In this document: in pieces, positions 1-40,630 of the stretch
How positions within the stretch are numbered: the first letter of the stretch is position 1
Layout of the letters: each line of letters begins with the position of its first letter
Virus record (IMG/VR): IMGVR_UViG_3300045988_007834
DNA: 40,630 nucleotides
Strand: one strand, 5' to 3'
DNA from: a virus
Position numbers and translations under genes: made by a program
Notes under the pieces: model-generated
Seen by the model: only the letters and a program-made list of their open reading frames with translations
What the model was told of the DNA's origin: nothing
Database searches by the model: none

Positions 1-119
1 GTGGCCGGGACAGGAGAACGGATACTGGAGGAACCGGTTGAGAACGGTCAGCACGGAACGGTTGAAACAGATCTATTTTGAGAAATTCGGGGTGATGCCA
101 TGTATGCAGTAAAAAAAGA
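1..119 (+). repeat. Left copy of the exact 119-bp terminal direct repeat (identical to 40512..40630)
   Basis: Direct comparison of the first 119 nt with the last 119 nt shows identity. Position 120 continues the ORF. Confidence 0.95.
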
Positions 120-411
120 GGGTGCGTTTGCCGGGTATGCGGACAGCATTATGCTCATCCGGCTGCATAGCAACGGCTGCTATGTACCGTGCAAGGAAGC
201 GGAGGCCGAGGGCTTTTGTGCGAAGATGGCCGTGACGCTGACCGACAAGGACGGGAAGGAATATCAGGCACTGTCTGATACGGTGTTCCGGCTGGCGGGC
301 AAGCTGCTGAAAGGCACAGAACCAGAGGGCAGCTATGAGGAAATGGGTGCGGCAATCCCGCTGACGGATGCAGAGACAGCAGCGAAAATTTTACTTGGGG
401 AGGCGGAATGA
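100..411 (+). CDS. Hypothetical protein of the fibre/adhesin module
   Basis: 103-aa ORF. Its start overlaps the stop of the preceding gene (ATG..TAA context), and it is co-oriented and tightly packed with neighbours. Confidence 0.5.
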   Translation: MYAVKKEGAFAGYADSIMLIRLHSNGCYVPCKEAEAEGFCAKMAVTLTDKDGKEYQALSDTVFRLAGKLLKGTEPEGSYEEMGAAIPLTDAETAAKILLGEAE

Positions 412-809
412 TGAGCTATACAGAAAGGGCAAGAGCATTGCGGCCTTACATTGAGAAAGCATCTGTGAGCCTAGCTGATGAAGATGCGCTGCAAGCAGTA
501 GAGTTGTTTCCCCAATGGGTGATAGACCGCGCTTATGTAGTAGATGAGCGGCTGCAATATAAGAATGTGCTATATCGCGTGGTTCAGGCGCACACATCAC
601 AGGCAGATTGGATGCCGGACAAGACACCGGCGCTGTTTGTGATCGTTTCACTTGACGAATGGCCTGAATTCGTGCAGCCTACTGGTGCGCACGATGCGTA
701 CAAAAAGGGCGACAAGGTCACGTTTGAGGGCAAGCACTATATCAGCCTGATTGACGCGAACGTGTATTCGCCCACGGCATATCCGGCTGGTTGGCAGGAA
801 CAGGCATAA
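408..809 (+). CDS. Hypothetical protein with a C-terminal CBM5/12-like aromatic motif (putative carbohydrate binding)
   Basis: ATGATG start overlaps the upstream stop, with RBS GGGGAGG. The C-terminus AYKKGDKVTFEGKHYISLIDANVYSPTAYPAGW resembles the small chitin/carbohydrate-binding module pattern. Confidence 0.45.
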   Translation: MMSYTERARALRPYIEKASVSLADEDALQAVELFPQWVIDRAYVVDERLQYKNVLYRVVQAHTSQADWMPDKTPALFVIVSLDEWPEFVQPTGAHDAYKKGDKVTFEGKHYISLIDANVYSPTAYPAGWQEQA

Positions 810-851
810 AAAATCCGCCGTTTCGGAGGAAATTGACAATGGAGGTGTGCG

Positions 852-1852
852 GTGGACTACGGGCATAAAATGACGGACAAAGAGCTTCAGAAGCTCGAAA
901 AAAAATTTCATCTGCTTACCGTGCCGCACAGCGCGAACTTGATAAAACCATCAAGGAATATTTCGAACAATTCCGTCTGCGGGACGAAGCAGAGAAAAAA
1001 CGTGTTGAGGCTGGGGAGGTTACGCAGCAGGAATACACACAATGGAGGCTGGCGCAAATAGGGCGCGGAAAACGATTTTCGGCGCTTCGCGATAAATGTG
1101 CCGAGAGAATTACGAAAGCACATGAGATCGCCGTTGCGTATGTCAACGATGCGACACCGGGCATCTATTCGCTGAACCGGAATTATTCGGCGTATCAGAT
1201 CGAGCAGACAGGCGCGAACGTGGATTTTACCTTGTGGGATGAAGCCACGGTGCGTCGGCTCCTTATCGAGAATCCAGAACTTATGCCATACTACCCGCCC
1301 AAACGGGCCGTAAAGCGCGGCATTGATCTTGCGTATGGGCGCAGGCAGATCACGGCCAGCGTGACAAGTTCCATCCTACAAGGGAAGAGCATCGGCGGGA
1401 TCGCGGACGATCTCCAATCCAGAATCTATACAATGGATAGAGAATCTGCGATCAGAACGGCAAGAACGGCTGTAACTGGTGCGCAGAATGCGGGGCGTCA
1501 GGATGCGTGTGAGGCCGCACACAAAATGGGGATCGAAATAAAGAAGCAGTGGGTCGCCACGCTTGACGGAAGAACGCGCCGTTCGCATGCGCATCTCGAC
1601 GGAGAGACGGTTGACTATGATGATGTTTTTTCAAATGGTTGTCGCTTCCCCGGTGACCCGCGCGGAAAGCCTGCAGAGGTTTATAATTGCCGTTGCCGTA
1701 TGATTCAGCTTGTGAACGGCGTAGAGTTCCGCGCAAAACGTCGCATCCGTGACGAAAATGGTCGAAATGTCGTCGTGGATAATATCACATACAAGGAATG
1801 GGAGCGGATGAAGAAAAATGGAAGCGGACAGTCTGCAAATCGAAATCGATGA
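852..1852 (+). CDS. Minor capsid / head morphogenesis protein (SPP1 gp7 / Mu F family), interrupted; needs a -1 shift at the A8 tract 898..905
   Basis: GTG 852 lies 6 nt after GGAGG. Frame 0 reads MDYGHKMTDKELQKLEKK. The -1 frame from 905 reads ISSAYRAAQRELDKTIKEYFEQF...WRLAQ... and continues into the MuF core (RTRRSHAHLDGE, EVYNCRCR). The -1 frame has no start codon before 1220. Confidence 0.8.
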
Positions 1853-2231
1853 TCATAGCGAAGAAGTTCGACAGGAAATTTCAGAATCTCTGCTCCGCGC
1901 ACTTGAAACATGCGGGATTCAGTGCGAATCATACGCCGCGATGCTCTGCCCGGTTGATACTGGTGCGCTCCGCAACAGCATAACGCATCAGGTGTACCCA
2001 TCTGAAAAGGCTGTTCACGTCGGAACACCGCTTGAATATGGCGCTTACGTTGAACTTGGAACGGGCATCTATTATGATGGAGGCAGGCAAACACCGTGGG
2101 TGTATCAGGATACAAAAGGAAATTGGCATTATACGCGCGGCAATAAAGCACAACCGTTTCTGAAGCCTGCACTGAATGACCACGCGGATGAGTATAGGGA
2201 AATCATTAAAAACGCGCTTGAAAATGCGTAA
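1818..2231 (+). CDS. HK97 gp10-family head-tail joining / tail-completion-like protein
   Basis: Motifs CPVDTGALRNSI and PLEYGAYVELGTG are typical of the HK97 gp10 family. Confidence 0.6.
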   Translation: MEADSLQIEIDDHSEEVRQEISESLLRALETCGIQCESYAAMLCPVDTGALRNSITHQVYPSEKAVHVGTPLEYGAYVELGTGIYYDGGRQTPWVYQDTKGNWHYTRGNKAQPFLKPALNDHADEYREIIKNALENA

Positions 2232-2246
2232 TATCAGAAAAAAGTT

Positions 2247-2285
2247 TCCGCATACCCACTATTGTGGGCGTTGCGGACTTTTTTT
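2247..2285 (+). terminator. Rho-independent terminator (nested hairpin plus T-run)
   Basis: Outer stem TCCGCA ... TGCGGA encloses inner hairpin CCCAC-TATT-GTGGG, followed by CTTTTTTT. Confidence 0.65.
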
Positions 2286-2386
2286 GCCTTAAAATTATAG
2301 GAGCAACCGGTAAACGCCGCGAAGCACTGCGGTTTTATACAACAGTCGTGCCGAGGAACCGGCACCGAAGAAAAGGAGACTGAACA

Positions 2387-2971
2387 ATGGCACTTACCCG
2401 ACGACTTCTTAAAGGCATGGGACTGACGGAGGAACAGATGGACACCATCATTGAGGCGCACTCCGATACAGTTGATGGGCTGAAAGGCGAACTGTCGAAG
2501 TACAAGGCGGACGCCGAAAAGCTCCCCGGCGTGCAAAAGGAGCTGGAAGACCTGAAAGCCAAAGGCGATGACGGCTGGAAGGACAAGCACGACAAAGTCA
2601 AAAGGGAATTTGACGAGTACAAGGAAGAGCAGACGAAAAAGGAAACCAGAAGCGCGAAGGAAGCCGCTTATCGTGACCTTTTGAAGGCTGCCGGTATCAG
2701 CGACAAACGTCTCGACGCGGTTATGCGCGTTACTGATCTGGACACGGTCGAACTGGAAGACGGGAAAATCAAAGGCGCTGATACGCTGAAATCGTCCATC
2801 GAGAAAGAATGGGCCGATTTTATTGTAAAGACTGACCAGAAAGGCGCGGACACCAAAAACCCGCTGAATAATGTCGGGGGCGAGACGATGACCAGAGCGG
2901 AAATTGCGGCGCTGCCGGATAGAGAGGCACGCAGAGAAGCTCGTCTCAAGCTCCTGCAAAACGAACAGTAA
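2387..2971 (+). CDS. Capsid scaffolding protein
   Basis: Highly charged Lys/Glu/Asp-rich, probably helical 194-aa protein immediately upstream of the major capsid gene, with RBS AAGGAG. Confidence 0.65.
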   Translation: MALTRRLLKGMGLTEEQMDTIIEAHSDTVDGLKGELSKYKADAEKLPGVQKELEDLKAKGDDGWKDKHDKVKREFDEYKEEQTKKETRSAKEAAYRDLLKAAGISDKRLDAVMRVTDLDTVELEDGKIKGADTLKSSIEKEWADFIVKTDQKGADTKNPLNNVGGETMTRAEIAALPDREARREARLKLLQNEQ

Positions 2972-2983
2972 AGGAGACTATAT

Positions 2984-4123
2984 ATGGCTGAAACTAATCT
3001 CATCAAGAAAAATGATCTCGCGCGTGAGCGCGAAATGGAGTTTGTCGACCAGTTCGGCTATTCCATTAAGAAGCTCGTCGAGGCGCTCGGTGTGACCAGA
3101 AAGATCCCGAAACAGGCTGGCACTGTGCTGAAAGCCTATAAGGCAACCGGTACGCTCGAAAGCGGCATCGTTGGCGAGGGAGAAACTATTCCGCTCTCCC
3201 ATTACAAGGTTGAGCCTGTGAACTATGCGGAGATCACCCTCAAAAAGTGGCGCAAAGCTACGTCTGCGGAGGCAATCACCGACCGTGGTTACGATCAGGC
3301 CGTCGAAATGACTACCACCGAAATGCTCCGTGATGTGCAGCGCAGCATCCGCAAGAGCTTCTTCGATTTCCTTGCGACCGGCACTGGCGCTGTGTCCGGC
3401 AAGGACTTTCAGAGCGTGCTTGCACAGGCGTGGGGCAACCTTCAGGTTCTCTTTGAGGATGACGAGATCGGCGCGGTCTACTTCCTCAATCCGCTGGATG
3501 TTGCTGACTATCTGGCGAGTGCGAACATCACGCTGCAGACTGCGTTCGGAATGACCTACGTCGAGAATTTCCTCGGCCTTGGTACTGTGATCCTAAATTC
3601 CAGTGTTCCGAAGGGCAAGATTTACGCCACTGCGAAGGACAACATCGTCCTCTACTACATCCCAGTAAATGGTGCCGACCTCAACGAAGCGTTTGCGTTT
3701 ACGTCCGACGCGACCGGATATATCGGTATCCATGAGCAGCCGGACTATACCAATATGACCGCCTCTGACACGGTCGTCAATGGTATGGTTCTGTTTGCGG
3801 AGCGCCTTGATGGTGTTGTTGTCGGCTCGATTGACAACGGTACACTTGGTGCGCTGACCGTGACGTCCGCGGCTGGTACCGCTACTGGCGACACAAAGCT
3901 GACTGTTTCCCCGGCGAAGTCCGCAAAGGGCAACAAGTACAAGTATAAGTCGGCGGAAACCACGGCTCCAATCGTTGTATACGGAGAGAACGTGCAGAGC
4001 TGGAACGACTGGGATGGCAAGTCTGATCTCACTATCACGAGCGGTCACAAGGTCACTGTTGTTGAGTGCGATGGCAACTTCCGCGCACTGAAATCCGGCA
4101 ACGCAACCGTTACCGTAAAGTAA
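2984..4123 (+). CDS. Major capsid protein (HK97-fold type) with a C-terminal Ig-like domain
   Basis: 379 aa, positioned after the scaffold gene, with strong RBS AAAGGAG. The C-terminal ~90 aa (LGALTVTSAAGTATGDTKLTVSP...ATVTVK) look like a Big_2-type Ig domain. Confidence 0.8.
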   Translation: MAETNLIKKNDLAREREMEFVDQFGYSIKKLVEALGVTRKIPKQAGTVLKAYKATGTLESGIVGEGETIPLSHYKVEPVNYAEITLKKWRKATSAEAITDRGYDQAVEMTTTEMLRDVQRSIRKSFFDFLATGTGAVSGKDFQSVLAQAWGNLQVLFEDDEIGAVYFLNPLDVADYLASANITLQTAFGMTYVENFLGLGTVILNSSVPKGKIYATAKDNIVLYYIPVNGADLNEAFAFTSDATGYIGIHEQPDYTNMTASDTVVNGMVLFAERLDGVVVGSIDNGTLGALTVTSAAGTATGDTKLTVSPAKSAKGNKYKYKSAETTAPIVVYGENVQSWNDWDGKSDLTITSGHKVTVVECDGNFRALKSGNATVTVK

Positions 4124-4138
4124 TTTAGGAGGGGCGCA

Positions 4139-4552
4139 ATGCTGACAGAATTATGCGGACATTTGAAGAATTGGTTTGACCGTGAACGGTATGCCGGAAC
4201 CTTCACCGTAGAAAATGGCAGTATTGCGCTTCCTTTTCTTCGGGAAGGACAGTATTTTAGGATTCTTGGCTCGACGTTCAACGACGGTGTGCATCAATAC
4301 CCAGCCTATGGATTAACGGACGAGGCGTTTGACGGCGCTGTGTGGGCACTTGCAATACCGCCGTCCGTCTTGGCCCTTGACGCAGAAATCGAGGCATGGC
4401 AGGACAAGAACGGCGACACAGCAGCGTCACCGTATAGCTCGGAATCGTTCGGCGGGTATTCTTACTCACGGGCGACGGATGAGAAAACTGGCGGCGCAGT
4501 GACGTGGCAGAGCGCATTCCGTAGCAGATTGAATCAGTGGAGGAAATTATGA
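4139..4552 (+). CDS. Head-tail connector/adaptor protein (putative)
   Basis: Lies directly after the major capsid gene, with RBS AGGAGGGG. The conserved-looking segment is YFRILGSTFNDGVH...SESFGGYSYS. Confidence 0.5.
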   Translation: MLTELCGHLKNWFDRERYAGTFTVENGSIALPFLREGQYFRILGSTFNDGVHQYPAYGLTDEAFDGAVWALAIPPSVLALDAEIEAWQDKNGDTAASPYSSESFGGYSYSRATDEKTGGAVTWQSAFRSRLNQWRKL

Positions 4553-4899
4553 GCCTTTTGAATGACTTTGCCCGCCCTTGCGTGCTCATGGAGAAACACA
4601 GGGAGCCGGACGGCGCAGGCGGGTATATCACTACATGGACGGAGGGCGCGTCGTTTTCGAACTATCAAGCGCTGGACACGTCGATGGAAGCTCGCCGTGC
4701 GGAGAAAGAGGGCGTTACAAGCGTCTACTCGGCGCTCGTTGACAAGGCTGTTCCGATTGAGTACGGCGACTATTTCCGAGACACAGAAACTGGTACGACG
4801 TACAGAGTGACGTCAAACCCGGAGGAAAAGCAAGCGCCACGTTCCGCAAGTTTCACTCTAAAATATTTTACGGCGGAAAGGAAAGAGTTACCGGCATGA
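4549..4899 (+). CDS. Head closure / head-tail adaptor protein (putative)
   Basis: ATG 4549 follows GGAGGAAATT. Size and position fit the connector cluster. Confidence 0.5.
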   Translation: MSLLNDFARPCVLMEKHREPDGAGGYITTWTEGASFSNYQALDTSMEARRAEKEGVTSVYSALVDKAVPIEYGDYFRDTETGTTYRVTSNPEEKQAPRSASFTLKYFTAERKELPA

Positions 4900-5264
4900 C
4901 GAAAGATAAAGCATTACACGCATGGTTCGGCCAGTTTCTCCCCGCCTATCCGGCGTCCTCCGTGCCGGGGGACGCCGTTTTTCCGTGGTTGACCTATGAT
5001 CTTATTCTCGGAGCGTGGGACAGCGGAGAAGCATCAATCACGGTAAACCTCTGGTATTACACCGAGAGCGAAGCAATACCAAATGCAAAGGCACAGGAGA
5101 TCGCGGACGCTATTGGAATGGGAGGCGTTTTTGTTTCTTGCGACGAGGGCGCGATTTGGCTGAAACGCGGCACTCCGTGGTGTCAGGCGATTAAAGACGA
5201 TTCTGAACCAAACGTCAAACGGCGGTATCTCAATATCACCGCCGAATTTATCACACCCAACTGA
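4896..5264 (+). CDS. Neck / tail-completion protein (putative)
   Basis: ATGA start-stop overlap with the upstream gene. It sits between the connector genes and the major tail gene. Confidence 0.4.
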   Translation: MTKDKALHAWFGQFLPAYPASSVPGDAVFPWLTYDLILGAWDSGEASITVNLWYYTESEAIPNAKAQEIADAIGMGGVFVSCDEGAIWLKRGTPWCQAIKDDSEPNVKRRYLNITAEFITPN

Positions 5265-5279
5265 AAGGACTGATTTTAT

Positions 5280-5870
5280 ATGGCAAAGTTTACGAAGATC
5301 CCCGCCGATACGTTCAAACAGCTTCAGATCAATGCGGGCATCATTCTGAAAGATTTCGCCCCGGCTTCTGGCACATTCAAAGCCGCTGACCAGCTCGGTG
5401 CAACGACAGGCGGCGTTACCTTCTCGGCGACACCGACGTTTTCCGACTATGGCGGCGACGTTGACAACTGCCCCAAGAATATGAAGGAACTGAAGCGTCA
5501 GGAATCCATTGAGGCAAAGACCAGCGGCACGTTTGTCACCATGTCCACCGCCGTTGCGAAGTCTCTGATTGCTACGGCGGACATTGACGCACAGGATTCT
5601 ACGAAGATCGTTCCGCGCCTTGATTTGGCCGATTCTGATTTCGATGATCTTTGGATCGTCGGTGACTATTCTGACAAAAACGGCGAGCAGAAGGGCGGCT
5701 TCATCGCAATCCACATGATGAACGCACTCTCTACCGGCGGATTCCAGATGAAAACCAGCGACAAGGCAAAGGGCCAGTTTGCGTTTGAGTACACGGCACA
5801 CTTCGCAATGGCGGAGCAGACCAAAGTTCCGTATGAAATCTACATCAAAGCTGGCGAGGCGGACGCATAA
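5280..5870 (+). CDS. Major tail protein
   Basis: 196-aa protein directly upstream of the G/G-T chaperone pair and the tape measure gene. Confidence 0.6.
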   Translation: MAKFTKIPADTFKQLQINAGIILKDFAPASGTFKAADQLGATTGGVTFSATPTFSDYGGDVDNCPKNMKELKRQESIEAKTSGTFVTMSTAVAKSLIATADIDAQDSTKIVPRLDLADSDFDDLWIVGDYSDKNGEQKGGFIAIHMMNALSTGGFQMKTSDKAKGQFAFEYTAHFAMAEQTKVPYEIYIKAGEADA

Positions 5871-5879
5871 GGAGGAAAC

Positions 5880-6242
5880 ATGAAACTTTCTGAACTGAGT
5901 ACGGATCGCGCGGCGGATGTGCTGTGCGAGATTTCCGTTTTCCTGCTCAATATCACGAGCGACGAGGATGTCATCACATCCCTGAAACTCAACACAAAGG
6001 AAGCGAAAACCGTTGCAGAGAAATATGCAATGGCGGCAAATCGCGTCAGCCAGTGGGTGCCGATGCTTCTGAAAAACCATAGAGAAGACGTGTTCGGCAT
6101 CCTTGCAGTTTTGAACGAAAAAAATGTCGATGACATCCGGAAGCAGAAGATTGTGGAGACGCTGCGGCAAATCAGGGAGATCGCGCAGGATAAGGAACTC
6201 ATTGATTTTTTCTCATCGTGCGTATCGGAGGGGAAAGAGTAA
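5880..6242 (+). CDS. Tail assembly chaperone (G-like)
   Basis: 120-aa acidic protein between the major tail and tape measure genes, with RBS AAGGAGGA. It contains a slippery heptamer near its end. Confidence 0.75.
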   Translation: MKLSELSTDRAADVLCEISVFLLNITSDEDVITSLKLNTKEAKTVAEKYAMAANRVSQWVPMLLKNHREDVFGILAVLNEKNVDDIRKQKIVETLRQIREIAQDKELIDFFSSCVSEGKE

Positions 6243-6517
6243 CACTCTCCCTTCTGGATGCGCCGAAAATTTCAGCGCCCGCACTCATTCGACTCCTGCC
6301 CGTTTTGATTCGGCAGCGGAGGGAAAAGTGGTTGTTTGATGATTATATGTCGCGCTGTGCCAGAGTTTTAACAGAGAACACTGCAAAACTTGTGGGCGGA
6401 CGGTATATGCAGTCGGATCTTGATGAAATATTGCGTCCGAAGAAAGAAGACACGCGCTCTTGCGAGGAAATTACAACTGATATTGTGCGGCGGTGTGGAT
6501 TGGTGGTGGAAGAATGA
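5880..6517 (+). CDS. Tail assembly chaperone G-T fusion made by a -1 programmed frameshift at 6206..6212
   Basis: The -1 frame opens exactly at 6206, after a TGA at 6203. It runs to 6517 and overlaps the tape measure start (ATGA). Confidence 0.7.
6206..6212 (+). promoter_or_regulatory. -1 ribosomal frameshift slippery heptamer T_TTT_TTC
   Basis: Zero-frame codons are TTT TTC, preceded by T. This is the canonical X_XXY_YYZ form, at the conserved G/T position. Confidence 0.7.
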
Positions 6518-7815
6518 ATTTACTAGATATTGTGGTGAAGATCACCGCTGATTCATCCGGCGTGGATGATGGAATGGATTCCGCGAAGAAGAAAGTGTCG
6601 TCGTGGAAGGATAATGTCGGGAAAGCGGCGAAAACTGCGGCGAAGGGATTTGCTGTTGCAGCAGCAGCCACGACAGCGGTCATCGCTGGAATTAGTAAGG
6701 TTATCGACGCGACTGAGGAATATCGTGTTGCACAGGGCAAACTGAACGCCGCCTTTGAAACTGCCGGATATAGTGCTGAGACGGCACAGGCGGCTTACAC
6801 TGGCCTTTACAAAATCCTCGGTGACACGGATACCGCCACAGAAACAGCGCAGCTCATGGCGAAACTGGCACGCAACCAAGAAGATTTTGCAACGTGGACG
6901 AATATCGCCGCTGGTGTAAACGGCACGTTCGGTGATTCGCTGCCTATAAACGGACTTATTGAGGCCGCAAACGAGACGGCAAAGGTTGGACAGGTTACGG
7001 GCGTTCTGGCGGATGCGCTGAACTGGGCCGGTATTTCCGAGGATGATTTTAATGAATCACTTGCGAACTGCTCCGGCGAGGCGGAGCGGAACAGCCTGAT
7101 CATGAATACCCTGTCCGGTACATATTCCGATGCGGCGGATTCTTTCTACAAAAATAACGAGCAGGTAATCAAATCACGCGAAAATCAGGTGAAGCTGCAG
7201 GAATCGACCGCGAAACTCGGCGAGAAGTTCCAAGAACTGAAAAACAATTTCCTCGATAAACTGACCCCAACATTCATAACGGTTATGGATGCAGGCATGC
7301 AGTTTATCGATAAAGTCTCAAAGGCCCTTGACGATTCTGGCCTCATTGAGGCAATCGGATCGATCCTTGAAATTGCAGTTGGATTGCTCGACCCGCTCGC
7401 AGATCTGATCGTGACTTTCCTCCCGGCATTGAAGGTTGCTCTTGATCCTGTCGCAAAAGTGCTTGCGTTAATTGCTGATGCTGCGAACGTCGTAGCCGGT
7501 ATTTTTACATGGGATTTCAACCGGATCGGCACGGCACTCGGTATGAATGTTTCGAAGGGCCAGTTATCTACCTATCAGAAGGTTGTCTATGGAGATACGC
7601 TCAAGAGCACGTCTTATAGTGAATCCGCAGGCGGATGGACTGGAACTGGTGGCTACATTGAGGCTGGAACCGGGAAGTATGTGCCTTACTCGGCGAGCAA
7701 TTCCACGACGAATAATTACAACATCAACATTGATTCGTCAAACGTGCAGCAATTTAACGATGTTGTAAACATCGCGCAAAATCAGCGCAGAACCAGCAGA
7801 ATGGGAGGCGGCTAA
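6514..7815 (+). CDS. Tape measure protein (short, 433 aa)
   Basis: Position after G/G-T. It has an Ala-rich helical N-terminus with a hydrophobic core region, and RBS GGTGGTGGAAGA. Confidence 0.75.
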   Translation: MNLLDIVVKITADSSGVDDGMDSAKKKVSSWKDNVGKAAKTAAKGFAVAAAATTAVIAGISKVIDATEEYRVAQGKLNAAFETAGYSAETAQAAYTGLYKILGDTDTATETAQLMAKLARNQEDFATWTNIAAGVNGTFGDSLPINGLIEAANETAKVGQVTGVLADALNWAGISEDDFNESLANCSGEAERNSLIMNTLSGTYSDAADSFYKNNEQVIKSRENQVKLQESTAKLGEKFQELKNNFLDKLTPTFITVMDAGMQFIDKVSKALDDSGLIEAIGSILEIAVGLLDPLADLIVTFLPALKVALDPVAKVLALIADAANVVAGIFTWDFNRIGTALGMNVSKGQLSTYQKVVYGDTLKSTSYSESAGGWTGTGGYIEAGTGKYVPYSASNSTTNNYNINIDSSNVQQFNDVVNIAQNQRRTSRMGGG

Positions 7816-7867
7816 TATGGGTTATAAACAGGATCTCCGCAGAGTGGTACGGATGGGAGGGGCTTAA

Positions 7868-9829
7868 ATGCCAGAAATTACGCTTACAGGTGCACAGTGT
7901 GCAGGTATTAGCGCATCATTCCCGTCAACAAATTTCAGCACTGAATCTGTGTATGTTGCTGGTGACGCAAACGGACTAAGTGATATTTTATTTTCATTTG
8001 CTGCACCTCCGGAAGCTGCAAGATTTAAGGCCATCGAAAATGTAACCGTATATGTAAATTACCAAGTTTCTTTTTCTACTCTTGCGCAAAGCATTACATG
8101 GTATTATCTTCGAGGCCCATTCAACGAAAAAACAGTAACATACAACAATAAACCGAGCTATGGCGGTACGAAGCTGAGCGTCTATGTAAGTTCTGCCGGG
8201 TATAAGACGGTTGTCTCCTCTGCAACAAGCCTTGCATCCTCCGTGCTGAAGTACGGGATCATGATTGCAACGAACTATTACTGGGCATTTCAGTCAACCA
8301 GAAGCAGTAATCCACCATACGCGACGTTCCGTTATACCGACGAAACCGTAGGGCTTGCAATAAGCAACACATCCCCGTCACGCGGATCTATTGTTGCTGC
8401 AAATTCCAACACCTTCTCTTGGCGTGAATCTGTAAATGGGTACTGCTATGCAGACGTTTCGCGCACGTCTGCAAAATTCCGCTGGCGCAAATCTGCATCC
8501 GACACAGTCAAGGAGATCGACGTGCCTGGCACGGCCACCTCCATCACCATCCCGGCGAATACTTTTTCCGGCGACAGCATCCAGTGGCAGATCAGCGTGA
8601 CCGCGAACAGCGGCGTCACCACGACCTCCGATTGGATGACACTCTCGCTGACCGACGTGGAATCCACAGCCGTTGCGGTTGCGCCTGACCGGGCCGTGCT
8701 CGACGGAGCATCTGATAACGTGTTCAAGTGGGAACACATTATTTCGACCGGCACGGCCCAAACGAAGGCCGAATTGCAGCAGAGCACGGACGGCAGCACA
8801 TGGACGGCGCTGGCAACCGTCACCGGTGCAGCCAACACATGGACGGCTCCTGCCGGAACGTTTACCTCCGGCACAAAATACTGGCGCGTGCGGACGTACA
8901 ATTCCAAGGGTGCTGCGGGCGCATGGAGCGCTGCCACACAGTTTATTGTGCTGGCCGCCCCCGCAACACCGCCCGTGTCTATCGTGTCCACAGAGCCGCG
9001 CCCGGAGATCCGCTGGCAGTCGGATGAACAGCAAGCCTATCAAGTCGAGATCGATGGCGTCTATGCCTCCGGCACGCGCTTTGGAACCGGAAAGGCGTGG
9101 AAAGCCCCATTTTATCTGGCTGACGGCAGCTACACCGTTCGCGTCCGTGTACAAAACGAATACGGCTTCTGGTCGCCATGGGGCACGGCGGCGCTCCCGG
9201 TCACAAACGTACCGGGCGGCGCGATTACGCTGACGGCAAGTACCGAAAACGCAGTAACGCTCGCATGGGTGGATTCCGACAACTACGATTTTTACATTGT
9301 ATACCGGGACGGGACACCGATTGCAAAGGCGGAAGATCCCGGATATGTGGATAACATGGCGATTGGCGCCTGCACATATCAGGTGCGCGGCTGCTATTCC
9401 GACAACGATTATTACGGCGTTTCTGCCGAAGTCTCTGTCTCGGTCACGCCGGAATACAACGTCTTGTATGATATGGACGCCGGAGAATGGCTGACCATGA
9501 AGCACAGCGGCCTGACCAATCAGCCGGTTACTAGAAGTATTAGCCGCTCGATTGCAGAGGTAAGACTTTCCGGGTACACATATCCCGTTGCGGAGCGCAG
9601 TAAAGCGAAAACTGCGACCTACGACGGGAATGTCGTATTCTTAAACAGAGACAGCGCCGAGAAGTTCGAGGGCATGATCGGACATCTGGTTTGCTTGAAA
9701 CTGCATCCGTCGGGAGGCTGCATCGGGTATCTGAATGAGGTTTCGGGAGAGGTCAACCAATACAAGAGTGTGTATTCGTTCATGGTGACACAAATCGAGT
9801 ACGAGGAGGAGATTGACATTGATTCGTGA
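7868..9829 (+). CDS. Dit-position tail/baseplate protein with an FN3/Ig-like repeat array
   Basis: 653 aa, directly after the tape measure gene. It has several ~90-aa beta-rich repeats with the W...W/Y pattern (FKWEH..., YWRVRTYNSKGAAGAWS, IRWQSD...VRVQNEYGFWSPW). Confidence 0.5.
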   Translation: MPEITLTGAQCAGISASFPSTNFSTESVYVAGDANGLSDILFSFAAPPEAARFKAIENVTVYVNYQVSFSTLAQSITWYYLRGPFNEKTVTYNNKPSYGGTKLSVYVSSAGYKTVVSSATSLASSVLKYGIMIATNYYWAFQSTRSSNPPYATFRYTDETVGLAISNTSPSRGSIVAANSNTFSWRESVNGYCYADVSRTSAKFRWRKSASDTVKEIDVPGTATSITIPANTFSGDSIQWQISVTANSGVTTTSDWMTLSLTDVESTAVAVAPDRAVLDGASDNVFKWEHIISTGTAQTKAELQQSTDGSTWTALATVTGAANTWTAPAGTFTSGTKYWRVRTYNSKGAAGAWSAATQFIVLAAPATPPVSIVSTEPRPEIRWQSDEQQAYQVEIDGVYASGTRFGTGKAWKAPFYLADGSYTVRVRVQNEYGFWSPWGTAALPVTNVPGGAITLTASTENAVTLAWVDSDNYDFYIVYRDGTPIAKAEDPGYVDNMAIGACTYQVRGCYSDNDYYGVSAEVSVSVTPEYNVLYDMDAGEWLTMKHSGLTNQPVTRSISRSIAEVRLSGYTYPVAERSKAKTATYDGNVVFLNRDSAEKFEGMIGHLVCLKLHPSGGCIGYLNEVSGEVNQYKSVYSFMVTQIEYEEEIDIDS

Positions 9830-10862
9830 CATTTCCTTCTCTGTAAATGTTTTGCGGAATGGGGCGCATTATGCGTCCCTCCGCTGGAAACGCGATTCTG
9901 CTCCAAATGTATATACGGATAAAAACGCAAAAATTAAATCGAGTTTTGCGGGGACATTTCTTTACGATCCAAATATCAACTATCTATCTGATGAGCTGCA
10001 ACCCACAATTTCCATCAATGGCGTGGAAAACTCATTGGGAATTTTCCGTATCACGACGTACAAGGAAACGACCGAAGAAGACGGGCGCTGGGTGGCGATT
10101 GAAGCATACGATCGGAGCTGGAAACTGTCCACGATCAAAACGGAAAGCATCAAGCATTTTTCCGCTGGCTCGTCGTACATAACTATCGTCCGGCAAATGC
10201 TGACGGAGGCCGGGATTTCTCTTGTGATTGCGACACCATCTGAAGCGACGCTACAAACCGACCGGGAAGACTGGCAAATTGGAACTGACTATCTTACAAT
10301 CTGTAACGCGCTGCTTGATGAGATCAATTATGATCCCATTTGGTTTGATGCAAACGGTGTGGCGCGTCTGACGCCGCATGAGACGCCGAGCGCATCGAAT
10401 ATTGATCACCAGTACAGCACGACAGATATTCATTTTCGCGCCCCTGTCGGTCTGTCAGCGAGCCAAGAGAACGACTTTTTTGATGCACCGAATGTGTTTG
10501 TTGCAATTTGCTCAAACCCGGATTTAGACGCGCCTATGGTCGCCAGAGCAGAGAATGATAATCCATCGAGTTCTATTTCCACGTTCAAGCGTGGCCAGAA
10601 GATCACAAAGGTTGTAAAGGTTGATAATATCGCCAGTCAATCTGCGTTGCAGGCGTATGTCGAAAACATCCGCAATCAATCCATGCTCGGCACGAAGACG
10701 ATCACGTTTCAGTCGTTGGCGGAGCCGGGGCACGGCATCGGGGATGTTATTGCAATCGATCATCCGACCATCGGCGGAATCTACGAAGAAACCGGATGGT
10801 ACATCGAGCTGAAAGAGGGCAGCATGATGAAGCATACGGCAAAGAGGGCGGTGATTGCATGA
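9813..10862 (+). CDS. Tail-associated hub protein (Tal N-terminal-domain-like)
   Basis: 349 aa after the Dit-position gene. Start is TTG (9813, or in-frame TTG 9819) after AGGAGGAG. Size and position match a hub without a C-terminal extension. Confidence 0.5.
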   Translation: MTLIRDISFSVNVLRNGAHYASLRWKRDSAPNVYTDKNAKIKSSFAGTFLYDPNINYLSDELQPTISINGVENSLGIFRITTYKETTEEDGRWVAIEAYDRSWKLSTIKTESIKHFSAGSSYITIVRQMLTEAGISLVIATPSEATLQTDREDWQIGTDYLTICNALLDEINYDPIWFDANGVARLTPHETPSASNIDHQYSTTDIHFRAPVGLSASQENDFFDAPNVFVAICSNPDLDAPMVARAENDNPSSSISTFKRGQKITKVVKVDNIASQSALQAYVENIRNQSMLGTKTITFQSLAEPGHGIGDVIAIDHPTIGGIYEETGWYIELKEGSMMKHTAKRAVIA

Positions 10863-11107
10863 TTGGCGTGACGAGTTTTTTTGATACAGACGATACGGCA
10901 CAGAAGCCACAACCTGAATTTATGCTGGCGACCGTTGGCGCAAAGTATACCGATGGACTGTCGCTGATCTTTGACGGGCAGACAGAGGCAACCGCAAAGC
11001 ACTATAAATGTAACACTTCCGTTACATTCAGTGCGGGAGATCGAGTTAAAATCTGCCGTGTATCCGGAACTTACATTGTCGAGTACGTTGTTGGAAAACC
11101 GAAATAA
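10859..11107 (+). CDS. Small tail/baseplate-associated protein (hypothetical)
   Basis: ATGA overlap with the upstream gene. It is an 82-aa beta-rich protein and the last gene of the tail block. Confidence 0.4.
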   Translation: MIGVTSFFDTDDTAQKPQPEFMLATVGAKYTDGLSLIFDGQTEATAKHYKCNTSVTFSAGDRVKICRVSGTYIVEYVVGKPK

Positions 11108-11118
11108 GGAGAAAGAAT

Positions 11119-11415
11119 ATGGATGATGGGATTCAGGCAAAGATCGTGGAGATCGACCAGCGCTCGAAGAGCAACACGCACCGCATCAACGACTTAGAGG
11201 AGGACAACCGGGCACTGCACACGCTGGCGACGTCGGTCGAAGTCCTCGCCACGAAGCAGGAGGCAATCGAGAGCAACGTGCAGGAGATCAAGACGGACGT
11301 CAAGGCACTGAAAGCTGTGCCGGGGAGTAAGTGGGAAGCGCTGGTCAAGGCGGTCGTGACGGCCATTGTGGGGGCGCTGGTCGGCTTCGCGCTGGCTCAT
11401 GCGGGGATCGTGTGA
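11119..11415 (+). CDS. xhlA: XhlA-family lysis-associated membrane protein
   Basis: N-terminal coiled coil (INDLEEDNRALHTLATSVEVLATKQEAIESNVQEIK) and a single C-terminal TM (VVTAIVGALVGFALAHAGIV), as in PBSX XhlA. It sits upstream of the holin and amidase genes. Confidence 0.6.
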   Translation: MDDGIQAKIVEIDQRSKSNTHRINDLEEDNRALHTLATSVEVLATKQEAIESNVQEIKTDVKALKAVPGSKWEALVKAVVTAIVGALVGFALAHAGIV

Positions 11416-11672
11416 TGGAGACTTCGAAGAAGCTGCTGATTGGCAGCGCGGCGGCAAGCGTCGCTTGCATTATCCTGAATGTGCTCGGCGTGCTGAGTGT
11501 GGAGGTCACCTTGGCAGTCATCGGATTTGCGACGGCTATTGGGATGTTTTACCTCTGGAAGGCCAAGAACGAGAACAGAAGCAAGTATGCGATTAAGTAC
11601 ATCAAGAGTTTGCCGGAAACGTATACGGCAGAGGAAAAGGCACGTTTTTTGGAGATCGTGCTAAAGGACTGA
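11415..11672 (+). CDS. Small two-TM membrane protein in the lysis cassette
   Basis: TGATG overlap with the upstream gene. Two hydrophobic segments: LLIGSAAASVACIILNVLGVL and VTLAVIGFATAIGMFYLW. Confidence 0.5.
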   Translation: METSKKLLIGSAAASVACIILNVLGVLSVEVTLAVIGFATAIGMFYLWKAKNENRSKYAIKYIKSLPETYTAEEKARFLEIVLKD

Positions 11673-11687
11673 AAGGAACAAAACGAT

Positions 11688-11873
11688 ATGAGAGAACTGA
11701 ACGCCTGCCCGTTATGTGGGTATTTCCCAGTGCTGAAACAAGTCGGAGACGATAAAAATCTCTTGGTGTACCAATGCGCACATTGTGGCTACATTGCCGC
11801 GAAAAACCATGAGGCAAAATACACAAAATCCGGCGCCATGAAAGTTTGGAACAAAGGGACGGAAAAAGCATAA
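11688..11873 (+). CDS. Lar-family (restriction alleviation)-like zinc-ribbon protein
   Basis: CPLCG ... YQCAHCG ... KVWNKG matches the CxxC-N-CxxC-WN pattern of Pfam Lar_restr_allev-type proteins. Confidence 0.5.
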   Translation: MRELNACPLCGYFPVLKQVGDDKNLLVYQCAHCGYIAAKNHEAKYTKSGAMKVWNKGTEKA

Positions 11874-11890
11874 TGAAGGGAGTACATAAC

Positions 11891-12112
11891 ATGGACAAAA
11901 TTATGAAACGGCTTTCGAATCTGCTGAGCGTGAAGTCGCTGGTGACGCTGCTGCTGACGGTGGTGTTTACGGTGCTGGCGCTGCGGGGTGATATCACAGG
12001 GAAAGACTTCTTGACGATCTTCCTGATGGTCATCACGTTCTATTTCGGCACGCAGTCGCAGAAGGCACAGGACGCGATGGATGCGAAGGGTGATAGTGAT
12101 GGTACCAATTAA
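11891..12112 (+). CDS. Holin (two TM)
   Basis: ATG 11891 follows AAGGGAG. Two TM segments (LVTLLLTVVFTVLAL, FLTIFLMVITFYF) with a charged C-tail. Its end overlaps the amidase start. Confidence 0.55.
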   Translation: MDKIMKRLSNLLSVKSLVTLLLTVVFTVLALRGDITGKDFLTIFLMVITFYFGTQSQKAQDAMDAKGDSDGTN

Positions 12113-12764
12113 AACGATGCTGGCCCATCGGGCCAACTACGGCACGAAACGCGGCGGGGACGTTGAGTGGATTGTCATGCACTACACGGCCAACGACGGG
12201 GATTCCGACACCAGCAACGGCAGGTACTTCCAGCAGCCTTTGAATCCGGTCGCAAGCGCGCACTTTTTCGTGGATGATGATTCCATCACGATCTCCGTGC
12301 CGGAGGACTATGTAGCCTTCCACTGCGGCGCGTATCACTACACGCACCCATTCTGCCGGAACTACAACTCTATTGGCATTGAGATGTGCGACGCGAAGCG
12401 GGATGGACGCATAATGGCAACGGCCAAGACGATTGACAATGCGGCCGATCTGGCCGCGATGCTATGCGAGAAGTACAACATCCCGGTCGATCATATCATC
12501 CGGCACTATGATGTGACGGGCAAGCTCTGCCCGAAGTATTGGGTGGACGATCCGGAGGGTATCAAGAAATTCCGTGAGATGGTAAAGGAGAGGATTGAAA
12601 TGGTAAGCAAGTGCAAGATGATTGTTGACGGAAAACCCGTCGAGGTTGAACGTATCCTGAAAAACGGAACCAACTATGTGAAAATCCGCGACGTGGCCGG
12701 GGCGCTCGGTCTTTCCGTTTCCAATCAGGGGAACGTTCCGGTTTTGATGACCAAAAAGGGGTGA
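12099..12764 (+). CDS. Endolysin: N-acetylmuramoyl-L-alanine amidase (Amidase_2/PGRP) with a C-terminal wall-binding-like domain
   Basis: IVMHYTAN, SAHFFVDD, IGIEMC and RHYDVTGKLCPKYW are amidase_2 signatures. The alternative start is 12081. Confidence 0.85.
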   Translation: MVPIKTMLAHRANYGTKRGGDVEWIVMHYTANDGDSDTSNGRYFQQPLNPVASAHFFVDDDSITISVPEDYVAFHCGAYHYTHPFCRNYNSIGIEMCDAKRDGRIMATAKTIDNAADLAAMLCEKYNIPVDHIIRHYDVTGKLCPKYWVDDPEGIKKFREMVKERIEMVSKCKMIVDGKPVEVERILKNGTNYVKIRDVAGALGLSVSNQGNVPVLMTKKG

Positions 12765-12768
12765 TTGG

Positions 12769-13017
12769 ATGTCGCCGCAGGCGCGGTATAATCTACCGCC
12801 TGAATTATCCGGCCTGATGCGTGGAGAAATGGAGACCGTTATTTCCCAAGCAAACCTCGGGCAGGAAAATGAGCGCATTGCACAGCTCTATTACGTCGAT
12901 AAGCGCCCTCAGATTGACGTTGCATCGGAGTTGTATCTCGGGCGAGCCACCGTGCAGCGGCGGCTCCCCGGAATTCTCGACCGAATGCGAAAGACATCTA
13001 GCCGACTATATAGTTAA
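12769..13017 (+). CDS. Sigma-70 region-4-like HTH protein (putative transcription regulator)
   Basis: 82 aa. IAQLYYVDKRPQIDVASELYLGRATVQRRL resembles a region 4.2 HTH. It is the last gene before a strong terminator. Confidence 0.5.
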   Translation: MSPQARYNLPPELSGLMRGEMETVISQANLGQENERIAQLYYVDKRPQIDVASELYLGRATVQRRLPGILDRMRKTSSRLYS

Positions 13018-13070
13018 ACTCGAAACGGGCGAAAATGATGCACAATCGCGGCACATAAACCCGAAAAACA

Positions 13071-13119
13071 ACCCATACTGGACACGTTGAGAGGTGTCCG
13101 GTATGGGTTTTTCTTTTTA
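13071..13119 (+). terminator. Strong rho-independent terminator (15-bp stem with one G-T pair, then T-run)
   Basis: ACCCATACTGGACAC / loop GTTGAGAG / GTGTCCGGTATGGGT, followed by TTTTCTTTTT. The 3' arm contains the start codon of the next ORF. Confidence 0.75.
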
Positions 13120-13513
13120 CAATCCAAATCCCGCGCGGCGTCAGGTTGGGGATTGCCCTGTTCGGGCGATTTGCAAGGCGACCGGTAAATCGTGGGATGA
13201 GGTATATGTCGCGCTTGCGCTTCATGGGTTTGAGGTTGGCGATATGCCCTCCGCAAACGCTGTTTGGGGAGCGTACCTGAACCAGCTTGGCTATGCCCGG
13301 CATGGCGTACCAAGCTCCAACCCGGACACATACACAGTTGCGGAGTTCGCGCGTGACCATCCGATCGGTACATACATTCTTGCGCTTGCAACCCATGTGG
13401 TCTGCGTCAGGGATGGAGATTGGTTTGACACATGGAACTCCGGAAGCCAAACACCGCTTTATTTTTGGGAAAGGAACGAATCTGAATGTATGGACAGTAC
13501 CAACCGCCGATGA
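13103..13513 (+). CDS. Hypothetical protein with papain-like Cys...His...Asp order (putative cysteine peptidase/amidase fold)
   Basis: N-terminal GDCPVRAICKATG, later LATHVVCVRDG and DTWNS. Start is ATG 13103 (or GTG 13094), inside the terminator arm. Confidence 0.4.
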   Translation: MGFSFYNPNPARRQVGDCPVRAICKATGKSWDEVYVALALHGFEVGDMPSANAVWGAYLNQLGYARHGVPSSNPDTYTVAEFARDHPIGTYILALATHVVCVRDGDWFDTWNSGSQTPLYFWERNESECMDSTNRR

Positions 13514-13944
13514 GCTACCAACCATTTTATCAGCCGCCGATGCAAGACCAGCTCATGCAGCTTCGCCAACAGTATCAACCGCAGCAGCCGCCACAGCCTA
13601 TGGCGCAAATGCCGCAGCCTGCCCAGAGCATGATTTGGGTACAGGGTGACGCGGGTGCAAAGAGCTACCTCGTCGCGGCTGGGAACACGGTTCCACTGTG
13701 GGATAGCGAGAACCCGTGCATTTATATCAAGAGCGTGGACGCGTCCGGCGTTCCGTCCATGCGGGTTCTGGATTACACGGAGCGCACGGGCGCGAGAACA
13801 CCAGCACAGCCGATCATACCGGCCAGCGGGGAATTTGTCACCCGAAGGGAGTTTGAAGCGATGGAAGCGCGTGTGAACGCGCTGGCGGCTGCTGGCGCGG
13901 AGAACAAGAAGGAGGAATACCACAATGCCGAACCCGCTGTTTAA
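13486..13944 (+). CDS. Hypothetical protein with a Gln/Pro/Tyr/Met-rich N-terminus and a beta-rich C-domain
   Basis: MYGQYQPPMSYQPFYQPPMQDQLMQLRQQYQPQQPPQPMAQMPQPAQ, then IWVQGDAGAKSYLV...IYIKSVDASG. The gene series is compact and overlapping. Confidence 0.5.
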   Translation: MYGQYQPPMSYQPFYQPPMQDQLMQLRQQYQPQQPPQPMAQMPQPAQSMIWVQGDAGAKSYLVAAGNTVPLWDSENPCIYIKSVDASGVPSMRVLDYTERTGARTPAQPIIPASGEFVTRREFEAMEARVNALAAAGAENKKEEYHNAEPAV

Positions 13945-14152
13945 CGCGCTTGGCGGCGGCAGAGCGCCGCAAATGCCCGGCCAGATGGGGCAGTTTCAGA
14001 GAATGATGCAGCAATTCCAGCAATTCAAGGCGAACTTTAATGGCGACCCGAAAGCCGAGGTTGAAAAAATGATGCAATCCGGCAAGCTCACGCAGCAGCA
14101 GCTAAACCAGCTGCAGGCCGTTGCGCGGCAGTTTCAGGGGCTTATGCAATAA
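13925..14152 (+). CDS. Small Gln/Met-rich hypothetical protein
   Basis: 75 aa (QMPGQMGQFQRMMQQFQQFK...QQQLNQLQAVARQFQ). It overlaps the upstream stop region. Confidence 0.45.
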   Translation: MPNPLFNALGGGRAPQMPGQMGQFQRMMQQFQQFKANFNGDPKAEVEKMMQSGKLTQQQLNQLQAVARQFQGLMQ

Positions 14153-14203
14153 TCAATCCGTGGCCACGGTTGATAATAAATTTTCTTCAAGGAGTACGAC
14201 AAA

Positions 14204-14965
14204 ATGAGCCTTACCGATGGTACGACTATGACTATGCCGGTAGCACCTACTGGCATGGGCGGCAACGGCTGGGGCGGCTTCGGCGGCGATGGCGGATGGT
14301 GGTTTATCATCCTGTTCCTCGCGATCTTCTGCGGCTGGGGCGGCAATGGCTGGGGCAACAACAATGGCGGCGGTGCGACGGATGGATACATCCTTGCATC
14401 CGATTTCGCCAACATTGAGCGCAAGCTTGACGGCGTCAATAACGGCCTGTGCGACAGCTTCTATGCGATGAACACCAGCGTCCTGAACGGATTTGCGGGC
14501 GTCACGCAGGCGGTCAACAGCGGATTCCAGACGGCGGAGCTATCCCGCGCGAACCAGCAAGCCGCGCTGATGCAGCAGCTTTTCCAGATGCAGATGCAGT
14601 CTCAGAACTGCTGCTGCGAGAACCGGGAAGCAATCGCACAGGTGCGGTACGACATGGCTTCGCAGGCGTGCGACACGCGTAACACCGTACAGAACGCAAC
14701 GCGGGACATCATCGACAACCAGAACAGCAACAGCCGAGCCATTCTTGACTTCCTGACGCAGAGCAAGATGCGCGATCTCGAAAACGAGAATCAGGGGTTG
14801 CGGCTGGCGGCATCTCAGTCTGCGCAGAGTGAAGCACTCAAGGCATACATGAGCGGCCAGTTCGCCTACTACAACCCGCGCCCGGTTCCGTCGTTTGCGG
14901 TTCCCGCACCGTATCAGTTCGCCGGGTGTAATGGTTCGCAGTATGTCTGCGGTGCCTGCGCCTAA
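14204..14965 (+). CDS. Membrane-anchored Gly/Trp-rich, Gln/Asn-rich, Cys-motif protein (hypothetical)
   Basis: RBS AAGGAG. The N-terminus GMGGNGWGGFGGDGGWWFIILFLAIFCGWGGNGWGNNNGGG flanks one TM. It has a central CCCENR motif and the C-terminus CNGSQYVCGACA. Confidence 0.6.
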   Translation: MSLTDGTTMTMPVAPTGMGGNGWGGFGGDGGWWFIILFLAIFCGWGGNGWGNNNGGGATDGYILASDFANIERKLDGVNNGLCDSFYAMNTSVLNGFAGVTQAVNSGFQTAELSRANQQAALMQQLFQMQMQSQNCCCENREAIAQVRYDMASQACDTRNTVQNATRDIIDNQNSNSRAILDFLTQSKMRDLENENQGLRLAASQSAQSEALKAYMSGQFAYYNPRPVPSFAVPAPYQFAGCNGSQYVCGACA

Positions 14966-15033
14966 CAAATCCACAAATTGAGCTTTTTCGTGACCTCACG
15001 AAAATGGTCGGCTCCGTGTCGATACTCACAGCA

Positions 15034-15064
15034 GCGGCGGGGCAATCGCTCCGCCGCATTTTAT
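15034..15064 (+). terminator. Rho-independent terminator
   Basis: GCGGCGG / loop / CCGCCGC, followed by ATTTTAT. Confidence 0.55.
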
Positions 15065-15089
15065 ATCTATCAAAGAGAGGGTTGATTTT

Positions 15090-15512
15090 ATGGCCGAATA
15101 TACCAATTCCAACATCGTGACCGTAGCGGCTGGCCAGAATGTGCCGTTGACGGAAACGCCCGCCGCGAGCGGTGGGTGTATCGTGCATCGCGCCGGAGCG
15201 GGCATCGTAACGCTTCGCGGTCTCACGAATCAGTGCAAGGCGCGGTTCCGCGCGGCCTTTGGCGCGAACATTGCCATTCCGACCGGTGGCACGGTGGAAG
15301 CAATCTCTGCCGCGCTGACGATCAATGGTGAACCGATTACCAGCGCAACCGCCGTTGTCACGCCTGCTGCAGTCGGGAACTATTTCAACATTTTTGTTAC
15401 GGCATTTGTAGAGGTGCCGCGCGGCTGCTGCCTTACGGTTGCCGCAAAAAATATCAGCACGCAGGCGATCAGTTTTGCGAATAGCAATATGATCGTCGAG
15501 CGCGTGGCGTGA
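15090..15512 (+). CDS. BclA C-terminal-domain-like (TNF/C1q-like jelly-roll) protein without a collagen-like region
   Basis: 140 aa, beta-rich and Ala/Thr/Gly/Val-rich. It ends SNMIVERVA, compared with the BclA C-terminus ...SIIIEKVA as recalled from memory. Confidence 0.45.
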   Translation: MAEYTNSNIVTVAAGQNVPLTETPAASGGCIVHRAGAGIVTLRGLTNQCKARFRAAFGANIAIPTGGTVEAISAALTINGEPITSATAVVTPAAVGNYFNIFVTAFVEVPRGCCLTVAAKNISTQAISFANSNMIVERVA

Positions 15513-15525
15513 AAGGAGCATGAAC

Positions 15526-15903
15526 ATGAGTAAGAGAGCTATGGAGGACTTGCGGGCGACGCTCTGCGGAGAGCTTGAGGAAATCGCAAGGAAGCCGGAG
15601 CTGGGCGCTGGCGATCTCGAGATCGTCCACAAGTTGACCGACACGATCAAAAACATCGACAAAATTGAAATGCTCGACGAATCCGGTTATAGCCGGGACG
15701 CCGATTGGGATGCAAACATCCGAGGGACGTATAATCGCGGAAGCTCCTACCGTGGACGCCGCCGGGATTCTCTGGGGCGTTATAGTCGTGCCGACGCCCG
15801 CGAGCGAATGCATGAGCAGCTCGAGGACATGATGCGCGACGCGGACAGCGACGCAACCCGCGACGCTATTCGTCACTGCATGGAGCAGATCGACCGGGCA
15901 TAG
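15526..15903 (+). CDS. Charged Arg/Asp-rich hypothetical protein
   Basis: ATG 15526 lies 7 nt after AAAGGAG. It contains RRRDSLGRYSR and an acidic helical tail. Confidence 0.5.
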   Translation: MSKRAMEDLRATLCGELEEIARKPELGAGDLEIVHKLTDTIKNIDKIEMLDESGYSRDADWDANIRGTYNRGSSYRGRRRDSLGRYSRADARERMHEQLEDMMRDADSDATRDAIRHCMEQIDRA

Positions 15904-15916
15904 GGGGGGCGCTCCC

Positions 15917-16243
15917 ATGCTGGATGCGCTTGAAATCCGCAAGGAAATCGCGCGGCTGGAATATGAGGAATCCAGTTATCCGAACTATGCCAAGCTCGCA
16001 AATCTTTACACCATTCAAGACCGCATGGGGCACAAGGCGGAGCCGCCGGTTGAACGCCGATACTCCGCTGCGCCGCCCGCAGCCGAAACGATCAACGAGT
16101 ATGGGGACAGCATTTTTTTACGAAGTATTGCAGGAAAAGACCCGGCGCAAATCTGGCCGATCATTGATGAGCTTATGGAAACCCTGTCGCTTGTCAACCA
16201 CCGTGCATACGATTCAGTGCTTCGGAAGGTGCGGAACGTCTGA
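15917..16243 (+). CDS. Hypothetical protein
   Basis: 108-aa ORF tightly following the previous gene. It is the last gene before attP. Confidence 0.45.
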   Translation: MLDALEIRKEIARLEYEESSYPNYAKLANLYTIQDRMGHKAEPPVERRYSAAPPAAETINEYGDSIFLRSIAGKDPAQIWPIIDELMETLSLVNHRAYDSVLRKVRNV

Positions 16244-16248
16244 AATGT

Positions 16249-16265
16249 GTTACTTACCAAGTAAC
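16249..16265 (+). terminator. Terminator-like hairpin after the cargo operon
   Basis: GTTACTT-ACC-AAGTAAC, with a T-run about 12 nt downstream. Weak. Confidence 0.35.
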
Positions 16266-16357
16266 TTATAGACTGCAATTTTTTAGTTTTTGGCTGTCCG
16301 TAGATGTATTTTTCATATTTCGACATTTAGCGCCATTCCGAACAAATAAATAGAGAA

Positions 16358-16397
16358 AGTACCCGAAAGCAGCGCAAACACGCTATTTTCGGGTACT
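16358..16397 (-). terminator. Hairpin terminator downstream (minus strand) of the tRNA 3' fragment
   Basis: 11-bp stem AGTACCCGAAA / TTTCGGGTACT, immediately 3' of the CCA end on the minus strand. Confidence 0.6.
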
Positions 16398-16398
16398 T

Positions 16399-16460
16399 TG
16401 GCGCGGAAGGAGAGATTCGAACTCTCGCAGGCTTTTTACACCTCTACTCCCTTAGCAGGG
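16399..16460 (-). other. attP core: 3' portion of a tRNA-Ser(GCU) gene (anticodon loop to CCA)
   Basis: The minus strand reads CCCTGCTAAGGGAG-TAGAGGTGTAAAAAGCCTGC-GAGAG-TTCGAAT-CTCTC-CTTCCGC-G-CCA. The parts are the anticodon loop CTGCTAA, a long variable arm, a canonical T-arm, the acceptor 3' strand and discriminator G. The 5' anticodon-stem partner is absent. The integrase gene is adjacent. Confidence 0.7.
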
Positions 16461-16504
16461 TATTTGGAACCTTTGAAAATACTACACATTTTCGATTTTG
16501 TTAC

Positions 16505-17629
16505 TTACGGAGTTACTTTCGGGTCTGGCGCTGATTGAACATCAGAAGATGGAATTTGGTTGACCGCATCGACCATGCCTCGCATATTTGGATGAATATA
16601 CTTCTGCGTCGTGGTGATTTTGCTGTGCCGCATGACCTCTTTGATTGTAAATGGGTCAATGTTTTTCATCGCTAATGCGGTGGCAGTTGTGTGCCTGCAC
16701 GCGTATGGCGTGAGACGCCGGACACCAGCCAGCGCAAGGCATTCATAATATCGCGCATAGAAATTATCTTTGTTGATGCAGCAAACATTCCCGATACGGG
16801 AATTACTTTCCTCGCACAATTCCTTAAGGACGGGCGCGAGGAAATCTGGGAACACCATAGGTGTATCTTTCCGCTTCTGCGTTTTAATGCCGCCGCCGAT
16901 GATCTCATTTTTTTCGAAGTCGAGCATTTTCTTTTTGAGCTTTTGAACCTCTCCCGGCATCATGCCGGTGTAGATCATCGTGAGGATGAAACCGATAAAA
17001 TGATCTTGTGGGTACGATTTCCATAGTTTCAGGACTTCATCGTCCGTGAACGGCTCCGGCGTTTTCTCCTCGAGCTTCGGCAGTTTGATGTATTTTGAGA
17101 GATTCACGGTTGTCTGCTTCTCGGCAATGGCGAGATTGTAGCAATGGGACAGAACCGTTTTCATATCGCGGCGTGTATAGTATGTGCTGGCGTTGGTGTC
17201 CACCACGTCCTGCAATTGCTTAATCGTCAGGGTGTCTATCTCGCAATCGGCTATATCCTTCAACCGCTCAAACGCCTTGTCTGCGGCCGTCATTCGGTCG
17301 TTGGACAGCGATTTGTAGTCTCCGCGTAAATAGGTTTTATAATATTCGCGCACCGTCGGTGATTGCTTTTCCTTCCCCGGCGGATTTGCAGCGTATTGTA
17401 GGGCGGCTCGCTTTGTGGCGAATCCGCCCTTTGTCTTTACCTTCTGGTGCAGTTTTTCGTTTTCGTCAAGATAGCAGGCCACCGTCCATCGCGCAGTCCA
17501 TGTTTTCCCGCGCTGATAGGCGTACCCCTGACCATTTCCGCGCGATTTCCCACGGTGCTCCTGCATCTGTTTCTTTCCACACCACGGGCAATAGGACGCG
17601 CCCTCCGGTATCTCCTTTTTGCATCTCAT
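16505..17629 (-). CDS. int: Tyrosine integrase with an N-terminal zinc-ribbon
   Basis: YACRHTTAT and VMRHSKITTTQKYIH supply the catalytic R..HxxR..Y set. The N-terminus is MRCKKEIPEGASYCPWCG. Start is taken at Met41 of the long ORF, just after the upstream stop at 17641. Confidence 0.9.
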   Translation of the reverse strand: MRCKKEIPEGASYCPWCGKKQMQEHRGKSRGNGQGYAYQRGKTWTARWTVACYLDENEKLHQKVKTKGGFATKRAALQYAANPPGKEKQSPTVREYYKTYLRGDYKSLSNDRMTAADKAFERLKDIADCEIDTLTIKQLQDVVDTNASTYYTRRDMKTVLSHCYNLAIAEKQTTVNLSKYIKLPKLEEKTPEPFTDDEVLKLWKSYPQDHFIGFILTMIYTGMMPGEVQKLKKKMLDFEKNEIIGGGIKTQKRKDTPMVFPDFLAPVLKELCEESNSRIGNVCCINKDNFYARYYECLALAGVRRLTPYACRHTTATALAMKNIDPFTIKEVMRHSKITTTQKYIHPNMRGMVDAVNQIPSSDVQSAPDPKVTP

Positions 17630-17640
17630 ACAATCTATGA

Positions 17641-18039
17641 CTACCACCCCCGAAACCATCCGACTGTCGGGATAAGTAAATCCACGGCCAGCACGATTAT
17701 AATGAATACAATCAGCGACAGACAGATTATGAACATCCGCCGTATCCACCGATCTTTCTGTTCGATTGCAATTTTCAAATCCTCGATGCGTTCCAAGTAA
17801 ACGTGTTCCAGCGACGTCACGTCATTTGGTGAAATGTCGTACTGGATGGTTTCCTCCTCAATCCCCAATCCGTCACAAATGGCGATGATCGTTGACATTG
17901 ACGCATTTCTCCCTCTGGTCGCCAGCACCCTCGACACGGTAGCTTCGGAAATATCTGCAAGCCGCGCAACATCTCGATTTGTTAGATTTCTATCATCAAT
18001 CGTGCGTATACATCGGTCAATCAGCTTCTCAAAATCCAT
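17641..18039 (-). CDS. Membrane-anchored XRE-family HTH protein
   Basis: N-terminal HTH (LTNRDVARLADISEATVSRVL) and C-terminal TM (MFIICLSLIVFIIIVLAVDLLI). Confidence 0.7.
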   Translation of the reverse strand: MDFEKLIDRCIRTIDDRNLTNRDVARLADISEATVSRVLATRGRNASMSTIIAICDGLGIEEETIQYDISPNDVTSLEHVYLERIEDLKIAIEQKDRWIRRMFIICLSLIVFIIIVLAVDLLIPTVGWFRGW

Positions 18040-18187
18040 GTTTCCACTTCACTTTCAGTTATTTGCCCTAAAGTTTGCAGAGATATTTGTCGGATTTCGC
18101 AGCTTGCAGATATTTTGTTTGTACTTTTCCGTCCGTCGTGGTACGGTCGAATCACGGCAACCGCCGAATTACGAAGGAGGATGTGCT

Positions 18188-18361
18188 ATGCAGAGCATCA
18201 ATGTCAGAATTGAGGAAGGAAAGGTGAACATCGTCGTTGATGGTGGCCTGTTCCGAAATGTCGAAGCCTTTTCCATCGAGTATGTGAAAGGCGGGAAACT
18301 GTGGTTTAGTTGTCTATCAGAAACCGGCGACGGCTGCAAAAAGCAGACGATGTTTAGCTAA
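18188..18361 (+). CDS. Small hypothetical protein (57 aa)
   Basis: ATG follows the strong RBS GAAGGAGGA. The long upstream extension of this ORF is antisense to the HTH gene and was discarded. Confidence 0.4.
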   Translation: MQSINVRIEEGKVNIVVDGGLFRNVEAFSIEYVKGGKLWFSCLSETGDGCKKQTMFS

Positions 18362-18423
18362 TTCCAGTATGACAGCCTTTCGATAGTAAAGCAACCGAAA
18401 TGAATCGACCGTTTCTGCGTCTC

Positions 18424-18897
18424 TTATTCTCCGGAACCATCATTTTTGAGGGCACGGATTGCGTCGTAGACGCGCTTAGCTCCGGCAATGACAGCAGCGA
18501 CGTAAGCGACATAGAGAATCCGAAGGTTTGTCGCGCCGACGATCCACTGCACAACGACACCGGCAATGACAATAAGTAAAGCAAGCGAGATCACACCGTT
18601 ACGGATGATTTTGTGCTTTTCTTCTTCACTGAGGGTGCTTTCACTTTTTTCCCGGATTTCCCACGAATGTCCGCAGTTTTGGCAAAGGCAGATTTTCTTG
18701 GTGCGCATGACTGCCCGCTCGCTGCCGGTACGCTTGCGCCAGAACAGGTTCGACAGGCCAAGTGTGCAGACCGCGACGATCCCACGCGCGAGGTTGTTCA
18801 TGTGCCCGTCAAATCCGACACCATACTTTTCTGTTTCACTGCCGATCTGGTGCATGGTGATTGTTACATTTTCGCTGCCGCATTGAGGACAAATCAT
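18424..18897 (-). CDS. Double zinc-ribbon membrane protein (candidate superinfection-exclusion/Abi-type factor)
   Basis: ATG 18897 follows AGGAGGGAAC. It has CPQCGS...CQNCGH pairs, a central hydrophobic segment and C-terminal TM segments, and its own consensus-like promoter. Confidence 0.6.
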   Translation of the reverse strand: MICPQCGSENVTITMHQIGSETEKYGVGFDGHMNNLARGIVAVCTLGLSNLFWRKRTGSERAVMRTKKICLCQNCGHSWEIREKSESTLSEEEKHKIIRNGVISLALLIVIAGVVVQWIVGATNLRILYVAYVAAVIAGAKRVYDAIRALKNDGSGE

Positions 18898-18930
18898 TTT
18901 GTTCCCTCCTAAAATAATGTCTGTATGTCC

Positions 18931-18959
18931 AATATATAACAAATTCCGAGAAAATGCAA
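18931..18959 (-). promoter_or_regulatory. Sigma-70-type promoter for the zinc-ribbon membrane gene
   Basis: The minus strand reads TTGCAT, 17 nt, TATATT. Confidence 0.55.
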
Positions 18960-19011
18960 CTGCGAAGAGTACAATAATATACTTCCAAATATTTTAGAGT
19001 ACAAATACATC

Positions 19012-19040
19012 TTGAAATTATAGAACGAATGTTTTATAAT
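19012..19040 (+). promoter_or_regulatory. Sigma-70-type promoter (rightward)
   Basis: TTGAAA, 17 nt, TATAAT, upstream of small ORF 19098..19208. Confidence 0.55.
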
Positions 19041-19097
19041 TACGCCACTGCCTCACACGAATCAGCCGACACGAACGAAGGACGAAGGAGCAATGGA

Positions 19098-19208
19098 ATG
19101 AATGATAGAACATGGCTGGAACAGGAGATCGCGCGCTTAATGCGGTGCGCAACGGATGAGGAACTTGACCTCCTCTGGCGGTTTTTGAAAACGATGGTCA
19201 ACAAATAG
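19098..19208 (+). CDS. Small hypothetical protein (36 aa)
   Basis: Counted by hand: ATG preceded by AAGGAG, 37 codons to TAG, followed by a perfect hairpin. Confidence 0.3.
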   Translation: MNDRTWLEQEIARLMRCATDEELDLLWRFLKTMVNK

Positions 19209-19223
19209 CATACATAGAGAAAT

Positions 19224-19251
19224 GGGCACAGGGTTTATTTCCCCTGTGCCC
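19224..19251. terminator. Bidirectional hairpin terminator between convergent genes
   Basis: Perfect 10-bp stem GGGCACAGGG / CCCTGTGCCC with T-runs on both strands. It overlaps the repressor stop region. Confidence 0.6.
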
Positions 19252-19606
19252 ATTTTTCTGCGATTTCGGCAAGTATCTCCCATTCTTTAACGCCGAGCTG
19301 GCTAACGATTGATATAAAACGTTTCCTTGCTGCGTCATCCGGGTCGTTCATAACTTTCCCGAGGAACTCTGCGATTTCCTGATTTTGCGTCAACTCCTTC
19401 ATCATTTCACCCTCTCCGGTGCGAAGCCATGTTTCGTTGACATTAAACTCTTTACAGATAAGCCGTAAAAATGGCTCATTCGGTTCTGTTTTTGCACCTT
19501 CAAGGTTTGTGATTACACCCCGCGTTGTTCCAAGCCGTTCTGCAAAATCAGTCTGAGATAATCCGGTTTTTTTTCGGATGGCTTTTATGCGTTCATTGAT
19601 GGTCAT
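19235..19606 (-). CDS. CI-like repressor (XRE-family HTH, no peptidase domain)
   Basis: The N-terminal MTINERIKAIRKKTGLSQTDFAERLGTTRGVITNLE is a classic HTH_3. It is transcribed divergently from the early lytic operon. Confidence 0.75.
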   Translation of the reverse strand: MTINERIKAIRKKTGLSQTDFAERLGTTRGVITNLEGAKTEPNEPFLRLICKEFNVNETWLRTGEGEMMKELTQNQEIAEFLGKVMNDPDDAARKRFISIVSQLGVKEWEILAEIAEKWAQGK

Positions 19607-19624
19607 TTAGGACACCTCCTAAAA

Positions 19625-19735
19625 CTATTATACACAATATAAATGTATTGTCAATACAAAAATATTTATTCAAAAGCGCAAAAATGTATTGACAAAACAA
19701 AAATAAGGGTCTATAATGTAGTCACAATACATCAA
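19625..19735. promoter_or_regulatory. Genetic switch: divergent consensus promoters with three operator-like 15-mers
   Basis: Leftward promoter: TTGACA (19654..19649), 16 nt, TATAAT (19632..19627). Rightward promoter: TTGACA (19689..19694), 17 nt, TATAAT (19712..19717). Operators: the perfect palindrome TGTATTGTCAATACA at 19644..19658, a 13/15 copy at 19685..19699 and a 12/15 copy at 19717..19731. Confidence 0.7.
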
Positions 19736-19773
19736 GCGACATAAAAATGTCGTATGGAAGCGAGGTGAATCAA

Positions 19774-19914
19774 ATGCCCGAGGAATCCAAGCAGGCTCTA
19801 AAAACCGTCGGTGTTGACGTTGACAAGCTCGACGCCGAGCAGATTCAGAGATTGAGCGACATTGCGTATGGGATGCTTCTTGTAAAAGAAGCGCAGCCGA
19901 AGAAGGAGGAATAA
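19774..19914 (+). CDS. First early-operon ORF (46 aa, hypothetical; Cro position)
   Basis: ATG follows GAGGTG, downstream of the rightward promoter. Counted as 47 codons. Confidence 0.4.
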   Translation: MPEESKQALKTVGVDVDKLDAEQIQRLSDIAYGMLLVKEAQPKKEE

Positions 19915-19916
19915 GG

Positions 19917-20132
19917 ATGGAACGTATGACGCTGGAAGAACTAAAGCAATCGGACGCGCCGATCATTACGCCGGAGATGGCTTCGTGGTTTTTGGGGTGT
20001 AATCCCCACGAGCTGCGGCTTCGGGCGCGGCAGAACCCCGCCGGACTTGGATTCCCGGTGTGCTGCATCGGGAGCCGCGTAAAAATACCGAGAAAGCCGT
20101 TTCTGGCGTTTCTCGGGGAAAAGGAGGAATGA
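19917..20132 (+). CDS. HTH_17 / excisionase-family DNA-binding protein (Xis or Cro candidate)
   Basis: LKQSDAPIITPEMASWFLGCNPHELRLRARQ...GSRVKIPRKPFLAFL resembles excisionase-type winged HTH proteins. RBS is GAAGGAGGA. Confidence 0.5.
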   Translation: MERMTLEELKQSDAPIITPEMASWFLGCNPHELRLRARQNPAGLGFPVCCIGSRVKIPRKPFLAFLGEKEE

Positions 20133-20135
20133 AAG

Positions 20136-20279
20136 ATGATCTCAAAGAGAGAATGGTACGCCGCGCTGCGGCGGATGCTCAAGCGGCCGACGGCGTACTT
20201 TCCGCAAACACTGCGCCTGATGCGGGCGCTGAGCATCCCAGTCGAGGAAATGCGGGCGGCAATCAGCTACCCGTGGTAA
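20136..20279 (+). CDS. Small hypothetical protein (47 aa) sharing its first 13 aa with CDS 21296..21475
   Basis: ATG lies 8 nt after AGGAGG and reads MISKREWYAALRRMLKRP.... The alternative long frame (ORF 20060) is Ala/Gly-rich and looks off-frame. Confidence 0.45.
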   Translation: MISKREWYAALRRMLKRPTAYFPQTLRLMRALSIPVEEMRAAISYPW

Positions 20280-20302
20280 AGAATAAATGGAGGAACGAAG
20301 GA

Positions 20303-20887
20303 ATGAAAGTCAAAATTACATTTTTGGAGCCGGTGCTCGGGACGTGGCCGAGCAACGAGAACGTCGCCCGAGACTTCATCGCATCGAAGTCGCCGGACGC
20401 AAGCACGATTGAGGACGAGATTGCGGCGCTCGGTGTGGACGCGGTGGCCGATAAGGGAATGACCGTTTTCCCCCGCGTAGACGGCACCCCTGTCTTTTAC
20501 GACTACCAGATCAAGGGGTTTTTCAAGGACGCCTGCGGGATGCTGACGCGCGTGAAAACCACCAAGAGTAGCGCCCTCAAAGCGTACAAGAAGATCATCG
20601 ACGGCCTGATTTTCGTGGAACCCCGGCACATCCCTATTGCGGTCAACGGTGAAATCGGTGACTGCCAGCGCCCCCTTCGGGCGCAGACGGCACAGGGCGA
20701 ACGTGTCAGCCTTGCGAACTCCGAGGAAATCCCGGCAGGCAGCACGATCGAGTTTGAAATTCTCCTGTTTGACGAAAAGGCACACCGCGACGCCGTCCTC
20801 GAATGGCTTGACTATGGACGGATGCGCGGTATCGGCCAGTGGCGCAACTCCGGCAAGGGGCGGTTCCGGTATGACGTGATCGACTGA
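20303..20887 (+). CDS. Hypothetical early protein (194 aa) with a RAMP/Cas6-like C-terminal glycine-rich loop
   Basis: ATG follows GGAGGAACGAAGGA. It starts with a strand-like N-terminus MKVKITFLEPVLG and ends GIGQWRNSGKGRFRYDVID. Confidence 0.6.
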   Translation: MKVKITFLEPVLGTWPSNENVARDFIASKSPDASTIEDEIAALGVDAVADKGMTVFPRVDGTPVFYDYQIKGFFKDACGMLTRVKTTKSSALKAYKKIIDGLIFVEPRHIPIAVNGEIGDCQRPLRAQTAQGERVSLANSEEIPAGSTIEFEILLFDEKAHRDAVLEWLDYGRMRGIGQWRNSGKGRFRYDVID

Positions 20888-21295
20888 TAGCAAGGGCAGT
20901 GATGGCCATGAATAGCTTTGCGGCGGCGTGGTAGAGCTGTGTTCGGCAGATGGACAGCGATGGCATGGAAATGCTGTGAACCGCGATGCCACGGCATGGC
21001 ACAGCAACGGAGAGCGAAGCGTTGAATCGCAACGGCAAGGATATGAATCGTAGAGCAAGGGAATTGCATATCGGCGCGTTAGTTAGCGGAGAAACGCCAT
21101 GCTTGGCGACGGCAAAGGAGAGCAATGCCACGAATGGCAATGGAAACGATGAGCGCCGCACGGATTCGCTATGGCACAGTAAGGTGTTGAACCGCAGGGG
21201 CATAGGAACGCAACGAACCGCTTCACAATGCCAAGCAAAGGAATGGCTAAGCAGCGCTAAGCAATGCGAAGAATACACAAAAAGGAGGAAGGAAT
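20888..21295 (+). repeat. 408-bp non-coding tract rich in ATGG / TGGCA / TGCCA words and short inverted repeats
   Basis: No credible ORF. I counted 18 ATG triplets (9 as ATGG). It holds TGCCA-N5-TGGCA (20987..21001), TGCCA-N4-TGGCA (21126..21139), CGCCA-N4-TGGCG (21095..21108) and the palindrome ATGGCCAT (20902..20909). There is also a roughly 20-nt tandem pair, GAATCGCAACGGCAAGG and GAATCGTAGAGCAAGG. Confidence 0.6.
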
Positions 21296-21475
21296 ATGAT
21301 CTCAAAGAGAGAATGGTACGCCGCATTGCGGCGGACGATGAAGCGCGTGGCCCTGATTCTGGGGGGCGTGTTCATGATGGCGGCGTTCTTTTACTGGCTT
21401 GTGTGGGGCTTTCGCCTCGACGCGGCTGTGATGGCGACAATGTCTGTCGCGCTGGTGGGGTACGGGATGGCATGA
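21296..21475 (+). CDS. Small membrane protein (59 aa)
   Basis: ATG follows AGGAGGAAGGAAT. MISKREWYAALRRTMKRVALILGGVFMMAAFFYWLVWGF... has two hydrophobic segments. Confidence 0.5.
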   Translation: MISKREWYAALRRTMKRVALILGGVFMMAAFFYWLVWGFRLDAAVMATMSVALVGYGMA

Positions 21476-21588
21476 TGGGATGGATCTGTTGTCTCGGCTC
21501 CCGGCTCAAGGCGGCGTGGAAAGCGCTGGAGGAAGCCGCAGAGAGGCAGAGAAACTACTGGGGCGCGGAGGATGACAAATGTTTGTGA
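21472..21588 (+). CDS. Small hypothetical protein (38 aa)
   Basis: ATGA overlap with the upstream stop. Reads MMGWICCLGSRLKAAWKALEEAAERQ.... Confidence 0.3.
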   Translation: MMGWICCLGSRLKAAWKALEEAAERQRNYWGAEDDKCL

Positions 21589-21815
21589 AGCTATGCGAGG
21601 GATGCCCACGCGAAGAGATCTGCGAGGAGCGCATTTGTAAGTCCAGCTGGCAGCGGGAATGGCTGTGCAGCTGGGACAACATCCGCCGTTCAGGGGCAAA
21701 GAAAAAGGCTGCCCGCGTGGACAGACGCGAACAGCCAGAGGAAGACAAACCGATCAGCCATCGGGAATATGTCTTTAGTCACATTTTAACAGCTGGATGG
21801 AGGGATGTCAAGTGA
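21579..21815 (+). CDS. Cys-rich hypothetical protein
   Basis: RBS GGAGGA. Reads MFVKLCEGCPREEICEERIC.... Confidence 0.45.
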   Translation: MFVKLCEGCPREEICEERICKSSWQREWLCSWDNIRRSGAKKKAARVDRREQPEEDKPISHREYVFSHILTAGWRDVK

Positions 21816-22048
21816 CGCAGTGTGAAAAGGTGCTCCGGCATCTCCGGACGTTTGGTTCGATCACGCCAATGGAGGCGATGCAGGAATACGGCATCATGCG
21901 GCTTGGGGCCCGGTGCTGGGATCTGAGGAACAGCGGTATCCCGGTCGTGAGTGAGATCGTGGCCGGAAAGAACCGGTTCGGCGAGACGACGCACTATGCG
22001 AAATACAGATTGGAGGACGGCGACGGCAATGTTTCCGAGAGAACTTGA
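21812..22048 (+). CDS. Winged-helix DNA-binding protein (phage wHTH family)
   Basis: GTG 21812 follows GGAGGG. CEKVLRHLRTFGSITPMEAMQEYGIMRLGARCWDLRNSG...YAKYRL is a recurrent phage wHTH pattern. Confidence 0.55.
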   Translation: MTQCEKVLRHLRTFGSITPMEAMQEYGIMRLGARCWDLRNSGIPVVSEIVAGKNRFGETTHYAKYRLEDGDGNVSERT

Positions 22049-22265
22049 GTTTGACCGGCAGCAGCAAAGCCCGGTCGGCTATGACATCTTCGGCGATGAG
22101 GTCTACAAGGGCGACACCGTGTACTGCGGCGACGAGGGCATGCTCTGCGACCCAGGCGCGGACAACTTCGACTCGAGCAATCTGATCATGTCCCTTTTGG
22201 TGCAGCAGCTGGGGACGCGGTACATTTTGGAGCAGTTGGGATATGAGAAGCGCGTGATCGATTAA
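22029..22265 (+). CDS. Hypothetical protein (78 aa)
   Basis: ATG follows GGAGGACGGCGACGGCA. Short overlap with the upstream gene. Confidence 0.4.
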   Translation: MFPRELEFDRQQQSPVGYDIFGDEVYKGDTVYCGDEGMLCDPGADNFDSSNLIMSLLVQQLGTRYILEQLGYEKRVID

Positions 22266-22275
22266 GGAGGACAAT

Positions 22276-22920
22276 ATGTTGAAATCATTTAACGAGCTGG
22301 TGCAGCTCGACGTGATGCCGTACTGCGACAAGCGGAAGGCAAAGGACGAAAACGGCAAACAGATCGAAGTGCCCTATCTCTCTTGGGGCAACTGCAAGAT
22401 GCTGCTGCATGAGAACGGTGCGGAGAGCGTCTACTTCACGCCGCGCACCAATGCGGCCGGGAGCTATGTGTTCTGCCACTACGCAACGGCGGACAAAAAC
22501 AAGCGGAGCACCGGGTGCTATTTCGTGTCCGTCGATATTCATATTGATGATAAGACGTACACGATGGACTATCCGCTGCTCAACGGTGCGCTGGTGGTCT
22601 ATGCGGACACGCTGAACCAGCTCCGCATTTCCAACGCCCACGCCCGAGCCTTTGTCAAGGGGGTGGCGATTTACACCGGTCTTGGGTTTAAGCTCTGGAC
22701 GGCGGAGAAGGACACGGACGGCGGCGTGGATGACCTGAGCACCCACAACATCTTCGCCATCAAGCAGCGCGTGGAGCAGCTTTTGACGCAGAAGATGCAG
22801 GACGGGTACACCGTGGAGGGCATTTGTAAGGGACTTGGACTGAATAAGAAGCAGTTTGATTCCATTCTCAAAATGTTCGATCAGGTCAACACCTTCGAAC
22901 AGATGCTCAAAAAGCTATGA
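22276..22920 (+). CDS. Rad52/Sak-type single-strand annealing protein (DUF1071-like)
   Basis: YLSWGNCKMLLHENG... and FVKGVAIYTGLGFKLW resemble Rad52-like phage SSAPs. It is paired with a YqaJ exonuclease gene. Confidence 0.6.
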   Translation: MLKSFNELVQLDVMPYCDKRKAKDENGKQIEVPYLSWGNCKMLLHENGAESVYFTPRTNAAGSYVFCHYATADKNKRSTGCYFVSVDIHIDDKTYTMDYPLLNGALVVYADTLNQLRISNAHARAFVKGVAIYTGLGFKLWTAEKDTDGGVDDLSTHNIFAIKQRVEQLLTQKMQDGYTVEGICKGLGLNKKQFDSILKMFDQVNTFEQMLKKL

Positions 22921-23483
22921 TTCGCGACCATGACCGCAGCGGGTGGTTTGGCGCGTCAGACACGGCAACGATCATGGGGAGCTGGGGAACAAAGACCTTT
23001 CGCCGGTTCTGGCTGCAAAAGCTTGGCCTGAACCGCGACCACTTCACCAATCTGGAAATGGAGACGGGCACGGCATACGAACACCGCATCCTGCAATTCA
23101 TCGGCATTAAGCGGATGGACAGGCAGATTCGGAAGTACGGTCTCCGGCTCCGGGTGAACCTCGACGGCGAGGACGCGGAGGAAATTTCCGAGGTCAAGAC
23201 CCACAAAAGCGCCGCGTTCAAGGTCTCCCGCGCGTACTGGATGCAGGCACAGGTCGAAATGTACGCTACTGGAAAGCGGCTTCGCATCGTGGCATACCGC
23301 TTGGAGGCGGAGGATTACGAAAACTGGTTCCGGGAGATCGACCCGGACAGATTGAGCTATCATCCAATCCCCTATGACCAGGAATGGATCGAGCGCGAAT
23401 ATCTGCCGCGCCTGAAGTATCTGGCGTGGTGCCTACGGAAAGGAGTAATGCCGATTGACGGAGCTTACATTCGAGCAGGCTGA
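22917..23483 (+). CDS. YqaJ/lambda-Exo-like PD-(D/E)XK recombination exonuclease
   Basis: RSGWFGASDTATIMG at the N-terminus, and the NLDGE...EVKTHK catalytic pattern. Confidence 0.75.
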   Translation: MIRDHDRSGWFGASDTATIMGSWGTKTFRRFWLQKLGLNRDHFTNLEMETGTAYEHRILQFIGIKRMDRQIRKYGLRLRVNLDGEDAEEISEVKTHKSAAFKVSRAYWMQAQVEMYATGKRLRIVAYRLEAEDYENWFREIDPDRLSYHPIPYDQEWIEREYLPRLKYLAWCLRKGVMPIDGAYIRAG

Positions 23484-24018
23484 TTGGACGATGGACGCCG
23501 CCGGGACGTGGCTGCGGCTGAAGGTCGACACGCCGAAGAAGGCACTGGTGTTTCTGGAGAACATGAAGGTCGGCAAGAAATACGTTGCCATCCTGAAGCA
23601 GTTCTTCCAGAAGCGAAGCAATGATTCAAACTCCTATGCGTGGTGTTTGATGAATAAGCTGGCGGACAAGCTCAACATGGGCGTCCGTGACCTGTACCGG
23701 CATTACATCCCGGACATTCCGAACAACAGTGAAACAGTCTGTGTGCCGAACGGATCAGTGAAGAAGCTGCGCTCCGGATGGGAGCACAATGGCCTCGGGT
23801 GGTGCAGCGACGTCACGGCCTCGAAGCTGCCCGGATGTACCAGTGTCGTCCTCTACTACGGAAGTTCGACCTTTGACCAGCACCAGATGGGGATCATGCT
23901 TGACCTCATCATTGCGGACTGTAAACAGGTTGGGATTGAAACACTGACACCAGCCGAGCTGGCGCGGATGAATCTGGAATGGGGTGAGAGAGCTGCACAG
24001 GCAGACGAGGGCGACTAG
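23455..24018 (+). CDS. HNHc_6-like N-terminal nuclease-associated domain protein (putative)
   Basis: KRSNDSNSYAWCLMNKLADKL resembles the N-terminal module usually fused to a phage HNH. Start is TTG after GGAAAGGAG. Confidence 0.4.
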   Translation: MTELTFEQADWTMDAAGTWLRLKVDTPKKALVFLENMKVGKKYVAILKQFFQKRSNDSNSYAWCLMNKLADKLNMGVRDLYRHYIPDIPNNSETVCVPNGSVKKLRSGWEHNGLGWCSDVTASKLPGCTSVVLYYGSSTFDQHQMGIMLDLIIADCKQVGIETLTPAELARMNLEWGERAAQADEGD

Positions 24019-24292
24019 CATCTCGGCAGCGGTCAAACAGGCCGTCATGGAGCGCGACGGCGGGCGCTGCGTCCTCTGCGGGAGACCGGGCAATCCGTGG
24101 TGCCATTACATTTCTCGGGCACAGGGCGGTCTTGGACGGCCTGAGAACGTTGTAACGCTCTGCGACCATTGTCACCGACGGTTTGACCAGTCAGCCGACC
24201 GTGCGGCGCTCAAAGAAGTGCTGGCGAATTATCTGAGAAGCAAGTATCCCGAGTGGGATGAAACAAAATTGATTTACAGGAAAGGAACTTGA
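23984..24292 (+). CDS. HNH endonuclease
   Basis: GGRCVLCG...HYISRAQGG...NVVTLCDHCH forms the HNH/zinc-finger pattern. GTG start, 35-nt out-of-frame overlap with the upstream ORF. Confidence 0.7.
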   Translation: MRELHRQTRATSISAAVKQAVMERDGGRCVLCGRPGNPWCHYISRAQGGLGRPENVVTLCDHCHRRFDQSADRAALKEVLANYLRSKYPEWDETKLIYRKGT

Positions 24293-24295
24293 AAC

Positions 24296-24448
24296 ATGGA
24301 AATCACGAACGAAAAATATCAGGAGCTTGTCGAGGCAAAGGCAACGCTCGATTTGCTCTGCAAGCTGTATGCCGGCCTTCAATCGTACCAGTTTGACGAT
24401 GTGTGCAAGATGATCCTCGTGAAGCAGGAGGCAAAGGATGCTGAATAA
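24296..24448 (+). CDS. Small hypothetical protein (50 aa)
   Basis: Counted as 51 codons. It fills the gap before ssb and overlaps its start. Confidence 0.35.
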   Translation: MEITNEKYQELVEAKATLDLLCKLYAGLQSYQFDDVCKMILVKQEAKDAE

Positions 24449-24845
24449 CATCGTGATCATGGGACGGCTCACGCGCGATCCGGAGCTGCGGAGAACACAG
24501 ACCGGTGTTGCGGTCGCCTCCTTCACGCTGGCCTGTGAGCGCGACTTCGCGCCACAAGGGGCAGACAAGGAAACGGATTTCATCGATGTCTGCGCTTGGC
24601 GATACACGGCGGAGTTCGTCGAGAAATACTTCTCAAAAGGCCAGATGGCCGTTGTGACTGGCAGACTTCAAATCCGCAACTGGGAGGACAAGGAGGGCAA
24701 CAAGCGCCGCTCGGCGGAGATCCTTGCCGATCACGTCTACTTTGGCGAGGCCAAGAGAGACAAGACGACGCAGGGTGAACCGCAATACGACCCGCAAGGC
24801 GGTTTCAGTGAGATCGAGGACATCGATACCACCTTGCCGTGGTGA
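24438..24845 (+). CDS. ssb: Single-stranded DNA-binding protein
   Basis: MLNNIVIMGRLTRDPELRRTQTGVAVASFTLA...VVTGRLQIRNWEDKEGNKRRSAEI is a canonical OB-fold SSB with an acidic C-tip. Confidence 0.9.
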   Translation: MLNNIVIMGRLTRDPELRRTQTGVAVASFTLACERDFAPQGADKETDFIDVCAWRYTAEFVEKYFSKGQMAVVTGRLQIRNWEDKEGNKRRSAEILADHVYFGEAKRDKTTQGEPQYDPQGGFSEIEDIDTTLPW

Positions 24846-24851
24846 TGAGGT

Positions 24852-25601
24852 ATGGCAAAGAACAAAGACCCTGCTGTCCTGTTCTACACGTCGGATTTCC
24901 TCTCCGGCTGTGCCCTGATGGATATGCGGGAGCGTGGGCAGTATATCACGCTCCTGTGTCTCCAAAGGGAACGGGGGCACATGACGATGCAGGAGATCAC
25001 ACGGGCGGTCAAAAAGCCGTCTGACGAGGTTATGAGCAAGTTCCGGCAGGACGAGGAAGGGAAATACTACAATCACCGTATGGAGCAGGAGATCGAAAAA
25101 CGGGACGCGCATTGTCAGCGTCAGCGAGAGAACATTGCCAAACGGTGGAATAAAGAAAATGTCCTTTCTGGTATACCGGATGGTAACACTGACGGTAATA
25201 CCACGGTATTACCTTTAGGAAATGGAAATGGAAATAGAAAAGAAAGTGTTTCTATTTCTGAGAAGGAACGTAAGGACGATAAGTTTGACGTATTCTGGAA
25301 AGCATACCCTCGAAAAGTTGGAAAAGGGGATGCGAGAAAGGCGTTTGCGAAGGTCAAAGTGCCTGTGGAAACGCTCCTGTCGGCCATAGAGCAGCAAACA
25401 CGCAGCGAGCAATGGACGACGGAGAACGGGCGCTTTGTCCCGAATCCGGCCACCTGGCTGAATCAGGGGCGCTGGGAAGACGAGCTTGCAGCGCCGGAGA
25501 GTAAATATCACGCAAAACCGGGCTATGGCGTTCAAAGGCACGGCGATAAGCTCACCGACTTTGAACGCGAGGCCATTGCCCGCATGATGGAGGAGGACTA
25601 A
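24852..25601 (+). CDS. DUF1376 (YdaU-like) replication-associated protein / replisome organizer candidate
   Basis: The N-terminus PAVLFYTSDFLSGCALMDMRERGQYITLLC matches the DUF1376 pattern. The C-terminal KVGKGDARKAFAK...WLNQGRWEDE is common in phage replication organizers. Confidence 0.65.
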   Translation: MAKNKDPAVLFYTSDFLSGCALMDMRERGQYITLLCLQRERGHMTMQEITRAVKKPSDEVMSKFRQDEEGKYYNHRMEQEIEKRDAHCQRQRENIAKRWNKENVLSGIPDGNTDGNTTVLPLGNGNGNRKESVSISEKERKDDKFDVFWKAYPRKVGKGDARKAFAKVKVPVETLLSAIEQQTRSEQWTTENGRFVPNPATWLNQGRWEDELAAPESKYHAKPGYGVQRHGDKLTDFEREAIARMMEED

Positions 25602-25606
25602 GAAAC

Positions 25607-26176
25607 ATGAAAGCTAGAATTCTCGGAAATGATTTCAACCGCATCATGGATGCTACGAAGCAGTTTTGCGACACCAGCACGCGGCACAAAGAGCAAGAGT
25701 ACATCCGTCTGGACTTCGATGCTGAGACCCAGCGCGTGACGGCTCACGCTTGCGACGGCTATCGCCTGAGTGTGGAACACTCCGTGATTGGTTCCTGTGA
25801 TGAAAACTTCACGGTATACATTCGCGGTGGGTTCCGCTTGCCGAAGAAGCAGTACGCGACGATTGAGAAGATCGAAAATGAAGTGCAGATCCGCTGTGCG
25901 GGTGTGCTGTTCGGGTTTAAGCAGCCTGACAACCCAAATCCGTTTGACTACGAAAATGTGTTCCCGAAGGAAAAGCCGCAATTCAAAATCGCGTTCAATG
26001 GAAATTATCTGCTGACAGCGCTTCAGGCGGCAAAGATAAGTGCTGGCAACACATTCCGAAATCCGATCATTTTGGAATTTTGGGGGCCTTTGAATCCTGT
26101 CGTGATTCACACAAACGAAGATGATGCAAAGTTAGTGCTTCCGATGCGGACGAAAGAGACGACGGAATGGAAATGA
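25607..26176 (+). CDS. Truncated DNA polymerase III beta (sliding clamp)-like protein
   Basis: ACDGYRLSV, FNGNYLLTALQAA and LVLPMR resemble clamp domain motifs. At 189 aa it is about half the length of DnaN. Confidence 0.45.
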   Translation: MKARILGNDFNRIMDATKQFCDTSTRHKEQEYIRLDFDAETQRVTAHACDGYRLSVEHSVIGSCDENFTVYIRGGFRLPKKQYATIEKIENEVQIRCAGVLFGFKQPDNPNPFDYENVFPKEKPQFKIAFNGNYLLTALQAAKISAGNTFRNPIILEFWGPLNPVVIHTNEDDAKLVLPMRTKETTEWK

Positions 26177-26237
26177 CGAACTGCGGCTACTTGGCCGCGC
26201 GGAACGCTGCGCAGATGCAGCGGGAAAGGAACGGAAA

Positions 26238-26573
26238 ATGCTTCTCAAAAAAATGGCACAGGCAATCGCCTGCAAGCACTGTGAAAACCCCTCGAAGCTC
26301 TATGAGCTTCAAATCCATGCCGACGAACAGGCCCGCGAAATCCTCCGGCTGAACCATGTGCTGGATGATGTCAAGAAGGAGCGCGACGCGGCACGTCAAG
26401 CGGCAGACGAAAAGCAGCTGATGTTGGAGGATGCGGCTGAGTCTCTTGCGGTGATCTTAGAAAAAAATTGTGACAACTGCGGCAAGAAATGCCGGGTGAA
26501 GCCGAAGCCGGAAGAACTGGCTCGTTATAACTGCCACCTGTGGGTGCAGAAGGAGCCGGAACATGACGATTGA
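26238..26573 (+). CDS. Hypothetical protein (coiled coil plus Cys pairs)
   Basis: 111-aa ORF with CKHC and CDNCGKKC motifs. Confidence 0.45.
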   Translation: MLLKKMAQAIACKHCENPSKLYELQIHADEQAREILRLNHVLDDVKKERDAARQAADEKQLMLEDAAESLAVILEKNCDNCGKKCRVKPKPEELARYNCHLWVQKEPEHDD

Positions 26574-26931
26574 GTTCAATGTGCCATATCCCGTCCGCAA
26601 GAGCGCGTGGACGAAGCGCTACGGCCTGAACGCCTACTGGTCGGGGAAGAACCACCACGTCCGGGCGGCGGACGCCAGAGACCCTGAGGCGCTTGTGCGG
26701 CTGTGCCTGAGACAGCGGGGCGTTCCGGTTCGGCTGTTTGAAAAGCCGGTGTCCATCTCATTCTGGCACAACACGCGGATGGATATCGACAACCACGCGG
26801 CGATTGAGAAAATGGTCGTGGATGCGCTCAAAGGCTGGCTGCTGCGGGACGATGACAGGCGGCATTACAGAGAGAAACATAGCTTTTTCCACGATGAAAA
26901 TTACATGAGGGTGGTGATCTCGGATGAGTAA
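26563..26931 (+). CDS. rusA: RusA-family Holliday junction resolvase
   Basis: MDIDNHAAIEKMVVDALKGWLLRDDD matches the RusA D.DN..K...D.L......DD motif. Confidence 0.7.
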   Translation: MTIEFNVPYPVRKSAWTKRYGLNAYWSGKNHHVRAADARDPEALVRLCLRQRGVPVRLFEKPVSISFWHNTRMDIDNHAAIEKMVVDALKGWLLRDDDRRHYREKHSFFHDENYMRVVISDE

Positions 26932-27475
26932 AGCAGTTTTAATCAGCATCCGTCCGAAATGGAGCGAGAAGATCGTGTTAGGCGAAAAGACCATCGAGGT
27001 TCGCAAGACGCGCCCGAAACTGGAAACGCCGTTCAAGGTGTATATCTACTGCACCAGCGGTAGACCTGACCTGAACATTCCTATTTCGTCGGAACGCCTG
27101 ATGCAGGACTACTTAGATACAGGTTCCATGCAGTCACTGAACTGCCCGCTTGGGAATGGCAAGGTCATTGGAGAGTTTACATGTGACCGCATCGACGAGT
27201 ATGACGATGATACGATTTTCTCGTTCCGATATGAGGACTACGCGCGTTGGAACGATTTTGACCTTTACCGTGCGTGTATGCACCCGGAAGATTTCCAGAA
27301 TTATGCCAACGGCAAGTGGCTGTACGGCTGGCACATTTCCAACCTGAAGATCTACGATGAGCCGAAGGAGCTGGGAGAGTTCACAGGGCTGCGAAAGACG
27401 AAGTTCGGCATGGAGCCTGTGGCGATCACGCGGCCATTTCAAAGCTGGGGATATGTGGAGGAATTGCGAGAATGA
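26924..27475 (+). CDS. ASCH (PUA-like) domain protein
   Basis: The N-terminal AVLISIRPKWSEKIVLGEKTIEVRKT is the typical ASCH start. Confidence 0.6.
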   Translation: MSKAVLISIRPKWSEKIVLGEKTIEVRKTRPKLETPFKVYIYCTSGRPDLNIPISSERLMQDYLDTGSMQSLNCPLGNGKVIGEFTCDRIDEYDDDTIFSFRYEDYARWNDFDLYRACMHPEDFQNYANGKWLYGWHISNLKIYDEPKELGEFTGLRKTKFGMEPVAITRPFQSWGYVEELRE

Positions 27476-28146
27476 ACGTCGTCTACAACGTGGATTGCTT
27501 TGAATATATGCGCAGTCTGCCAGACAAGGCATTTGATCTGGCTGTGGTCGATCCTCCGTATTTTTCCGGCCCCGAACGGCGCGGCTACTACGGGAACAAA
27601 GTAAGCTCCATCGGCGTTCATCGTGATTATCCAATCTCCCCAAAGTGGGATGTGCCGCAGGCCCCATATTTCAAAGAGCTGGACAGAGTGGCGAAGAAGT
27701 ACATCGTATGGGGCTGCAACTACTTCTACTATCACTTCCCCGCCGGGCGGATCGTGTGGGACAAATGCAATGCTTCCAGTTCATTCAGCGATTGTGAGAT
27801 TGCCGCCACAAACTGCCATGACAGCGTTCGTCTATTTCGCTTTATGTGGAATGGGATGTGTCAGGGAAAAAGTATCGTAGAAGGTGCGGTCATGCAGGGA
27901 GACAAACGCAAGAACGAAAAGCGTATCCATCCCACGCAAAAGCCAGTCGCGCTTTACGAATGGATCTTCAGCCGCTACGCAAAACCGGGAGACAAAATCC
28001 TCGACACCCATCTTGGCAGCGGAAGCAGCCGGATCGCGGCGTATGACGCCGGTTTGGATTTTGTGGGATGCGAGATTGACAGTCATTATTTCGAGGCACA
28101 GGAAGAACGCTTCGCAGCGTATACGGCACAGGTGGCGCTATGGTGA
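27472..28146 (+). CDS. N6-adenine/N4-cytosine DNA methyltransferase (DPPY, beta-class order)
   Basis: VVDPPYF comes early. IHPTQKPVALYEWIF and LDTHLGSGSS come later. Confidence 0.85.
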   Translation: MNVVYNVDCFEYMRSLPDKAFDLAVVDPPYFSGPERRGYYGNKVSSIGVHRDYPISPKWDVPQAPYFKELDRVAKKYIVWGCNYFYYHFPAGRIVWDKCNASSSFSDCEIAATNCHDSVRLFRFMWNGMCQGKSIVEGAVMQGDKRKNEKRIHPTQKPVALYEWIFSRYAKPGDKILDTHLGSGSSRIAAYDAGLDFVGCEIDSHYFEAQEERFAAYTAQVALW

Positions 28147-28346
28147 AGCCGCCGTGTGAGAGGAGCTGTCCGCGGCGGACAGTGGGATGCCACACCAAGT
28201 GTGCGCCTTATCTGGAATATGAGGAAGCGAAACAGGCGGAATATCGGGCGAGAGAAGTCGAACGGAGCCGCGACGCCTACACTGCGGATGCAAAGAAGCG
28301 GTGTAAGAGCGTGGAGAGATTACGGAAAGTGGGATTACTGAAATGA
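28140..28346 (+). CDS. Small Cys-rich hypothetical protein
   Basis: 68 aa. CERSCPRRTVGCHTKCAP, then a charged helix. Confidence 0.45.
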   Translation: MVKPPCERSCPRRTVGCHTKCAPYLEYEEAKQAEYRAREVERSRDAYTADAKKRCKSVERLRKVGLLK

Positions 28347-29098
28347 CGCATCTGAGTTTATTTTCGGGAATCGGCGGACTTGATCTTGCTGCGGAATGGG
28401 CAGGATTTGCAACCGTTGGGCAATGCGAATTTGCAGATTACCCAACAAAAGTGCTGGAAAAGCACTGGCCGGATGTGCCACGCTGGCGTGACATCCGGAC
28501 TTTGACGAAGGAGAGTTTTTATGAGCGGACAGGCCTACGAACAGTTGACGTTATTTCCGGCGGATTCCCATGCCAGCCCTTCTCCGTGGCTGGAAAGCAA
28601 AAGGGCAAAGGGGATGATCGATACCTCTGGCCGGAGATGCTCCGAGTTATCACCGAGCTGCGCCCACGTTGCGTTGTCGGTGAAAACGTTTCTGGACTTG
28701 TTCGAATTGCGCTTGCGGGAATCCTTTCCGAACTGCAAGGCGTCGGCTACGAAGCAAGGGCTTACAGTTCTGCGGCTTGGGATGTCGGCGGACTGCACAA
28801 GGGAGAGAGAATCTTTATCGTGGCCGCGGCCAACGACGGGCGCGCCGCTGTGCGGCGGAACACACAACTTCCGGCAGATGGTGGCACTGAGAGACGCGGG
28901 GGTCGTCACGGAGGAGGAGCGGAAAAACCTGACCTGTGGAAGCGGTGGGAAGTCGAACCCCGCCCTTATGGAGTGGCTCATGGGATTCCCAATCGGGTGG
29001 ACAAGCTTAAATGCCTCGGAAACGCGGTAGTGCCGCAGCAGGCATATCCGATTTTCAAGGCATTGGCGGAAGAATTGCAGAGGGAGGATTTGTTATGA
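28343..29098 (+). CDS. DNA (cytosine-5) methyltransferase (small phage type)
   Basis: LFSGIGG (motif I), GGFPCQPFS (IV), ENV (VI), GERIFIV (VIII) and LGNAVVPQ (X). Confidence 0.85.
   Translation: MTHLSLFSGIGGLDLAAEWAGFATVGQCEFADYPTKVLEKHWPDVPRWRDIRTLTKESFYERTGLRTVDVISGGFPCQPFSVAGKQKGKGDDRYLWPEMLRVITELRPRCVVGENVSGLVRIALAGILSELQGVGYEARAYSSAAWDVGGLHKGERIFIVAAANDGRAAVRRNTQLPADGGTERRGGRHGGGAEKPDLWKRWEVEPRPYGVAHGIPNRVDKLKCLGNAVVPQQAYPIFKALAEELQREDLL
28521..29030 (+). CDS. Embedded out-of-frame ORF (169 aa) inside the C5-MTase gene, with its own RBS and family-like motifs
   Basis: AAGGAG (28508..28513) lies 7 nt before ATG 28521. Motifs are QLTLFPADSHASPSP, TSGRRCSEL, WPRPTTGAP and NPALMEWLMGFPIGWT. 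Confidence 0.4.
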   Translation: MSGQAYEQLTLFPADSHASPSPWLESKRAKGMIDTSGRRCSELSPSCAHVALSVKTFLDLFELRLRESFPNCKASATKQGLTVLRLGMSADCTRERESLSWPRPTTGAPLCGGTHNFRQMVALRDAGVVTEEERKNLTCGSGGKSNPALMEWLMGFPIGWTSLNASETR

Positions 29099-29409
29099 AT
29101 TTGAAACCGAAGGATGAATCGACCTGCATCGGTGTGCTATTCAAGCATTGCATTGACCAGATCGAGCGCGACCAGAAGGAGCTGGCCGCGCTGCGGGAGA
29201 AATTACCGAAGTGGATCAGTGTGAAGGAAAGACTGCCAATAGACCATCTCAAAAAATATCTCGTTGCTTTTCGGGATGCGGGCGGCTCGATTGTAGATAT
29301 GGCCAGATACATCCCGAGCGACGGATGGACGTGCGATAATTGGGACGTACCGCAGAAATTGATTACCCACTGGATGCCGCTGCCGGAAGCGCCGAAGGAG
29401 GTGGAGTGA
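29095..29409 (+). CDS. DUF551-like protein
   Basis: The C-terminal ITHWMPLPEAP is the DUF551 signature. ATGA overlap with the upstream stop. Confidence 0.55.
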   Translation: MNLKPKDESTCIGVLFKHCIDQIERDQKELAALREKLPKWISVKERLPIDHLKKYLVAFRDAGGSIVDMARYIPSDGWTCDNWDVPQKLITHWMPLPEAPKEVE

Positions 29410-29552
29410 TGGAAAATCTGTTGCAAAACTTCGCCAGCGGGCTGTGGATCGTATTGGGCGTGTACTGGTTCTTCGGGCTAAGGAAGTGGAACAAGCGGTT
29501 CAGCGAACTGTATGACGAGTTGAAGGAGGAGGTGGAGCGATGGAACGACTGA
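29409..29552 (+). CDS. Small membrane protein (47 aa)
   Basis: TGATG overlap with the upstream gene. TM segment LWIVLGVYWFFGL. Confidence 0.4.
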   Translation: MENLLQNFASGLWIVLGVYWFFGLRKWNKRFSELYDELKEEVERWND

Positions 29553-29992
29553 CTTATTTCAAAGACGGATACTGGCGGGTAAATTTCAGCGGAGTGCAGT
29601 ACCAGGCAGATTTTGTTGACCGTCTCGCAGCCTATGAGGACAGCAGACTATCCCCGGAGGATGCGGCAAATCTGCACGCAATTTTGAGACTGGGCGACGG
29701 CATGACGCTGATGCGCCTGCGGGAGCTGGCCGTGGCCGATCAGGAGGGGCGAGTGATTGTCCTGCCGTGCAAGGTGGGTCAGCGGGTGTTTGCCCTGCTG
29801 GACACGGATAAGCATATAAGCGAGTGCGAGATAAAGCAGATCGGCCTCGGTAATGAGATCGGATTTGTTGGCCTTGAGCCAATAGGCGCCAGAGGGCGGA
29901 AGTATGGCGTAGCGCTAAATGGATTTGGCAAAACCGTCTTTTGGACGAGAGAAGAAGCTGAAAAGGCGCTGGCGGAAATGGAGGGAAAATGA
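29540..29992 (+). CDS. Hypothetical phage protein
   Basis: 150-aa ORF. Contains DRLAAYEDSRLSPEDA and ends GKTVFWTREEAEKALAE. Confidence 0.5.
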   Translation: MERLTYFKDGYWRVNFSGVQYQADFVDRLAAYEDSRLSPEDAANLHAILRLGDGMTLMRLRELAVADQEGRVIVLPCKVGQRVFALLDTDKHISECEIKQIGLGNEIGFVGLEPIGARGRKYGVALNGFGKTVFWTREEAEKALAEMEGK

Positions 29993-30174
29993 TGGTAAAA
30001 AGAATCTGCGACCGATGCGGAGCCGAAATAAACCCCACGAGTTCGGCAACGTATGTAAACGTAAGGGGCGCCTATCGCGATCCAACGGGAGAAATCGAGC
30101 TTTGCTGCTCATGCGGGAAGCGTATTCGCGAATGGCTAAAACCGACGGAGGAGGGCAAGAAGGATGGCGTATAA
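29989..30174 (+). CDS. Small zinc-ribbon protein
   Basis: CDRCG ... CCSCG pairs. ATGA overlap with the upstream gene. Confidence 0.45.
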   Translation: MMVKRICDRCGAEINPTSSATYVNVRGAYRDPTGEIELCCSCGKRIREWLKPTEEGKKDGV

Positions 30175-30355
30175 CATCGACTGCGTGTGTGACCGTTGCG
30201 GAGACTACCACCTGTGTTGGCTGAACATGACCGTATCCTACACGAGCGCCGTATCCATCGCCAGAAGCAGCGGCTGGAAAGTGACCAAGAATGGGTGGAT
30301 TTGCCCGGACTGCGTCCGGAGAATACAGGAGGAAAAGAAATGCAGAAAATCGTAA
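30164..30355 (+). CDS. Small zinc-binding protein
   Basis: CDRCG ... CPDC pairs. 63 aa. Confidence 0.45.
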   Translation: MAYNIDCVCDRCGDYHLCWLNMTVSYTSAVSIARSSGWKVTKNGWICPDCVRRIQEEKKCRKS

Positions 30356-30990
30356 TCGTACATCATCTGAAAGACGTGCAGCACTACCTGTTCAGCGTAC
30401 CCGATGACCAGAACTTGAACAAGGGTGATCTGGTGCTGGTGCGTAACAGCCGCGGAGAAGTGCCGGCTGTGTGCGTATGCAGCAGCTTCTCGGTGCCGGA
30501 GAACGTCCTGAGCACACTACAACAGCGATACGGCGGAAAGAGCCTGAAGCCTGTCATCGGAATCGCAAAGATGACTCGCTTCGATGACGACAAGAGAGCG
30601 GGCCGGCGGACGAAGCGCGTCGACGACCGGCTGACAGAAGATCTCTGTATCGGGGGAAAGCATTGCTGGCAGGTCAAGGAGGCCGGGAATGAACTCTGCA
30701 AAGACGTGTGCCGCCGGAGAGGCGATGCCGGATGTGAAGGATGCCCCATCGCCGAAGCTATTGACAAACTGGCTGTCTACGAAAACACAGGCGTTTCGCC
30801 GCAGGAACTTCAGGAGGTCGTGGATCTGTTCTCCGAGTTCGTCGAGCCGTTTGTGCCGGCGGAACTTCAGAATTGGATGGAACGCTGCATCTGGCACGTC
30901 CAGAAGTGCAACGACCAGCACCAAGAGATCGAACGGCTGAGAAAAGAACTGGGAATTGCCAACGGAACCATCGTTCCTGCGGCTGAGTAA
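30340..30990 (+). CDS. Hypothetical protein (216 aa) with a Cys cluster
   Basis: ATG 30340 follows AGGAGGAAAAGAA. Contains CEGCPIAEAIDKLAVYENTGVSPQE. Confidence 0.5.
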   Translation: MQKIVIVHHLKDVQHYLFSVPDDQNLNKGDLVLVRNSRGEVPAVCVCSSFSVPENVLSTLQQRYGGKSLKPVIGIAKMTRFDDDKRAGRRTKRVDDRLTEDLCIGGKHCWQVKEAGNELCKDVCRRRGDAGCEGCPIAEAIDKLAVYENTGVSPQELQEVVDLFSEFVEPFVPAELQNWMERCIWHVQKCNDQHQEIERLRKELGIANGTIVPAAE

Positions 30991-31000
30991 GGAGGAAGAG

Positions 31001-31147
31001 ATGAAACACTATCTTCCGATCGATACAGACGAGCGGAGAGAGGCGTATCTGCTGATGTTCGGAGCGGTAAAGGCGATGAGCGAGAAGGAGGCGCGGAATG
31101 GAAAAGCTGGCAAAGCGGATCAGGAGCAGCAACAAACAGTATTTTGA
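31001..31147 (+). CDS. Small hypothetical protein (48 aa)
   Basis: ATG follows AAGGAGGAAGAG. Confidence 0.35.
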   Translation: MKHYLPIDTDERREAYLLMFGAVKAMSEKEARNGKAGKADQEQQQTVF

Positions 31148-31418
31148 CGCCGGCGTGGACGCTGGGACGCAGAAGACGTGTGACCTTCTTCTGGTGGCGG
31201 CCTATGAGTGCGGTTTTGTCCGCACGCCCGAAAAGGCGAAGAAGCTGATGGAGACCTTGACGCAGCTGGAATCCGAGTACGGCGTCGCATGGCAGTGCAG
31301 GCCGGAATCCGACGAAGCGATTGCGAGAATCGACTATGTGCTGCAAAAGGTCTGCGGCGGGTACTTCCAGCCGTTTTTCGAGCGGAACGACCTGATAAAG
31401 GACTGGTGGGACAGATGA
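31098..31418 (+). CDS. Hypothetical protein
   Basis: 106-aa ORF with RBS GAAGGAGG. Confidence 0.45.
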   Translation: MEKLAKRIRSSNKQYFDAGVDAGTQKTCDLLLVAAYECGFVRTPEKAKKLMETLTQLESEYGVAWQCRPESDEAIARIDYVLQKVCGGYFQPFFERNDLIKDWWDR

Positions 31419-31678
31419 TATGCAGCTGTGGCGGAAAGTTTTACTCGCTGGAAGTCCGGCCTTACAAAAAGAACGGCATACTGCAACGGAGACGGTACGA
31501 ATGCCGGAAATGTCACAAGGTGATCTCTGTTGCGGAGGTCGACGAGAAGGAATACAAGGAGATCAAGGGGAAAATCACGGAGCTGGAAATCAAGCTCTAT
31601 GCGGTCAGAAAGGAATTGAAAAACTGCTATGAAAATTGTTTTGGAACCGTGGGCGATCATGCCGACACGGGCGCATGA
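31415..31678 (+). CDS. Zinc-ribbon plus coiled-coil protein (possible regulator)
   Basis: ATGA overlap with the upstream gene. Reads MICSCGGKF...YECRKCHK, then a charged helix. Confidence 0.4.
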   Translation: MICSCGGKFYSLEVRPYKKNGILQRRRYECRKCHKVISVAEVDEKEYKEIKGKITELEIKLYAVRKELKNCYENCFGTVGDHADTGA

Positions 31679-32039
31679 GTTCGATGCGGGGCTTGATTTG
31701 TATGCACCGCACGACGCGACAATTCGCTCGAAACAAAGCTGCCGATTTAGTACGGGCGTACATATCCAGCTGCCGCAAAACACGGTTGGCTTCCTAAAAA
31801 GCAAGAGCGGGTTGAATGTCAATCACAGCCTTACCAGTGAAGGGGTAATAGACTGTGGTTATACGGGGAGCATCGTGGTCAAGCTCTACAACCACTCGGA
31901 TCGTTCGTACCGGGTGCGGAAGGGTGATAAAATCTCTCAGTTGGTGATCCTGCCCTGCCTGCTGCCGGAACTGGAAGTGGTGGATTCTCTGGAAGACACC
32001 GAGCGAGGAACCGGAGGGTTCGGGAGCACGGGGAGATAA
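31629..32039 (+). CDS. dut: dUTP diphosphatase
   Basis: AGLDLYAP, GVIDCGYTG, GDKISQLV and RGTGGFGSTG are the five dUTPase motifs. Confidence 0.9.
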   Translation: MKIVLEPWAIMPTRAHEFDAGLDLYAPHDATIRSKQSCRFSTGVHIQLPQNTVGFLKSKSGLNVNHSLTSEGVIDCGYTGSIVVKLYNHSDRSYRVRKGDKISQLVILPCLLPELEVVDSLEDTERGTGGFGSTGR

Positions 32040-32302
32040 TGGAAGATATTACAAAACAGGAATATTCCGCGTGGCTGGAAGAATCTATAAGCACCGTGTT
32101 GAAGCTGAAGCCCGCGTCAATCTGTATTTGCGCGACGAGAGAAGACGGAATAACGTTTACGGGGTATTACAACGCAACAGCACAGGATAAGGCTGCCTTT
32201 GCCCACAACATCCAGAGTGACGTTGTAATGGATATTATCAAGGCCAACGCGGACGCAATCAAAGGAATCTTGGAAGGTGAGAGTGATGAAGAACTGCAAT
32301 AG
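32039..32302 (+). CDS. Hypothetical protein
   Basis: 87-aa ORF contiguous with dut. Confidence 0.45.
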   Translation: MEDITKQEYSAWLEESISTVLKLKPASICICATREDGITFTGYYNATAQDKAAFAHNIQSDVVMDIIKANADAIKGILEGESDEELQ

Positions 32303-32417
32303 CTGTGAATTCTGCATCGCGTGGTGGTGCGATCTCTATGAACGGTTTCTGGATTCGGATGAGAACGGACCGCTGCCGTGCGAGGAATGTTTGAAGATCG
32401 GAGGGGAGATAACTTGA
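32286..32417 (+). CDS. Small Cys-rich protein (43 aa)
   Basis: Counted as 44 codons. CNSCEFC...CEEC. Confidence 0.3.
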   Translation: MKNCNSCEFCIAWWCDLYERFLDSDENGPLPCEECLKIGGEIT

Positions 32418-32572
32418 TTATCGATATTCTAAATATCTTGGTGTTGATTGAGTGGGCGGCGCTGGGGATCGCGGTTTACATCAAGGCAAAGGGCCTGCAC
32501 ATAAGAGCACAACGAATGCTTGATTCGCTTGATGATGATGTGGAGGAAGTCGATGGAGCAGCAACAAATTAA
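32414..32572 (+). CDS. Small membrane protein (about 52 aa)
   Basis: TTG start after GGAGGGG. TM segment ILNILVLIEWAALGIAVYI. Confidence 0.25.
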   Translation: MIIDILNILVLIEWAALGIAVYIKAKGLHIRAQRMLDSLDDDVEEVDGAATN

Positions 32573-32780
32573 CACGGTATTCCCTGTGAGGCTTAAAAGG
32601 CTGCGGGAGAGGCGCCGAATCTCACGAAAGGTGCTAAGCGAGTGCTGCGGGATGTCCAAAAACGTCATAAGCCAGTACGAACGCGGAGACCGCGAACCGA
32701 CAGCCTCATCCCTCGCGCAGATCGCGGATTTTTTCGAAGTATCAACGGACTACCTTTTGGGGCGGCAAAATTTCCTTTAA
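32553..32780 (+). CDS. XRE-family HTH regulator
   Basis: FPVRLKRLRERRRISRKVLSECCGMSKNVISQYERGDREPT is an HTH_3. ATG follows GGAGGA. Confidence 0.7.
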   Translation: MEQQQINTVFPVRLKRLRERRRISRKVLSECCGMSKNVISQYERGDREPTASSLAQIADFFEVSTDYLLGRQNFL

Positions 32781-32801
32781 CCCACTATTGTGGGCATTTT
32801 T
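32781..32801 (+). terminator. Rho-independent terminator (same hairpin core as at 2255..2268)
   Basis: CCCAC-TATT-GTGGG, followed by CATTTTT. Confidence 0.6.
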
Positions 32802-32824
32802 AGAAGAATATATGCGATAATGTA

Positions 32825-32853
32825 ACCGTAGGGGCTTGACGACCCCCTACGGT
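32825..32853 (+). terminator. Second hairpin (10-bp perfect stem) before the packaging operon
   Basis: ACCGTAGGGG / 9-nt loop / CCCCTACGGT, followed by TTCTTCC. Confidence 0.5.
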
Positions 32854-32976
32854 TTCTTCCTTCACCGGCTACGCAGCGGGATCTGCGGAACCTCCTTTTT
32901 GTATTTGGTGTGCTTTATGCGGGATATTTGGAGTTTGGCGGGTAGCTCCAAGGAGAAGGAAGAGGAAGGAGAAACA

Positions 32977-34170
32977 ATGAACGTACAAAACAGGAAATTA
33001 TCTGAACTCACCCCATACCCGGGGAACGCGAAAAAGCACGACAAAAAGCAAATCGCCAATGTAGCCGAGAGCATCCGGCAGTATGGCTTTGTGCAGCCGA
33101 TCGTGGTAGACCGCGACGATGTGATTATCATCGGCCACTGCCGCGCGCTGGCTGCAAAGAAGCTCGGCATGGATGAGGTGCCGTGTGTCAGTATGGACGA
33201 TTTGACGCCGGAACAAGTGAACGCCCTCCGGCTGGTGGACAATAAGAGCAACGAAAGCGACTGGGACTTTGACCTGTTGGCTGATGAGCTGCCGGGACTC
33301 GACCTGTCGGCTTTTGACTTTGACTGGGGACTTCGCGACGAGCTAAACCACTCTGTTATTGAGGATGATTATGATCCGGTTCTTCCTGCGGAGCCAAAAA
33401 GCAGGATTGGTGACGTGTACCAACTCGGGAACCATCGCTTGATGTGCGGAGATAGTACGTCCTTGACGGACGTACAAAAGCTCGTAGGGGGGGTGCAGAT
33501 GGACTTGCTGCTCACTGATCCTCCCTACAATGTGGACTACAAGGGAACCGCTGGCAAGATCATAAACGATAACATGGAGGATTCAGCTTTTAGACGGTTC
33601 CTCACAGATGCATTCTCAAATGCGGCAATGGTAATGAAGCCGGGTGCTCCGTTCTACATCTGGCACGCTGATTCCGAGGGGTATAACTTCCGTGGGGCGT
33701 GCAGAGACGCAATGCTCCGAGTAAGGCAGTGTTTGATTTGGGTAAAAAACAGCATGGTCATGGGGAGACAGGACTACCAATGGAAACATGAACCGTGTCT
33801 CTATGGCGAGAGCGAGATTGAAGAGGACGAGCACGAGCCGTGCTTGTATGGATGGACGGAAGGCCACAAGCATTACTTTTTCAAAAACCGCAGGCAGACC
33901 ACTGTTCTCAATTTTGATAAGCCAGTGAGATCAGCAGAGCATCCGACCATGAAACCGATTAAGCTGTTTGACTATCAGATGCAGTGCTCGAGTAAGCCGG
34001 GCGAGAATGTTCTTGACTTGTTTGCTGGTTCTGGCACAACGATCATGGCAGCAGAGCAGAACGGGAGACACGCATATTGCATGGAGTTTGACCCGAAGTA
34101 TGCCGATGTCATTATTGATCGGTGGGAGAAATTCACAGGAGAAAAGGCGGTATTGCTCCATGACGATTGA
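32977..34170 (+). CDS. ParB-like nuclease domain fused to an N6A/N4C DNA methyltransferase
   Basis: ATG 32977 follows GGAAGGAGAAACA. ParB-N pattern: LTPYPGNAKKH...IVVDRDDVIIIGHCR. MTase motifs: TDPPYNV and EHPTMKP...LDLFAGSGTT. Confidence 0.85.
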   Translation: MNVQNRKLSELTPYPGNAKKHDKKQIANVAESIRQYGFVQPIVVDRDDVIIIGHCRALAAKKLGMDEVPCVSMDDLTPEQVNALRLVDNKSNESDWDFDLLADELPGLDLSAFDFDWGLRDELNHSVIEDDYDPVLPAEPKSRIGDVYQLGNHRLMCGDSTSLTDVQKLVGGVQMDLLLTDPPYNVDYKGTAGKIINDNMEDSAFRRFLTDAFSNAAMVMKPGAPFYIWHADSEGYNFRGACRDAMLRVRQCLIWVKNSMVMGRQDYQWKHEPCLYGESEIEEDEHEPCLYGWTEGHKHYFFKNRRQTTVLNFDKPVRSAEHPTMKPIKLFDYQMQCSSKPGENVLDLFAGSGTTIMAAEQNGRHAYCMEFDPKYADVIIDRWEKFTGEKAVLLHDD

Positions 34171-34265
34171 AGAAGCGCAGGCGATCATTGATAAGACAAA
34201 CAGCCCGTACTTAAAACGGGATATGGAGAAATTCATCAAACGCCAGCGAAGGAAGGAGGGCGTAT

Positions 34266-34604
34266 ATGGCAAGGCCGAAAAAGGAGATAGATCAAAAGCA
34301 GTTCGAGAATCTATGCGGCCTGCAATGCACGCTTGAGGAAATCTGCGGCTGGTTTGATGTGTGCTCGGACACATTGGAAGCATGGTGCAAACGAACCTAT
34401 AAGAGGAGTTTTTCGGAAGTTTTTAAACAAAAGCGTGGAGCCGGGAAAATATCGCTCAGAAGAAGCCAGTGGAGACTGGCGGAGAAAAATGCAAACATGG
34501 CAATCTGGCTCGGGAAGCAGTATCTCGGCCAGAAGGACAACCCAGAGGAATCGGTTGATATGGAGGACACTTCCGCGTATCTGGCGGAAGCTGGTATGGA
34601 ATGA
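34266..34604 (+). CDS. terS: Terminase small subunit
   Basis: 112-aa HTH-like protein directly upstream of and overlapping terL, with RBS GAAGGAAGGAGGG. Confidence 0.6.
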   Translation: MARPKKEIDQKQFENLCGLQCTLEEICGWFDVCSDTLEAWCKRTYKRSFSEVFKQKRGAGKISLRRSQWRLAEKNANMAIWLGKQYLGQKDNPEESVDMEDTSAYLAEAGME

Positions 34605-35869
34605 TTACGCAGACCCTTCAACCGAAGTTTGGCGAGAAGCATAAGGCATATATTGCGGCGGCGACGCGGGCGACGATTTCCGTAGCGGAGGGCGCTGTCC
34701 GTGCCGGTAAGACCATCGACAACATTGCGGCATTTGCCTATTTGATCGAGAAAGGGACGCCTGACCGCATCCACCTTGCGACAGGTTCCACAGCGGCAAA
34801 CGCGAAATTGAATATCGGGGACGCGAACGGCTACGGATTGGAGTATCTTTTCCGTGGCCGCTGCCGGTGGACGAAGTATAAGGGAAATGAAGCACTGGTT
34901 ATCCGCTCGCATAAGCGGGATTACGTCGTGATATTCGCGGGCGGCGCGAAAGCGGACAGTTTCAAGAAGATTCGCGGCAACTCCTATGGGATGTGGATTG
35001 CAACCGAGATCAACCTTCACCATGAGGACACGATCAAAGAAGCATTTAACCGTCAGCTCGCGGCGCGGGTTCGGCGGGTGTTTTGGGACTTGAACCCATC
35101 GGCACCCGGCCACTGGATATATGAGCACTACATCGACAAATTCCCGGAGAGCATGGGCGCGCGGTACAACTACCAGCATTTCACCATCCGGGACAATGCG
35201 ACGATCACGCCGCAGCGGTTGGCGGAAATTGAAGCGCAGTACGACACGGGAAGTATTTGGTATCGCCGGGACATCCTCGGTGAGCGTTGCATTGCGGAGG
35301 GTTTGATCTATCCCATGTTCGGAGAGCAGTGTATCACGGACGAGGAACCGGACAGCGGCGAGTGGTACATCTCCATCGACTACGGCACCATGAATCCCTT
35401 CTCGGCTGGCCTTTGGCGTGTTGGGAATGGTCGTGCCGTCCGTGTGAATGAGATCTATTACAACGGGCGCGAGCTGAAGAAGCAGAAAACGGACGAGGAA
35501 TATTGTGATATGGTGGAGGCGCTGGCGGGCGCACGCGCCATTTCTGCGGTGATTGTTGATCCATCTGCGGCATCGTTTATCGCGGCGCTACGGCGGCGCA
35601 GCGGGTTCAAGGTGCGGCAAGCGAACAACGATGTTGCAAACGGAATCCGCTGTGTGGCTGATTATCTGCTCGACGGGAAAATCAAAATCCATCGTCGGTG
35701 TGCCGCTACAATCCGAGAGTTCGGCCTATACCGCTGGGACGAGAAGCAGGACAACGACAAACCCGTCAAAGAGAACGACCACGCGATGGACGAAACACGC
35801 TATTTTGCCATGACGGTTCTGCGGCGGGCGTTTAAGCCGCATGAATGGATTCCAGATTTGGCGTTATGA
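34601..35869 (+). CDS. terL: Terminase large subunit (PBSX/Terminase_3-like)
   Basis: Walker A GAVRAGKT, WDLNP, and a C-terminal nuclease region with DHAMDETRY. Confidence 0.9.
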   Translation: MITQTLQPKFGEKHKAYIAAATRATISVAEGAVRAGKTIDNIAAFAYLIEKGTPDRIHLATGSTAANAKLNIGDANGYGLEYLFRGRCRWTKYKGNEALVIRSHKRDYVVIFAGGAKADSFKKIRGNSYGMWIATEINLHHEDTIKEAFNRQLAARVRRVFWDLNPSAPGHWIYEHYIDKFPESMGARYNYQHFTIRDNATITPQRLAEIEAQYDTGSIWYRRDILGERCIAEGLIYPMFGEQCITDEEPDSGEWYISIDYGTMNPFSAGLWRVGNGRAVRVNEIYYNGRELKKQKTDEEYCDMVEALAGARAISAVIVDPSAASFIAALRRRSGFKVRQANNDVANGIRCVADYLLDGKIKIHRRCAATIREFGLYRWDEKQDNDKPVKENDHAMDETRYFAMTVLRRAFKPHEWIPDLAL

Positions 35870-35877
35870 GGTGAGAA

Positions 35878-37248
35878 ATGAAAACATATCAGGATTTTTT
35901 AGAGATCGCCGAAAAGGGCGAACAGGCGCGGATGGATTTTGTGATATCTGCGATTGATTCGTACAAAGCAACGGACTTGTATAAGACGGCACTGACAGCT
36001 CGGGAATATGATGAGCACAGAAACGTGACAATCATGAACTATCAGAAGCTCCTTTATACGCTGTCCGGGCAGGCGATACCGGACAATTATTCCGCAAACT
36101 ATAAGCTCCGCAGCAATTTCTTTTCGGCGTTTGTAACGCAGGAGACGCAATATTTGCTCGGGAATGGAGTAACGCTGAAAGATGCAAGCCACAAGGAACG
36201 GCTCGGGCCAACGTTTGACAATCGACTTCAGGACATCGGGCACGATTCGATTGTTGCTGGTGTGGCCTATGGCTTTTGGAACCTCGACCACCTTGAAACG
36301 TTTACAGCGCTCGAGTTTGTGCCACTACTCGACGAGGAAACTGGCGCTTTACGCGCGGGAATCCGATGGTGGCAGGTGTCCAGTGATAAACCGCTCCGGG
36401 CGACGCTTTTTGAAGTCGATGGATTCACGCAGTACATCCGCCGGAAGGGGAAGCAGATGGAAGTGCTCAAGCCGAAGCGCGGCTATGTGGCGGTTGTGGC
36501 GTCCTCGGTCGTCGATGGGATGGAGATTATGGAATACCGAAACTATCCCGGATTCCCGGTAATCCCGATGTATGCGAATCGCGCGAAACAGTCTGAGCTT
36601 GTCGGAATGCGGGAGAAAATCGACTGTTATGATCTCATTTCTTCCGGATTTGCAAACACCGTGGATGAAGCGTCTATTATTTATTGGACGATCTCCAATG
36701 CTGGCGGCATGGATGAAATCGATATGGCGAAGTTTAAGGATTCCATGCGCAAGCTCGGCGTTGCGATGGTCGATGAAGATGGGGCGAAGGTTGACGCCCA
36801 CACGCTGACAGTTCCGGTCGACGCGCGAGAATCGCTTCTGAATCGCCTGAATGACGATCTGTACCGCGATGCGCAAATGCTCGATGTGAAATCGCTTCAG
36901 GGCGGACAAAAAACAGCGACGGAGATTCGCGCGGCATATCAGCCGATGGACAACAAGGTTGATCAGTTTGAATATTGTGTGCGGGACTTCCTGCACCTTC
37001 TTTTTGAGATTGTCGGAATTGATGATGAGCCGTCCTTCGTCCGGTCGAAGATCGTCAACCAGCTCGAAGAAACCCAGATGGTTCTTATGGCGGCGGCATA
37101 TTTGGATGATGAAACAATTCTGAATAAGCTGCCGTGGTTGACGCCGGAGGAGGTTGAGCAGATCATGCAGCGAAGAGAAAACGCGGATATTTCCAGAGAA
37201 GACTTTGACGACGGAGGTGGCAACGATGAAATCCAAGATCAGGAATGA
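35878..37248 (+). CDS. Portal protein (SPP1 gp6-like)
   Basis: 456 aa immediately after terL, with an acidic C-terminus. Confidence 0.8.
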   Translation: MKTYQDFLEIAEKGEQARMDFVISAIDSYKATDLYKTALTAREYDEHRNVTIMNYQKLLYTLSGQAIPDNYSANYKLRSNFFSAFVTQETQYLLGNGVTLKDASHKERLGPTFDNRLQDIGHDSIVAGVAYGFWNLDHLETFTALEFVPLLDEETGALRAGIRWWQVSSDKPLRATLFEVDGFTQYIRRKGKQMEVLKPKRGYVAVVASSVVDGMEIMEYRNYPGFPVIPMYANRAKQSELVGMREKIDCYDLISSGFANTVDEASIIYWTISNAGGMDEIDMAKFKDSMRKLGVAMVDEDGAKVDAHTLTVPVDARESLLNRLNDDLYRDAQMLDVKSLQGGQKTATEIRAAYQPMDNKVDQFEYCVRDFLHLLFEIVGIDDEPSFVRSKIVNQLEETQMVLMAAAYLDDETILNKLPWLTPEEVEQIMQRRENADISREDFDDGGGNDEIQDQE

Positions 37249-37546
37249 TTTGGCCGTGACTGTCGATGGTGTCGATCTCACAACGATTTCGAAACCAGAG
37301 TTCTACGTCCGTCAGGCAAATAAGTTTTTTCAGTACACCCCTGAAATTGTTGATGAAAAAACGATGGTTGTCCGCATCCCGTTTGAGGATGCAATGCAGC
37401 TGACACCGAAGAAAATTGTGAATGGACTGAAATCTCCGCCGTGCATGGTACAATTCGCATTTGCAAGGGAAAATGGCACACCGGACTATTCAGAAAAACT
37501 TGAGGTTGACGTGGAAGACCTCCTGAAAACGGAGGGGTACCAATGA
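37226..37546 (+). CDS. Hypothetical structural-module protein
   Basis: ATG follows GGAGGTGG. It overlaps the portal stop. 106 aa. Confidence 0.45.
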   Translation: MKSKIRNDLAVTVDGVDLTTISKPEFYVRQANKFFQYTPEIVDEKTMVVRIPFEDAMQLTPKKIVNGLKSPPCMVQFAFARENGTPDYSEKLEVDVEDLLKTEGYQ

Positions 37547-37728
37547 TCAGACTGAAAGTGAAAGGTGAACCGGTAAGGTTAAAAGTCGAACAGGCTAAAA
37601 CGGTTCCGGTATCAGGCGGCGGCAACGTCTCATCTGCGCAGATCAACACCATTGTAGTCCTCGATCGGGCGGAATATGACGCGCTGGCCGTCAAGGACGC
37701 AAAGACACTGTATCTGATTCGGGGGTGA
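37543..37728 (+). CDS. Small hypothetical protein with a fibre-like C-terminal motif
   Basis: IVVLDRAEYDALAVKDAKTLYLI resembles the ends of phage fibre/collar proteins. Confidence 0.4.
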   Translation: MIRLKVKGEPVRLKVEQAKTVPVSGGGNVSSAQINTIVVLDRAEYDALAVKDAKTLYLIRG

Positions 37729-37732
37729 CGGA

Positions 37733-37876
37733 ATGATCACAGTCGGAGAAGAACAGCTCAAGGAGTTGTTTGTCGGCGAGATGGGCATCAAGAATGCCTG
37801 CATCGGCGAAGAATCCATCTATACCCGCCCGGGCGGATATTTATACATCGAACTGAGCGAAAAGAAAGGGGCATAA
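37733..37876 (+). CDS. Small hypothetical protein (47 aa)
   Basis: Counted as 48 codons. Fills the gap. Confidence 0.3.
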   Translation: MITVGEEQLKELFVGEMGIKNACIGEESIYTRPGGYLYIELSEKKGA

Positions 37877-37879
37877 CCT

Positions 37880-38542
37880 ATGGCAAGTTTTTTCAATCTA
37901 ATTCTTGATACGCTTGCACCGTCTGGGTTGACACTGAAGCTCAACAACGGCGCGACGTATGCAACCAGCAACACCGTCACCGCAACGATCACGCTGACGG
38001 ATGAAACCAAGACCGGCTACCAAATGAAGCTCTGGGGCATCAAGGCGGCGGCAACGGAAGAGGACGCATCGTGGGAAACCTTCGCGGCCAGCAAGTCTAT
38101 CGTTCTGACGGAAGGCGATGGTCTGAAAACCGTACATATCAAGGTGCGGGATGACGTCGGCAACGAAACGGCTGCGGTCACAGCGTCTATCACGGTCAAC
38201 ACTGCGGTTCCGGTGGTCACGATCACTGGCCCCGACAAGACCAGGATCTCCAAAGTCTCCGGCTTCGACACCTGCGCGTTCTCCTTCACCTGCGACGTGG
38301 ACTTCGAGGAATACACGGTGCGTGTTGTGCCGAGCACCAGCAGCCTGCACGACGCCGGTACGCAGATTCCCACTACTGGCGGTTCCAGCAACACCAGCGG
38401 CACGGCTGGCGGCTACAAGAAGGCCACTGCGATTGATGTCACCATCAAGGGCACTGACCTTGCGACGGCATCCTCCGGCGACGGTACGAAGATCATCAAG
38501 GTCTTTGTGAAAAACGCCGCCGGGACTTGGAGCGTGGCATAA
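37880..38542 (+). CDS. Tandem Ig-like (beta-sandwich) domain protein
   Basis: Two similar ~100-aa modules, ending GNETAAVTASITV and KNAAGTWSVA. Confidence 0.55.
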   Translation: MASFFNLILDTLAPSGLTLKLNNGATYATSNTVTATITLTDETKTGYQMKLWGIKAAATEEDASWETFAASKSIVLTEGDGLKTVHIKVRDDVGNETAAVTASITVNTAVPVVTITGPDKTRISKVSGFDTCAFSFTCDVDFEEYTVRVVPSTSSLHDAGTQIPTTGGSSNTSGTAGGYKKATAIDVTIKGTDLATASSGDGTKIIKVFVKNAAGTWSVA

Positions 38543-38919
38543 TGGCCGCGCCGGGACTGACGTTCACCATCACGGGGACTAAGATTTCGGCAGTCTCCGG
38601 GTACGATTCCATCACCGTCAAGTTCTCGTCGGACATCGCCTACACGGCCTTTGAATGCCGCGCGACGAAAACCGGCGAGGACTGGGGGCGAGGCAAAGGA
38701 GCGCTCATTGCGTCCTTTTCCCAGACCCCGGCGGGGACGGAGCGAACCTTTGAGGTCTACGACGATTTTCTCTTGAGCGGTGACGGAGAATATCGAATCT
38801 CCCTCTACGCACAGGGCGCGGATGGAAGTTGGAACGACAACTATGGTTTTGTGCCGTCCGGCACGACCAAGACCATGCTGACGGCAGACGGCAAGGAATT
38901 TCTCTGCATGAAGGAGTGA
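38542..38919 (+). CDS. Ig-like domain protein (paralogous in fold to the previous gene)
   Basis: TAATG overlap with the upstream gene. The pattern ISAVSGYDSITVKFSSD...YRISLYAQGADGSWN parallels 37880..38542. Confidence 0.5.
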   Translation: MAAPGLTFTITGTKISAVSGYDSITVKFSSDIAYTAFECRATKTGEDWGRGKGALIASFSQTPAGTERTFEVYDDFLLSGDGEYRISLYAQGADGSWNDNYGFVPSGTTKTMLTADGKEFLCMKE

Positions 38920-38923
38920 TTTT

Positions 38924-39121
38924 ATGGCAGACCAGTACAACAGTGCGCACACTGGCGCAGAGATCGATCAGGCGGTGTCTGACGTTCAAAACAACAAGGC
39001 CGCATGGAGCGCGAAGGAGCTGCCCGCGGTCACTGCTTCGGACAATGGGAAATTCCTGCGTGTTGTGTCCGGTGCATGGGCGGCTGTAGAGATCGCAAAC
39101 GCGAATGGAGGTAGCTTCTGA
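38924..39121 (+). CDS. Small fibre-associated protein
   Basis: HTGAEIDQAV and LPAVTASDNGKFLRVVSGAWAA are recurrent in gut-phage tail-fibre N-termini. Confidence 0.45.
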   Translation: MADQYNSAHTGAEIDQAVSDVQNNKAAWSAKELPAVTASDNGKFLRVVSGAWAAVEIANANGGSF

Positions 39122-40245
39122 TGGCAGAGCTTTTGACGAACACAACCGACCTGACAAAGGTTGCATCAGCTATCCGGGAGAAAGGCGGCACATCTGACCC
39201 GCTGGTCTACCCGGACGGATTTGTGACAGCGATTCAGGCCATTCAGACCGGCACGGAATTGAAGATCGTCGTGTCTGTGACATCTGGTGCAACTGTTACC
39301 GCGACGAAAGGAAGCAAGGTCGTGAGCGGCACATCAGTCAATGGAACGTGTACGCTTACTGTGCCGGAGGCCGGTACATGGAGCGTATCTGCAAAACTGG
39401 GAATACAGACTTCTGACACGCAAATGGTTAGTCTTGCTGATGAATACTCGGCAACGCTGTTGTTCTTGGGACCGTTAAATGACAACGATTGGGAGACCAT
39501 TCGTTCTGTCTCAGATGCAGGACAAGGCGCGAACTATTGGAGTGTTGGAGACCGCAAAGCGGTCACACTGAACGGCACAGTTGGTGCACTGACACTGTCT
39601 AACTTCACGACGTATGCGTTCATCATCGGATTCAACCATAATTCCAGTCTTGAGGGTACAAACCGCATCCATTTCCAACTTGCGAAGACCGCCCTCTCCG
39701 GCGGTACGGACGTTTGCTTCTGCGACAGTTCCTATAACTCGACCGTCTCGGTGACCGGCTATTTCTCCATGAACAGCAGTCAAACAGCCGTCGGCGGTTG
39801 GGAAAGCTCACAAATACGTACAAGCATTTGCGGAACGAGCCTCTCGAGCTATTCCGGGACGATTATCGCAATCATTCCTGAGGCGCTCCGTGCGGTGCTG
39901 AAATCCGTGACGAAGTACACAGACAATATGGGAAACGGAGACCCGACCGCAAGCGCAGTCACGGCAACAACAGATTACTTTTTTCTGCTGTCCGAGTACG
40001 AGGTATTCGGGAGAAACGCACGAGCAAACAGAAACGAAGGCACCAAACAAGCGCAGTACACCTATTATTCCGCCGGAAATAGCAAAACCAAGTACAAGCA
40101 CAGCGCGACAAGCACAGAAGCCGATTGTTGGTCCCGTTCACCTCTTTCGGGAAGCACCACGCAGTTCGTGCTTGAGTCCGGTCAACGCCCCGTGTTTGAA
40201 CGCGCGAACTATTCGCTCGGCTTCGCGCCCGGCTTCTGTGTATAG
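39121..40245 (+). CDS. Receptor-binding/adhesin-like protein (DUF6273-like C-terminal domain)
   Basis: N-terminal LTKVASAIREKGGTS...FVTAIQAI. C-terminal GDRKAVTLNG...GFNHN...MNSSQTAVGGWESSQIR...FFLLSEYEVFG...CWSRSP...APGFCV. Confidence 0.55.
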   Translation: MAELLTNTTDLTKVASAIREKGGTSDPLVYPDGFVTAIQAIQTGTELKIVVSVTSGATVTATKGSKVVSGTSVNGTCTLTVPEAGTWSVSAKLGIQTSDTQMVSLADEYSATLLFLGPLNDNDWETIRSVSDAGQGANYWSVGDRKAVTLNGTVGALTLSNFTTYAFIIGFNHNSSLEGTNRIHFQLAKTALSGGTDVCFCDSSYNSTVSVTGYFSMNSSQTAVGGWESSQIRTSICGTSLSSYSGTIIAIIPEALRAVLKSVTKYTDNMGNGDPTASAVTATTDYFFLLSEYEVFGRNARANRNEGTKQAQYTYYSAGNSKTKYKHSATSTEADCWSRSPLSGSTTQFVLESGQRPVFERANYSLGFAPGFCV

Positions 40246-40254
40246 GAGGGAATT

Positions 40255-40623
40255 GTGGATTACATCACATACAGACGCTTCAAGGGAAAATCTATTTCCG
40301 GCGAAGTCAACATCCCGTTCGGAACAGTCTTACAGGAACGAGGCGGGGTCCTCTATCTCGACGAAAGGCCGATCTGCTGCGTGACGAGCGAAAACGGCTG
40401 GGAGCACTTCCGACCAGACACCGACGAGGGCAAATACCGGCAGGATATGCTAGAAAAGCTCTACCGATGGTATACAAAGCACGGATGCGGCGAGGACTTT
40501 GTAGATGAGCTGTGGCCGGGACAGGAGAACGGATACTGGAGGAACCGGTTGAGAACGGTCAGCACGGAACGGTTGAAACAGATCTATTTTGAGAAATTCG
40601 GGGTGATGCCATGTATGCAGTAA
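40255..40623 (+). CDS. Hypothetical protein (its end lies in the terminal repeat; a duplicate fragment is at 1..112)
   Basis: GTG start after AGGAGGG. 122 aa. Confidence 0.45.
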   Translation: MDYITYRRFKGKSISGEVNIPFGTVLQERGGVLYLDERPICCVTSENGWEHFRPDTDEGKYRQDMLEKLYRWYTKHGCGEDFVDELWPGQENGYWRNRLRTVSTERLKQIYFEKFGVMPCMQ

Positions 40624-40630
40624 AAAAAGA
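40512..40630 (+). repeat. Right copy of the exact 119-bp terminal direct repeat
   Basis: Identical to 1..119. It contains the end of CDS 40255..40623 and the start of the CDS listed at 100..411. Confidence 0.95.

Follow-up and report, generated by a model that had tools for sequence, protein, structure and literature searches.

A tightly linked, mobile seven-gene cassette of gut Clostridia phages with a covarying RNA structure between its genes

The window analyzed here is a stretch of viral DNA of 40,630 nucleotides. A terminator hairpin (13070-13119), seven ORFs (g1 to g7), the attP site and the integrase gene follow one another in this order downstream of the lysis genes. The features of the region are:

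12769..13017, plus strand: small HTH gene (82 aa), sigma-region-4/LuxR-like, starting 4 nt past the endolysin stop codon
13040..13055, plus strand: two GCACA units, 11 bp apart, the window copy of the 11-bp-period, -35-like direct repeats seen in relatives
13070..13119 (pairs 13070-13109), plus strand: intrinsic-terminator hairpin with a 16-bp stem and a T-run, predicted by folding
13074..13079, plus strand: -10-like hexamer CATACT, 18 nt past the last repeat, in the 5' arm of the hairpin, as read from the sequence
13103-13513, plus strand: g1, ORF of 136 aa
13486-13944, plus strand: g2, ORF
13925-14152, plus strand: g3, ORF of 75 aa
14204-14965, plus strand: g4, ORF
14975..15068, plus strand: conserved structured RNA directly 3' of g4, defined by a covariance model
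15090-15512, plus strand: g5, ORF of 140 aa
15520-15903, plus strand: g6, ORF
15917-16243, plus strand: g7, ORF of 108 aa
16399..16510, minus strand: attP, a degenerate tRNA-like stretch; its 3' part (core 16399-16424) is identical to the 3' end of a host tRNA-Ser(GCT)

The seven ORFs, all on the plus strand between 13103 and 16243, each possessed a ribosome binding site and were separated by small gaps or overlapped. This is the arrangement reported in the first-pass annotation, which had placed seven co-oriented genes between the lysis genes and attP/int and considered them a cargo set at a module boundary in a temperate phage of Clostridia-type hosts, a view that our analysis supports. None of the seven products had a match in Pfam, NCBIfam or PADLOC. 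The region had also been called terminator-bounded. This was correct for its upstream side, but an extra terminator-like hairpin (15034-15057) was present inside the cassette, and no convincing plus-strand terminator was found downstream of g7 (folding z = -0.2).

The same genes recurred as a block elsewhere, as a co-occurrence search suggested with that annotation confirmed when it was run. Among 115 related loci carrying g5, g4 and g6 were each found in 111, g2 in 106, g1 in 104, g3 in 98 and g7 in 85, in a constant order. Homologues of the window lysin occurred in only 21 of these loci, and those of the window integrase in only 16. Phage genomes carried the cassette at no fewer than three sites: past the lysis genes and ahead of attP-int (the window, Dulem virus 33 and Vescimonas fastidiosa), between the portal/Phage_min_cap2 and scaffold genes (locus L023 and Lachnospiraceae prophages), and between an exonuclease/polymerase-like gene and the HNH-terminase genes (locus L032). 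Close linkage and mobility mark the seven genes as one unit, with no assigned function, that is present in thousands of gut Clostridia phages. The attP site proposed downstream of the cassette proved to be real. The tRNA-like match at 16402-16510 on the minus strand scored 27.9 bits, and the 26-nt core was identical to the 3' end of the full tRNA-Ser(GCT) flanking an integrated relative (L018). Both this relative and a second one (L005) terminate at full tRNA-Ser(GCT) genes.

In every lineage examined, a small HTH gene was located directly 3' of the holin or endolysin gene, and the terminator came after it in the relatives as in the window. The description of this gene as sigma region-4-like fitted the relatives better than the window. 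The window product gave weak matches (Pfam Sigma70_r4, E = 0.035; NCBIfam sigma70-ECF, E = 4.4e-4; PHROG "transcriptional regulator", E = 5e-4), but genes at the same position in relatives cleared the Pfam thresholds, a 54-aa form matching GerE (39.5 bits, E = 4e-10) in addition to Sigma70_r4_2. The HTH protein is presumed to regulate the cassette, and the GCACA repeats are its putative binding sites. The exact GCACA-N6-GCACA arrangement occurred once in the window. Relatives carried three or four units, for example four copies of ACTGAGGCACA in L073, and chains of at least three units were found in 34 of 92 distinct upstream regions compared to 45 of 500 control windows, with a period of 11 bp in nearly all. 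The repeats varied in sequence with the regulator variant and stopped 17-22 nt ahead of a -10-like box. The CATACT hexamer was kept across the lineage of the window, and other lineages possessed a TACAAT or TATAAT with a TGn extension in the corresponding position. The -10 boxes were weak matches, and the proposed cassette promoter of the window was missing from the output of a promoter scan covering the region.

The strong terminator reported at about 13071..13119 was borne out, with 16 pairs, a folding energy of -30.4 kcal/mol and a z-score of -6.35, and none of 200 shuffled sequences folded equally well. Three relatives (L011, L017 and L085) retained the hairpin through G-C to G-U to A-U changes. 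It is predicted to stop transcripts of the lysis and regulator genes. Both the Shine-Dalgarno sequence of g1 and its ATG (13103, favored by the homologue alignment over an in-frame GTG at 13094) sit within the loop and the 3' arm of this hairpin, a detail that had been overlooked.

A second structured element separates g4 from g5. It consists of a short closing helix, two hairpins and the GC-rich terminator-like hairpin with a T-rich tail at 15034-15057. The covariance model found a single plus-strand copy in 88 of 89 sources. Standard pairs made up 98.1% of the cells, compared to 83.1% after shuffling, two-sided changes were seen at 15 of the 23 pairs, and none of 500 shuffles matched the observed values. 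The folding z-score was -4.86, and the closing helix had weaker support than the rest. No Rfam family was matched by this strongly covarying and previously undescribed RNA.

Two of the seven products could be given a fold. In the alignment of g1 homologues, Cys18, His98 and Asp109 were invariant. In the AlphaFold2 model (pLDDT 88.6), the cysteine lies at the N-terminus of a helix and the histidine and aspartate on neighboring strands. The Foldseek matches were weak and all to papain-fold enzymes (Josephin-2 with E = 0.06, FMDV Lpro and viral deubiquitinases), and PHROG places g1 in phrog_3754, of unknown function there. The model topology and the conserved triad support the first reading of g1 as papain-like, and g1 is, on this modeled structure, a minimal papain-like Cys-His-Asp protein. 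The gene g5 was the most conserved of the cassette, with 7022 homologue clusters. Its model (pLDDT 74.6) is a TNF/C1q-like jelly roll, in agreement with the BclA-C-like fold proposed earlier. The PDB matches included the F-BclA C-domain 9h38 (E = 1e-5, TM 0.72), EDA-A1, BxpB 8d02, ExsF 9h3d, the phi812 spike knob and a cyanophage tail-fiber domain. In BFVD, the matches included C1q-domain proteins, tail fibers (Klebsiella phage tail fibers among them), fibritin and small phage ORFs named "BclA protein".

The g4 protein, for which we found at least 7991 homologue clusters and a match to phrog_16490, gave nothing significant against PDB and Pfam. The alignment showed a conserved N-terminal motif, a Gly/Trp-rich hydrophobic segment, an Asn/Gln-rich helical region containing an invariant CCC (residues 136-138), and a Pro- and Cys-rich C-terminus (Cys 242, 249 and 252). 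Glycine accounts for 12% of the residues. The hydrophobic segment is short and a borderline membrane span (Kyte-Doolittle 19-residue maximum of 1.54), so that membrane anchoring is uncertain. The composition cues noted at first reading thus held for g4 except for its membrane span, which was only borderline, and they held for g2, g3, g6 and g7. The g2 protein, which matched phrog_21718 and nothing in Pfam or PDB, is composed of a Gln/Pro/Tyr/Met-rich N-terminus (16 Q, 11 P, 6 M and 5 Y within 48 residues), a conserved beta-rich core of about 55 aa and a C-terminal helix. The g3 protein (23% Q, 11% M) matched phrog_22984. Both g6 and g7 are strongly charged: g6, matching phrog_28802, has Tyr/Ser/Arg/Gly-rich, YSRDG-like repeats between two helices, and g7 is a helical protein for which searches of Pfam and PHROG found no family. 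Signal peptides were absent from all cassette proteins, suggesting that they are made in the cytoplasm.

We tentatively propose, with less than even confidence, that the region is a single accessory operon, self-contained and able to move horizontally among siphophages of gut Clostridia, and not a spore-specific conversion cassette. The attachment of the regulator gene to the lysis genes points to late lytic expression: the HTH protein, whose gene closes the holin-endolysin cluster, would probably be produced late in the lytic cycle, bind the 11-bp-phased -35-like repeats and turn on a promoter having only a -10 box. With this box inside the 5' arm of the terminator, transcripts begun there would lack that arm, so that they would escape termination and expose the RBS and start codon of g1. 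The genes g1 to g4 would be transcribed first, and the junction-plus-terminator RNA after g4 may set or regulate the transcription continuing into g5-g7. The HTH protein could instead be a repressor, the cassette then being on in lysogens and off during lytic growth.

The products would most likely form a membrane-associated, fiber-like or layer-like complex. In this model, g4, with its Cys clusters, would be anchored by its hydrophobic segment and form a helical stalk rich in Asn and Gln, and g5 would form a trimeric TNF/C1q-type knob, as on viral fiber tips and the exosporium nap. Few members of the cassette are as constant as these two genes, which lie side by side or overlap in its most divergent versions (L030-L034); no fused g4-g5 protein was obtained. 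The Gln/Pro/Tyr-rich g2, g3 and the Tyr/Ser/Arg-rich g6 may be matrix or adaptor proteins, and the papain-like g1 an enzyme for processing or cross-linking. From lysis onwards, such a complex would have the envelope of the lysing cell, cell debris or released particles as its target, and an envelope-related role is possible. Our confidence in this late-activated operon making a g4 stalk and g5 knob complex is low.

The same stalk and knob might instead be mounted on the capsid or tail of the progeny as an accessory fiber or decoration module binding host or gut glycans, which we regard as unlikely. C1q/TNF-like domains tip the tail fibers, whiskers and collagen-like fibers of many viruses, in agreement with the BFVD and PDB matches of g5. 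The cassette runs in the same direction as the late genes, its late expression is probable, and it lies within the head-gene region in Lachnospiraceae prophages. However, the region in L023 is an accessory island, with minus-strand genes and tRNAs standing between the cassette and the scaffold gene. The neighboring modules are non-homologous between phages, yet a docking partner would need to be shared. The regulator, promoter and terminators of its own set the cassette apart from core structural genes, and a Gly-rich hydrophobic N-terminus such as that of g4 is unusual in fibers.

A host-takeover or counter-defense set is less probable still. Here g1, as a small enzyme of the Cys protease or deubiquitinase type, would remove host modifications or cleave a defense protein, and the remaining genes would be co-inherited helpers or inhibitors. 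The best structural match of g1 is the ubiquitin-bound deubiquitinase Josephin-2, followed by viral deubiquitinases and Lpro, all weakly. Homologues of g1 alone were found in the early regions of virulent, Tsamsa-like Bacillus phages, beside an Ocr-like anti-restriction gene and a Ser/Thr kinase, as well as ahead of RecT in GBK2, and they also occurred in Lak megaphages. The occurrence in early regions of Bacillus phages suggests that g1 may have an independent, possibly anti-defense, role. The accessory islands holding the cassette also gather methylases and endonucleases. Against this, PADLOC and other defense-related matches were absent, Gln/Pro/Tyr/Gly-rich low-complexity proteins and a TNF-like knob are atypical of known anti-defense proteins, and the strict seven-gene linkage favors a single joint product. 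In relatives a small ORF precedes g1, and the idea that it is UBA-like found no support.

It is very improbable that the cassette is a final-step lysis or membrane-active module, with g4 acting like an i-spanin or class-I fusion protein to disrupt the remaining envelope layer and the other products helping: its usual place directly after the holin, endolysin and regulator genes and the architecture of g4 (N-terminal hydrophobic segment, coiled coil and proposed intermolecular disulfides) would fit, but the matches of g4 to influenza HA2 (E = 0.12) and of three g2 homologues to the Pfam "membrane fusogenic activity" family (E about 0.02) are weak and none is significant, the hosts are single-membraned, the L023 and L032 cassettes lie away from lysis genes, and known spanin systems need far fewer than seven genes.

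The first-pass annotation had suggested a spore-surface role, for which we see little chance. A lysogenic-conversion cassette expressed from the prophage at sporulation would decorate or remodel the spore coat or exosporium, g5 being a BclA/BxpB-like nap or anchor, g4 a relative in kind of YjcZ or the Cys-rich basal-layer proteins, g2 and g3 coat-protein-like, and g1 a coat protease or transglutaminase. The F-BclA C-terminal domain, BxpB and ExsF are indeed among the best PDB matches of g5, and the cassette proteins are Cys- and Gln-rich and, like coat proteins made in the mother cell, devoid of signal peptides. A place next to attR is usual for morons, the HTH of the regulator is of the LuxR/GerE type, and many hosts belong to the Oscillospiraceae or Lachnospiraceae, both of which have spore-forming members. 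However, complete cassettes were present in the Butyrivibrio fibrisolvens phage Ceridwen and in a prophage of V. fastidiosa MM35, and both Butyrivibrio (PMC6249431) and Vescimonas (PMC11334427) are described as non-spore-forming genera, which makes a spore-coating role unlikely; a non-sporulating host had been named in the first-pass annotation itself as evidence against its proposal. Searches by tblastn of 50,697 phage records with g5 (limit 1e-5) and g4 (limit 1e-3) found no named phage of Bacillus, Clostridium, Clostridioides or Paenibacillus. The YjcZ-type and coat-like cues led to no family match, BclA_C, YjcZ, GerQ and the coat families being unmatched. The idea of a moron stands as far as an accessory set is concerned, but the label of lysogenic conversion is weak, since the regulator gene goes with the lysis genes and Ceridwen, which has no integrase or excisionase, was seen to grow only lytically (PMC7372960).

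The g5 protein shares its modeled TNF/C1q-like jelly roll with the BclA-type C-domains and with BxpB/ExsF. This fold is equally common in viral fibers, and by itself it is insufficient to define the function of g5.

The window resembles a full temperate siphophage genome, about 40.6 kb in length. Past its head and tail genes lie an XhlA-like gene, holins and an Amidase_2 endolysin (11119–12764). Seven genes with tight or overlapping spacing, g1 to g7, lie between these lysis genes and the integrase. The best-supported reading is that this cassette constitutes a self-regulated, mobile accessory operon. The elements of the locus are arranged as follows:

12769–13017, + strand, HTH gene (82 aa), the presumed regulator, starting 4 nt past the endolysin stop codon
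13070–13109, + strand, upstream terminator hairpin (16 pairs, −30.4 kcal/mol, z = −6.35), with a T-run to 13119
13074–13079, + strand, −10-like box CATACT, within the 5' arm of the terminator hairpin
13103–13513, + strand, g1, open reading frame with a ribosome-binding site
13486–13944, + strand, g2, open reading frame with a ribosome-binding site
13925–14152, + strand, g3, open reading frame with a ribosome-binding site
14204–14965, + strand, g4, open reading frame with a ribosome-binding site
14975–15068, + strand, structured RNA element of about 95 nt, directly past the g4 stop codon
15090–15512, + strand, g5, open reading frame with a ribosome-binding site
15520–15903, + strand, g6, open reading frame with a ribosome-binding site
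15917–16243, + strand, g7, open reading frame with a ribosome-binding site
16399–16510, − strand, attP, a degenerate tRNA-like stretch (tRNA match at 16402–16510, 27.9 bits)
16505–17749, − strand, tyrosine integrase, downstream of attP

The stretch 16402–16510 is the attP site, with a 26-nt core identical to the 3' end of the full tRNA-Ser(GCT) adjoining the integrated relative L018. Integrated relatives were located at tRNA-Ser or tRNA-Val genes. A tRNA-Ser(GCT)/tRNA-Ser(TGA) pair adjoins two of them (L018:9798–10013 and L005:10979–11185), the Vescimonas prophage has tRNA-Val in place of tRNA-Ser, and in the Lachnospiraceae prophage L023 the region from the cassette to the scaffold gene, inside the prophage, contains a tRNA-Ser(TGA)/tRNA-Ser(GCT) pair. 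The first-pass annotation had called the cassette terminator-bounded. This applied to the upstream side, with the hairpin at 13070–13119, and failed on the other, no + strand terminator being detected past g7 (z = −0.2); a terminator-like hairpin was present inside the cassette instead, at 15034–15057. Both 13070–13119 and 15034–15068 correspond to a GC-containing hairpin with a U-run immediately after it (z = −6.35 and −4.86, respectively). The tail of the internal terminator is interrupted in many relatives (UGUAUUUU), so that it may be just partly efficient.

The cassette is abundant. Clustered at 90% identity, the homologues of g4 and of g5 give approximately 7,000–8,000 protein clusters each, for the most part from contigs around 40 kb long. 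With one genome scanned per species, 33 loci were obtained, and the scan of IMG/VR provided at least 571 confirmed cases among the 599 matches listed (80 were fetched), placing the cassette on more than 570 IMG/VR contigs. Linkage was counted over 115 loci, all carrying g5. The genes g4 and g6 were each present in 111 of these, g2 in 106, g1 in 104, g3 in 98 and g7 in 85; homologues of the window's lysin and integrase were found at 21/115 and 16/115 loci. The order of the cassette genes was constant. At least three genomic contexts were observed, with non-homologous flanking modules, which corresponds to a patchy accessory distribution at module boundaries. In the first, the cassette lies between the lysis genes and attP-int or attR (the window, Dulem virus 33, Vescimonas); in the second, between a portal/Phage_min_cap2 segment and the scaffold gene of Lachnospiraceae prophages such as L023; and in the third, between an exonuclease/polymerase-like gene and an HNH-terminase segment (L032, a distant 'Bacillales' MAG phage). 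A search of the literature for a description of the cassette returned nothing relevant.

Unrelated genes have entered between cassette genes in three relatives, leaving the cassette unbroken. An endonuclease separates g3 from g4 in the otherwise intact cassette of Dulem virus 33 (L001:8944–9495, − strand), a C5 cytosine methylase lies between g4 and g5 in L023 (8825–9940, + strand), and an uncharacterised gene between g5 and g6 in the Butyrivibrio phage Ceridwen (L035:9518–10312, + strand). Additional small reading frames accompany the cassette elsewhere. Many relatives possess g0, an ORF of about 45 codons overlapping the g1 start (L118:6860–7000, L003:2077–2205, L001:7741–7890, and L035 just upstream of 7074) with the consensus ..ERLIACG(F/Y)TEQMA.DI..Y..D...L..YV, and the window is without it. 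A UBA-like fold, considered for g0 from a likeness seen by eye, was discarded, as Pfam UBA gave E = 0.14 at best, in one of ten sequences. Another ORF of about 70 codons (MATxKELKEKFIDYL...), not present in the window, is located between the RNA element and g5 at L006:9797–10000 and in L008, L017, L018 and L020, with the same GAAAGGA ribosome-binding site. The interval from the HTH gene to the promoter appeared to be an insertion hot spot, occupied by 1.6–2 kb of extra cargo at L085:6326–7983 and L018:4206–6221; in insertions of this type the unit formed by the repeats, the −10 box and the hairpin remains joined to g1. In L032, a 920-aa protein encoded upstream of the cassette (4511–7273, + strand) matches PHROG 4291 ('RNA-dependent RNA polymerase'), the E-value being given as 0.

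In every lineage examined, the holin/endolysin cluster ends, just before the cassette, in an HTH gene of 54–89 codons. The window's own protein gave a weak sigma-region-4 score (14.1 bits against a Pfam cut-off of 24.1), and positional equivalents exceeded the Pfam thresholds for GerE (39.5 vs. 23.5) and Sigma70_r4_2 (29.2 vs. 25.7). Both the 54-aa and the 64-aa form clearly pass GerE/LuxR; the former passes the Sigma70_r4 thresholds as well. A terminator lies downstream of the HTH gene, and past it are three to four direct repeats with a period of 11 bp. The repeat units resemble −35 hexamers (GGCACA, TTGGCG, TTGACC, CTGACA), their sequence varies with the regulator variant, and they end 17–22 nt ahead of a −10-like box, often TGn-extended. 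Such repeat chains were present in 34 of 92 distinct upstream regions compared to 45 of 500 control windows. In the window, GCACA occurs at 13040 and 13051, the sole exact pair of this kind, and no repeat site like that of the cassette was found elsewhere in the window or upstream of the terminase region. This led us to reject the HTH protein as a general activator of the late genes. Sporulation-type promoters (sigma E/K) and sigma-54 promoters, looked for by eye, were also rejected, as neither CATACA-T nor AC-N17-CATA was conserved in common between lineages; the TGGCAC-like units require no sporulation promoter, because the 11-bp repeats explain them.

We infer that the repeats and the −10 box constitute a cassette promoter in the window. 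The promoter appears to be nested in the terminator (13036–13109, + strand): the −10 box occupies the 5' arm, and the Shine-Dalgarno sequence and ATG of g1 sit within the loop and the 3' arm. This nesting, read from the sequence, is supported by the hairpin's conservation in relatives through changes from G-C to G-U to A-U pairs. Activation would take place late in the lytic cycle, because the HTH gene is joined to the lysis genes only 4 nt past the endolysin stop. If the HTH protein were a repressor, the logic of the cassette would be reversed.

The segment between g4 and g5 showed the organization of a structured RNA. In order, hairpin 1 is joined by the conserved linker (A/C/U)UG(G/U/A)U to hairpin 2, from which an A-rich linker leads to a GC-rich terminator-like hairpin. 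The stem of hairpin 1 exists in more than 12 different sequences, all of them pairing. Searched with a covariance model made from 12 sequences, 88 of 89 sources each yielded a single + strand copy, just upstream of g5; the locus L015 is an exception, its sole copy preceding g1. Among 60 distinct sequences, standard pairs filled 98.1% of the cells, compared to 83.1% in shuffles and 38–64% with slid partners. Changes on both sides affected 15 of the 23 pairs, and none of 500 shuffles reached the observed values. A short closing helix, with weaker support, would give a three-way junction. The element also occurs at L019:4858–4953 and L023:8634–8729, and in about 90 related loci altogether. Divergent Lachnospiraceae prophages possess it, still after g4; in L023, the methylase gene lies between it and g5. 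No match to Rfam 15 was obtained over 12700–16600, either at gathering thresholds or at E <= 5. Three explanations of the element were rejected: the −35 box of a sigma-A promoter would fall in the variable arm of hairpin 1, the Lachnospiraceae variants do not keep an antiterminator pairing of the hairpin-2 loop with the terminator's 5' arm, and the reading frame of a leader peptide is broken by indels between loci. The place and the form of the element suggest a partial terminator or attenuator setting the ratio of g1–g4 to g5–g7. It could also be a 3'-UTR RNA.

None of the seven proteins matched Pfam, NCBIfam or PADLOC, and a PHROGs scan of the seven placed g1 to g6 in families of unknown function. 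Profile searches of PDB sequences with g1, g2, g4, g5, g6 and g7 gave nothing significant, and a Pfam scan of every sequence in the g1, g2 and g4 alignments gave nothing useful. Matches of g4 to influenza HA2 (E = 0.12) and of g2 to VP5 (E = 0.08) were taken as compositional. What the first-pass annotation said of the composition of the proteins was correct. AlphaFold2 models were made for g1 and g5. The g5 model (pLDDT 74.6) is a TNF/C1q-type jelly roll, for which Foldseek returned the F-BclA C-domain 9h38 (E = 1.2e-5, TM 0.72), BxpB 8d02 (E = 5e-5) and ExsF 9h3d, as well as EDA-A1, 4-1BBL, the phi812 spike knob and a cyanophage tail-fibre domain. The earlier designation of g5 as BclA-C-like therefore holds for the fold (TM 0.72 to 9h38) and not for the family, no Pfam, NCBIfam or PDB sequence match placing g5 in BclA-C or BxpB-ExsF. 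The situation was similar for g1 (136 aa, pLDDT 88.6), previously described as papain-like. Cys18, His98 and Asp109 are invariant in alignments of 20 and 41 sequences, and in the model a helix begins at residue 18, with the His and Asp on adjacent strands (99–103 and 106–109). The better Foldseek matches are exclusively papain-fold (Josephin-2, FMDV Lpro, viral DUBs) and all weak, the best being Josephin-2 (E = 0.06, probability 0.84, TM 0.45). The papain-like designation thus applies to the fold of g1 rather than to its family; g1 matched neither Pfam nor PDB sequences. The protein also carries an invariant N-terminal NPNP motif.

In g4, the conserved N-terminal motif MSL..G..TMPVAP precedes a Gly/Trp-rich hydrophobic run, with borderline hydropathy for a membrane span. 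Then come Asn/Gln-rich helical repeats, variable in number, and an invariant CCC; a PVPAY motif and a tail rich in Cys complete the protein. The YjcZ-like character attributed to this N-terminus was not recovered: g4 gave no NCBIfam or Pfam match at E <= 1, and a scan of 17 homologues gave no hit either. The protein g2 is made of a low-complexity Q/P/Y/M N-terminus, a conserved beta-rich core of about 55 residues and a helix, g6 of YSRDG-like repeats flanked by two helices, and g7 is charged and helical.

We tentatively propose a mechanism in three parts, which we consider possible rather than probable: late activation by the HTH protein, transcription graded by the RNA element, and a g4–g5 assembly acting at or after lysis. 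In this model, the HTH protein would activate the cassette late. A transcript starting a few bases past the −10 box would lack the 5' arm of the hairpin, and would consequently escape termination and leave the Shine-Dalgarno sequence and ATG of g1 unpaired. The RNA element would then grade transcription into g5–g7. In the cytoplasm, a membrane-associated g4 stalk and a g5 knob would assemble into a complex, with g2, g3 and g6 as low-complexity partners that g1 may process, and this g4–g5 complex would act at or after lysis.

An accessory virion fibre, a rather unlikely alternative in our estimation, would agree with the fold of g5. TNF ligands and phage fibre knobs match g5 in Foldseek as well as the exosporium proteins do, and the TNF/C1q fold is equally typical of viral fibres. 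In the library of viral structures, the nearest entries were small uncharacterised phage ORFs, some labelled 'BclA protein', and next came C1q-domain proteins, collagen-like proteins, tail fibres and fibritin. A counter-defence set built on the DUB-like g1 seems improbable. The gene g1 exists alone in virulent or large phages: in the early regions of Tsamsa-like Bacillus phages, where it adjoins an Ocr-like anti-restriction gene and a Ser/Thr kinase (Izhevsk, L036:5971–6366), before RecT in the Geobacillus phage GBK2 (L037:5983–6372), and in Lak megaphages. The g1-type family may therefore have a role of its own, possibly in anti-defence.

The decoration of spores or of the exosporium, put forward in the first-pass annotation, is a tempting but unlikely reading, and we give it very little weight. 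The hosts are Clostridia, mostly Oscillospiraceae and Lachnospiraceae MAGs. The Butyrivibrio virus Ceridwen carries g1–g5, the inserted gene, g6 and g7, with the endolysin, the small HTH gene and the terminator upstream. Only lytic growth was observed for this phage, which has no integrase or excisionase and is regarded as virulent by its authors (PMC7372960), and Butyrivibrio is described as non-spore-forming (PMC6249431). The Vescimonas fastidiosa MM35 prophage has the HTH gene, terminator, repeats, extended −10 box, g0, g1–g7 and tRNA-Val; for Vescimonas, absence of spore formation is reported both in the type-species description and in predictions from genomes (PMC11334427). Complete cassettes thus occur in phages of genera described as non-spore-forming, and a non-sporulating host lineage is what the first-pass annotation itself had named as a ground against the spore-surface role. 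Among the named phages of classical spore formers in a collection of 50,697 records, none carries g5 or g4. A final-step lysis or membrane-active role, to which the place of the cassette after the lysis genes and the architecture of g4 could be related, is as improbable as the spore reading, and some other function takes the remaining share.

Returning to the late g4–g5 assembly, a broader formulation, rather doubtful at this stage, would make the cassette an undescribed and very common 'very late' operon of gut Clostridia phages, with a sigma-region-4-like activator, a terminator-nested promoter and a junction-type RNA attenuator. It would produce an exosporium-like assembly outside sporulation, with a trimeric knob of BxpB/BclA type, an anchored stalk rich in Cys, matrix proteins rich in Gln, Pro and Tyr, and a papain-like enzyme for maturation. 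If so, released virions or the lysing cell could, for example, bear a coat or fibres that aid persistence or adhesion in the gut. The cassette is among the most widespread unannotated gene sets of gut Clostridia phages, all seven proteins being without family assignment, and its function, once found, would annotate a sizeable part of the human gut viral 'dark matter'. The question is tractable now, with the limits of the unit defined, a probable regulator and operator, a structured RNA absent from Rfam, and culturable carriers (Ceridwen, with B. fibrisolvens DSM 3071 as host, and the V. fastidiosa MM35 prophage).

Several known systems offer points of comparison. The BclA C-terminal domain and BxpB/ExsFA (ExsF) are exosporium proteins of the Bacillus cereus group and belong to the TNF/C1q-like jelly-roll superfamily. 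The protein g5 resembles them in fold and size (TM 0.69–0.73) and in being without a signal peptide, and by analogy it is probably a trimer. It differs in its identity of 10–15%, without a Pfam or PDB sequence match, in having no collagen-like stalk, and in being encoded by phages whose hosts belong to non-spore-forming genera; the fold is also found in tail fibres and eukaryotic TNF ligands. Bacillus BxpB/ExsF binds the N-terminal peptide of a stalk protein, to which the conserved N-terminal motif of g4 offers a parallel by analogy only. With papain-fold clan CA-like peptidases and DUBs (Josephin, FMDV Lpro, viral tegument DUBs), g1 shares the Cys-His-Asp order and the Cys at a helix N-terminus, and it departs from them in having no significant match (best E = 0.06, TM 0.45), 136 aa and the NPNP motif. 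A transglutaminase-type reaction is also conceivable for the modelled site.

The RNA element can be compared with riboswitch-like or attenuator leaders and with processive-antitermination RNAs such as HK022 put and Bacillus EAR. Like these, it is a compact junction of covarying helices directly followed by an intrinsic terminator within an operon; unlike them, it has no Rfam match and no conserved antiterminator pairing, and its location is the 3' UTR of g4, not a 5' leader. Late promoters that depend on an activator are known from Firmicutes phages; in the lactococcal phage TP901-1, for example, the activator Alt binds direct repeats upstream of P_late, a promoter without a −35 box. The cassette similarly has three to four helically phased direct repeats before a −10 box without a properly spaced −35, and its presumed activator is likewise a small phage-encoded DNA-binding protein. 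In contrast to Alt, this is a sigma-region-4/LuxR-type HTH protein of 54–89 aa, with repeat units that resemble −35 hexamers; the presumed target is an accessory cassette and not the structural genes, and the −10 box of the window is nested in a terminator.

A parallel in location is with the morons, or lysogenic-conversion cassettes, found at the lysis-attR junction of temperate Firmicutes phages, such as the sak-scn-chp-sea immune-evasion cluster and lukSF-PV of Staphylococcus aureus phages. As in these, the cassette follows the holin and endolysin genes and precedes attP/attR, is accessory, and moves between phages. It would also have promoter-like and terminator signals of its own, the candidates being the upstream terminator, the repeats and the −10 box, with no + strand terminator past g7. 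Indirect pointers, namely the regulator in the lysis cluster and the integrase-less carrier phage, run contrary to expression from a repressed prophage. The cassette differs from such morons in its seven linked genes without secretion signals, in the dedicated regulator attached to the lysis genes, and in its occurrence also in head-gene regions, upstream of the terminase and in an integrase-less phage. Phage accessory cassettes are already known; what is unusual here is the size, the strict linkage of seven genes, the abundance, the dedicated regulator, the nested promoter and terminator, and an RNA motif absent from Rfam.

Follow-up and report, generated by a model that had tools for sequence, protein, structure and literature searches.

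The gene for a 194-aa protein and the repeat tract that follows it in this phage sequence (the window, that is the whole 40,630-nt stretch of DNA analysed) are best explained overall as a VIPR-type system, a reading to which we assign a probability of about 75%, and they possibly represent a new variant. The evidence comprises the Cas7-like RAMP fold of the modelled protein, the pairing of gene and array throughout the protein family, and an array that runs on the strand of the gene in a conserved frame with hypervariable content. By analogy with the VIPR preprints, the array would be expressed as RNA, the protein would form filaments on it, and the complex would target and silence DNA.

VIPR (Viral Interference Programmable Repeat) was described only in 2026 as a minimal phage RAMP protein with a flanking pentanucleotide-repeat RNA, and such proteins have been proposed to be viral ancestors of the CRISPR RAMPs; according to the preprints, a Vipr filament on its guide RNA binds DNA and silences rival phages (bioRxiv 10.64898/2026.04.26.720920, 10.64898/2026.04.26.720927). 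The same texts give the rule as GGY/NN with a 1-nt skip and catalogue 667 systems in seven types with six vap families, which implies one type lacking a vap; array architecture is described as type-dependent, with alternative consensuses (NNNGG, YNNNG and NNNNG), 'staggered' arrays and stand-alone vipr genes (bioRxiv 10.64898/2026.04.26.720920, 10.64898/2026.04.26.720927). In Escherichia phage SUSP1, the type II system consists of Vipr, vap1 and four vrRNAs (bioRxiv 10.64898/2026.04.26.720920, 10.64898/2026.04.26.720927; PDB 36pp), type II vrRNAs being about 100 nt long with 9-16 repeats and a pseudoknot 3′ tail (bioRxiv 10.64898/2026.04.26.720920, 10.64898/2026.04.26.720927).

Genomic setting of the module

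The carrier is a temperate phage of gut Clostridia, in which the gene-plus-array module adjoins the lysogeny switch (Table 1). Both switch promoters overlap three operator-like 24-nt repeats, and a gene for a cI-like HTH repressor lies nearby on the - strand (19235-19606); the + strand promoter at 19689-19717 likely drives an early operon that includes the RAMP gene and the array. The RAMP gene starts with ATG at 20303, 8 nt past a GGAGGA (20289-20294), and its stop codon occupies 20885-20887. Surrounding genes encode an integrase, HTH repressors, small ORFs, a winged-HTH protein and a Sak annealing protein, and TRF detected no CRISPR-like array in the whole window. The preliminary description had placed an orphan gene in a phage early operon with no cas genes nearby, and it was right on both counts. 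Rfam searches, run with permissive thresholds over 19000-22500 and with gathering thresholds over the whole window, returned no RNA family and no hammerhead ribozyme. The 67-nt direct repeat that brackets the module was considered as a general mobility signature and rejected, as it is confined to the present phage lineage.

Table 1. Coordinates of the features of the gene-plus-array module and its surroundings, in positions of the window
Feature	Coordinates	Strand	Basis or remark
Divergent promoters, lysogeny switch	19627..19717	both	Two TTGACA/TATAAT sites, 12/12 positions each
67-nt direct repeat, left copy	20119..20185	+	Brackets gene-plus-array module; 82% identity between copies
vipr-like gene, 194 aa, single-RRM Cas7-like RAMP protein	20303..20887	+	ORF, profile, structure model
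Codons of predicted thumb beta-hairpin, residues 119-143	20657..20731	+	Strands 119-129 and 132-143
Codons of glycine-rich loop G176-I-G-Q-W-R-N-S-G-K-G186	20828..20860	+	Conservation, alignment
Putative vrRNA-type guide array, G-Y-N-N-N units	20887..21275	+	Period-5 signal; ~31-nt blocks
3′ end of intergenic region	21193..21295	+	Sole part of tract aligning with other loci; holds RBS of next ORF
67-nt direct repeat, right copy	21279..21345	+	Holds RBS and first 13 codons of ORF 21296-21475

A Cas7-like RAMP protein

With the single sequence as query, Pfam, PADLOC, PHROGs, NCBIfam and PDB sequences yielded no significant match; the family is resolved only by profiles and structure. When clustered at 90% identity it comprises at least 7,926 clusters, with 1,910 representatives at 50% identity, and it has at least 570 matches in IMG/VR. 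Among its members are UniProt A0A8S5R426 from Siphoviridae sp. ctcMb1 and a protein on the RefSeq contig NZ_QUCY01000020.1 of Eggerthella sp. AM16-19. The AlphaFold model of the 194-aa protein (pLDDT 78, pTM 0.72) combines one RRM with a thumb hairpin and a helical bundle, a predicted architecture that matches that of Cas7 and Vipr. Residues 2-7, an N-terminus correctly described earlier as strand-like, form a beta-strand in this model, and a conserved YDYQIKGFFKD sits at the start of RRM helix 1. Foldseek against the PDB returned 94 matches at E<=1e-3, the top ones all being Csm3, type VII Cas7 or Cmr4 (E down to 1.2e-6, TM 0.5-0.58), and by sequence alone the family profile matches type VII Cas7 (E=2.4e-6) and Csm4 (E=5.4e-4).

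According to the model, the fold is that of a Cas7-like RAMP protein (Csm3, type VII Cas7) and not Cas6-like, and the assignment to Cas6-type RNA processing in the preliminary description is not supported. A Cas6-like endoribonuclease cutting the adjacent transcript into small RNAs would be in keeping with a glycine-rich loop near the C-terminus, with a size similar to that of Cas6e or Cas6f and with the presence of the Cas6 structure 4ilm among the Foldseek matches, but the first Cas6 in the list stands only at rank 35 (TM 0.31, rmsd 12 Å) behind Cas7-type chains that fill the top ranks, and the model contains a single RRM with thumb and helical bundle instead of two RRMs. This alternative is weighed further below with the repeat tract.

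The protein ends in ...RMRGIGQWRNSGKGRFRYDVID, with exactly 8 residues after G186. Across 66 diverse homologues, positions G176, Q179, W180, R181, N182, G186 and F188 vary hardly or not at all (W180 in 66/66, R181 in 65/66), and the earlier claim of a RAMP protein with a genuine C-terminal glycine-rich loop is thus upheld by the near-invariance of the loop as well as by Foldseek and profile matches to RAMP folds. The loop aligns to G-V-G-D177-W178-R179 of SUSP1 Vipr, with W180 in the place of W178 and R181 in that of R179, and also to the glycine-rich loops of type VII Cas7 and Csm4. In SUSP1 Vipr, as the preprints and structure present it, W178 stacks on G2 and R179 holds Y3, R138 is a further G2/Y3 contact, and D177 together with H17 reads G1 (bioRxiv 10.64898/2026.04.26.720920, 10.64898/2026.04.26.720927; PDB 36pp). 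The D177 position is Q in 64/66 homologues and H17 falls in an alignment gap, a change of the G1-reading residues that agrees with repeats in which G1 is no longer conserved. Within the thumb, R123 and R126 are invariant and R134 is found in at least 90% of homologues; one of these arginines may be equivalent to SUSP1 R138, the placement of the thumb arginine in the alignment being unreliable. The thumb hairpin is likewise present in the control model of a SUSP1-clade Vipr.

Direct comparison with SUSP1 Vipr by hhalign gave a full-length, co-linear alignment (175 columns, E=1.5e-5, probability 80%), and profile-profile alignment covered 182 columns (E=6.3e-5, probability 64%). In hmmsearch against PDB sequences, SUSP1 Vipr scored E=0.15 with profile A1 and >1 with profile A3, and at NR scale there were no HMM cross-matches between the family and the SUSP1 clade (best E=94). 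Hydrogenobaculum phage 1, tried as a bridge to the SUSP1 clade, was rejected in that role: its protein belongs to the family (probability 98%), and the bridge had a probability of 0.2%. A bona fide SUSP1-clade Vipr taken through the identical pipeline showed the same order of elements and the identical set of PDB matches, slightly weaker. By sequence, the family is closer to CRISPR type VII Cas7 than to the reference Vipr clade.

A pentanucleotide repeat array follows the gene

The array consists of about 75 tandem units, 60 of them 5 nt, 13 of 6 nt and 2 of 4 nt in length, with an almost invariant anchor G and three N positions that vary freely (repeat logo x-G(0.97)-C(0.65)-N-N). A 6-nt "GGC" unit occurs every 4-8 units, mostly every 6, which yields 31-nt blocks with a +1 slip about every 31 nt, and a punctuation motif, 'GCAA-N-GGCA', recurs at the same spacing of ~31 nt. 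Identity within the tract peaks at lags of 5, 10 and 15 (z = 5.9, 5.6 and 4.3), with depletion at lag 3 (z=-1.6). When all 40.6 kb are ranked by lag-5 identity, the 14 strongest windows lie inside the tract, and the period-5 signal is unique in the window. In SUSP1, our period-5 scanner finds the four published vrRNAs and nothing else; the present array is too degenerate for TRF to see. The folding energy of the tract does not improve on that of shuffled sequences (z = +0.39), and it has no stem-loops; of the earlier description of the tract as rich in repeats and hairpins, the repeats stand, with period 5, and the hairpins do not. A conserved structured 3′ tail was looked for in the 3′ end of the intergenic region, and no stable structure is predicted there (z = -0.41). 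Across the family, the median array length is 407 nt. Unique blocks number ~1,450.

For a Cas6-like nuclease, the ~31-nt punctuation motif could serve as a processing site, with cleavage for example at 'GCAA-N-GGCA', but the tract offers no stem-loops to recognise, TRF finds no CRISPR-like repeat, and a conserved G every 5 nt suits a protomer on each unit rather than a cut in each repeat. Together with the fold, this makes a Cas6-like nuclease very unlikely; the protein may have some self-processing activity.

The tract might instead be a coding or decayed coding region, since stop-free frames of 200-206 aa run through it (ORFs 20706-21326 on the - strand and 20986-21588 on the + strand). These frames are accounted for by the G/A-rich repeat composition, and the period of 5, the depletion at lag 3 and indels of 5, 10 and 31 nt all speak against coding; no conserved protein is encoded, barring spurious antisense ORFs that arise from the periodicity. 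We give this possibility hardly any weight.

Gene and array are linked across the family

Gene and array are linked in 155/159 homologous loci, which bears out the earlier suggestion that the protein is paired with the adjacent non-coding tract. A tract begins at the stop codon in 145/159 loci, and in 18 one is found immediately before the start of the gene, compared with 0.5% of windows in the background; across loci the repeat was called over 76.5 kb on the strand of the gene vs 5.9 kb on the opposite strand. No cas, vap or other neighbour gene is conserved across 156 loci, the RAMP gene alone being kept; all other neighbours vary whereas the linkage persists, also in phages whose immunity and recombination modules differ, and the same architecture is found in hosts as far apart as Clostridia and Aquificae. 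The preliminary description had staked itself beforehand on a RAMP fold and on conserved linkage to the tract, and the fold is indeed a RAMP fold and the linkage is conserved.

The strand and linkage data bear on the view that the tract acts as DNA, as an origin, an iteron or other protein-binding array, or phased bent DNA, with adjacency to the RAMP gene a matter of synteny. At 31 nt, the super-period nearly equals 3 x 10.5 bp, or about three helical turns, and the tract lies near early-region replication and recombination genes. The basic period is nevertheless 5 nt and not 10-11, the period-5 signal is strongly strand-asymmetric in favour of the coding strand of the gene, the linkage persists while other neighbours vary, the content is hypervariable where iterons are conserved sites, and the RAMP fold of the partner protein is one that binds RNA; we consider a role as DNA highly improbable.

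RNA-based anti-CRISPRs occur in phages and provide a precedent for another alternative, in which a solo Cas7 captured from CRISPR would form, with the repeat RNA, an anti-CRISPR decoy that mimics or titrates components of a host type III or type VII effector. The significant similarity to the type VII Cas7 and Csm4 glycine-rich loops (E=2.4e-6 and 5.4e-4) and the position of the gene in a phage early operon would suit such a role, but the reference Vipr is equally Cas7-like, and the array, with its 5-nt period, is unlike CRISPR repeats (TRF and Rfam find nothing). A decoy also needs no hypervariable N positions under a conserved frame, and a host spread from Clostridia to Aquificae argues against mimicry of one host system. 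We therefore regard a decoy as very unlikely, and the earlier proposal of anti-defence or RNA-decoy function is unsupported: the closest characterised systems, VIPRs, are RNA-guided DNA binders in phage-against-phage conflict.

Rapid turnover of the array

By blastn, the gene aligns to 145 loci and the tract to 3. The mismatch fraction depends on the position in the unit, being 0.018 at G, 0.079 at Y and 0.12-0.17 at N, and array indels peak at 5, 10 and 31 nt. Between phages with an identical protein, 7% of array positions differ, in addition to clean 31-nt block indels; here substitutions were seen at 0/75 anchor G sites vs 23/223 N sites (p=6e-5), and change in the array outpaces that in the gene 14-fold (p=1e-8). 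One 77-nt deletion runs between two GC-R-ACGGCAA motifs. Blocks are duplicated in tandem and then diverge by point changes, as a comparison of locus L202 with L199 indicates.

Searches for natural targets

A search for natural targets in 0.9 Mb of pooled DNA from related phages, with matches de-duplicated, gave no tested decoding rule an advantage over its controls. Seven scans of IMG/VR under the published 1-nt-skip rule gave 0 exact 10-unit matches and 36 8-unit seeds, none of which extends. A block-wise model with contiguous NNN bases gave 28 matches vs 7 against a single reversed control; it was rejected on comparison with 30 permutations (28 vs 18.6 +/- 4.0, z = 2.4), a difference that is not significant after multiple testing.

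Proposed mode of action and significance

Under the VIPR-type reading, the early lysogeny-switch promoter would transcribe gene and array together, and the RAMP protein, if it behaves like SUSP1 Vipr, would polymerise on the array RNA with one protomer per 5-nt unit. Trp180, Arg181 and the thumb would jointly sequester the anchor G of each unit and the pyrimidine after it, and the exposed variable bases could then pair with a nucleic-acid target, most likely the DNA of a competing phage or prophage, whose transcription would thereby be blocked. A more specific proposal, which we offer as tentative and on balance doubtful, is that the gut-phage clade is a distinct VIPR variant with a code of its own: each protomer would hold G-Y fixed and present three bases, and each 31-nt block of six units would correspond to one filament turn, be duplicated or lost as a unit and perhaps act as a mini-guide or processing unit, under a rule unlike GGY/NN with its 1-nt skip.

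VIPR has been proposed as a new mode of programmable DNA recognition, and the related protein-plus-array module described here occurs extremely often in temperate phages that infect Clostridia of the human and animal gut (at least 7,900 protein clusters at 90% identity); public databases label its proteins 'hypothetical'. The family amounts to a natural experiment on the code, in which the G1 contact residues and the first G of the repeat have been lost together, three positions per unit are variable, and arrays grow by 31-nt blocks. A decoding rule unlike the SUSP1 one, if the family has it, would widen the design space for gapped RNA-guided recognition and also provide a handle on competition between phages in the gut.

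Comparison with known systems

Like SUSP1 VIPR, the present module encodes a phage RAMP protein of ~195 aa with a single RRM, in which beta1, helical bundle, alpha1, thumb hairpin, alpha2, glycine-rich loop and beta4 follow in the same order and the loop carries the same W-R pair. Both systems have G-anchored pentanucleotide repeats with hypervariable N positions in flanking intergenic DNA on the strand of the gene, and cas genes and CRISPR arrays are absent from both. They differ in that the two proteins are remotely similar in sequence (hhalign E about 1e-5, identity 19-25%), in that the present carrier is a temperate phage of gut Clostridia with the module beside its lysogeny switch, in that the repeat is G-G-Y-N-N in SUSP1 and G-Y-N-N-N here, where D177 and H17 are not kept, and in that SUSP1 has vap1 whereas no vap gene is linked here. 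The guide RNAs of SUSP1 are separate, pseudoknot-tailed vrRNAs of ~100 nt, whereas the present array is one continuous run of ~75 units with no structured tail predicted; unlike in SUSP1, a 6-nt 'GGC' unit recurs every 4-8 units, and 31-nt blocks are gained or lost whole. Among the other VIPR types, compared through their text descriptions only, the YNNNG consensus is a cyclic permutation of the G-Y-N-N-N unit, and stand-alone genes lacking a vap are described, as here.

The array also resembles CRISPR arrays in that conserved punctuation separates stretches of variable content, that recombination from one punctuation motif to another adds or removes whole blocks, and that turnover is fast relative to the adjoining protein gene; it differs in the origin of its blocks by tandem duplication and point change, and in showing no sign of foreign-DNA acquisition and no adaptation genes. 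With Csm3 (type III-A) and type VII Cas7, its best structural matches (TM 0.5-0.58), the protein has the RRM core, thumb and glycine-rich loop in common, and with type VII Cas7 also significant sequence similarity from thumb to glycine-rich loop (E=2.4e-6); tiling along a guide RNA is presumably common to all of them. In contrast to these CRISPR subunits, the present protein is phage-encoded and stands alone, without a cas operon or CRISPR array, and the RNA period of 6 nt with 1 flipped base in Csm3 and Cas7 is replaced by a period of 5 nt with 2 fixed bases per protomer.

Protein family and fold

As a single sequence, the 194-aa product of the RAMP gene matched nothing in Pfam, PADLOC or PDB sequences, and drew one PHROGs family of unknown function (E=0.06) and a faint NCBIfam match to Csm4, a RAMP (E=0.15). 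It is a member of a very large unannotated family: clustering at 90% identity leaves at least 7,926 groups, and at 50% identity 1,910 representatives reach E<=1e-3. Public sources, where they give a name, call it 'hypothetical protein'; one virus protein in BFVD, 84% identical, is already labelled 'Cas system-associated RAMP superfamily protein'. The preliminary description had pointed to a glycine-rich loop eight residues before the C-terminus, and that loop is real: the protein ends ...RMRGIGQWRNSGKGRFRYDVID, exactly eight residues beyond G186, and chance does not account for the motif, since 66 diverse members show little or no variation in the C-terminal block G-h-G-Q-W-R-N-x-G-x-G-R-F.

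The AlphaFold2 model, built with 49 homologues (pLDDT 78, pTM 0.72), runs through beta1, a two-helix bundle, a beta element, alpha1, a short helix and two strands, and then a beta-hairpin (residues 119-143), a beta element, alpha2, the glycine-rich loop and beta4. In a Foldseek search of the PDB, 94 entries matched at E<=1e-3, and those placed highest were all ~200-residue backbone subunits (type III-A Csm complexes, type VII Cas7, Cmr4), with E down to 1.2e-6 and TM 0.5-0.58. By sequence alone, a more diverse family profile matched type VII Cas7 (E=2.4e-6) and Csm4 (E=5.4e-4). On these ranks and profile matches, the protein is predicted to be a Cas7-like RAMP that has one RRM. The original Cas6/RAMP reading therefore survives in its RAMP part, which the modelled fold returned as proposed, while Cas6 identity is rejected, the first Cas6 entry standing at rank 35 with a TM of 0.31.

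A period-5 array linked to the gene

The intergenic tract beside the gene is 408 nt long with strong period-5 structure: identity z-scores are 5.9, 5.6 and 4.3 at lags 5, 10 and 15, lag 3 is depleted, and every one of the 14 best lag-5 windows in the whole 40.6-kb window falls inside it. It had been described as repeat- and hairpin-rich; the repeats are confirmed by these scores and the hairpins are not borne out, with folding z-scores of +0.39 for the whole tract and -0.41 for its 3′ end. The array called within it (see table) has 75 anchor Gs, most units being 5 nt long (60) and the others 6 nt (13) or 4 nt (2). Its units follow the logo x-G(0.97)-C(about 0.65; A 0.25)-N-N, with A-rich N positions, and the five places are labelled x1, G2, Y3, N4 and N5 below. 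Run on Escherichia phage SUSP1 as a positive control, the period-5 scanner gave exactly four segments, which are the four published guide RNAs (vrRNAs) of its Viral Interference Programmable Repeat (VIPR) system. No Rfam family matches the tract, and TRF does not detect it.

Features of the RAMP locus and other repeats in the window
Feature	Position	Strand	Remarks
12-nt tandem repeat GCTGGTGACGGT	11938-11978		3.4 copies; only TRF match in the window
Divergent sigma-70 promoters	19627-19717	both	Two perfect (12/12) consensus matches
Three operator-like 24-nt repeats AAATGTATTGTCAATACAAAAATA	within 19627-19737		Overlapped by the divergent promoters
67-nt direct repeat, two copies	20119-20185, 21279-21345		Brackets RAMP gene and array; 82% identity
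RAMP gene	20303..20887	+	ATG start 8 nt past GGAGGA; 194 aa
G-Y-N-N-N array	20887-21275	+	Sole segment called by a cyclic hidden Markov model over the whole window

The 160 homologous loci that we retrieved came from viral contigs in IMG/VR and from genomes in GTDB, mostly Oscillospiraceae, Faecalibacterium and other Clostridia MAGs. Of 159 loci, 145 have a period-5 tract beginning at the RAMP-gene stop codon and 18 have one immediately upstream of the gene; just 4 show neither placement, two of them with a tract ~600 nt downstream, and 0.5% of background windows attain an equal period-5 score. The repeat occupies 76.5 kb on the gene's coding strand (158 of 161 sequences) and 5.9 kb on the other, with a median array length of 407 nt. 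Downstream of the gene, three IMG/VR contigs of ~60-110 kb (L057, L058, L059) carry arrays of ~1.5 kb, or some 290 units. No further gene is consistently linked across the homologous loci, the array being the only universal element besides the RAMP gene. Both the suggested pairing of a RAMP with a non-coding partner and its recurrence beside homologues thus held. Hydrogenobaculum phage 1 (KP282676), a hot-spring Aquificae phage, encodes a 256-aa relative (L198:1261-2031; hhalign probability 98%) whose stop codon is directly followed by period-5 G-T-anchored tracts (L198 1970-2128 and 2515-2737); the pairing of protein and array is therefore either ancient or has spread widely by transfer.

Fixed frame, variable content and 31-nt blocks

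By blastn, the RAMP gene aligns to 145 loci at ~80-92% identity and the tract to only 3, only across its last ~100 nt; at the closest locus, identity is 92% for the gene and 59% for the tract, against 51% for shuffled sequence. In alignable tract pairs, the mismatch fraction is 0.166 at x1, 0.018 at G2, 0.079 at Y3, 0.119 at N4 and 0.132 at N5. The identical protein is present on further contigs (L199-L208), in phages with differing immunity regions; on one of these, 3 of 585 nt are changed in the gene and 24 of 331 aligned nt in the array, from which 77 nt are also missing. Pooled, these contigs hold 27 distinct substitutions, with none at the 75 anchor Gs or the 13 extra Gs, 1 at Y3, 4 at N4, 8 at N5 and 11 at x1 (fixed versus variable positions, p=6e-5; array versus gene, p=1e-8).

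Family-wide array identity is 0.392 at lag 31 and 0.397 at lag 5, and harmonics appear at 62 and 93. The spacing from one GG to the next is most often 31, followed by 26, 36, 21 and 41; a 6-nt unit, x-G-G-C/A-N-N, therefore recurs at intervals of 4-8 units, 6 being the commonest, and comes after a partly conserved G-S-a-A-H; the most frequent array 10-mers are GCAAAGGCAA and GCAACGGCAA. A punctuation motif, GC-R-A-N-GGCA, bounds 31-nt (six-unit) blocks across the family (21028-21105 in the window). The indel spectrum of family loci L001-L160 has peaks at 5, 10, 26, 31, 62 and 93 nt, and among long indels those of 31 nt predominate (67 events versus 5-6 at 30 or 32 nt). Contig L202 equals L199 plus one clean tandem copy of 31 nt, and the 77-nt deletion of L199 runs from one GC-R-ACGGCAA motif to another. 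The arrays grow and shrink by whole clean 31-nt blocks.

Genomic context

The promoter and operator region sits between a cI-like repressor gene and the + strand operon holding gene and array, in keeping with the earlier placement of an orphan RAMP in a phage early operon; promoters, operator-like repeats and repressor together read as a textbook lysogeny switch. From promoter to array there is no strong + strand terminator, only a weak 5-bp stem at 19972, and we infer that gene and array would be co-transcribed within the early operon. The bracketing 67-nt repeat duplicates the RBS and first 13 codons (MISKREWYAALRR) of two small ORFs, 20136-20279 and 21296-21475, and was not found in 133 other loci; it suggests that the RAMP-array module was inserted or exchanged through recombination. 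Contigs L199-L208 combine the same protein and a nearly identical array with differing repressors, adjoined in some by an Mrr_cat/NA-iREase1 nuclease gene, and the early region is therefore a mosaic around a conserved module. On one of them, L204 (ENA contig k119_159025, 40,630 bp), the locus lies at 36042-40630 versus about 20300 in the window; as the two are exactly equal in size, the window probably represents a complete phage genome of ~40.6 kb in a circularly permuted assembly.

Comparison with VIPR systems

According to two preprints (bioRxiv 10.64898/2026.04.26.720920, 10.64898/2026.04.26.720927), Vipr is a minimal RAMP encoded by phages, and its vrRNAs, from flanking intergenic DNA, have 9-16 YNNGG repeats and then a conserved tail. 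One protomer takes each 5-nt repeat, sequestering G1, G2 and Y3 and presenting N4 and N5, which pair with double-stranded DNA with every third target base skipped, and the complex acts as a transcriptional silencer of competing phages (bioRxiv 720920/720927). The preprints also list seven types, six families of vap accessory genes and the alternative repeat consensuses 'NNNGG, YNNNG and NNNNG'.

In target searches of 0.9 Mb of related phage DNA, N4N5, N4N5x1 and N5x1 readings with skips of 0-3 did not beat controls. A block-wise contiguous model gave 28 matches versus 7 with one control, but only z = 2.4 against 30 permutations, and was rejected. Seven IMG/VR scans under the published rule returned no exact 10-unit match, and 36 8-unit seed matches in chance numbers, none of which extends; both are weak negatives, as matching was exact.

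Aligned by hhalign, the family and the Vipr of SUSP1, the type II reference, are co-linear over their full length (E=1.5e-5, probability 80%); profile-versus-profile comparison gave E=6.3e-5 (probability 64%), and the PDB chain 'SUSP1 Vipr protein' is a weak family-profile match (E=0.15, residues 64-192). HMM cross-searches between the family and the SUSP1 clade at NR scale found no match (best E=94), and the Hydrogenobaculum phage 1 protein gave no bridge between them. Modelled alike (pLDDT 94), a SUSP1-clade Vipr has the same element order as the window protein and matches the same Csm3/type VII Cas7 entries, slightly more weakly. The SUSP1 G-loop residues that hold G2 and Y3 are conserved in the window family, whereas those reading G1 are not (Q stands in place of D177, and H17 aligns to a gap), and the G-loop is G-h-G-Q-W-R rather than the G-h-G-D-[W/Y]-R of the SUSP1 clade; this change would fit the loss of the first G from the repeats.

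The fixed frame with hypervariable content is the signature by which the preprint defines vrRNAs, although the window-family arrays have three variable positions per unit rather than two, and SUSP1 vrRNAs lack slips of the kind seen here. The six protomers per turn of the SUSP1 binary filament (bioRxiv 720920/720927) may or may not be relevant to the six-unit blocks. From these comparisons we file the locus as one that would work like a VIPR, probably of one of the preprint's non-type-II classes, alongside which stands the listed 'YNNNG' consensus (bioRxiv 720920/720927); an earlier suggestion of an RNA decoy was not borne out. Seven types set against six vap families, as the preprint counts them, imply a vap-less class. 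Systems of this kind became known in 2026; we count the locus as a new member and possibly a distinct variant, with G-Y-N-N-N units, 31-nt blocks and no vap, and its family in gut phages may be the most populous clade.

What the first reader, a model, noticed from the sequence alone, without database searches (positions are those of the whole stretch)
20888..21295. 408-bp non-coding tract with strong ATGG / TGGCA / TGCCA word enrichment and several GCCA...TGGC inverted repeats
No frame gives a protein-like ORF. The 200-aa and 206-aa ORFs in the track are low-complexity and overlap better genes.
- I counted 18 ATG triplets: 9 as ATGG, 6 as ATGC, 3 as ATGA and none as ATGT. That is about three times the roughly 6 expected.
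- Almost every GG is followed by C or A.
- Inverted repeats are TGCCA-N5-TGGCA (20987..21001), CGCCA-N4-TGGCG (21095..21108), TGCCA-N4-TGGCA (21126..21139), TGCCA-N10-TGGC (21229..21247) and the palindrome ATGGCCAT (20902..20909).
- Repeated longer words are ATGGCACAG(C/T)AA(C)GG at 20996 and 21171, G(T)TGAACCGC at 20977 and 21186, and a tandem pair of about 20 nt at 21021..21060.

Candidates are a structured or decoy ncRNA, an iteron-type origin, or a binding array for a phage DNA- or RNA-binding protein. About a dozen GGA motifs also recall protein-sponge RNAs.
Basis: seen in the sequence. Interest (0 to 1): 0.65.

Follow-up and report, generated by a model that had tools for sequence, protein, structure and literature searches.

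The report
Phage VIPR guide-RNA repeat array
The odd 408-base non-coding tract is about 79 five-base repeats with a conserved G, next to a small Cas7-like gene, which fits the phage RNA-guided "VIPR" system first described in 2026 preprints, so it is a new member of a known kind.

Summary
The tract (20888-21295) is a degenerate tandem array of about 79 units of 5 nt, occasionally 6 nt. One G per unit is almost invariant, it is usually followed by C or A, and the other three positions vary. The periodicity of about 5.15 nt stays in phase for at least 130 nt and occurs nowhere else in the window. The ATG/ATGG/TGGCA enrichment follows from this pattern. The inverted repeats are no more frequent than chance, and no stable fold is predicted.

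The upstream 194-aa gene (20303-20887) encodes a single-domain RAMP protein. Its closest folds are type VII Cas7 and Csm3, and it has a glycine-rich loop GIGQWRNSGKGRF. It aligns weakly but end to end with the characterised Vipr protein of phage SUSP1. Of 80 homologous genome loci, 78 carry the same periodic tract on the gene's strand.

Gene and tract form a 1160-bp cassette, and a 95-97% identical phage has the empty site. Array content turns over far faster than the gene, and changes fall on the variable positions.

This matches VIPR: Vipr plus pentanucleotide-repeat vrRNAs that guide DNA binding. I found no targets, no 3' tail and no intact accessory gene.

The parts
20303..20887 (+). vipr gene: 194-aa single-RRM RAMP (Cas7-like) protein. 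The glycine-rich loop G176-I-G-Q-W-R-N-S-G-K-G-R-F188 lies near the C-terminus.
   Evidence: - The ATG at 20303 agrees with the N-termini of homologues.
- No Pfam, PADLOC or PDB sequence hit.
- AlphaFold2 model: pLDDT 79.8, pTM 0.74.
- Best Foldseek PDB matches are type VII Cas7 (9j9e, 8yhd; E=2e-5, TM 0.56) and type III-A Csm3 (6xn3_F, 6ifl_F).
- BFVD homologue A0A8S5R426 (84% identity) is named 'Cas system-associated RAMP superfamily protein'.
- hhalign to SUSP1 Vipr: probability 63-79%, E=2e-5 to 7e-5, over 175-186 collinear columns.
20888..21280 (+). Putative vrRNA array: about 79 tandem units of 5 nt (64 steps) or 6 nt (13 steps). In the published register the consensus is Y-N-N-N-G. The anchor G is present in 94% of units and is followed by C or A.
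   Evidence: - GC autocorrelation peaks at 5, 10, 15/16, 20/21, 26, 31, 36 and so on up to 129 nt.
- Best spectral period is 5.15 nt with power 3.3, unique in the window.
- Unit parses.
- Substitution rate in alignable homologous tracts is 2.4% at the G, 8.4% at Y and 12-15% at the three N positions.
- Among phages with an identical Vipr protein, all 15 substitutions inside pentamers fall on the N positions.
21042..21087 (+). 46-nt stretch inside the array where the periodicity is weakest (contains GGAATTGCATATCGGCGCG). It is absent from two arrays that sit beside an identical Vipr gene.
   Evidence: - Periodicity dips about 120-200 nt after the stop codon.
- Alignment A4 shows L261 and L265 lack these 46 nt. 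L261 also lacks one exact 31-nt module.
20119..20185 (+). Left copy of the 67-nt direct repeat, forming the left cassette junction. It holds the ribosome-binding site and the first 16 codons of the 59-aa membrane-protein gene.
   Evidence: - repeat finder family D2: 82% identity, spacing 1160 nt.
- The relative MT835551.1 has a single copy and no cassette.
21279..21345 (+). Right copy of the 67-nt direct repeat, forming the right cassette junction. It is the start of the intact 59-aa gene (21296-21475).
20136..20279 (+). 47-aa chimeric ORF. It joins 16 codons of the membrane-protein gene to the last 34 codons of a 79-aa helix-turn-helix (HTH) gene. That HTH gene is intact directly upstream of vipr in other phages.
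   Evidence: - Alignment A3.
- The 79-aa gene is intact in L004 and in 6 of 8 contigs that carry an identical Vipr.
- It gives only sub-threshold HTH matches in Pfam.
19689..19717 (+). Consensus early promoter (TTGACA, 17-nt spacer, TATAAT). It is presumed to drive the cro-like gene, the HTH gene, vipr and the array.
   Evidence: The match is 12 of 12. No strong terminator-like site lies on the + strand between the promoter and the array. Transcription itself is inferred, not shown.

Best explanation
The tract is the guide-RNA (vrRNA) array of a VIPR (Viral Interference Programmable Repeat) system. The 194-aa gene upstream is its Vipr protein.

**Shown here**
- The protein is a small single-domain RAMP with a G-loop.
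- The adjacent same-strand tract is a long array of 5-nt repeats. One G per repeat is under strong constraint and three positions are hypervariable.
- Gene and tract are coupled across hundreds of phages and prophages of gut Clostridia.
- The pair moves as a cassette.
- Array content and length change much faster than the gene.

**Inferred from the SUSP1 and Pseudomonas fulva VIPR work** (bioRxiv 10.64898/2026.04.26.720920 and 10.64898/2026.04.26.720927)
- The tract is transcribed, here probably from the early lytic promoter.
- Vipr protomers bind one repeat each and form a helical filament.
- The conserved G (and Y) bases are flipped into protein pockets.
- The variable bases are presented for gapped pairing with double-stranded DNA of a competing phage or prophage, which silences its transcription.

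**This clade differs in the repeat code.** The G-loop residue that reads the first G in SUSP1 (D177) is Q here. Matching that, the first G of GGY is not conserved, which gives a YNNNG-type repeat.
For: **Protein**
- RAMP/Cas7-like fold.
- G-loop GIGQWRNSGKGRF aligns with SUSP1 GVGDWRPRFGRF. W178 and R179 are conserved and D177 is replaced by Q (with residue roles from 10.64898/2026.04.26.720927).
- The hhalign match to SUSP1 Vipr is full length and collinear, with E=1.6e-5 to 7e-5.

**Tract**
- Periodicity of 5.15 nt, unique in the window.
- 72 of 73 distinct downstream tracts in viral loci peak at 5.07-5.19 nt.
- 78 of 80 genome loci carry an adjacent same-strand tract.
- The anchor G changes 5-6 times less often than the N positions.
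- Within the identical-Vipr lineage, 15 of 15 pentamer substitutions fall on N positions.

**Turnover**
- The gene is 92% identical to L004 at the DNA level. Only about 75 of 391 tract bases align.
- Arrays beside identical Vipr genes are 331, 362 or 408 nt long. One difference is an exact 31-nt module.

**Context and literature**
- The cassette has an empty site in MT835551.1.
- The window has no CRISPR array and no other cas gene.
- The VIPR paper describes phage-encoded ~20 kDa RAMPs flanked by long intergenic regions with YNNGG repeats. It lists the alternative consensus forms NNNGG, YNNNG and NNNNG.
Against: - There is no expression or binding data for this locus.
- Sequence similarity to a characterised Vipr is weak (hhalign probability 63-79%).
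- I found no conserved structured 3' tail and no discrete vrRNAs of 9-16 repeats. The array is continuous, with a GCAANG hexamer every 31-36 nt, and folding is at chance level.
- There is no intact accessory (vap) gene. The upstream HTH gene is truncated here.
- No natural target was found. A 0.54-Mb local set of related phages gave no excess over shuffled guides for skips 0-2 with 2 or 3 variable bases. Exact matching, which also covered the period-5 spacings, found only other repeat tracts.
- Two IMG/VR pattern scans gave chance-level hits or none.
- The VIPR type could not be assigned because the supplementary figures and tables are not held.
Confidence: 0.85

Rival explanations
1. RNA decoy or anti-CRISPR module. 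The phage Cas7-like protein plus repeat RNA forms a filament that poisons or sequesters host class 1 CRISPR components or another RNA-binding defence. It would not guide DNA recognition.
For: - The protein's nearest solved folds are Cas7 and Csm3 backbone subunits.
- It sits in the early lytic operon, where anti-defence genes often lie.
- No DNA targets were found.
- Type IV-B Cas7 filaments are known to assemble on non-CRISPR RNA (10.1101/2020.07.31.231399, abstract seen).
Against: - A decoy would not need hypervariable positions inside a conserved scaffold. It would also not need rapid array turnover beside an identical protein. Those are hallmarks of a specificity-encoding guide.
- The characterised relatives act by RNA-guided DNA binding.
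Confidence: 0.06
2. DNA-level element. The tract is an array of protein-binding sites on double-stranded DNA, such as an iteron origin, a centromere-like site or a nucleoid-protein loading site. The 5.15-bp spacing would reflect half a helical turn.
For: - The period of 5.15 nt is close to half of 10.4 bp.
- Arrays of short repeats are typical of plasmid centromeres and origins (general knowledge).
- The tract lies in the early/replication region of the phage.
Against: - The cassette is dispensable, since a 95-97% identical phage lacks it.
- The period ranges from 5.07 to 5.19 between loci. It arises from discrete 5- and 6-nt steps, not from a fixed helical constant.
- The G-rich strand is always the coding strand of the RAMP gene, whether the tract lies upstream or downstream.
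- The partner protein has an RNA-binding RAMP fold.
- No ParA/ParM or initiator gene is part of the cassette.
Confidence: 0.04
3. The tract has no function of its own. It is a decayed gene or a low-complexity spacer whose word bias reflects mutation or slippage.
For: - It has no ORF and no predicted fold.
- TRF finds no tandem repeat.
- Module duplication by slippage does occur.
Against: - Substitution rates are position-specific with a 5-nt phase.
- The same scaffold is kept in 72 of 73 viral tracts and 78 of 80 genome loci, even though the sequences do not align.
- No homologue carries an intact ORF across the region.
Confidence: 0.03

Closest known systems
VIPR systems (Vipr + vrRNA), type II of Escherichia phage SUSP1 and the Pseudomonas fulva prophage (bioRxiv 10.64898/2026.04.26.720920; structures in 10.64898/2026.04.26.720927)
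   Same: - A phage-encoded RAMP of about 195 aa with a G-x-G-x-W-R...G-R-F G-loop.
- No CRISPR array or other cas genes.
- A long flanking intergenic tract on the gene's strand, made of tandem pentanucleotide repeats with conserved G and hypervariable N positions.
- Location in a temperate phage regulatory region.
- Fast turnover of array content.
   Different: - The repeat is YNNNG-like. Only the second G is strongly conserved, and Y is C 56% or A 28%. SUSP1 has strict GGY-NN.
- The G-loop has Q where SUSP1 has D177, the residue that reads the first G.
- The array is continuous (about 79 units, 390 nt). A GCAANG hexamer recurs every 31-36 nt. SUSP1 instead has vrRNAs of about 100 nt, each with 9-16 repeats and a ~40-nt structured tail.
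- There is no intact vap gene.
- Targets are unknown.
Class 1 CRISPR backbone subunits (Cas7, Csm3, Cmr4; type VII Cas7)
   Same: These are the closest solved folds (Foldseek E=2e-5, TM 0.55-0.58). They share the RRM core, the G-rich loop and a thumb-like insertion. They also polymerise along an RNA with a fixed nucleotide step.
   Different: - The window has no CRISPR array, no Cas5, Cas6, Cas10 or Cas11, and no adaptation genes.
- The step is 5 nt with a sequence-specific G. Cas7 uses a 6-nt, sequence-independent step.
- The gene is carried by the phage.
TRAP and the trp leader RNA of Bacillus subtilis (general knowledge)
   Same: A homo-oligomeric protein reads a short conserved motif repeated every 5-6 nt, with non-conserved spacers, on a single-stranded RNA that has no stable fold.
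   Different: The fold is unrelated. TRAP reads 11 (G/U)AG triplets around a closed ring and regulates attenuation. Its spacers carry no targeting information.
Type III toxin-antitoxin systems (ToxIN and relatives; general knowledge)
   Same: A small protein gene sits next to a tandem-repeat non-coding RNA, often on phages or plasmids.
   Different: ToxI repeats are 36 nt long, nearly identical and lie upstream of an endoribonuclease toxin. Here the repeats are 5 nt with variable content, and the protein is a RAMP with no toxin family match.

Membership tests
VIPR (Vipr + vrRNA) | Vipr protein: small (~20 kDa) single-RRM RAMP with a glycine-rich loop and a thumb | tested here: met
   - 194 aa. 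AlphaFold2 pLDDT 79.8.
- Foldseek top hits are all Cas7, Csm3 or other RAMP chains.
- The G-loop GIGQWRNSGKGRF is invariant across 31 homologues.
VIPR (Vipr + vrRNA) | Sequence relationship to an experimentally characterised Vipr (SUSP1, KT454805.2 28474-29061, minus strand) | tested here: inconclusive
   - hhalign probability 78.9% with E=1.6e-5, 78.1% with E=1.8e-5, and 63.2% with E=7e-5 for profile against profile.
- The alignment is full length and collinear, and the G-loop motif is shared.
- This is suggestive but below the usual 90-95% probability. The thumb region is not reliably aligned.
VIPR (Vipr + vrRNA) | Non-CRISPR context in a virus or provirus: no CRISPR array and no other cas genes | tested here: met
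   - No Rfam CRISPR repeat or other RNA family anywhere in the window.
- No tandem or CRISPR-like array.
- Neighbours are phage early genes: cI-like, cro-like, wHTH, Sak and YqaJ-like.
- 589 confirmed hits in IMG/VR.
VIPR (Vipr + vrRNA) | Flanking intergenic tract of tandem pentanucleotide repeats with conserved GGY (or the related NNNGG, YNNNG or NNNNG) and hypervariable N positions | tested here: met
   - 78 anchors, 94% of them G. Steps are 64 of 5 nt and 13 of 6 nt.
- Position weights: G 93%, then C 56% or A 28%, then three variable positions.
- Substitution rates are 2.4%, 8.4%, 12%, 14% and 15% along the unit.
- This fits the YNNNG variant named in the paper's methods.
VIPR (Vipr + vrRNA) | Gene and repeat tract co-occur and are co-oriented across the family | tested here: met
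   - 72 of 73 distinct viral downstream tracts peak at 5.07-5.19 nt.
- In 80 genome loci (51-85% identity), 67 have the tract downstream, 11 have it upstream only and 2 have none. One of those two is cut off just after the gene.
VIPR (Vipr + vrRNA) | Discrete vrRNAs (9-16 repeats) each ending in a conserved structured 3' tail (type II architecture) | tested here: not met
   - No repeated tail was found and no fold is better than shuffles.
- The array is continuous, with GCAANG hexamers every 31-36 nt.
- The paper reports other architectures, including staggered arrays without separate tails. This therefore excludes type II-like organisation, not VIPR membership.
VIPR (Vipr + vrRNA) | Associated vap accessory gene | tested here: inconclusive
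   - No conserved partner gene across 82 loci.
- A 79-80-aa HTH gene precedes vipr in some loci, but it is truncated in the window.
- The paper says loci 'typically' have a vap.
VIPR (Vipr + vrRNA) | vrRNA is expressed, processed and co-purifies with Vipr | not testable with these tools
   This needs small-RNA sequencing and a pull-down. All I have is a consensus promoter upstream and no terminator-like site before the array.
VIPR (Vipr + vrRNA) | Variable bases match DNA of competing mobile elements under the 1-nt-skip rule | tested here: inconclusive
   - In a 0.54-Mb local set, real and shuffled guides gave the same best-match distributions.
- Exact matching found hits only at the 5-nt period, that is, other repeat tracts.
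- The IMG/VR scan of an 8-unit pattern gave 96 scattered hits, consistent with chance. A 10-unit pattern gave none.
- The search space was small, and the rule for YNNNG repeats is unknown.
CRISPR-Cas class 1 (type III/VII Cas7) | CRISPR array of repeats of about 28-37 nt with spacers, plus Cas5, Cas10, Cas11 or other effector genes | tested here: not met
   No such array or genes in the 40.6-kb window.
CsrB/RsmZ-type protein-sponge RNA | Multiple GGA motifs presented in hairpin loops | tested here: not met
   GGA occurs 14 times against 13.8 expected. Hairpins are at chance level. No Rfam match.
Iteron-type replication origin | Directly repeated sites of about 17-22 bp for an initiator, an AT-rich region, and an essential role in replication | tested here: not met
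   - There are no long iterons.
- The tract is 54-57% G+C.
- The cassette is absent from a near-identical phage.
- Replication itself was not tested.

The most novel reading that the evidence does not exclude
This very large gut-Clostridia clade may use a repeat code different from the published GGY/NN, 1-nt-skip rule.
- It would have three variable bases per repeat, because the G1 pocket is relaxed by a D-to-Q change in the G-loop.
- The array would be built from 31- or 36-nt modules. Each module is 5-6 pentamers plus one GCAANG hexamer.
- The module length matches the six-protomer turn of the Vipr filament.
- The array could then be read as stacked turns or as very short guides. It might recognise a different kind of target, with another skip rule, RNA, or host genes.
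Probability: 0.25. Interest if true: 0.7.

Novelty: new member of a known kind. Interest (0 to 1): 0.5.

Why it matters
VIPR was described in 2026 preprints as a minimal RNA-guided DNA-recognition system. It needs one ~20 kDa protein and one repeat RNA, and it is proposed to be older than CRISPR.

- **Scale.** This locus places a very large, unannotated clade of gut Clostridia phage proteins in that system. The clade has at least 1,910 clusters at 50% identity and at least 7,993 at 90% identity.
- **Dynamics.** The cassette is captured together with its empty site. Arrays differ between phages that have identical proteins, which is natural material for studying how such arrays gain and lose guides.
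- **Code.** The relaxed repeat (YNNNG with a Q in the G-loop) and the 31/36-nt punctuation are concrete, testable leads on how the repeat code varies.
- **Annotation.** A simple 5-nt G-periodicity scan finds these arrays. TRF, Rfam and folding all miss them.

Tried and rejected
- **Rfam.** The gathering threshold on the whole window and the E-value mode on 19600-21700 found no family and no hammerhead.
- **tRNA/tmRNA.** None.
- **Structured RNA.** Minimum free energy is no better than shuffles on either strand. Hairpins are not enriched. Rejected.
- **TRF.** It reports nothing in the tract, because the repeats are too degenerate.
- **Family libraries.** Pfam, PHROGs, PADLOC and a PDB sequence search on the 194-aa protein gave nothing usable.
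- **Coding or decayed gene.** No homologue has an ORF across the tract, and the substitution phase is 5 nt, not 3.
- **Type III toxin-antitoxin, CsrB-like sponge, iteron origin.** Considered and rejected; see the membership rows.
- **Helical-repeat idea (5.15 = 10.3/2).** Rejected. The period varies from 5.07 to 5.19 and comes from discrete 5- and 6-nt steps.
- **Target prediction.** I tried exact and mismatch-tolerant gapped matching of guides from 81 arrays. The database was 0.54 Mb of related phage DNA. The exact search covered skips 0-3 for two variable bases and 0-2 for three. The mismatch-tolerant search covered skips 0-2 and 0-1. There was no excess over shuffled guides.
- **IMG/VR pattern scans.** Two scans were uninformative.
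- **VIPR type.** It could not be assigned, because the paper's supplementary files are not held.
- **Stronger homology.** A broader profile (A5) and a SUSP1-side profile (A6) did not raise the hhalign probability.
Full report
**1. The observation**

The region 20888-21295 lies between a 194-aa ORF and a 59-aa ORF (21296-21475) on the + strand. The 194-aa ORF has its true start at the ATG at 20303 and ends at 20887.

- ATG occurs 18 times: ATGG 9, ATGC 6, ATGA 3, ATGT 0.
- TGGCA occurs 4 times and TGCCA 3 times.
- Of 36 GG, 30 are followed by C or A.

The listed inverted repeats and the palindrome lie at the stated coordinates. The tract is purine-rich (G 135, A 127, C 84, T 62).

Against mononucleotide shuffles the words are strongly enriched. 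Dinucleotide shuffles absorb part of that:
- ATG is expected 14.0 times (p=0.03).
- ATGC is not significant.
- ATGG, ATGGCA, TGCCA and AACCGC remain significant.
- GGA is not enriched.

The hairpins are not above chance. I counted 5, against 3.0 +/- 2.1 in dinucleotide shuffles. Shuffling only the order of the repeat units gives 4.7 +/- 2.8. Neither strand folds better than its shuffles, with z-scores of +0.39 and -0.65. Rfam, tRNA and TRF searches find nothing.

**2. The hidden regularity**

Distances between GC dinucleotides in the tract are sharply periodic. The peaks fall at 5, 10, 15/16, 20/21, 26, 31, 36, 41 and so on up to 129 nt, with almost nothing in between. The adjacent coding sequence shows no such pattern.

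The power spectrum has a single dominant peak at 5.15 nt (power 3.3; the next peak is 0.5). In 300-nt windows along the whole 40.6-kb window the power at this period is 2.0-2.5 only over 20851-21001. The median elsewhere is 0.046 and the 95th percentile is 0.20.

I parsed the tract with a rule that rewards only a G at each anchor. This gives 78 anchors, 94% of them G, separated by 64 steps of 5 nt and 13 steps of 6 nt.

Pooled over 63 arrays, the 5-nt unit reads as follows:
- G at 93%.
- Then C at 56% or A at 28%.
- Then three variable positions.

The 6-nt steps have their own consensus, GCAANG, followed by the next anchor G. They recur after 5 or 6 pentamers, which gives 31- and 36-nt modules.

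ATG-G, TGGCA and 'GG followed by C or A' are simply what N-N-G-C/A-N units look like.

**3. The neighbouring protein**

The 194-aa protein has no Pfam, PHROG, PADLOC or PDB sequence match. It is nevertheless very common:
- At least 7,993 clusters at 90% identity.
- 1,910 clusters at 50% identity with E<=1e-3.

Its C-terminus carries an invariant G-x-G-x5-G-x-G motif, GIGQWRNSGKGRF. An AlphaFold2 model (pLDDT 79.8, pTM 0.74) matches only RAMP proteins in the PDB. The best hits are type VII Cas7 (9j9e, 8yhd; E=2e-5, TM 0.56) and type III-A Csm3. A BFVD homologue with 84% identity is already named 'Cas system-associated RAMP superfamily protein'.

**4. Gene and tract belong together**

- In the 80 viral loci, the gene is followed by 200-700 nt or more of ORF-poor, purine-rich DNA with the same words.
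- Of 73 distinct downstream tracts, 72 have their best period at 5.07-5.19 nt.
- I also examined 80 genome loci of 51-85% protein identity. They are mostly Oscillospiraceae, Faecalibacterium and other Clostridia, with some Coriobacteriia.
- Of these, 67 have the periodic tract directly downstream, 11 have it only directly upstream and 2 have none. One of those two is cut off just after the gene. The tract is always on the gene's strand.

The tracts do not align between loci. The closest IMG/VR relative (L004) has a gene 92% identical at the DNA level, but only about 75 of 391 tract bases align.

Where tracts do align, the substitution rate is 2.4% at the anchor G, 8.4% at the next base and 12-15% at the three variable positions. 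These are pair counts, not independent events.

Eight contigs encode an identical protein. Their tracts are 331, 362 or 408 nt long. Two of them differ by exactly one 31-nt module. All 15 substitutions inside pentamers fall on the three variable positions. If substitutions were spread evenly, the chance of that would be 0.6^15, about 5e-4.

**5. A mobile cassette**

A 67-nt direct repeat (20119-20185 and 21279-21345; 82% identical, 1160 nt apart) brackets the gene and the tract. Phage MT835551.1 is 95-97% identical on both sides. It has one copy of the repeat and nothing between, so it is an empty site.

The left junction is a chimeric 47-aa ORF (20136-20279). It joins the first 16 codons of the 59-aa gene to the last 34 codons of a 79-aa helix-turn-helix (HTH) gene. 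That HTH gene is intact just upstream of the RAMP gene in L004 and in 6 of 8 contigs with the identical protein.

I infer an unequal crossover at a short homology (ATG-N-T/G-N-AAGCG). It would have imported the 3' end of the HTH gene, the RAMP gene and the array.

The cassette lies about 600 nt downstream of a perfect consensus early promoter (19689-19717). No strong terminator-like site lies between them, so I infer early lytic expression.

**6. Comparison with what is known**

A full-text search found two 2026 bioRxiv preprints from one laboratory.

The first is 10.64898/2026.04.26.720920. It describes VIPR systems as follows:
- A phage-encoded 'ancestral RAMP' protein of about 20 kDa, named Vipr, found outside CRISPR loci.
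- Long flanking intergenic regions that encode vrRNAs made of 9-16 YNNGG pentanucleotide repeats plus a structured 3' tail.
- The conserved GGY is held by the protein.
- The NN dinucleotides pair with double-stranded DNA, skipping one target base per repeat.
- Natural targets are competing phages and satellites.
- There are seven types. Alternative repeat consensus forms are NNNGG, YNNNG and NNNNG.
- Array architectures include staggered and ribozyme-interspersed arrays.

The second is 10.64898/2026.04.26.720927. It shows one protomer per repeat in a right-handed filament with six subunits per turn. G1 is read by H17 and D177, G2 by R138 and W178, and Y3 by a pocket that includes R179.

I retrieved SUSP1 (KT454805.2). 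Its vipr gene is at 28474-29061 on the minus strand. The residue numbering matches the paper, and GGTNN arrays flank it on the same strand.

hhalign of my alignments against SUSP1 Vipr, or against a profile of its homologues, gives a full-length collinear match. E is 1.6e-5 to 7e-5 and probability 63-79%. That is suggestive, not conclusive.

The G-loops align as GVGDWRPRFGRF (SUSP1) against GIGQWRNSGKGRF (window). The W and R that hold G2 and Y3 are conserved. The D that reads G1 is an invariant Q in this clade. In this clade the position equivalent to G1 is not conserved. This is a two-point correlation and therefore only an inference, but it is mechanistically coherent.

**7. What does not fit, or is unknown**

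- There is no repeated structured tail. The array is continuous, so the type II architecture does not apply.
- The GCAANG hexamers every 31-36 nt could be vrRNA boundaries or processing sites, nucleation sites carrying a full GGY, or a once-per-turn adjustment of the six-protomer helix. I could not decide between these. I also could not view the paper's figure on staggered arrays.
- No conserved accessory gene exists across loci. The one candidate, the 79-aa HTH gene, is truncated here.
- I found no targets. Gapped matching of guides from 81 arrays against 0.54 Mb of related phage DNA gave the same best-match distribution as shuffled guides. That held for every tested skip and for 2 or 3 read bases.
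- Two IMG/VR scans gave 96 scattered hits, consistent with chance, and 0 hits.
- The database was small and the rule for this repeat type is unknown, so this result is inconclusive rather than negative.

**8. Verdict**

The finding is real and more regular than described. It is best explained as the vrRNA array of a VIPR system, with the 194-aa gene as its Vipr protein (confidence about 0.85).

The downstream mechanism is RNA-guided, gapped recognition of a competitor's DNA, leading to repression. It is inferred from characterised relatives and untested here.

Because the kind was published in 2026, this is a new member of a known kind. The clade-specific features worth following are the YNNNG repeat with Q in the G-loop, the 31/36-nt modules, the cassette with its empty site, and the array variants beside identical proteins.

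Noticed in passing
window 19627-19737: Immunity switch. Two divergent promoters each match the consensus 12 of 12: + strand 19689-19717 and - strand 19654-19627. They overlap three 24-nt operator-like repeats (19641-19737). The switch sits between a cI-like repressor gene (19235-19606, minus strand) and a cro-like ORF (19747-19914, plus strand).
   Followed up: partly
L001 (MT835551.1) 1865-1931 versus window 20119-21345: A 95-97% identical phage has a single copy of the 67-nt repeat and lacks the 1160-bp cassette. It is a natural empty site.
   Followed up: yes
window 20136-20279: A 47-aa chimeric ORF made by the insertion. It joins the 5' end of the 59-aa membrane-protein gene to the 3' end of a 79-aa HTH gene. 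That HTH gene is intact upstream of vipr in L004, L261, L263-L265, L267 and L268, and is a possible accessory (vap-like) gene.
   Followed up: partly
L261 and L265 versus window 21004-21105: Arrays beside an identical Vipr protein differ in three ways. One exact 31-nt module is duplicated in L265 and single in L261. A 46-nt stretch is present only in the window-type array. About 18 nt next to it are replaced.
   Followed up: yes
L070 and L082, about 20-630 nt after the vipr stop: An extra ORF of about 203 aa sits between vipr and the periodic tract. By eye it looks like an HNH/AP2-type homing endonuclease. The tract then starts only after it.
   Followed up: no
L054, L063-L065, L068-L069 (IMG/VR, mostly ~100-kb contigs) and L196: Much longer periodic tracts. 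They run at least 1.18 kb, which was the limit of my extraction, and in L196 the signal reaches about 2.3 kb past the stop codon.
   Followed up: no
L200, L201, L205, L210, L218, L223, L233, L241, L252, L255, L259: In these genome loci the periodic tract lies only upstream of vipr, on the same strand. Twelve further loci have tracts on both sides.
   Followed up: partly
window 21296-21475, 21579-21815 and 21797-22048: Directly after the cassette come a 59-aa predicted membrane protein, a 78-aa Cys-rich ORF and a winged-helix protein (Pfam HTH_39, E=2e-15). All three are also present in the empty-site phage, so they are not part of the cassette.
   Followed up: partly
BFVD A0A8S5R426 (Siphoviridae sp. 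ctcMb1): A public entry 84% identical to the 194-aa protein is already labelled 'Cas system-associated RAMP superfamily protein'. The RAMP nature was therefore noted by an annotator before VIPR was described.
   Followed up: no

Follow-up and report, generated by a model that had tools for sequence, protein, structure and literature searches.

The locus described here raises the question of which of two overlapping reading frames carries the function of a viral C5-cytosine methyltransferase gene, and over which parts of the gene. In the window, i.e., the whole stretch of 40,630 nucleotides that was analysed (IMG/VR virus record IMGVR_UViG_3300045988_007834), the methyltransferase gene in frame A (28343..29098, + strand, 251 aa), hereafter alpha, wholly contains a second same-strand ORF in frame B, which is A+1 (28521..29030, + strand, 169 aa), hereafter beta. 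A sequence-only reading of this DNA had listed three explanations: a true overprinted gene, a methyltransferase whose target-recognition segment is read in the other frame by way of two frameshifts or two indel errors, and an ancestral frameshift relic. Inspection of the sequence and of the ORFs bore out its description of the locus, namely both ORFs with their coordinates, the AAGGAG-N7-ATG start of beta, the peptides WEVEPRPYGVAHGIPNRVDKLKCLGNAVVPQ in frame A and QLTLFPADSHASPSP, TSGRRCSEL, WPRPTTGAP and NPALMEWLMGFPIGWT in frame B, and two dual readings of the same nucleotides, GIPNRVD (A) with GFPIGWT (B) and IVAAAND (A) with SWPRPTT (B).

The ATG of beta lies 178 nt into alpha and follows, after a 7-nt spacer, the Shine-Dalgarno sequence AAGGAG (28508..28513, + strand), the bases of which are at the same time Lys-Glu codons of alpha. 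Just 5' of this signal, a frame-B TGA (28503..28505, + strand), conserved at +160 of alpha, shuts frame B, and the open block of frame B begins at +163 of alpha in most relatives. At the position of the beta start (+178), 71 of the 103 distinct in-register loci have ATG and 28 have TTG; the Shine-Dalgarno core precedes the start in 94 of these 99 ATG/TTG loci, across 42 different alpha peptide contexts. For example, the alpha change Tyr to His keeps the ATG of beta, and Tyr to Phe gives TTG.

From this start, the N-terminal ~100 codons of beta (28521..28820, + strand), which are open, weakly constrained and predicted to be disordered, shadow alpha motifs IV-VIII; motif IV, PCQPFS (28568..28585, + strand), with the alpha catalytic Cys77, is read there as DSHASPS. 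The functional module of beta, W101-T161 (28821..29003, + strand), comprises WPRPTT, GAPLCGG, a variable, putative recognition segment and the motif-IX-like element NPALMEWLMGFPIGWT (28956-29003, + strand, frame B). Opposite this module, the alpha linker (residues 166-225; 28838..29017, + strand) is merely open in frame A, and its last part, EPRPYGVAHGIPNRVD, overlaps the putative motif IX of beta. Alpha ends with motif X (GNAVVP) and the C-terminal helix (29018..29095, + strand), within which the stop codon of beta falls (TAG, 29028-29030).

By profile matches and predicted structure, alpha is the catalytic large domain of a C5-cytosine methyltransferase with a motif X helix and a linker of ~60 residues. 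The match of frame A to Pfam PF00145 (8.4e-36) is confined to residues 1-167, as is that to TIGR00675 of NCBIfam, and this stretch covers motifs I-VIII; the match to phrog_363, 'DNA methyltransferase', extends over the full length (6.5e-76), and alpha aligns to positions 208-378 of phrog_116. In the AlphaFold (AF2) model, pLDDT is ~70-96 for residues 1-165 and ~77-84 for the C-terminal helix (residues 230-250); it is below 50 for linker residues 166-227. The model matches M.HhaI and M.HaeIII (E ~1e-13) over ~180 of ~327 columns, which represent the large domain. [quoted passage not shown] The pre-X element EPxxxRVAxGxPxRVDRLK is conserved in frame A, and alpha might keep some DNA contact of its own through the conserved alpha-frame stretch EPxxxRVAxGxPxRVDRLKxLGNAVVP.

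The frame under selection was read from periodicity, defined as pairwise substitution counts between gaplessly aligned relatives by codon position. In the window's own group of loci, the most variable position over alpha nt 1-495 is the third codon position of alpha. Over alpha nt 496-675, the most variable position is the third position of beta, and the alpha third position is among the least variable; from alpha nt 676 onward, the alpha third codon position is the most variable again. This A-B-A periodicity is repeated in two independent architecture groups (n=21 and n=6) and in 62 distinct loci stacked on motif IX, in which alpha identity to the window ranges from 36 to 100% and the return switch to alpha lies 3 nt before GNAVVP, at +44 relative to motif IX. 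The amino acid identity over nt 496-675 is 0.64 for beta versus 0.42 for alpha, and alpha is higher elsewhere; over the N-terminal part of beta, it is 0.31 for B versus 0.46 for A. It should be noted that one locus (L158), grouped with the window by coordinates, is out of register upstream, and dilutes rather than changes the periodicity and identities of the window group. The alpha linker shows no A-frame periodicity. Thus, alpha is selected for motifs I-VIII as well as X, and beta for its C-terminal ~65 residues (WPRPTT, GAPLCGG, the variable stretch and NPALMEWLMGFPIGWT). The earlier impression that the frame-A segment ANDGRAAV...GGGAEK looks off-frame agrees with these data: the segment has no amino-acid-level selection, and its pLDDT is below 50.

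In the window, the same 60 bases (28956-29017) encode the motif-IX-like element of beta, NPALMEWLMGFPIGWT, and the conserved pre-X element of alpha, EPRPYGVAHGIPNRVDKL, and a G-x-P is read in both frames from GGGATTCCCA. The two elements are not superimposed in the staggered relatives (see below) or in the group with a 119-nt spacing; the window represents the most compact form.

The conservation of this layout was assessed in 160 alpha-related loci fetched from viral and genome collections, which are phylogenetically related to each other. Alpha identity in the related loci is 33-99%, the loci stem from Bacillota, Actinomycetota (Mycobacterium, Streptomyces, Micromonospora, Longispora), Bacteroidota, Acidobacteria and others, and isolate and complete genomes are represented, as is a 99%-identical IMG/VR viral contig (L010). 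The strict motif EW[LM]MG[FY]P was found in the +1 frame relative to PCQ in 106 of 170 loci, usually exactly 47 nt 5' of GNA[VI]VP in frame 0. Relaxing the motif gave 130 nested loci among the 161 complete ones, under a definition of the nested type that included frame A being open to motif X, and 2 staggered loci; several of the others are pattern misses only. Both frames are open in three loci with a called B-like protein, in which alpha has 309, 289 and 323 aa and beta has 169, 203 and 240 aa; all three had been called in frame B, and the N-terminus of alpha had been left without a call. In Paenibacillus phage Lily, the dcm gene of which is 45% identical to that of the window, the nested ORF is annotated (LILY_63, 'g62 internal gene') and matches phrog_1008 (5.8e-44). 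When phage genomes were searched by tblastn with B, every match lay inside a dcm gene of these relatives and was offset by +1 as in the window; in plasmids, matches lay only inside annotated dcm genes, with no separate annotation of beta.

These data bear on the possibility that the second frame is an artefact or a relic, i.e., that two indel errors split a single gene, or that B is a non-functional shadow ORF mirroring the conservation of frame A. That all tblastn matches of B lie inside dcm genes is compatible with a shadow, as is the shadowing of motifs IV-VIII by the first 100 residues of beta, where FPCQPFS reads DSHASPS and GENV reads VKT. Sequencing error is excluded because the same layout occurs in more than 100 independent assemblies across distant relatives, including isolate and complete genomes. 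A mirrored frame is contradicted by nt 496-675, where B is conserved above A and B-frame periodicity persists down to 36% A identity. We consider an artefact or relic extremely improbable; in particular, the ancestral relic of the sequence-only reading is rejected, since frame B is under clear purifying selection.

Outside its selected part, a frame is simply held free of stops. Of 104 distinct loci, 100 have no stop in the 106 beta codons that lie under motifs IV-VIII. Synonymous shuffles of A yield a mean of 3.3 stops in these codons, with a median probability of zero stops of 0.015; the +2 frame over the same stretch has a mean of 6.1 stops. Conversely, in none of the nested loci is alpha interrupted by a stop within the beta-coded region, which was in part a selection criterion, and shuffles of beta predict a mean of 2.8 stops there; in some relatives, the open alpha linker reaches ~280 codons. 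The 4-fold sites of alpha diverge modestly less within the overlap (0.47 versus 0.60), which suggests at most a weak extra constraint on the N-terminal part of beta. A chance ORF, for which an absence of homologues and stop codons in close relatives had been named as the signs, can be dismissed given the stop-free N-terminal codons and 732 called homologues of beta, of 165-246 aa, in a large protein database. Selection in frame B, the conserved Shine-Dalgarno sequence and start, and openness beyond chance support a true overprinted gene.

The A-B-A path of the selected frame is also exactly what would be expected of one polypeptide made by two programmed ribosomal frameshifts, from A to B after motif VIII and from B to A before motif X, and rare fusion proteins of the A-to-B or B-to-A type exist in the database. 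We searched for a canonical slippery heptamer (X_XXY_YYZ) near 28838 or 29018 and found none. Such a polypeptide would require neither the ~100 codons over which B is open before the switch, nor the 50-280 codons over which A is open through the target-recognition domain (TRD); the Shine-Dalgarno sequence and start of beta are conserved, and the fusion proteins (P0012, P0020, P0070, P0071, P0081) are singletons. The beta start of its own, the openness of both frames and the lack of a slippery site argue for two separately initiated polypeptides rather than a doubly frameshifted single chain, which we rate as very unlikely. The second explanation in the sequence-only reading was accordingly half right: selection places the recognition segment in frame B, as proposed, whereas two frameshifts or two indel errors are at odds with the Shine-Dalgarno sequence and start of beta, the open frames and the recurrence in more than 100 assemblies.

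Single indels that fuse or displace the frames were found in ~10 loci, about 6% (L028, L032, L041, L047, L048, L052, L054, L055, L057, L097); these and the database fusions are likely pseudogenes or assembly errors. Seven of these loci (L028, L041, L047, L048, L054, L055, L097) have motifs IV and IX in frame 0 and motif X in +2, two (L032, L052) have motif IX in +2 and motif X in +1, and L057 is an indel variant as well. In some of the indel variants, the N-terminal half of alpha is fused in frame to the beta TRD and motif IX, with motif X in the third frame; in others, alpha is truncated.

The product of frame B matches phrog_1008, 'DNA methyltransferase' (3.7e-13), with the functional module aligned to positions 259-282 of that family. 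In the AF2 model of beta, pLDDT is 37-53 over residues 1-100; a small helical module follows (residues 101-165, pLDDT 61-82). The middle of beta differs between relatives in length and in the number of WPTPTA-type units, and this variability in length and module content makes it TRD-like; NPALMEWLMGFPIGWT is nearly invariant and under B-frame selection. Other searches were negative. Neither frame B nor its C-terminal 70 residues matched PF00145 in Pfam, and neither a chimera, A(1-161)+B(100-162)+A(222-251), nor the betas of two staggered relatives (L105, L065) extended the PF00145 match into motifs IX and X. NCBIfam gave no match to B or to the L105 beta, a sequence search of the PDB with a B-family profile and the L105 IX-X segment gave nothing significant, and Foldseek with the beta model returned noise only (E > 1), as expected from a mean pLDDT of 55. 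The Pfam miss at motif IX reflects insensitivity of the model, because PF00145 also misses motif X in frame A. The identification of motif IX in beta is a putative one, based on motif resemblance and PHROG alignments. The resemblance of the frame-B peptides to NPxFVEWLMGFPxGWT and LLPTPTA, pointed out in the sequence-only reading, proved to be a good lead.

In the two staggered relatives, L065 and L105, alpha is truncated after motif VIII, and a single +1 frame, that of a 369-388-aa beta, holds a long TRD, NPDWVEWLMGFPxGWT, a linker and EPxxPRVxxxxxxRxxRxKCLGNAVVPQ, so that the two elements that overlap in the window stand in tandem there. The staggered beta matches phrog_1008 (5e-47), and its IX-X segment aligns to positions 446-495 of phrog_116. 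Taken with the alignment of the window alpha to positions 208-378, this suggests that alpha and beta map to consecutive parts of one canonical enzyme.

A different arrangement was seen in L099 (and L043), with an alpha of 445 aa: beta stops ~450 nt before motif X, and a second +1-frame ORF of 72 aa with a CxxC...CxxC pattern (MAMAEKTAPVKRCPVCGALMVRKRYNGRLEDMGAFLRRVYCSRKCMAKGY...) lies inside the alpha linker, at ~+790..+1006 from the alpha start. Either a third nested gene or a cassette that has been inserted may account for this ORF. In L006 (GCA_021769865.1), the region 3' of the methylase (3171-4121) encodes a 316-aa protein with dozens of 'GNA[RW]VYG / GDA[MR]VYG' heptad-like repeats, and the antisense strand of this repeat gene carries a mirror ORF of 'RRPWHC' repeats.

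The staggered relatives are relevant to the question of whether beta belongs to the methylase at all. Alpha could be a small Dcm that works by itself with a minimal recognition loop, and beta a genuine overprinted protein with another job, e.g., in regulation or anti-defence. Annotations routinely present alpha-type proteins as complete methylases, frame A conserves the element EPxxxRVAxGxPxRVDRLK, which is also in frame in the staggered variants, and the missing Pfam and NCBIfam matches of beta point in the same direction. However, no stretch of alpha between motifs VIII and X is structured or conserved, beta closes with an element that resembles motif IX, and in L065 and L105 the same beta is continuous with motif X behind a truncated alpha, a link between beta and the methylase itself. 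Moreover, the characterised precedent M.EcoHK31I needs both chains for activity (PMC2836561, PMC3404938). On balance, we find a self-sufficient alpha unlikely, if less so than a double frameshift.

We consider it quite likely that the product of the two nested same-strand genes is a heterodimeric C5-cytosine DNA methyltransferase of the M.EcoHK31I type. Under this heterodimer reading, alpha would contribute the motif X helix and the large domain (motifs I-VIII), which binds AdoMet and performs catalysis, and its ~60-residue linker would have a single requirement, the absence of stop codons. Beta would be started at its own Shine-Dalgarno sequence and ATG, run through the ~100 weakly constrained codons that shadow motifs IV-VIII, and then encode the small domain, with a variable target-recognition segment (WPTPTA-type units) and motif IX (NPxxxEWLMGFPxGWT), before ending inside alpha motif X. 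The data show both ORFs, how they are conserved, where each frame is selected and the fold of alpha; translation of beta, assembly of the two chains into one active enzyme and the need for both are what we infer from these data, and beta is probably the DNA-recognition, or specificity, subunit. The enzyme would presumably act as an orphan phage methylase that shields phage DNA from host restriction.

We also lean, with less assurance, toward a broader conclusion, namely that the phage and prophage 'small Dcm' methylases of a clade that spans phyla (phrog_363-like, with thousands of database members) are as a rule built with a nested beta. In this clade, beta would be the specificity subunit, with motif IX and the whole TRD, and cassettes for recognition that differ widely in length would be exchanged in the overprinted frame, where alpha is only stop-free; annotation pipelines would misannotate obligate heterodimers as single-chain enzymes, or call beta and not alpha. 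In L005-L009 and among the database proteins P0001-P0120, metagenome gene callers often pick the nested beta and leave the N-terminus of alpha uncalled, with a gap of ~180-330 nt.

The neighbourhood in the window is consistent with a tightly packed cluster of orphan phage methylases. An N6/N4 DNA methylase gene (PF01555; 27472-28146) lies just upstream of alpha, a 68-aa Cys-rich ORF (CERSCPRRTVGCHTKC; 28140-28346) overlaps both of its neighbours by a few bases, and downstream a DUF551 gene (29095-29409) overlaps the end of alpha by 4 nt.

Since beta is usually unannotated and neither Pfam nor NCBIfam has a model for it, the single-chain label may be wrong for a large class of phage methylases. 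If beta carries the recognition domain, specificity prediction and heterologous expression of 'small Dcm' genes must include the hidden ORF, and the family would offer natural split methylases with exchangeable recognition subunits; split methylases have been sought as tools for targeted methylation (PMC2836561). If the broader conclusion on the clade is correct, few same-strand overlapping gene pairs of prokaryotes would be as long (170-300 codons) or as widely conserved as this one. The locus is also clean and deeply conserved: either frame is under selection over its own part of the gene and simply left open over the other's, and the case can serve as a benchmark for methods that detect dual coding.

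Motif IX of single-chain C5-cytosine methyltransferases has the pattern R-x-L-x-P-R-E-x-A-R-[LV]-[QM]-G-[FY]-P-D, and the beta sequence L-N-P-x-x-x-E-W-L-M-G-F-P-x-G-W resembles this motif of M.HhaI and M.HaeIII. The large domain of these two enzymes superposes on the alpha model. In both, one chain in one frame holds the TRD together with motif IX, whereas alpha accounts for no more than the ~180 of ~327 columns given above. Among the uncharacterised entries, the window alpha falls in phrog_363 and the window beta in phrog_1008; these families and LILY_63 differ from the present description in that they have annotation labels only ('hypothetical protein', 'DNA methyltransferase'), with no subunit role or mechanism attached.

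The overwhelming majority of the C5-cytosine methyltransferases that have been characterized are monomers, with M.AquI and M.EcoHK31I as exceptions (PMC3404938). In M.AquI (Agmenellum quadruplicatum, CYCGRG), alpha has motifs I-VIII and beta has part of the variable region and the later motifs (PMC3404938). The relatives L065 and L105 share this staggered layout, with TRD, IX and X of beta in +1; the window differs from it, because its motif X is back in the alpha frame, beta stops inside that motif, and the gene is fully nested.

M.EcoHK31I (E. coli HK31, YGGCCR) is the closer counterpart. As described in PMC2836561 and PMC3404938, it is a C5-methyltransferase of two polypeptides, in which beta, with motif IX, is encoded in another frame inside the gene of alpha, with motifs I-VIII and X. 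The nested other-frame beta is the layout that the window's ORFs A and B share with it, in a comparison made by architecture. Its subunits, reportedly of 309 aa (alpha) and 176 aa (beta) in the 1995 work of Lee, Kam and Shaw, are similar in size to those of the window (251 and 169 aa). The N-terminal residues of its beta are partly dispensable (PMC2836561), which is reminiscent of the weakly constrained, low-confidence first 100 residues of the window beta. The two systems differ in that the TRD of M.EcoHK31I is assigned to alpha in the literature, whereas in the window the variable, selected region is in beta and its alpha counterpart is unconstrained filler. They also differ in context, since M.EcoHK31I is a member of a restriction-modification system, whereas the window presumably encodes an orphan phage or prophage methylase, beside an N6/N4 methylase gene. 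In the limited literature searched, we found no prior description of nested beta genes in phage methylases. The nested two-subunit architecture itself is already known from M.EcoHK31I; its wide spread in an unannotated phage and prophage family may be new.
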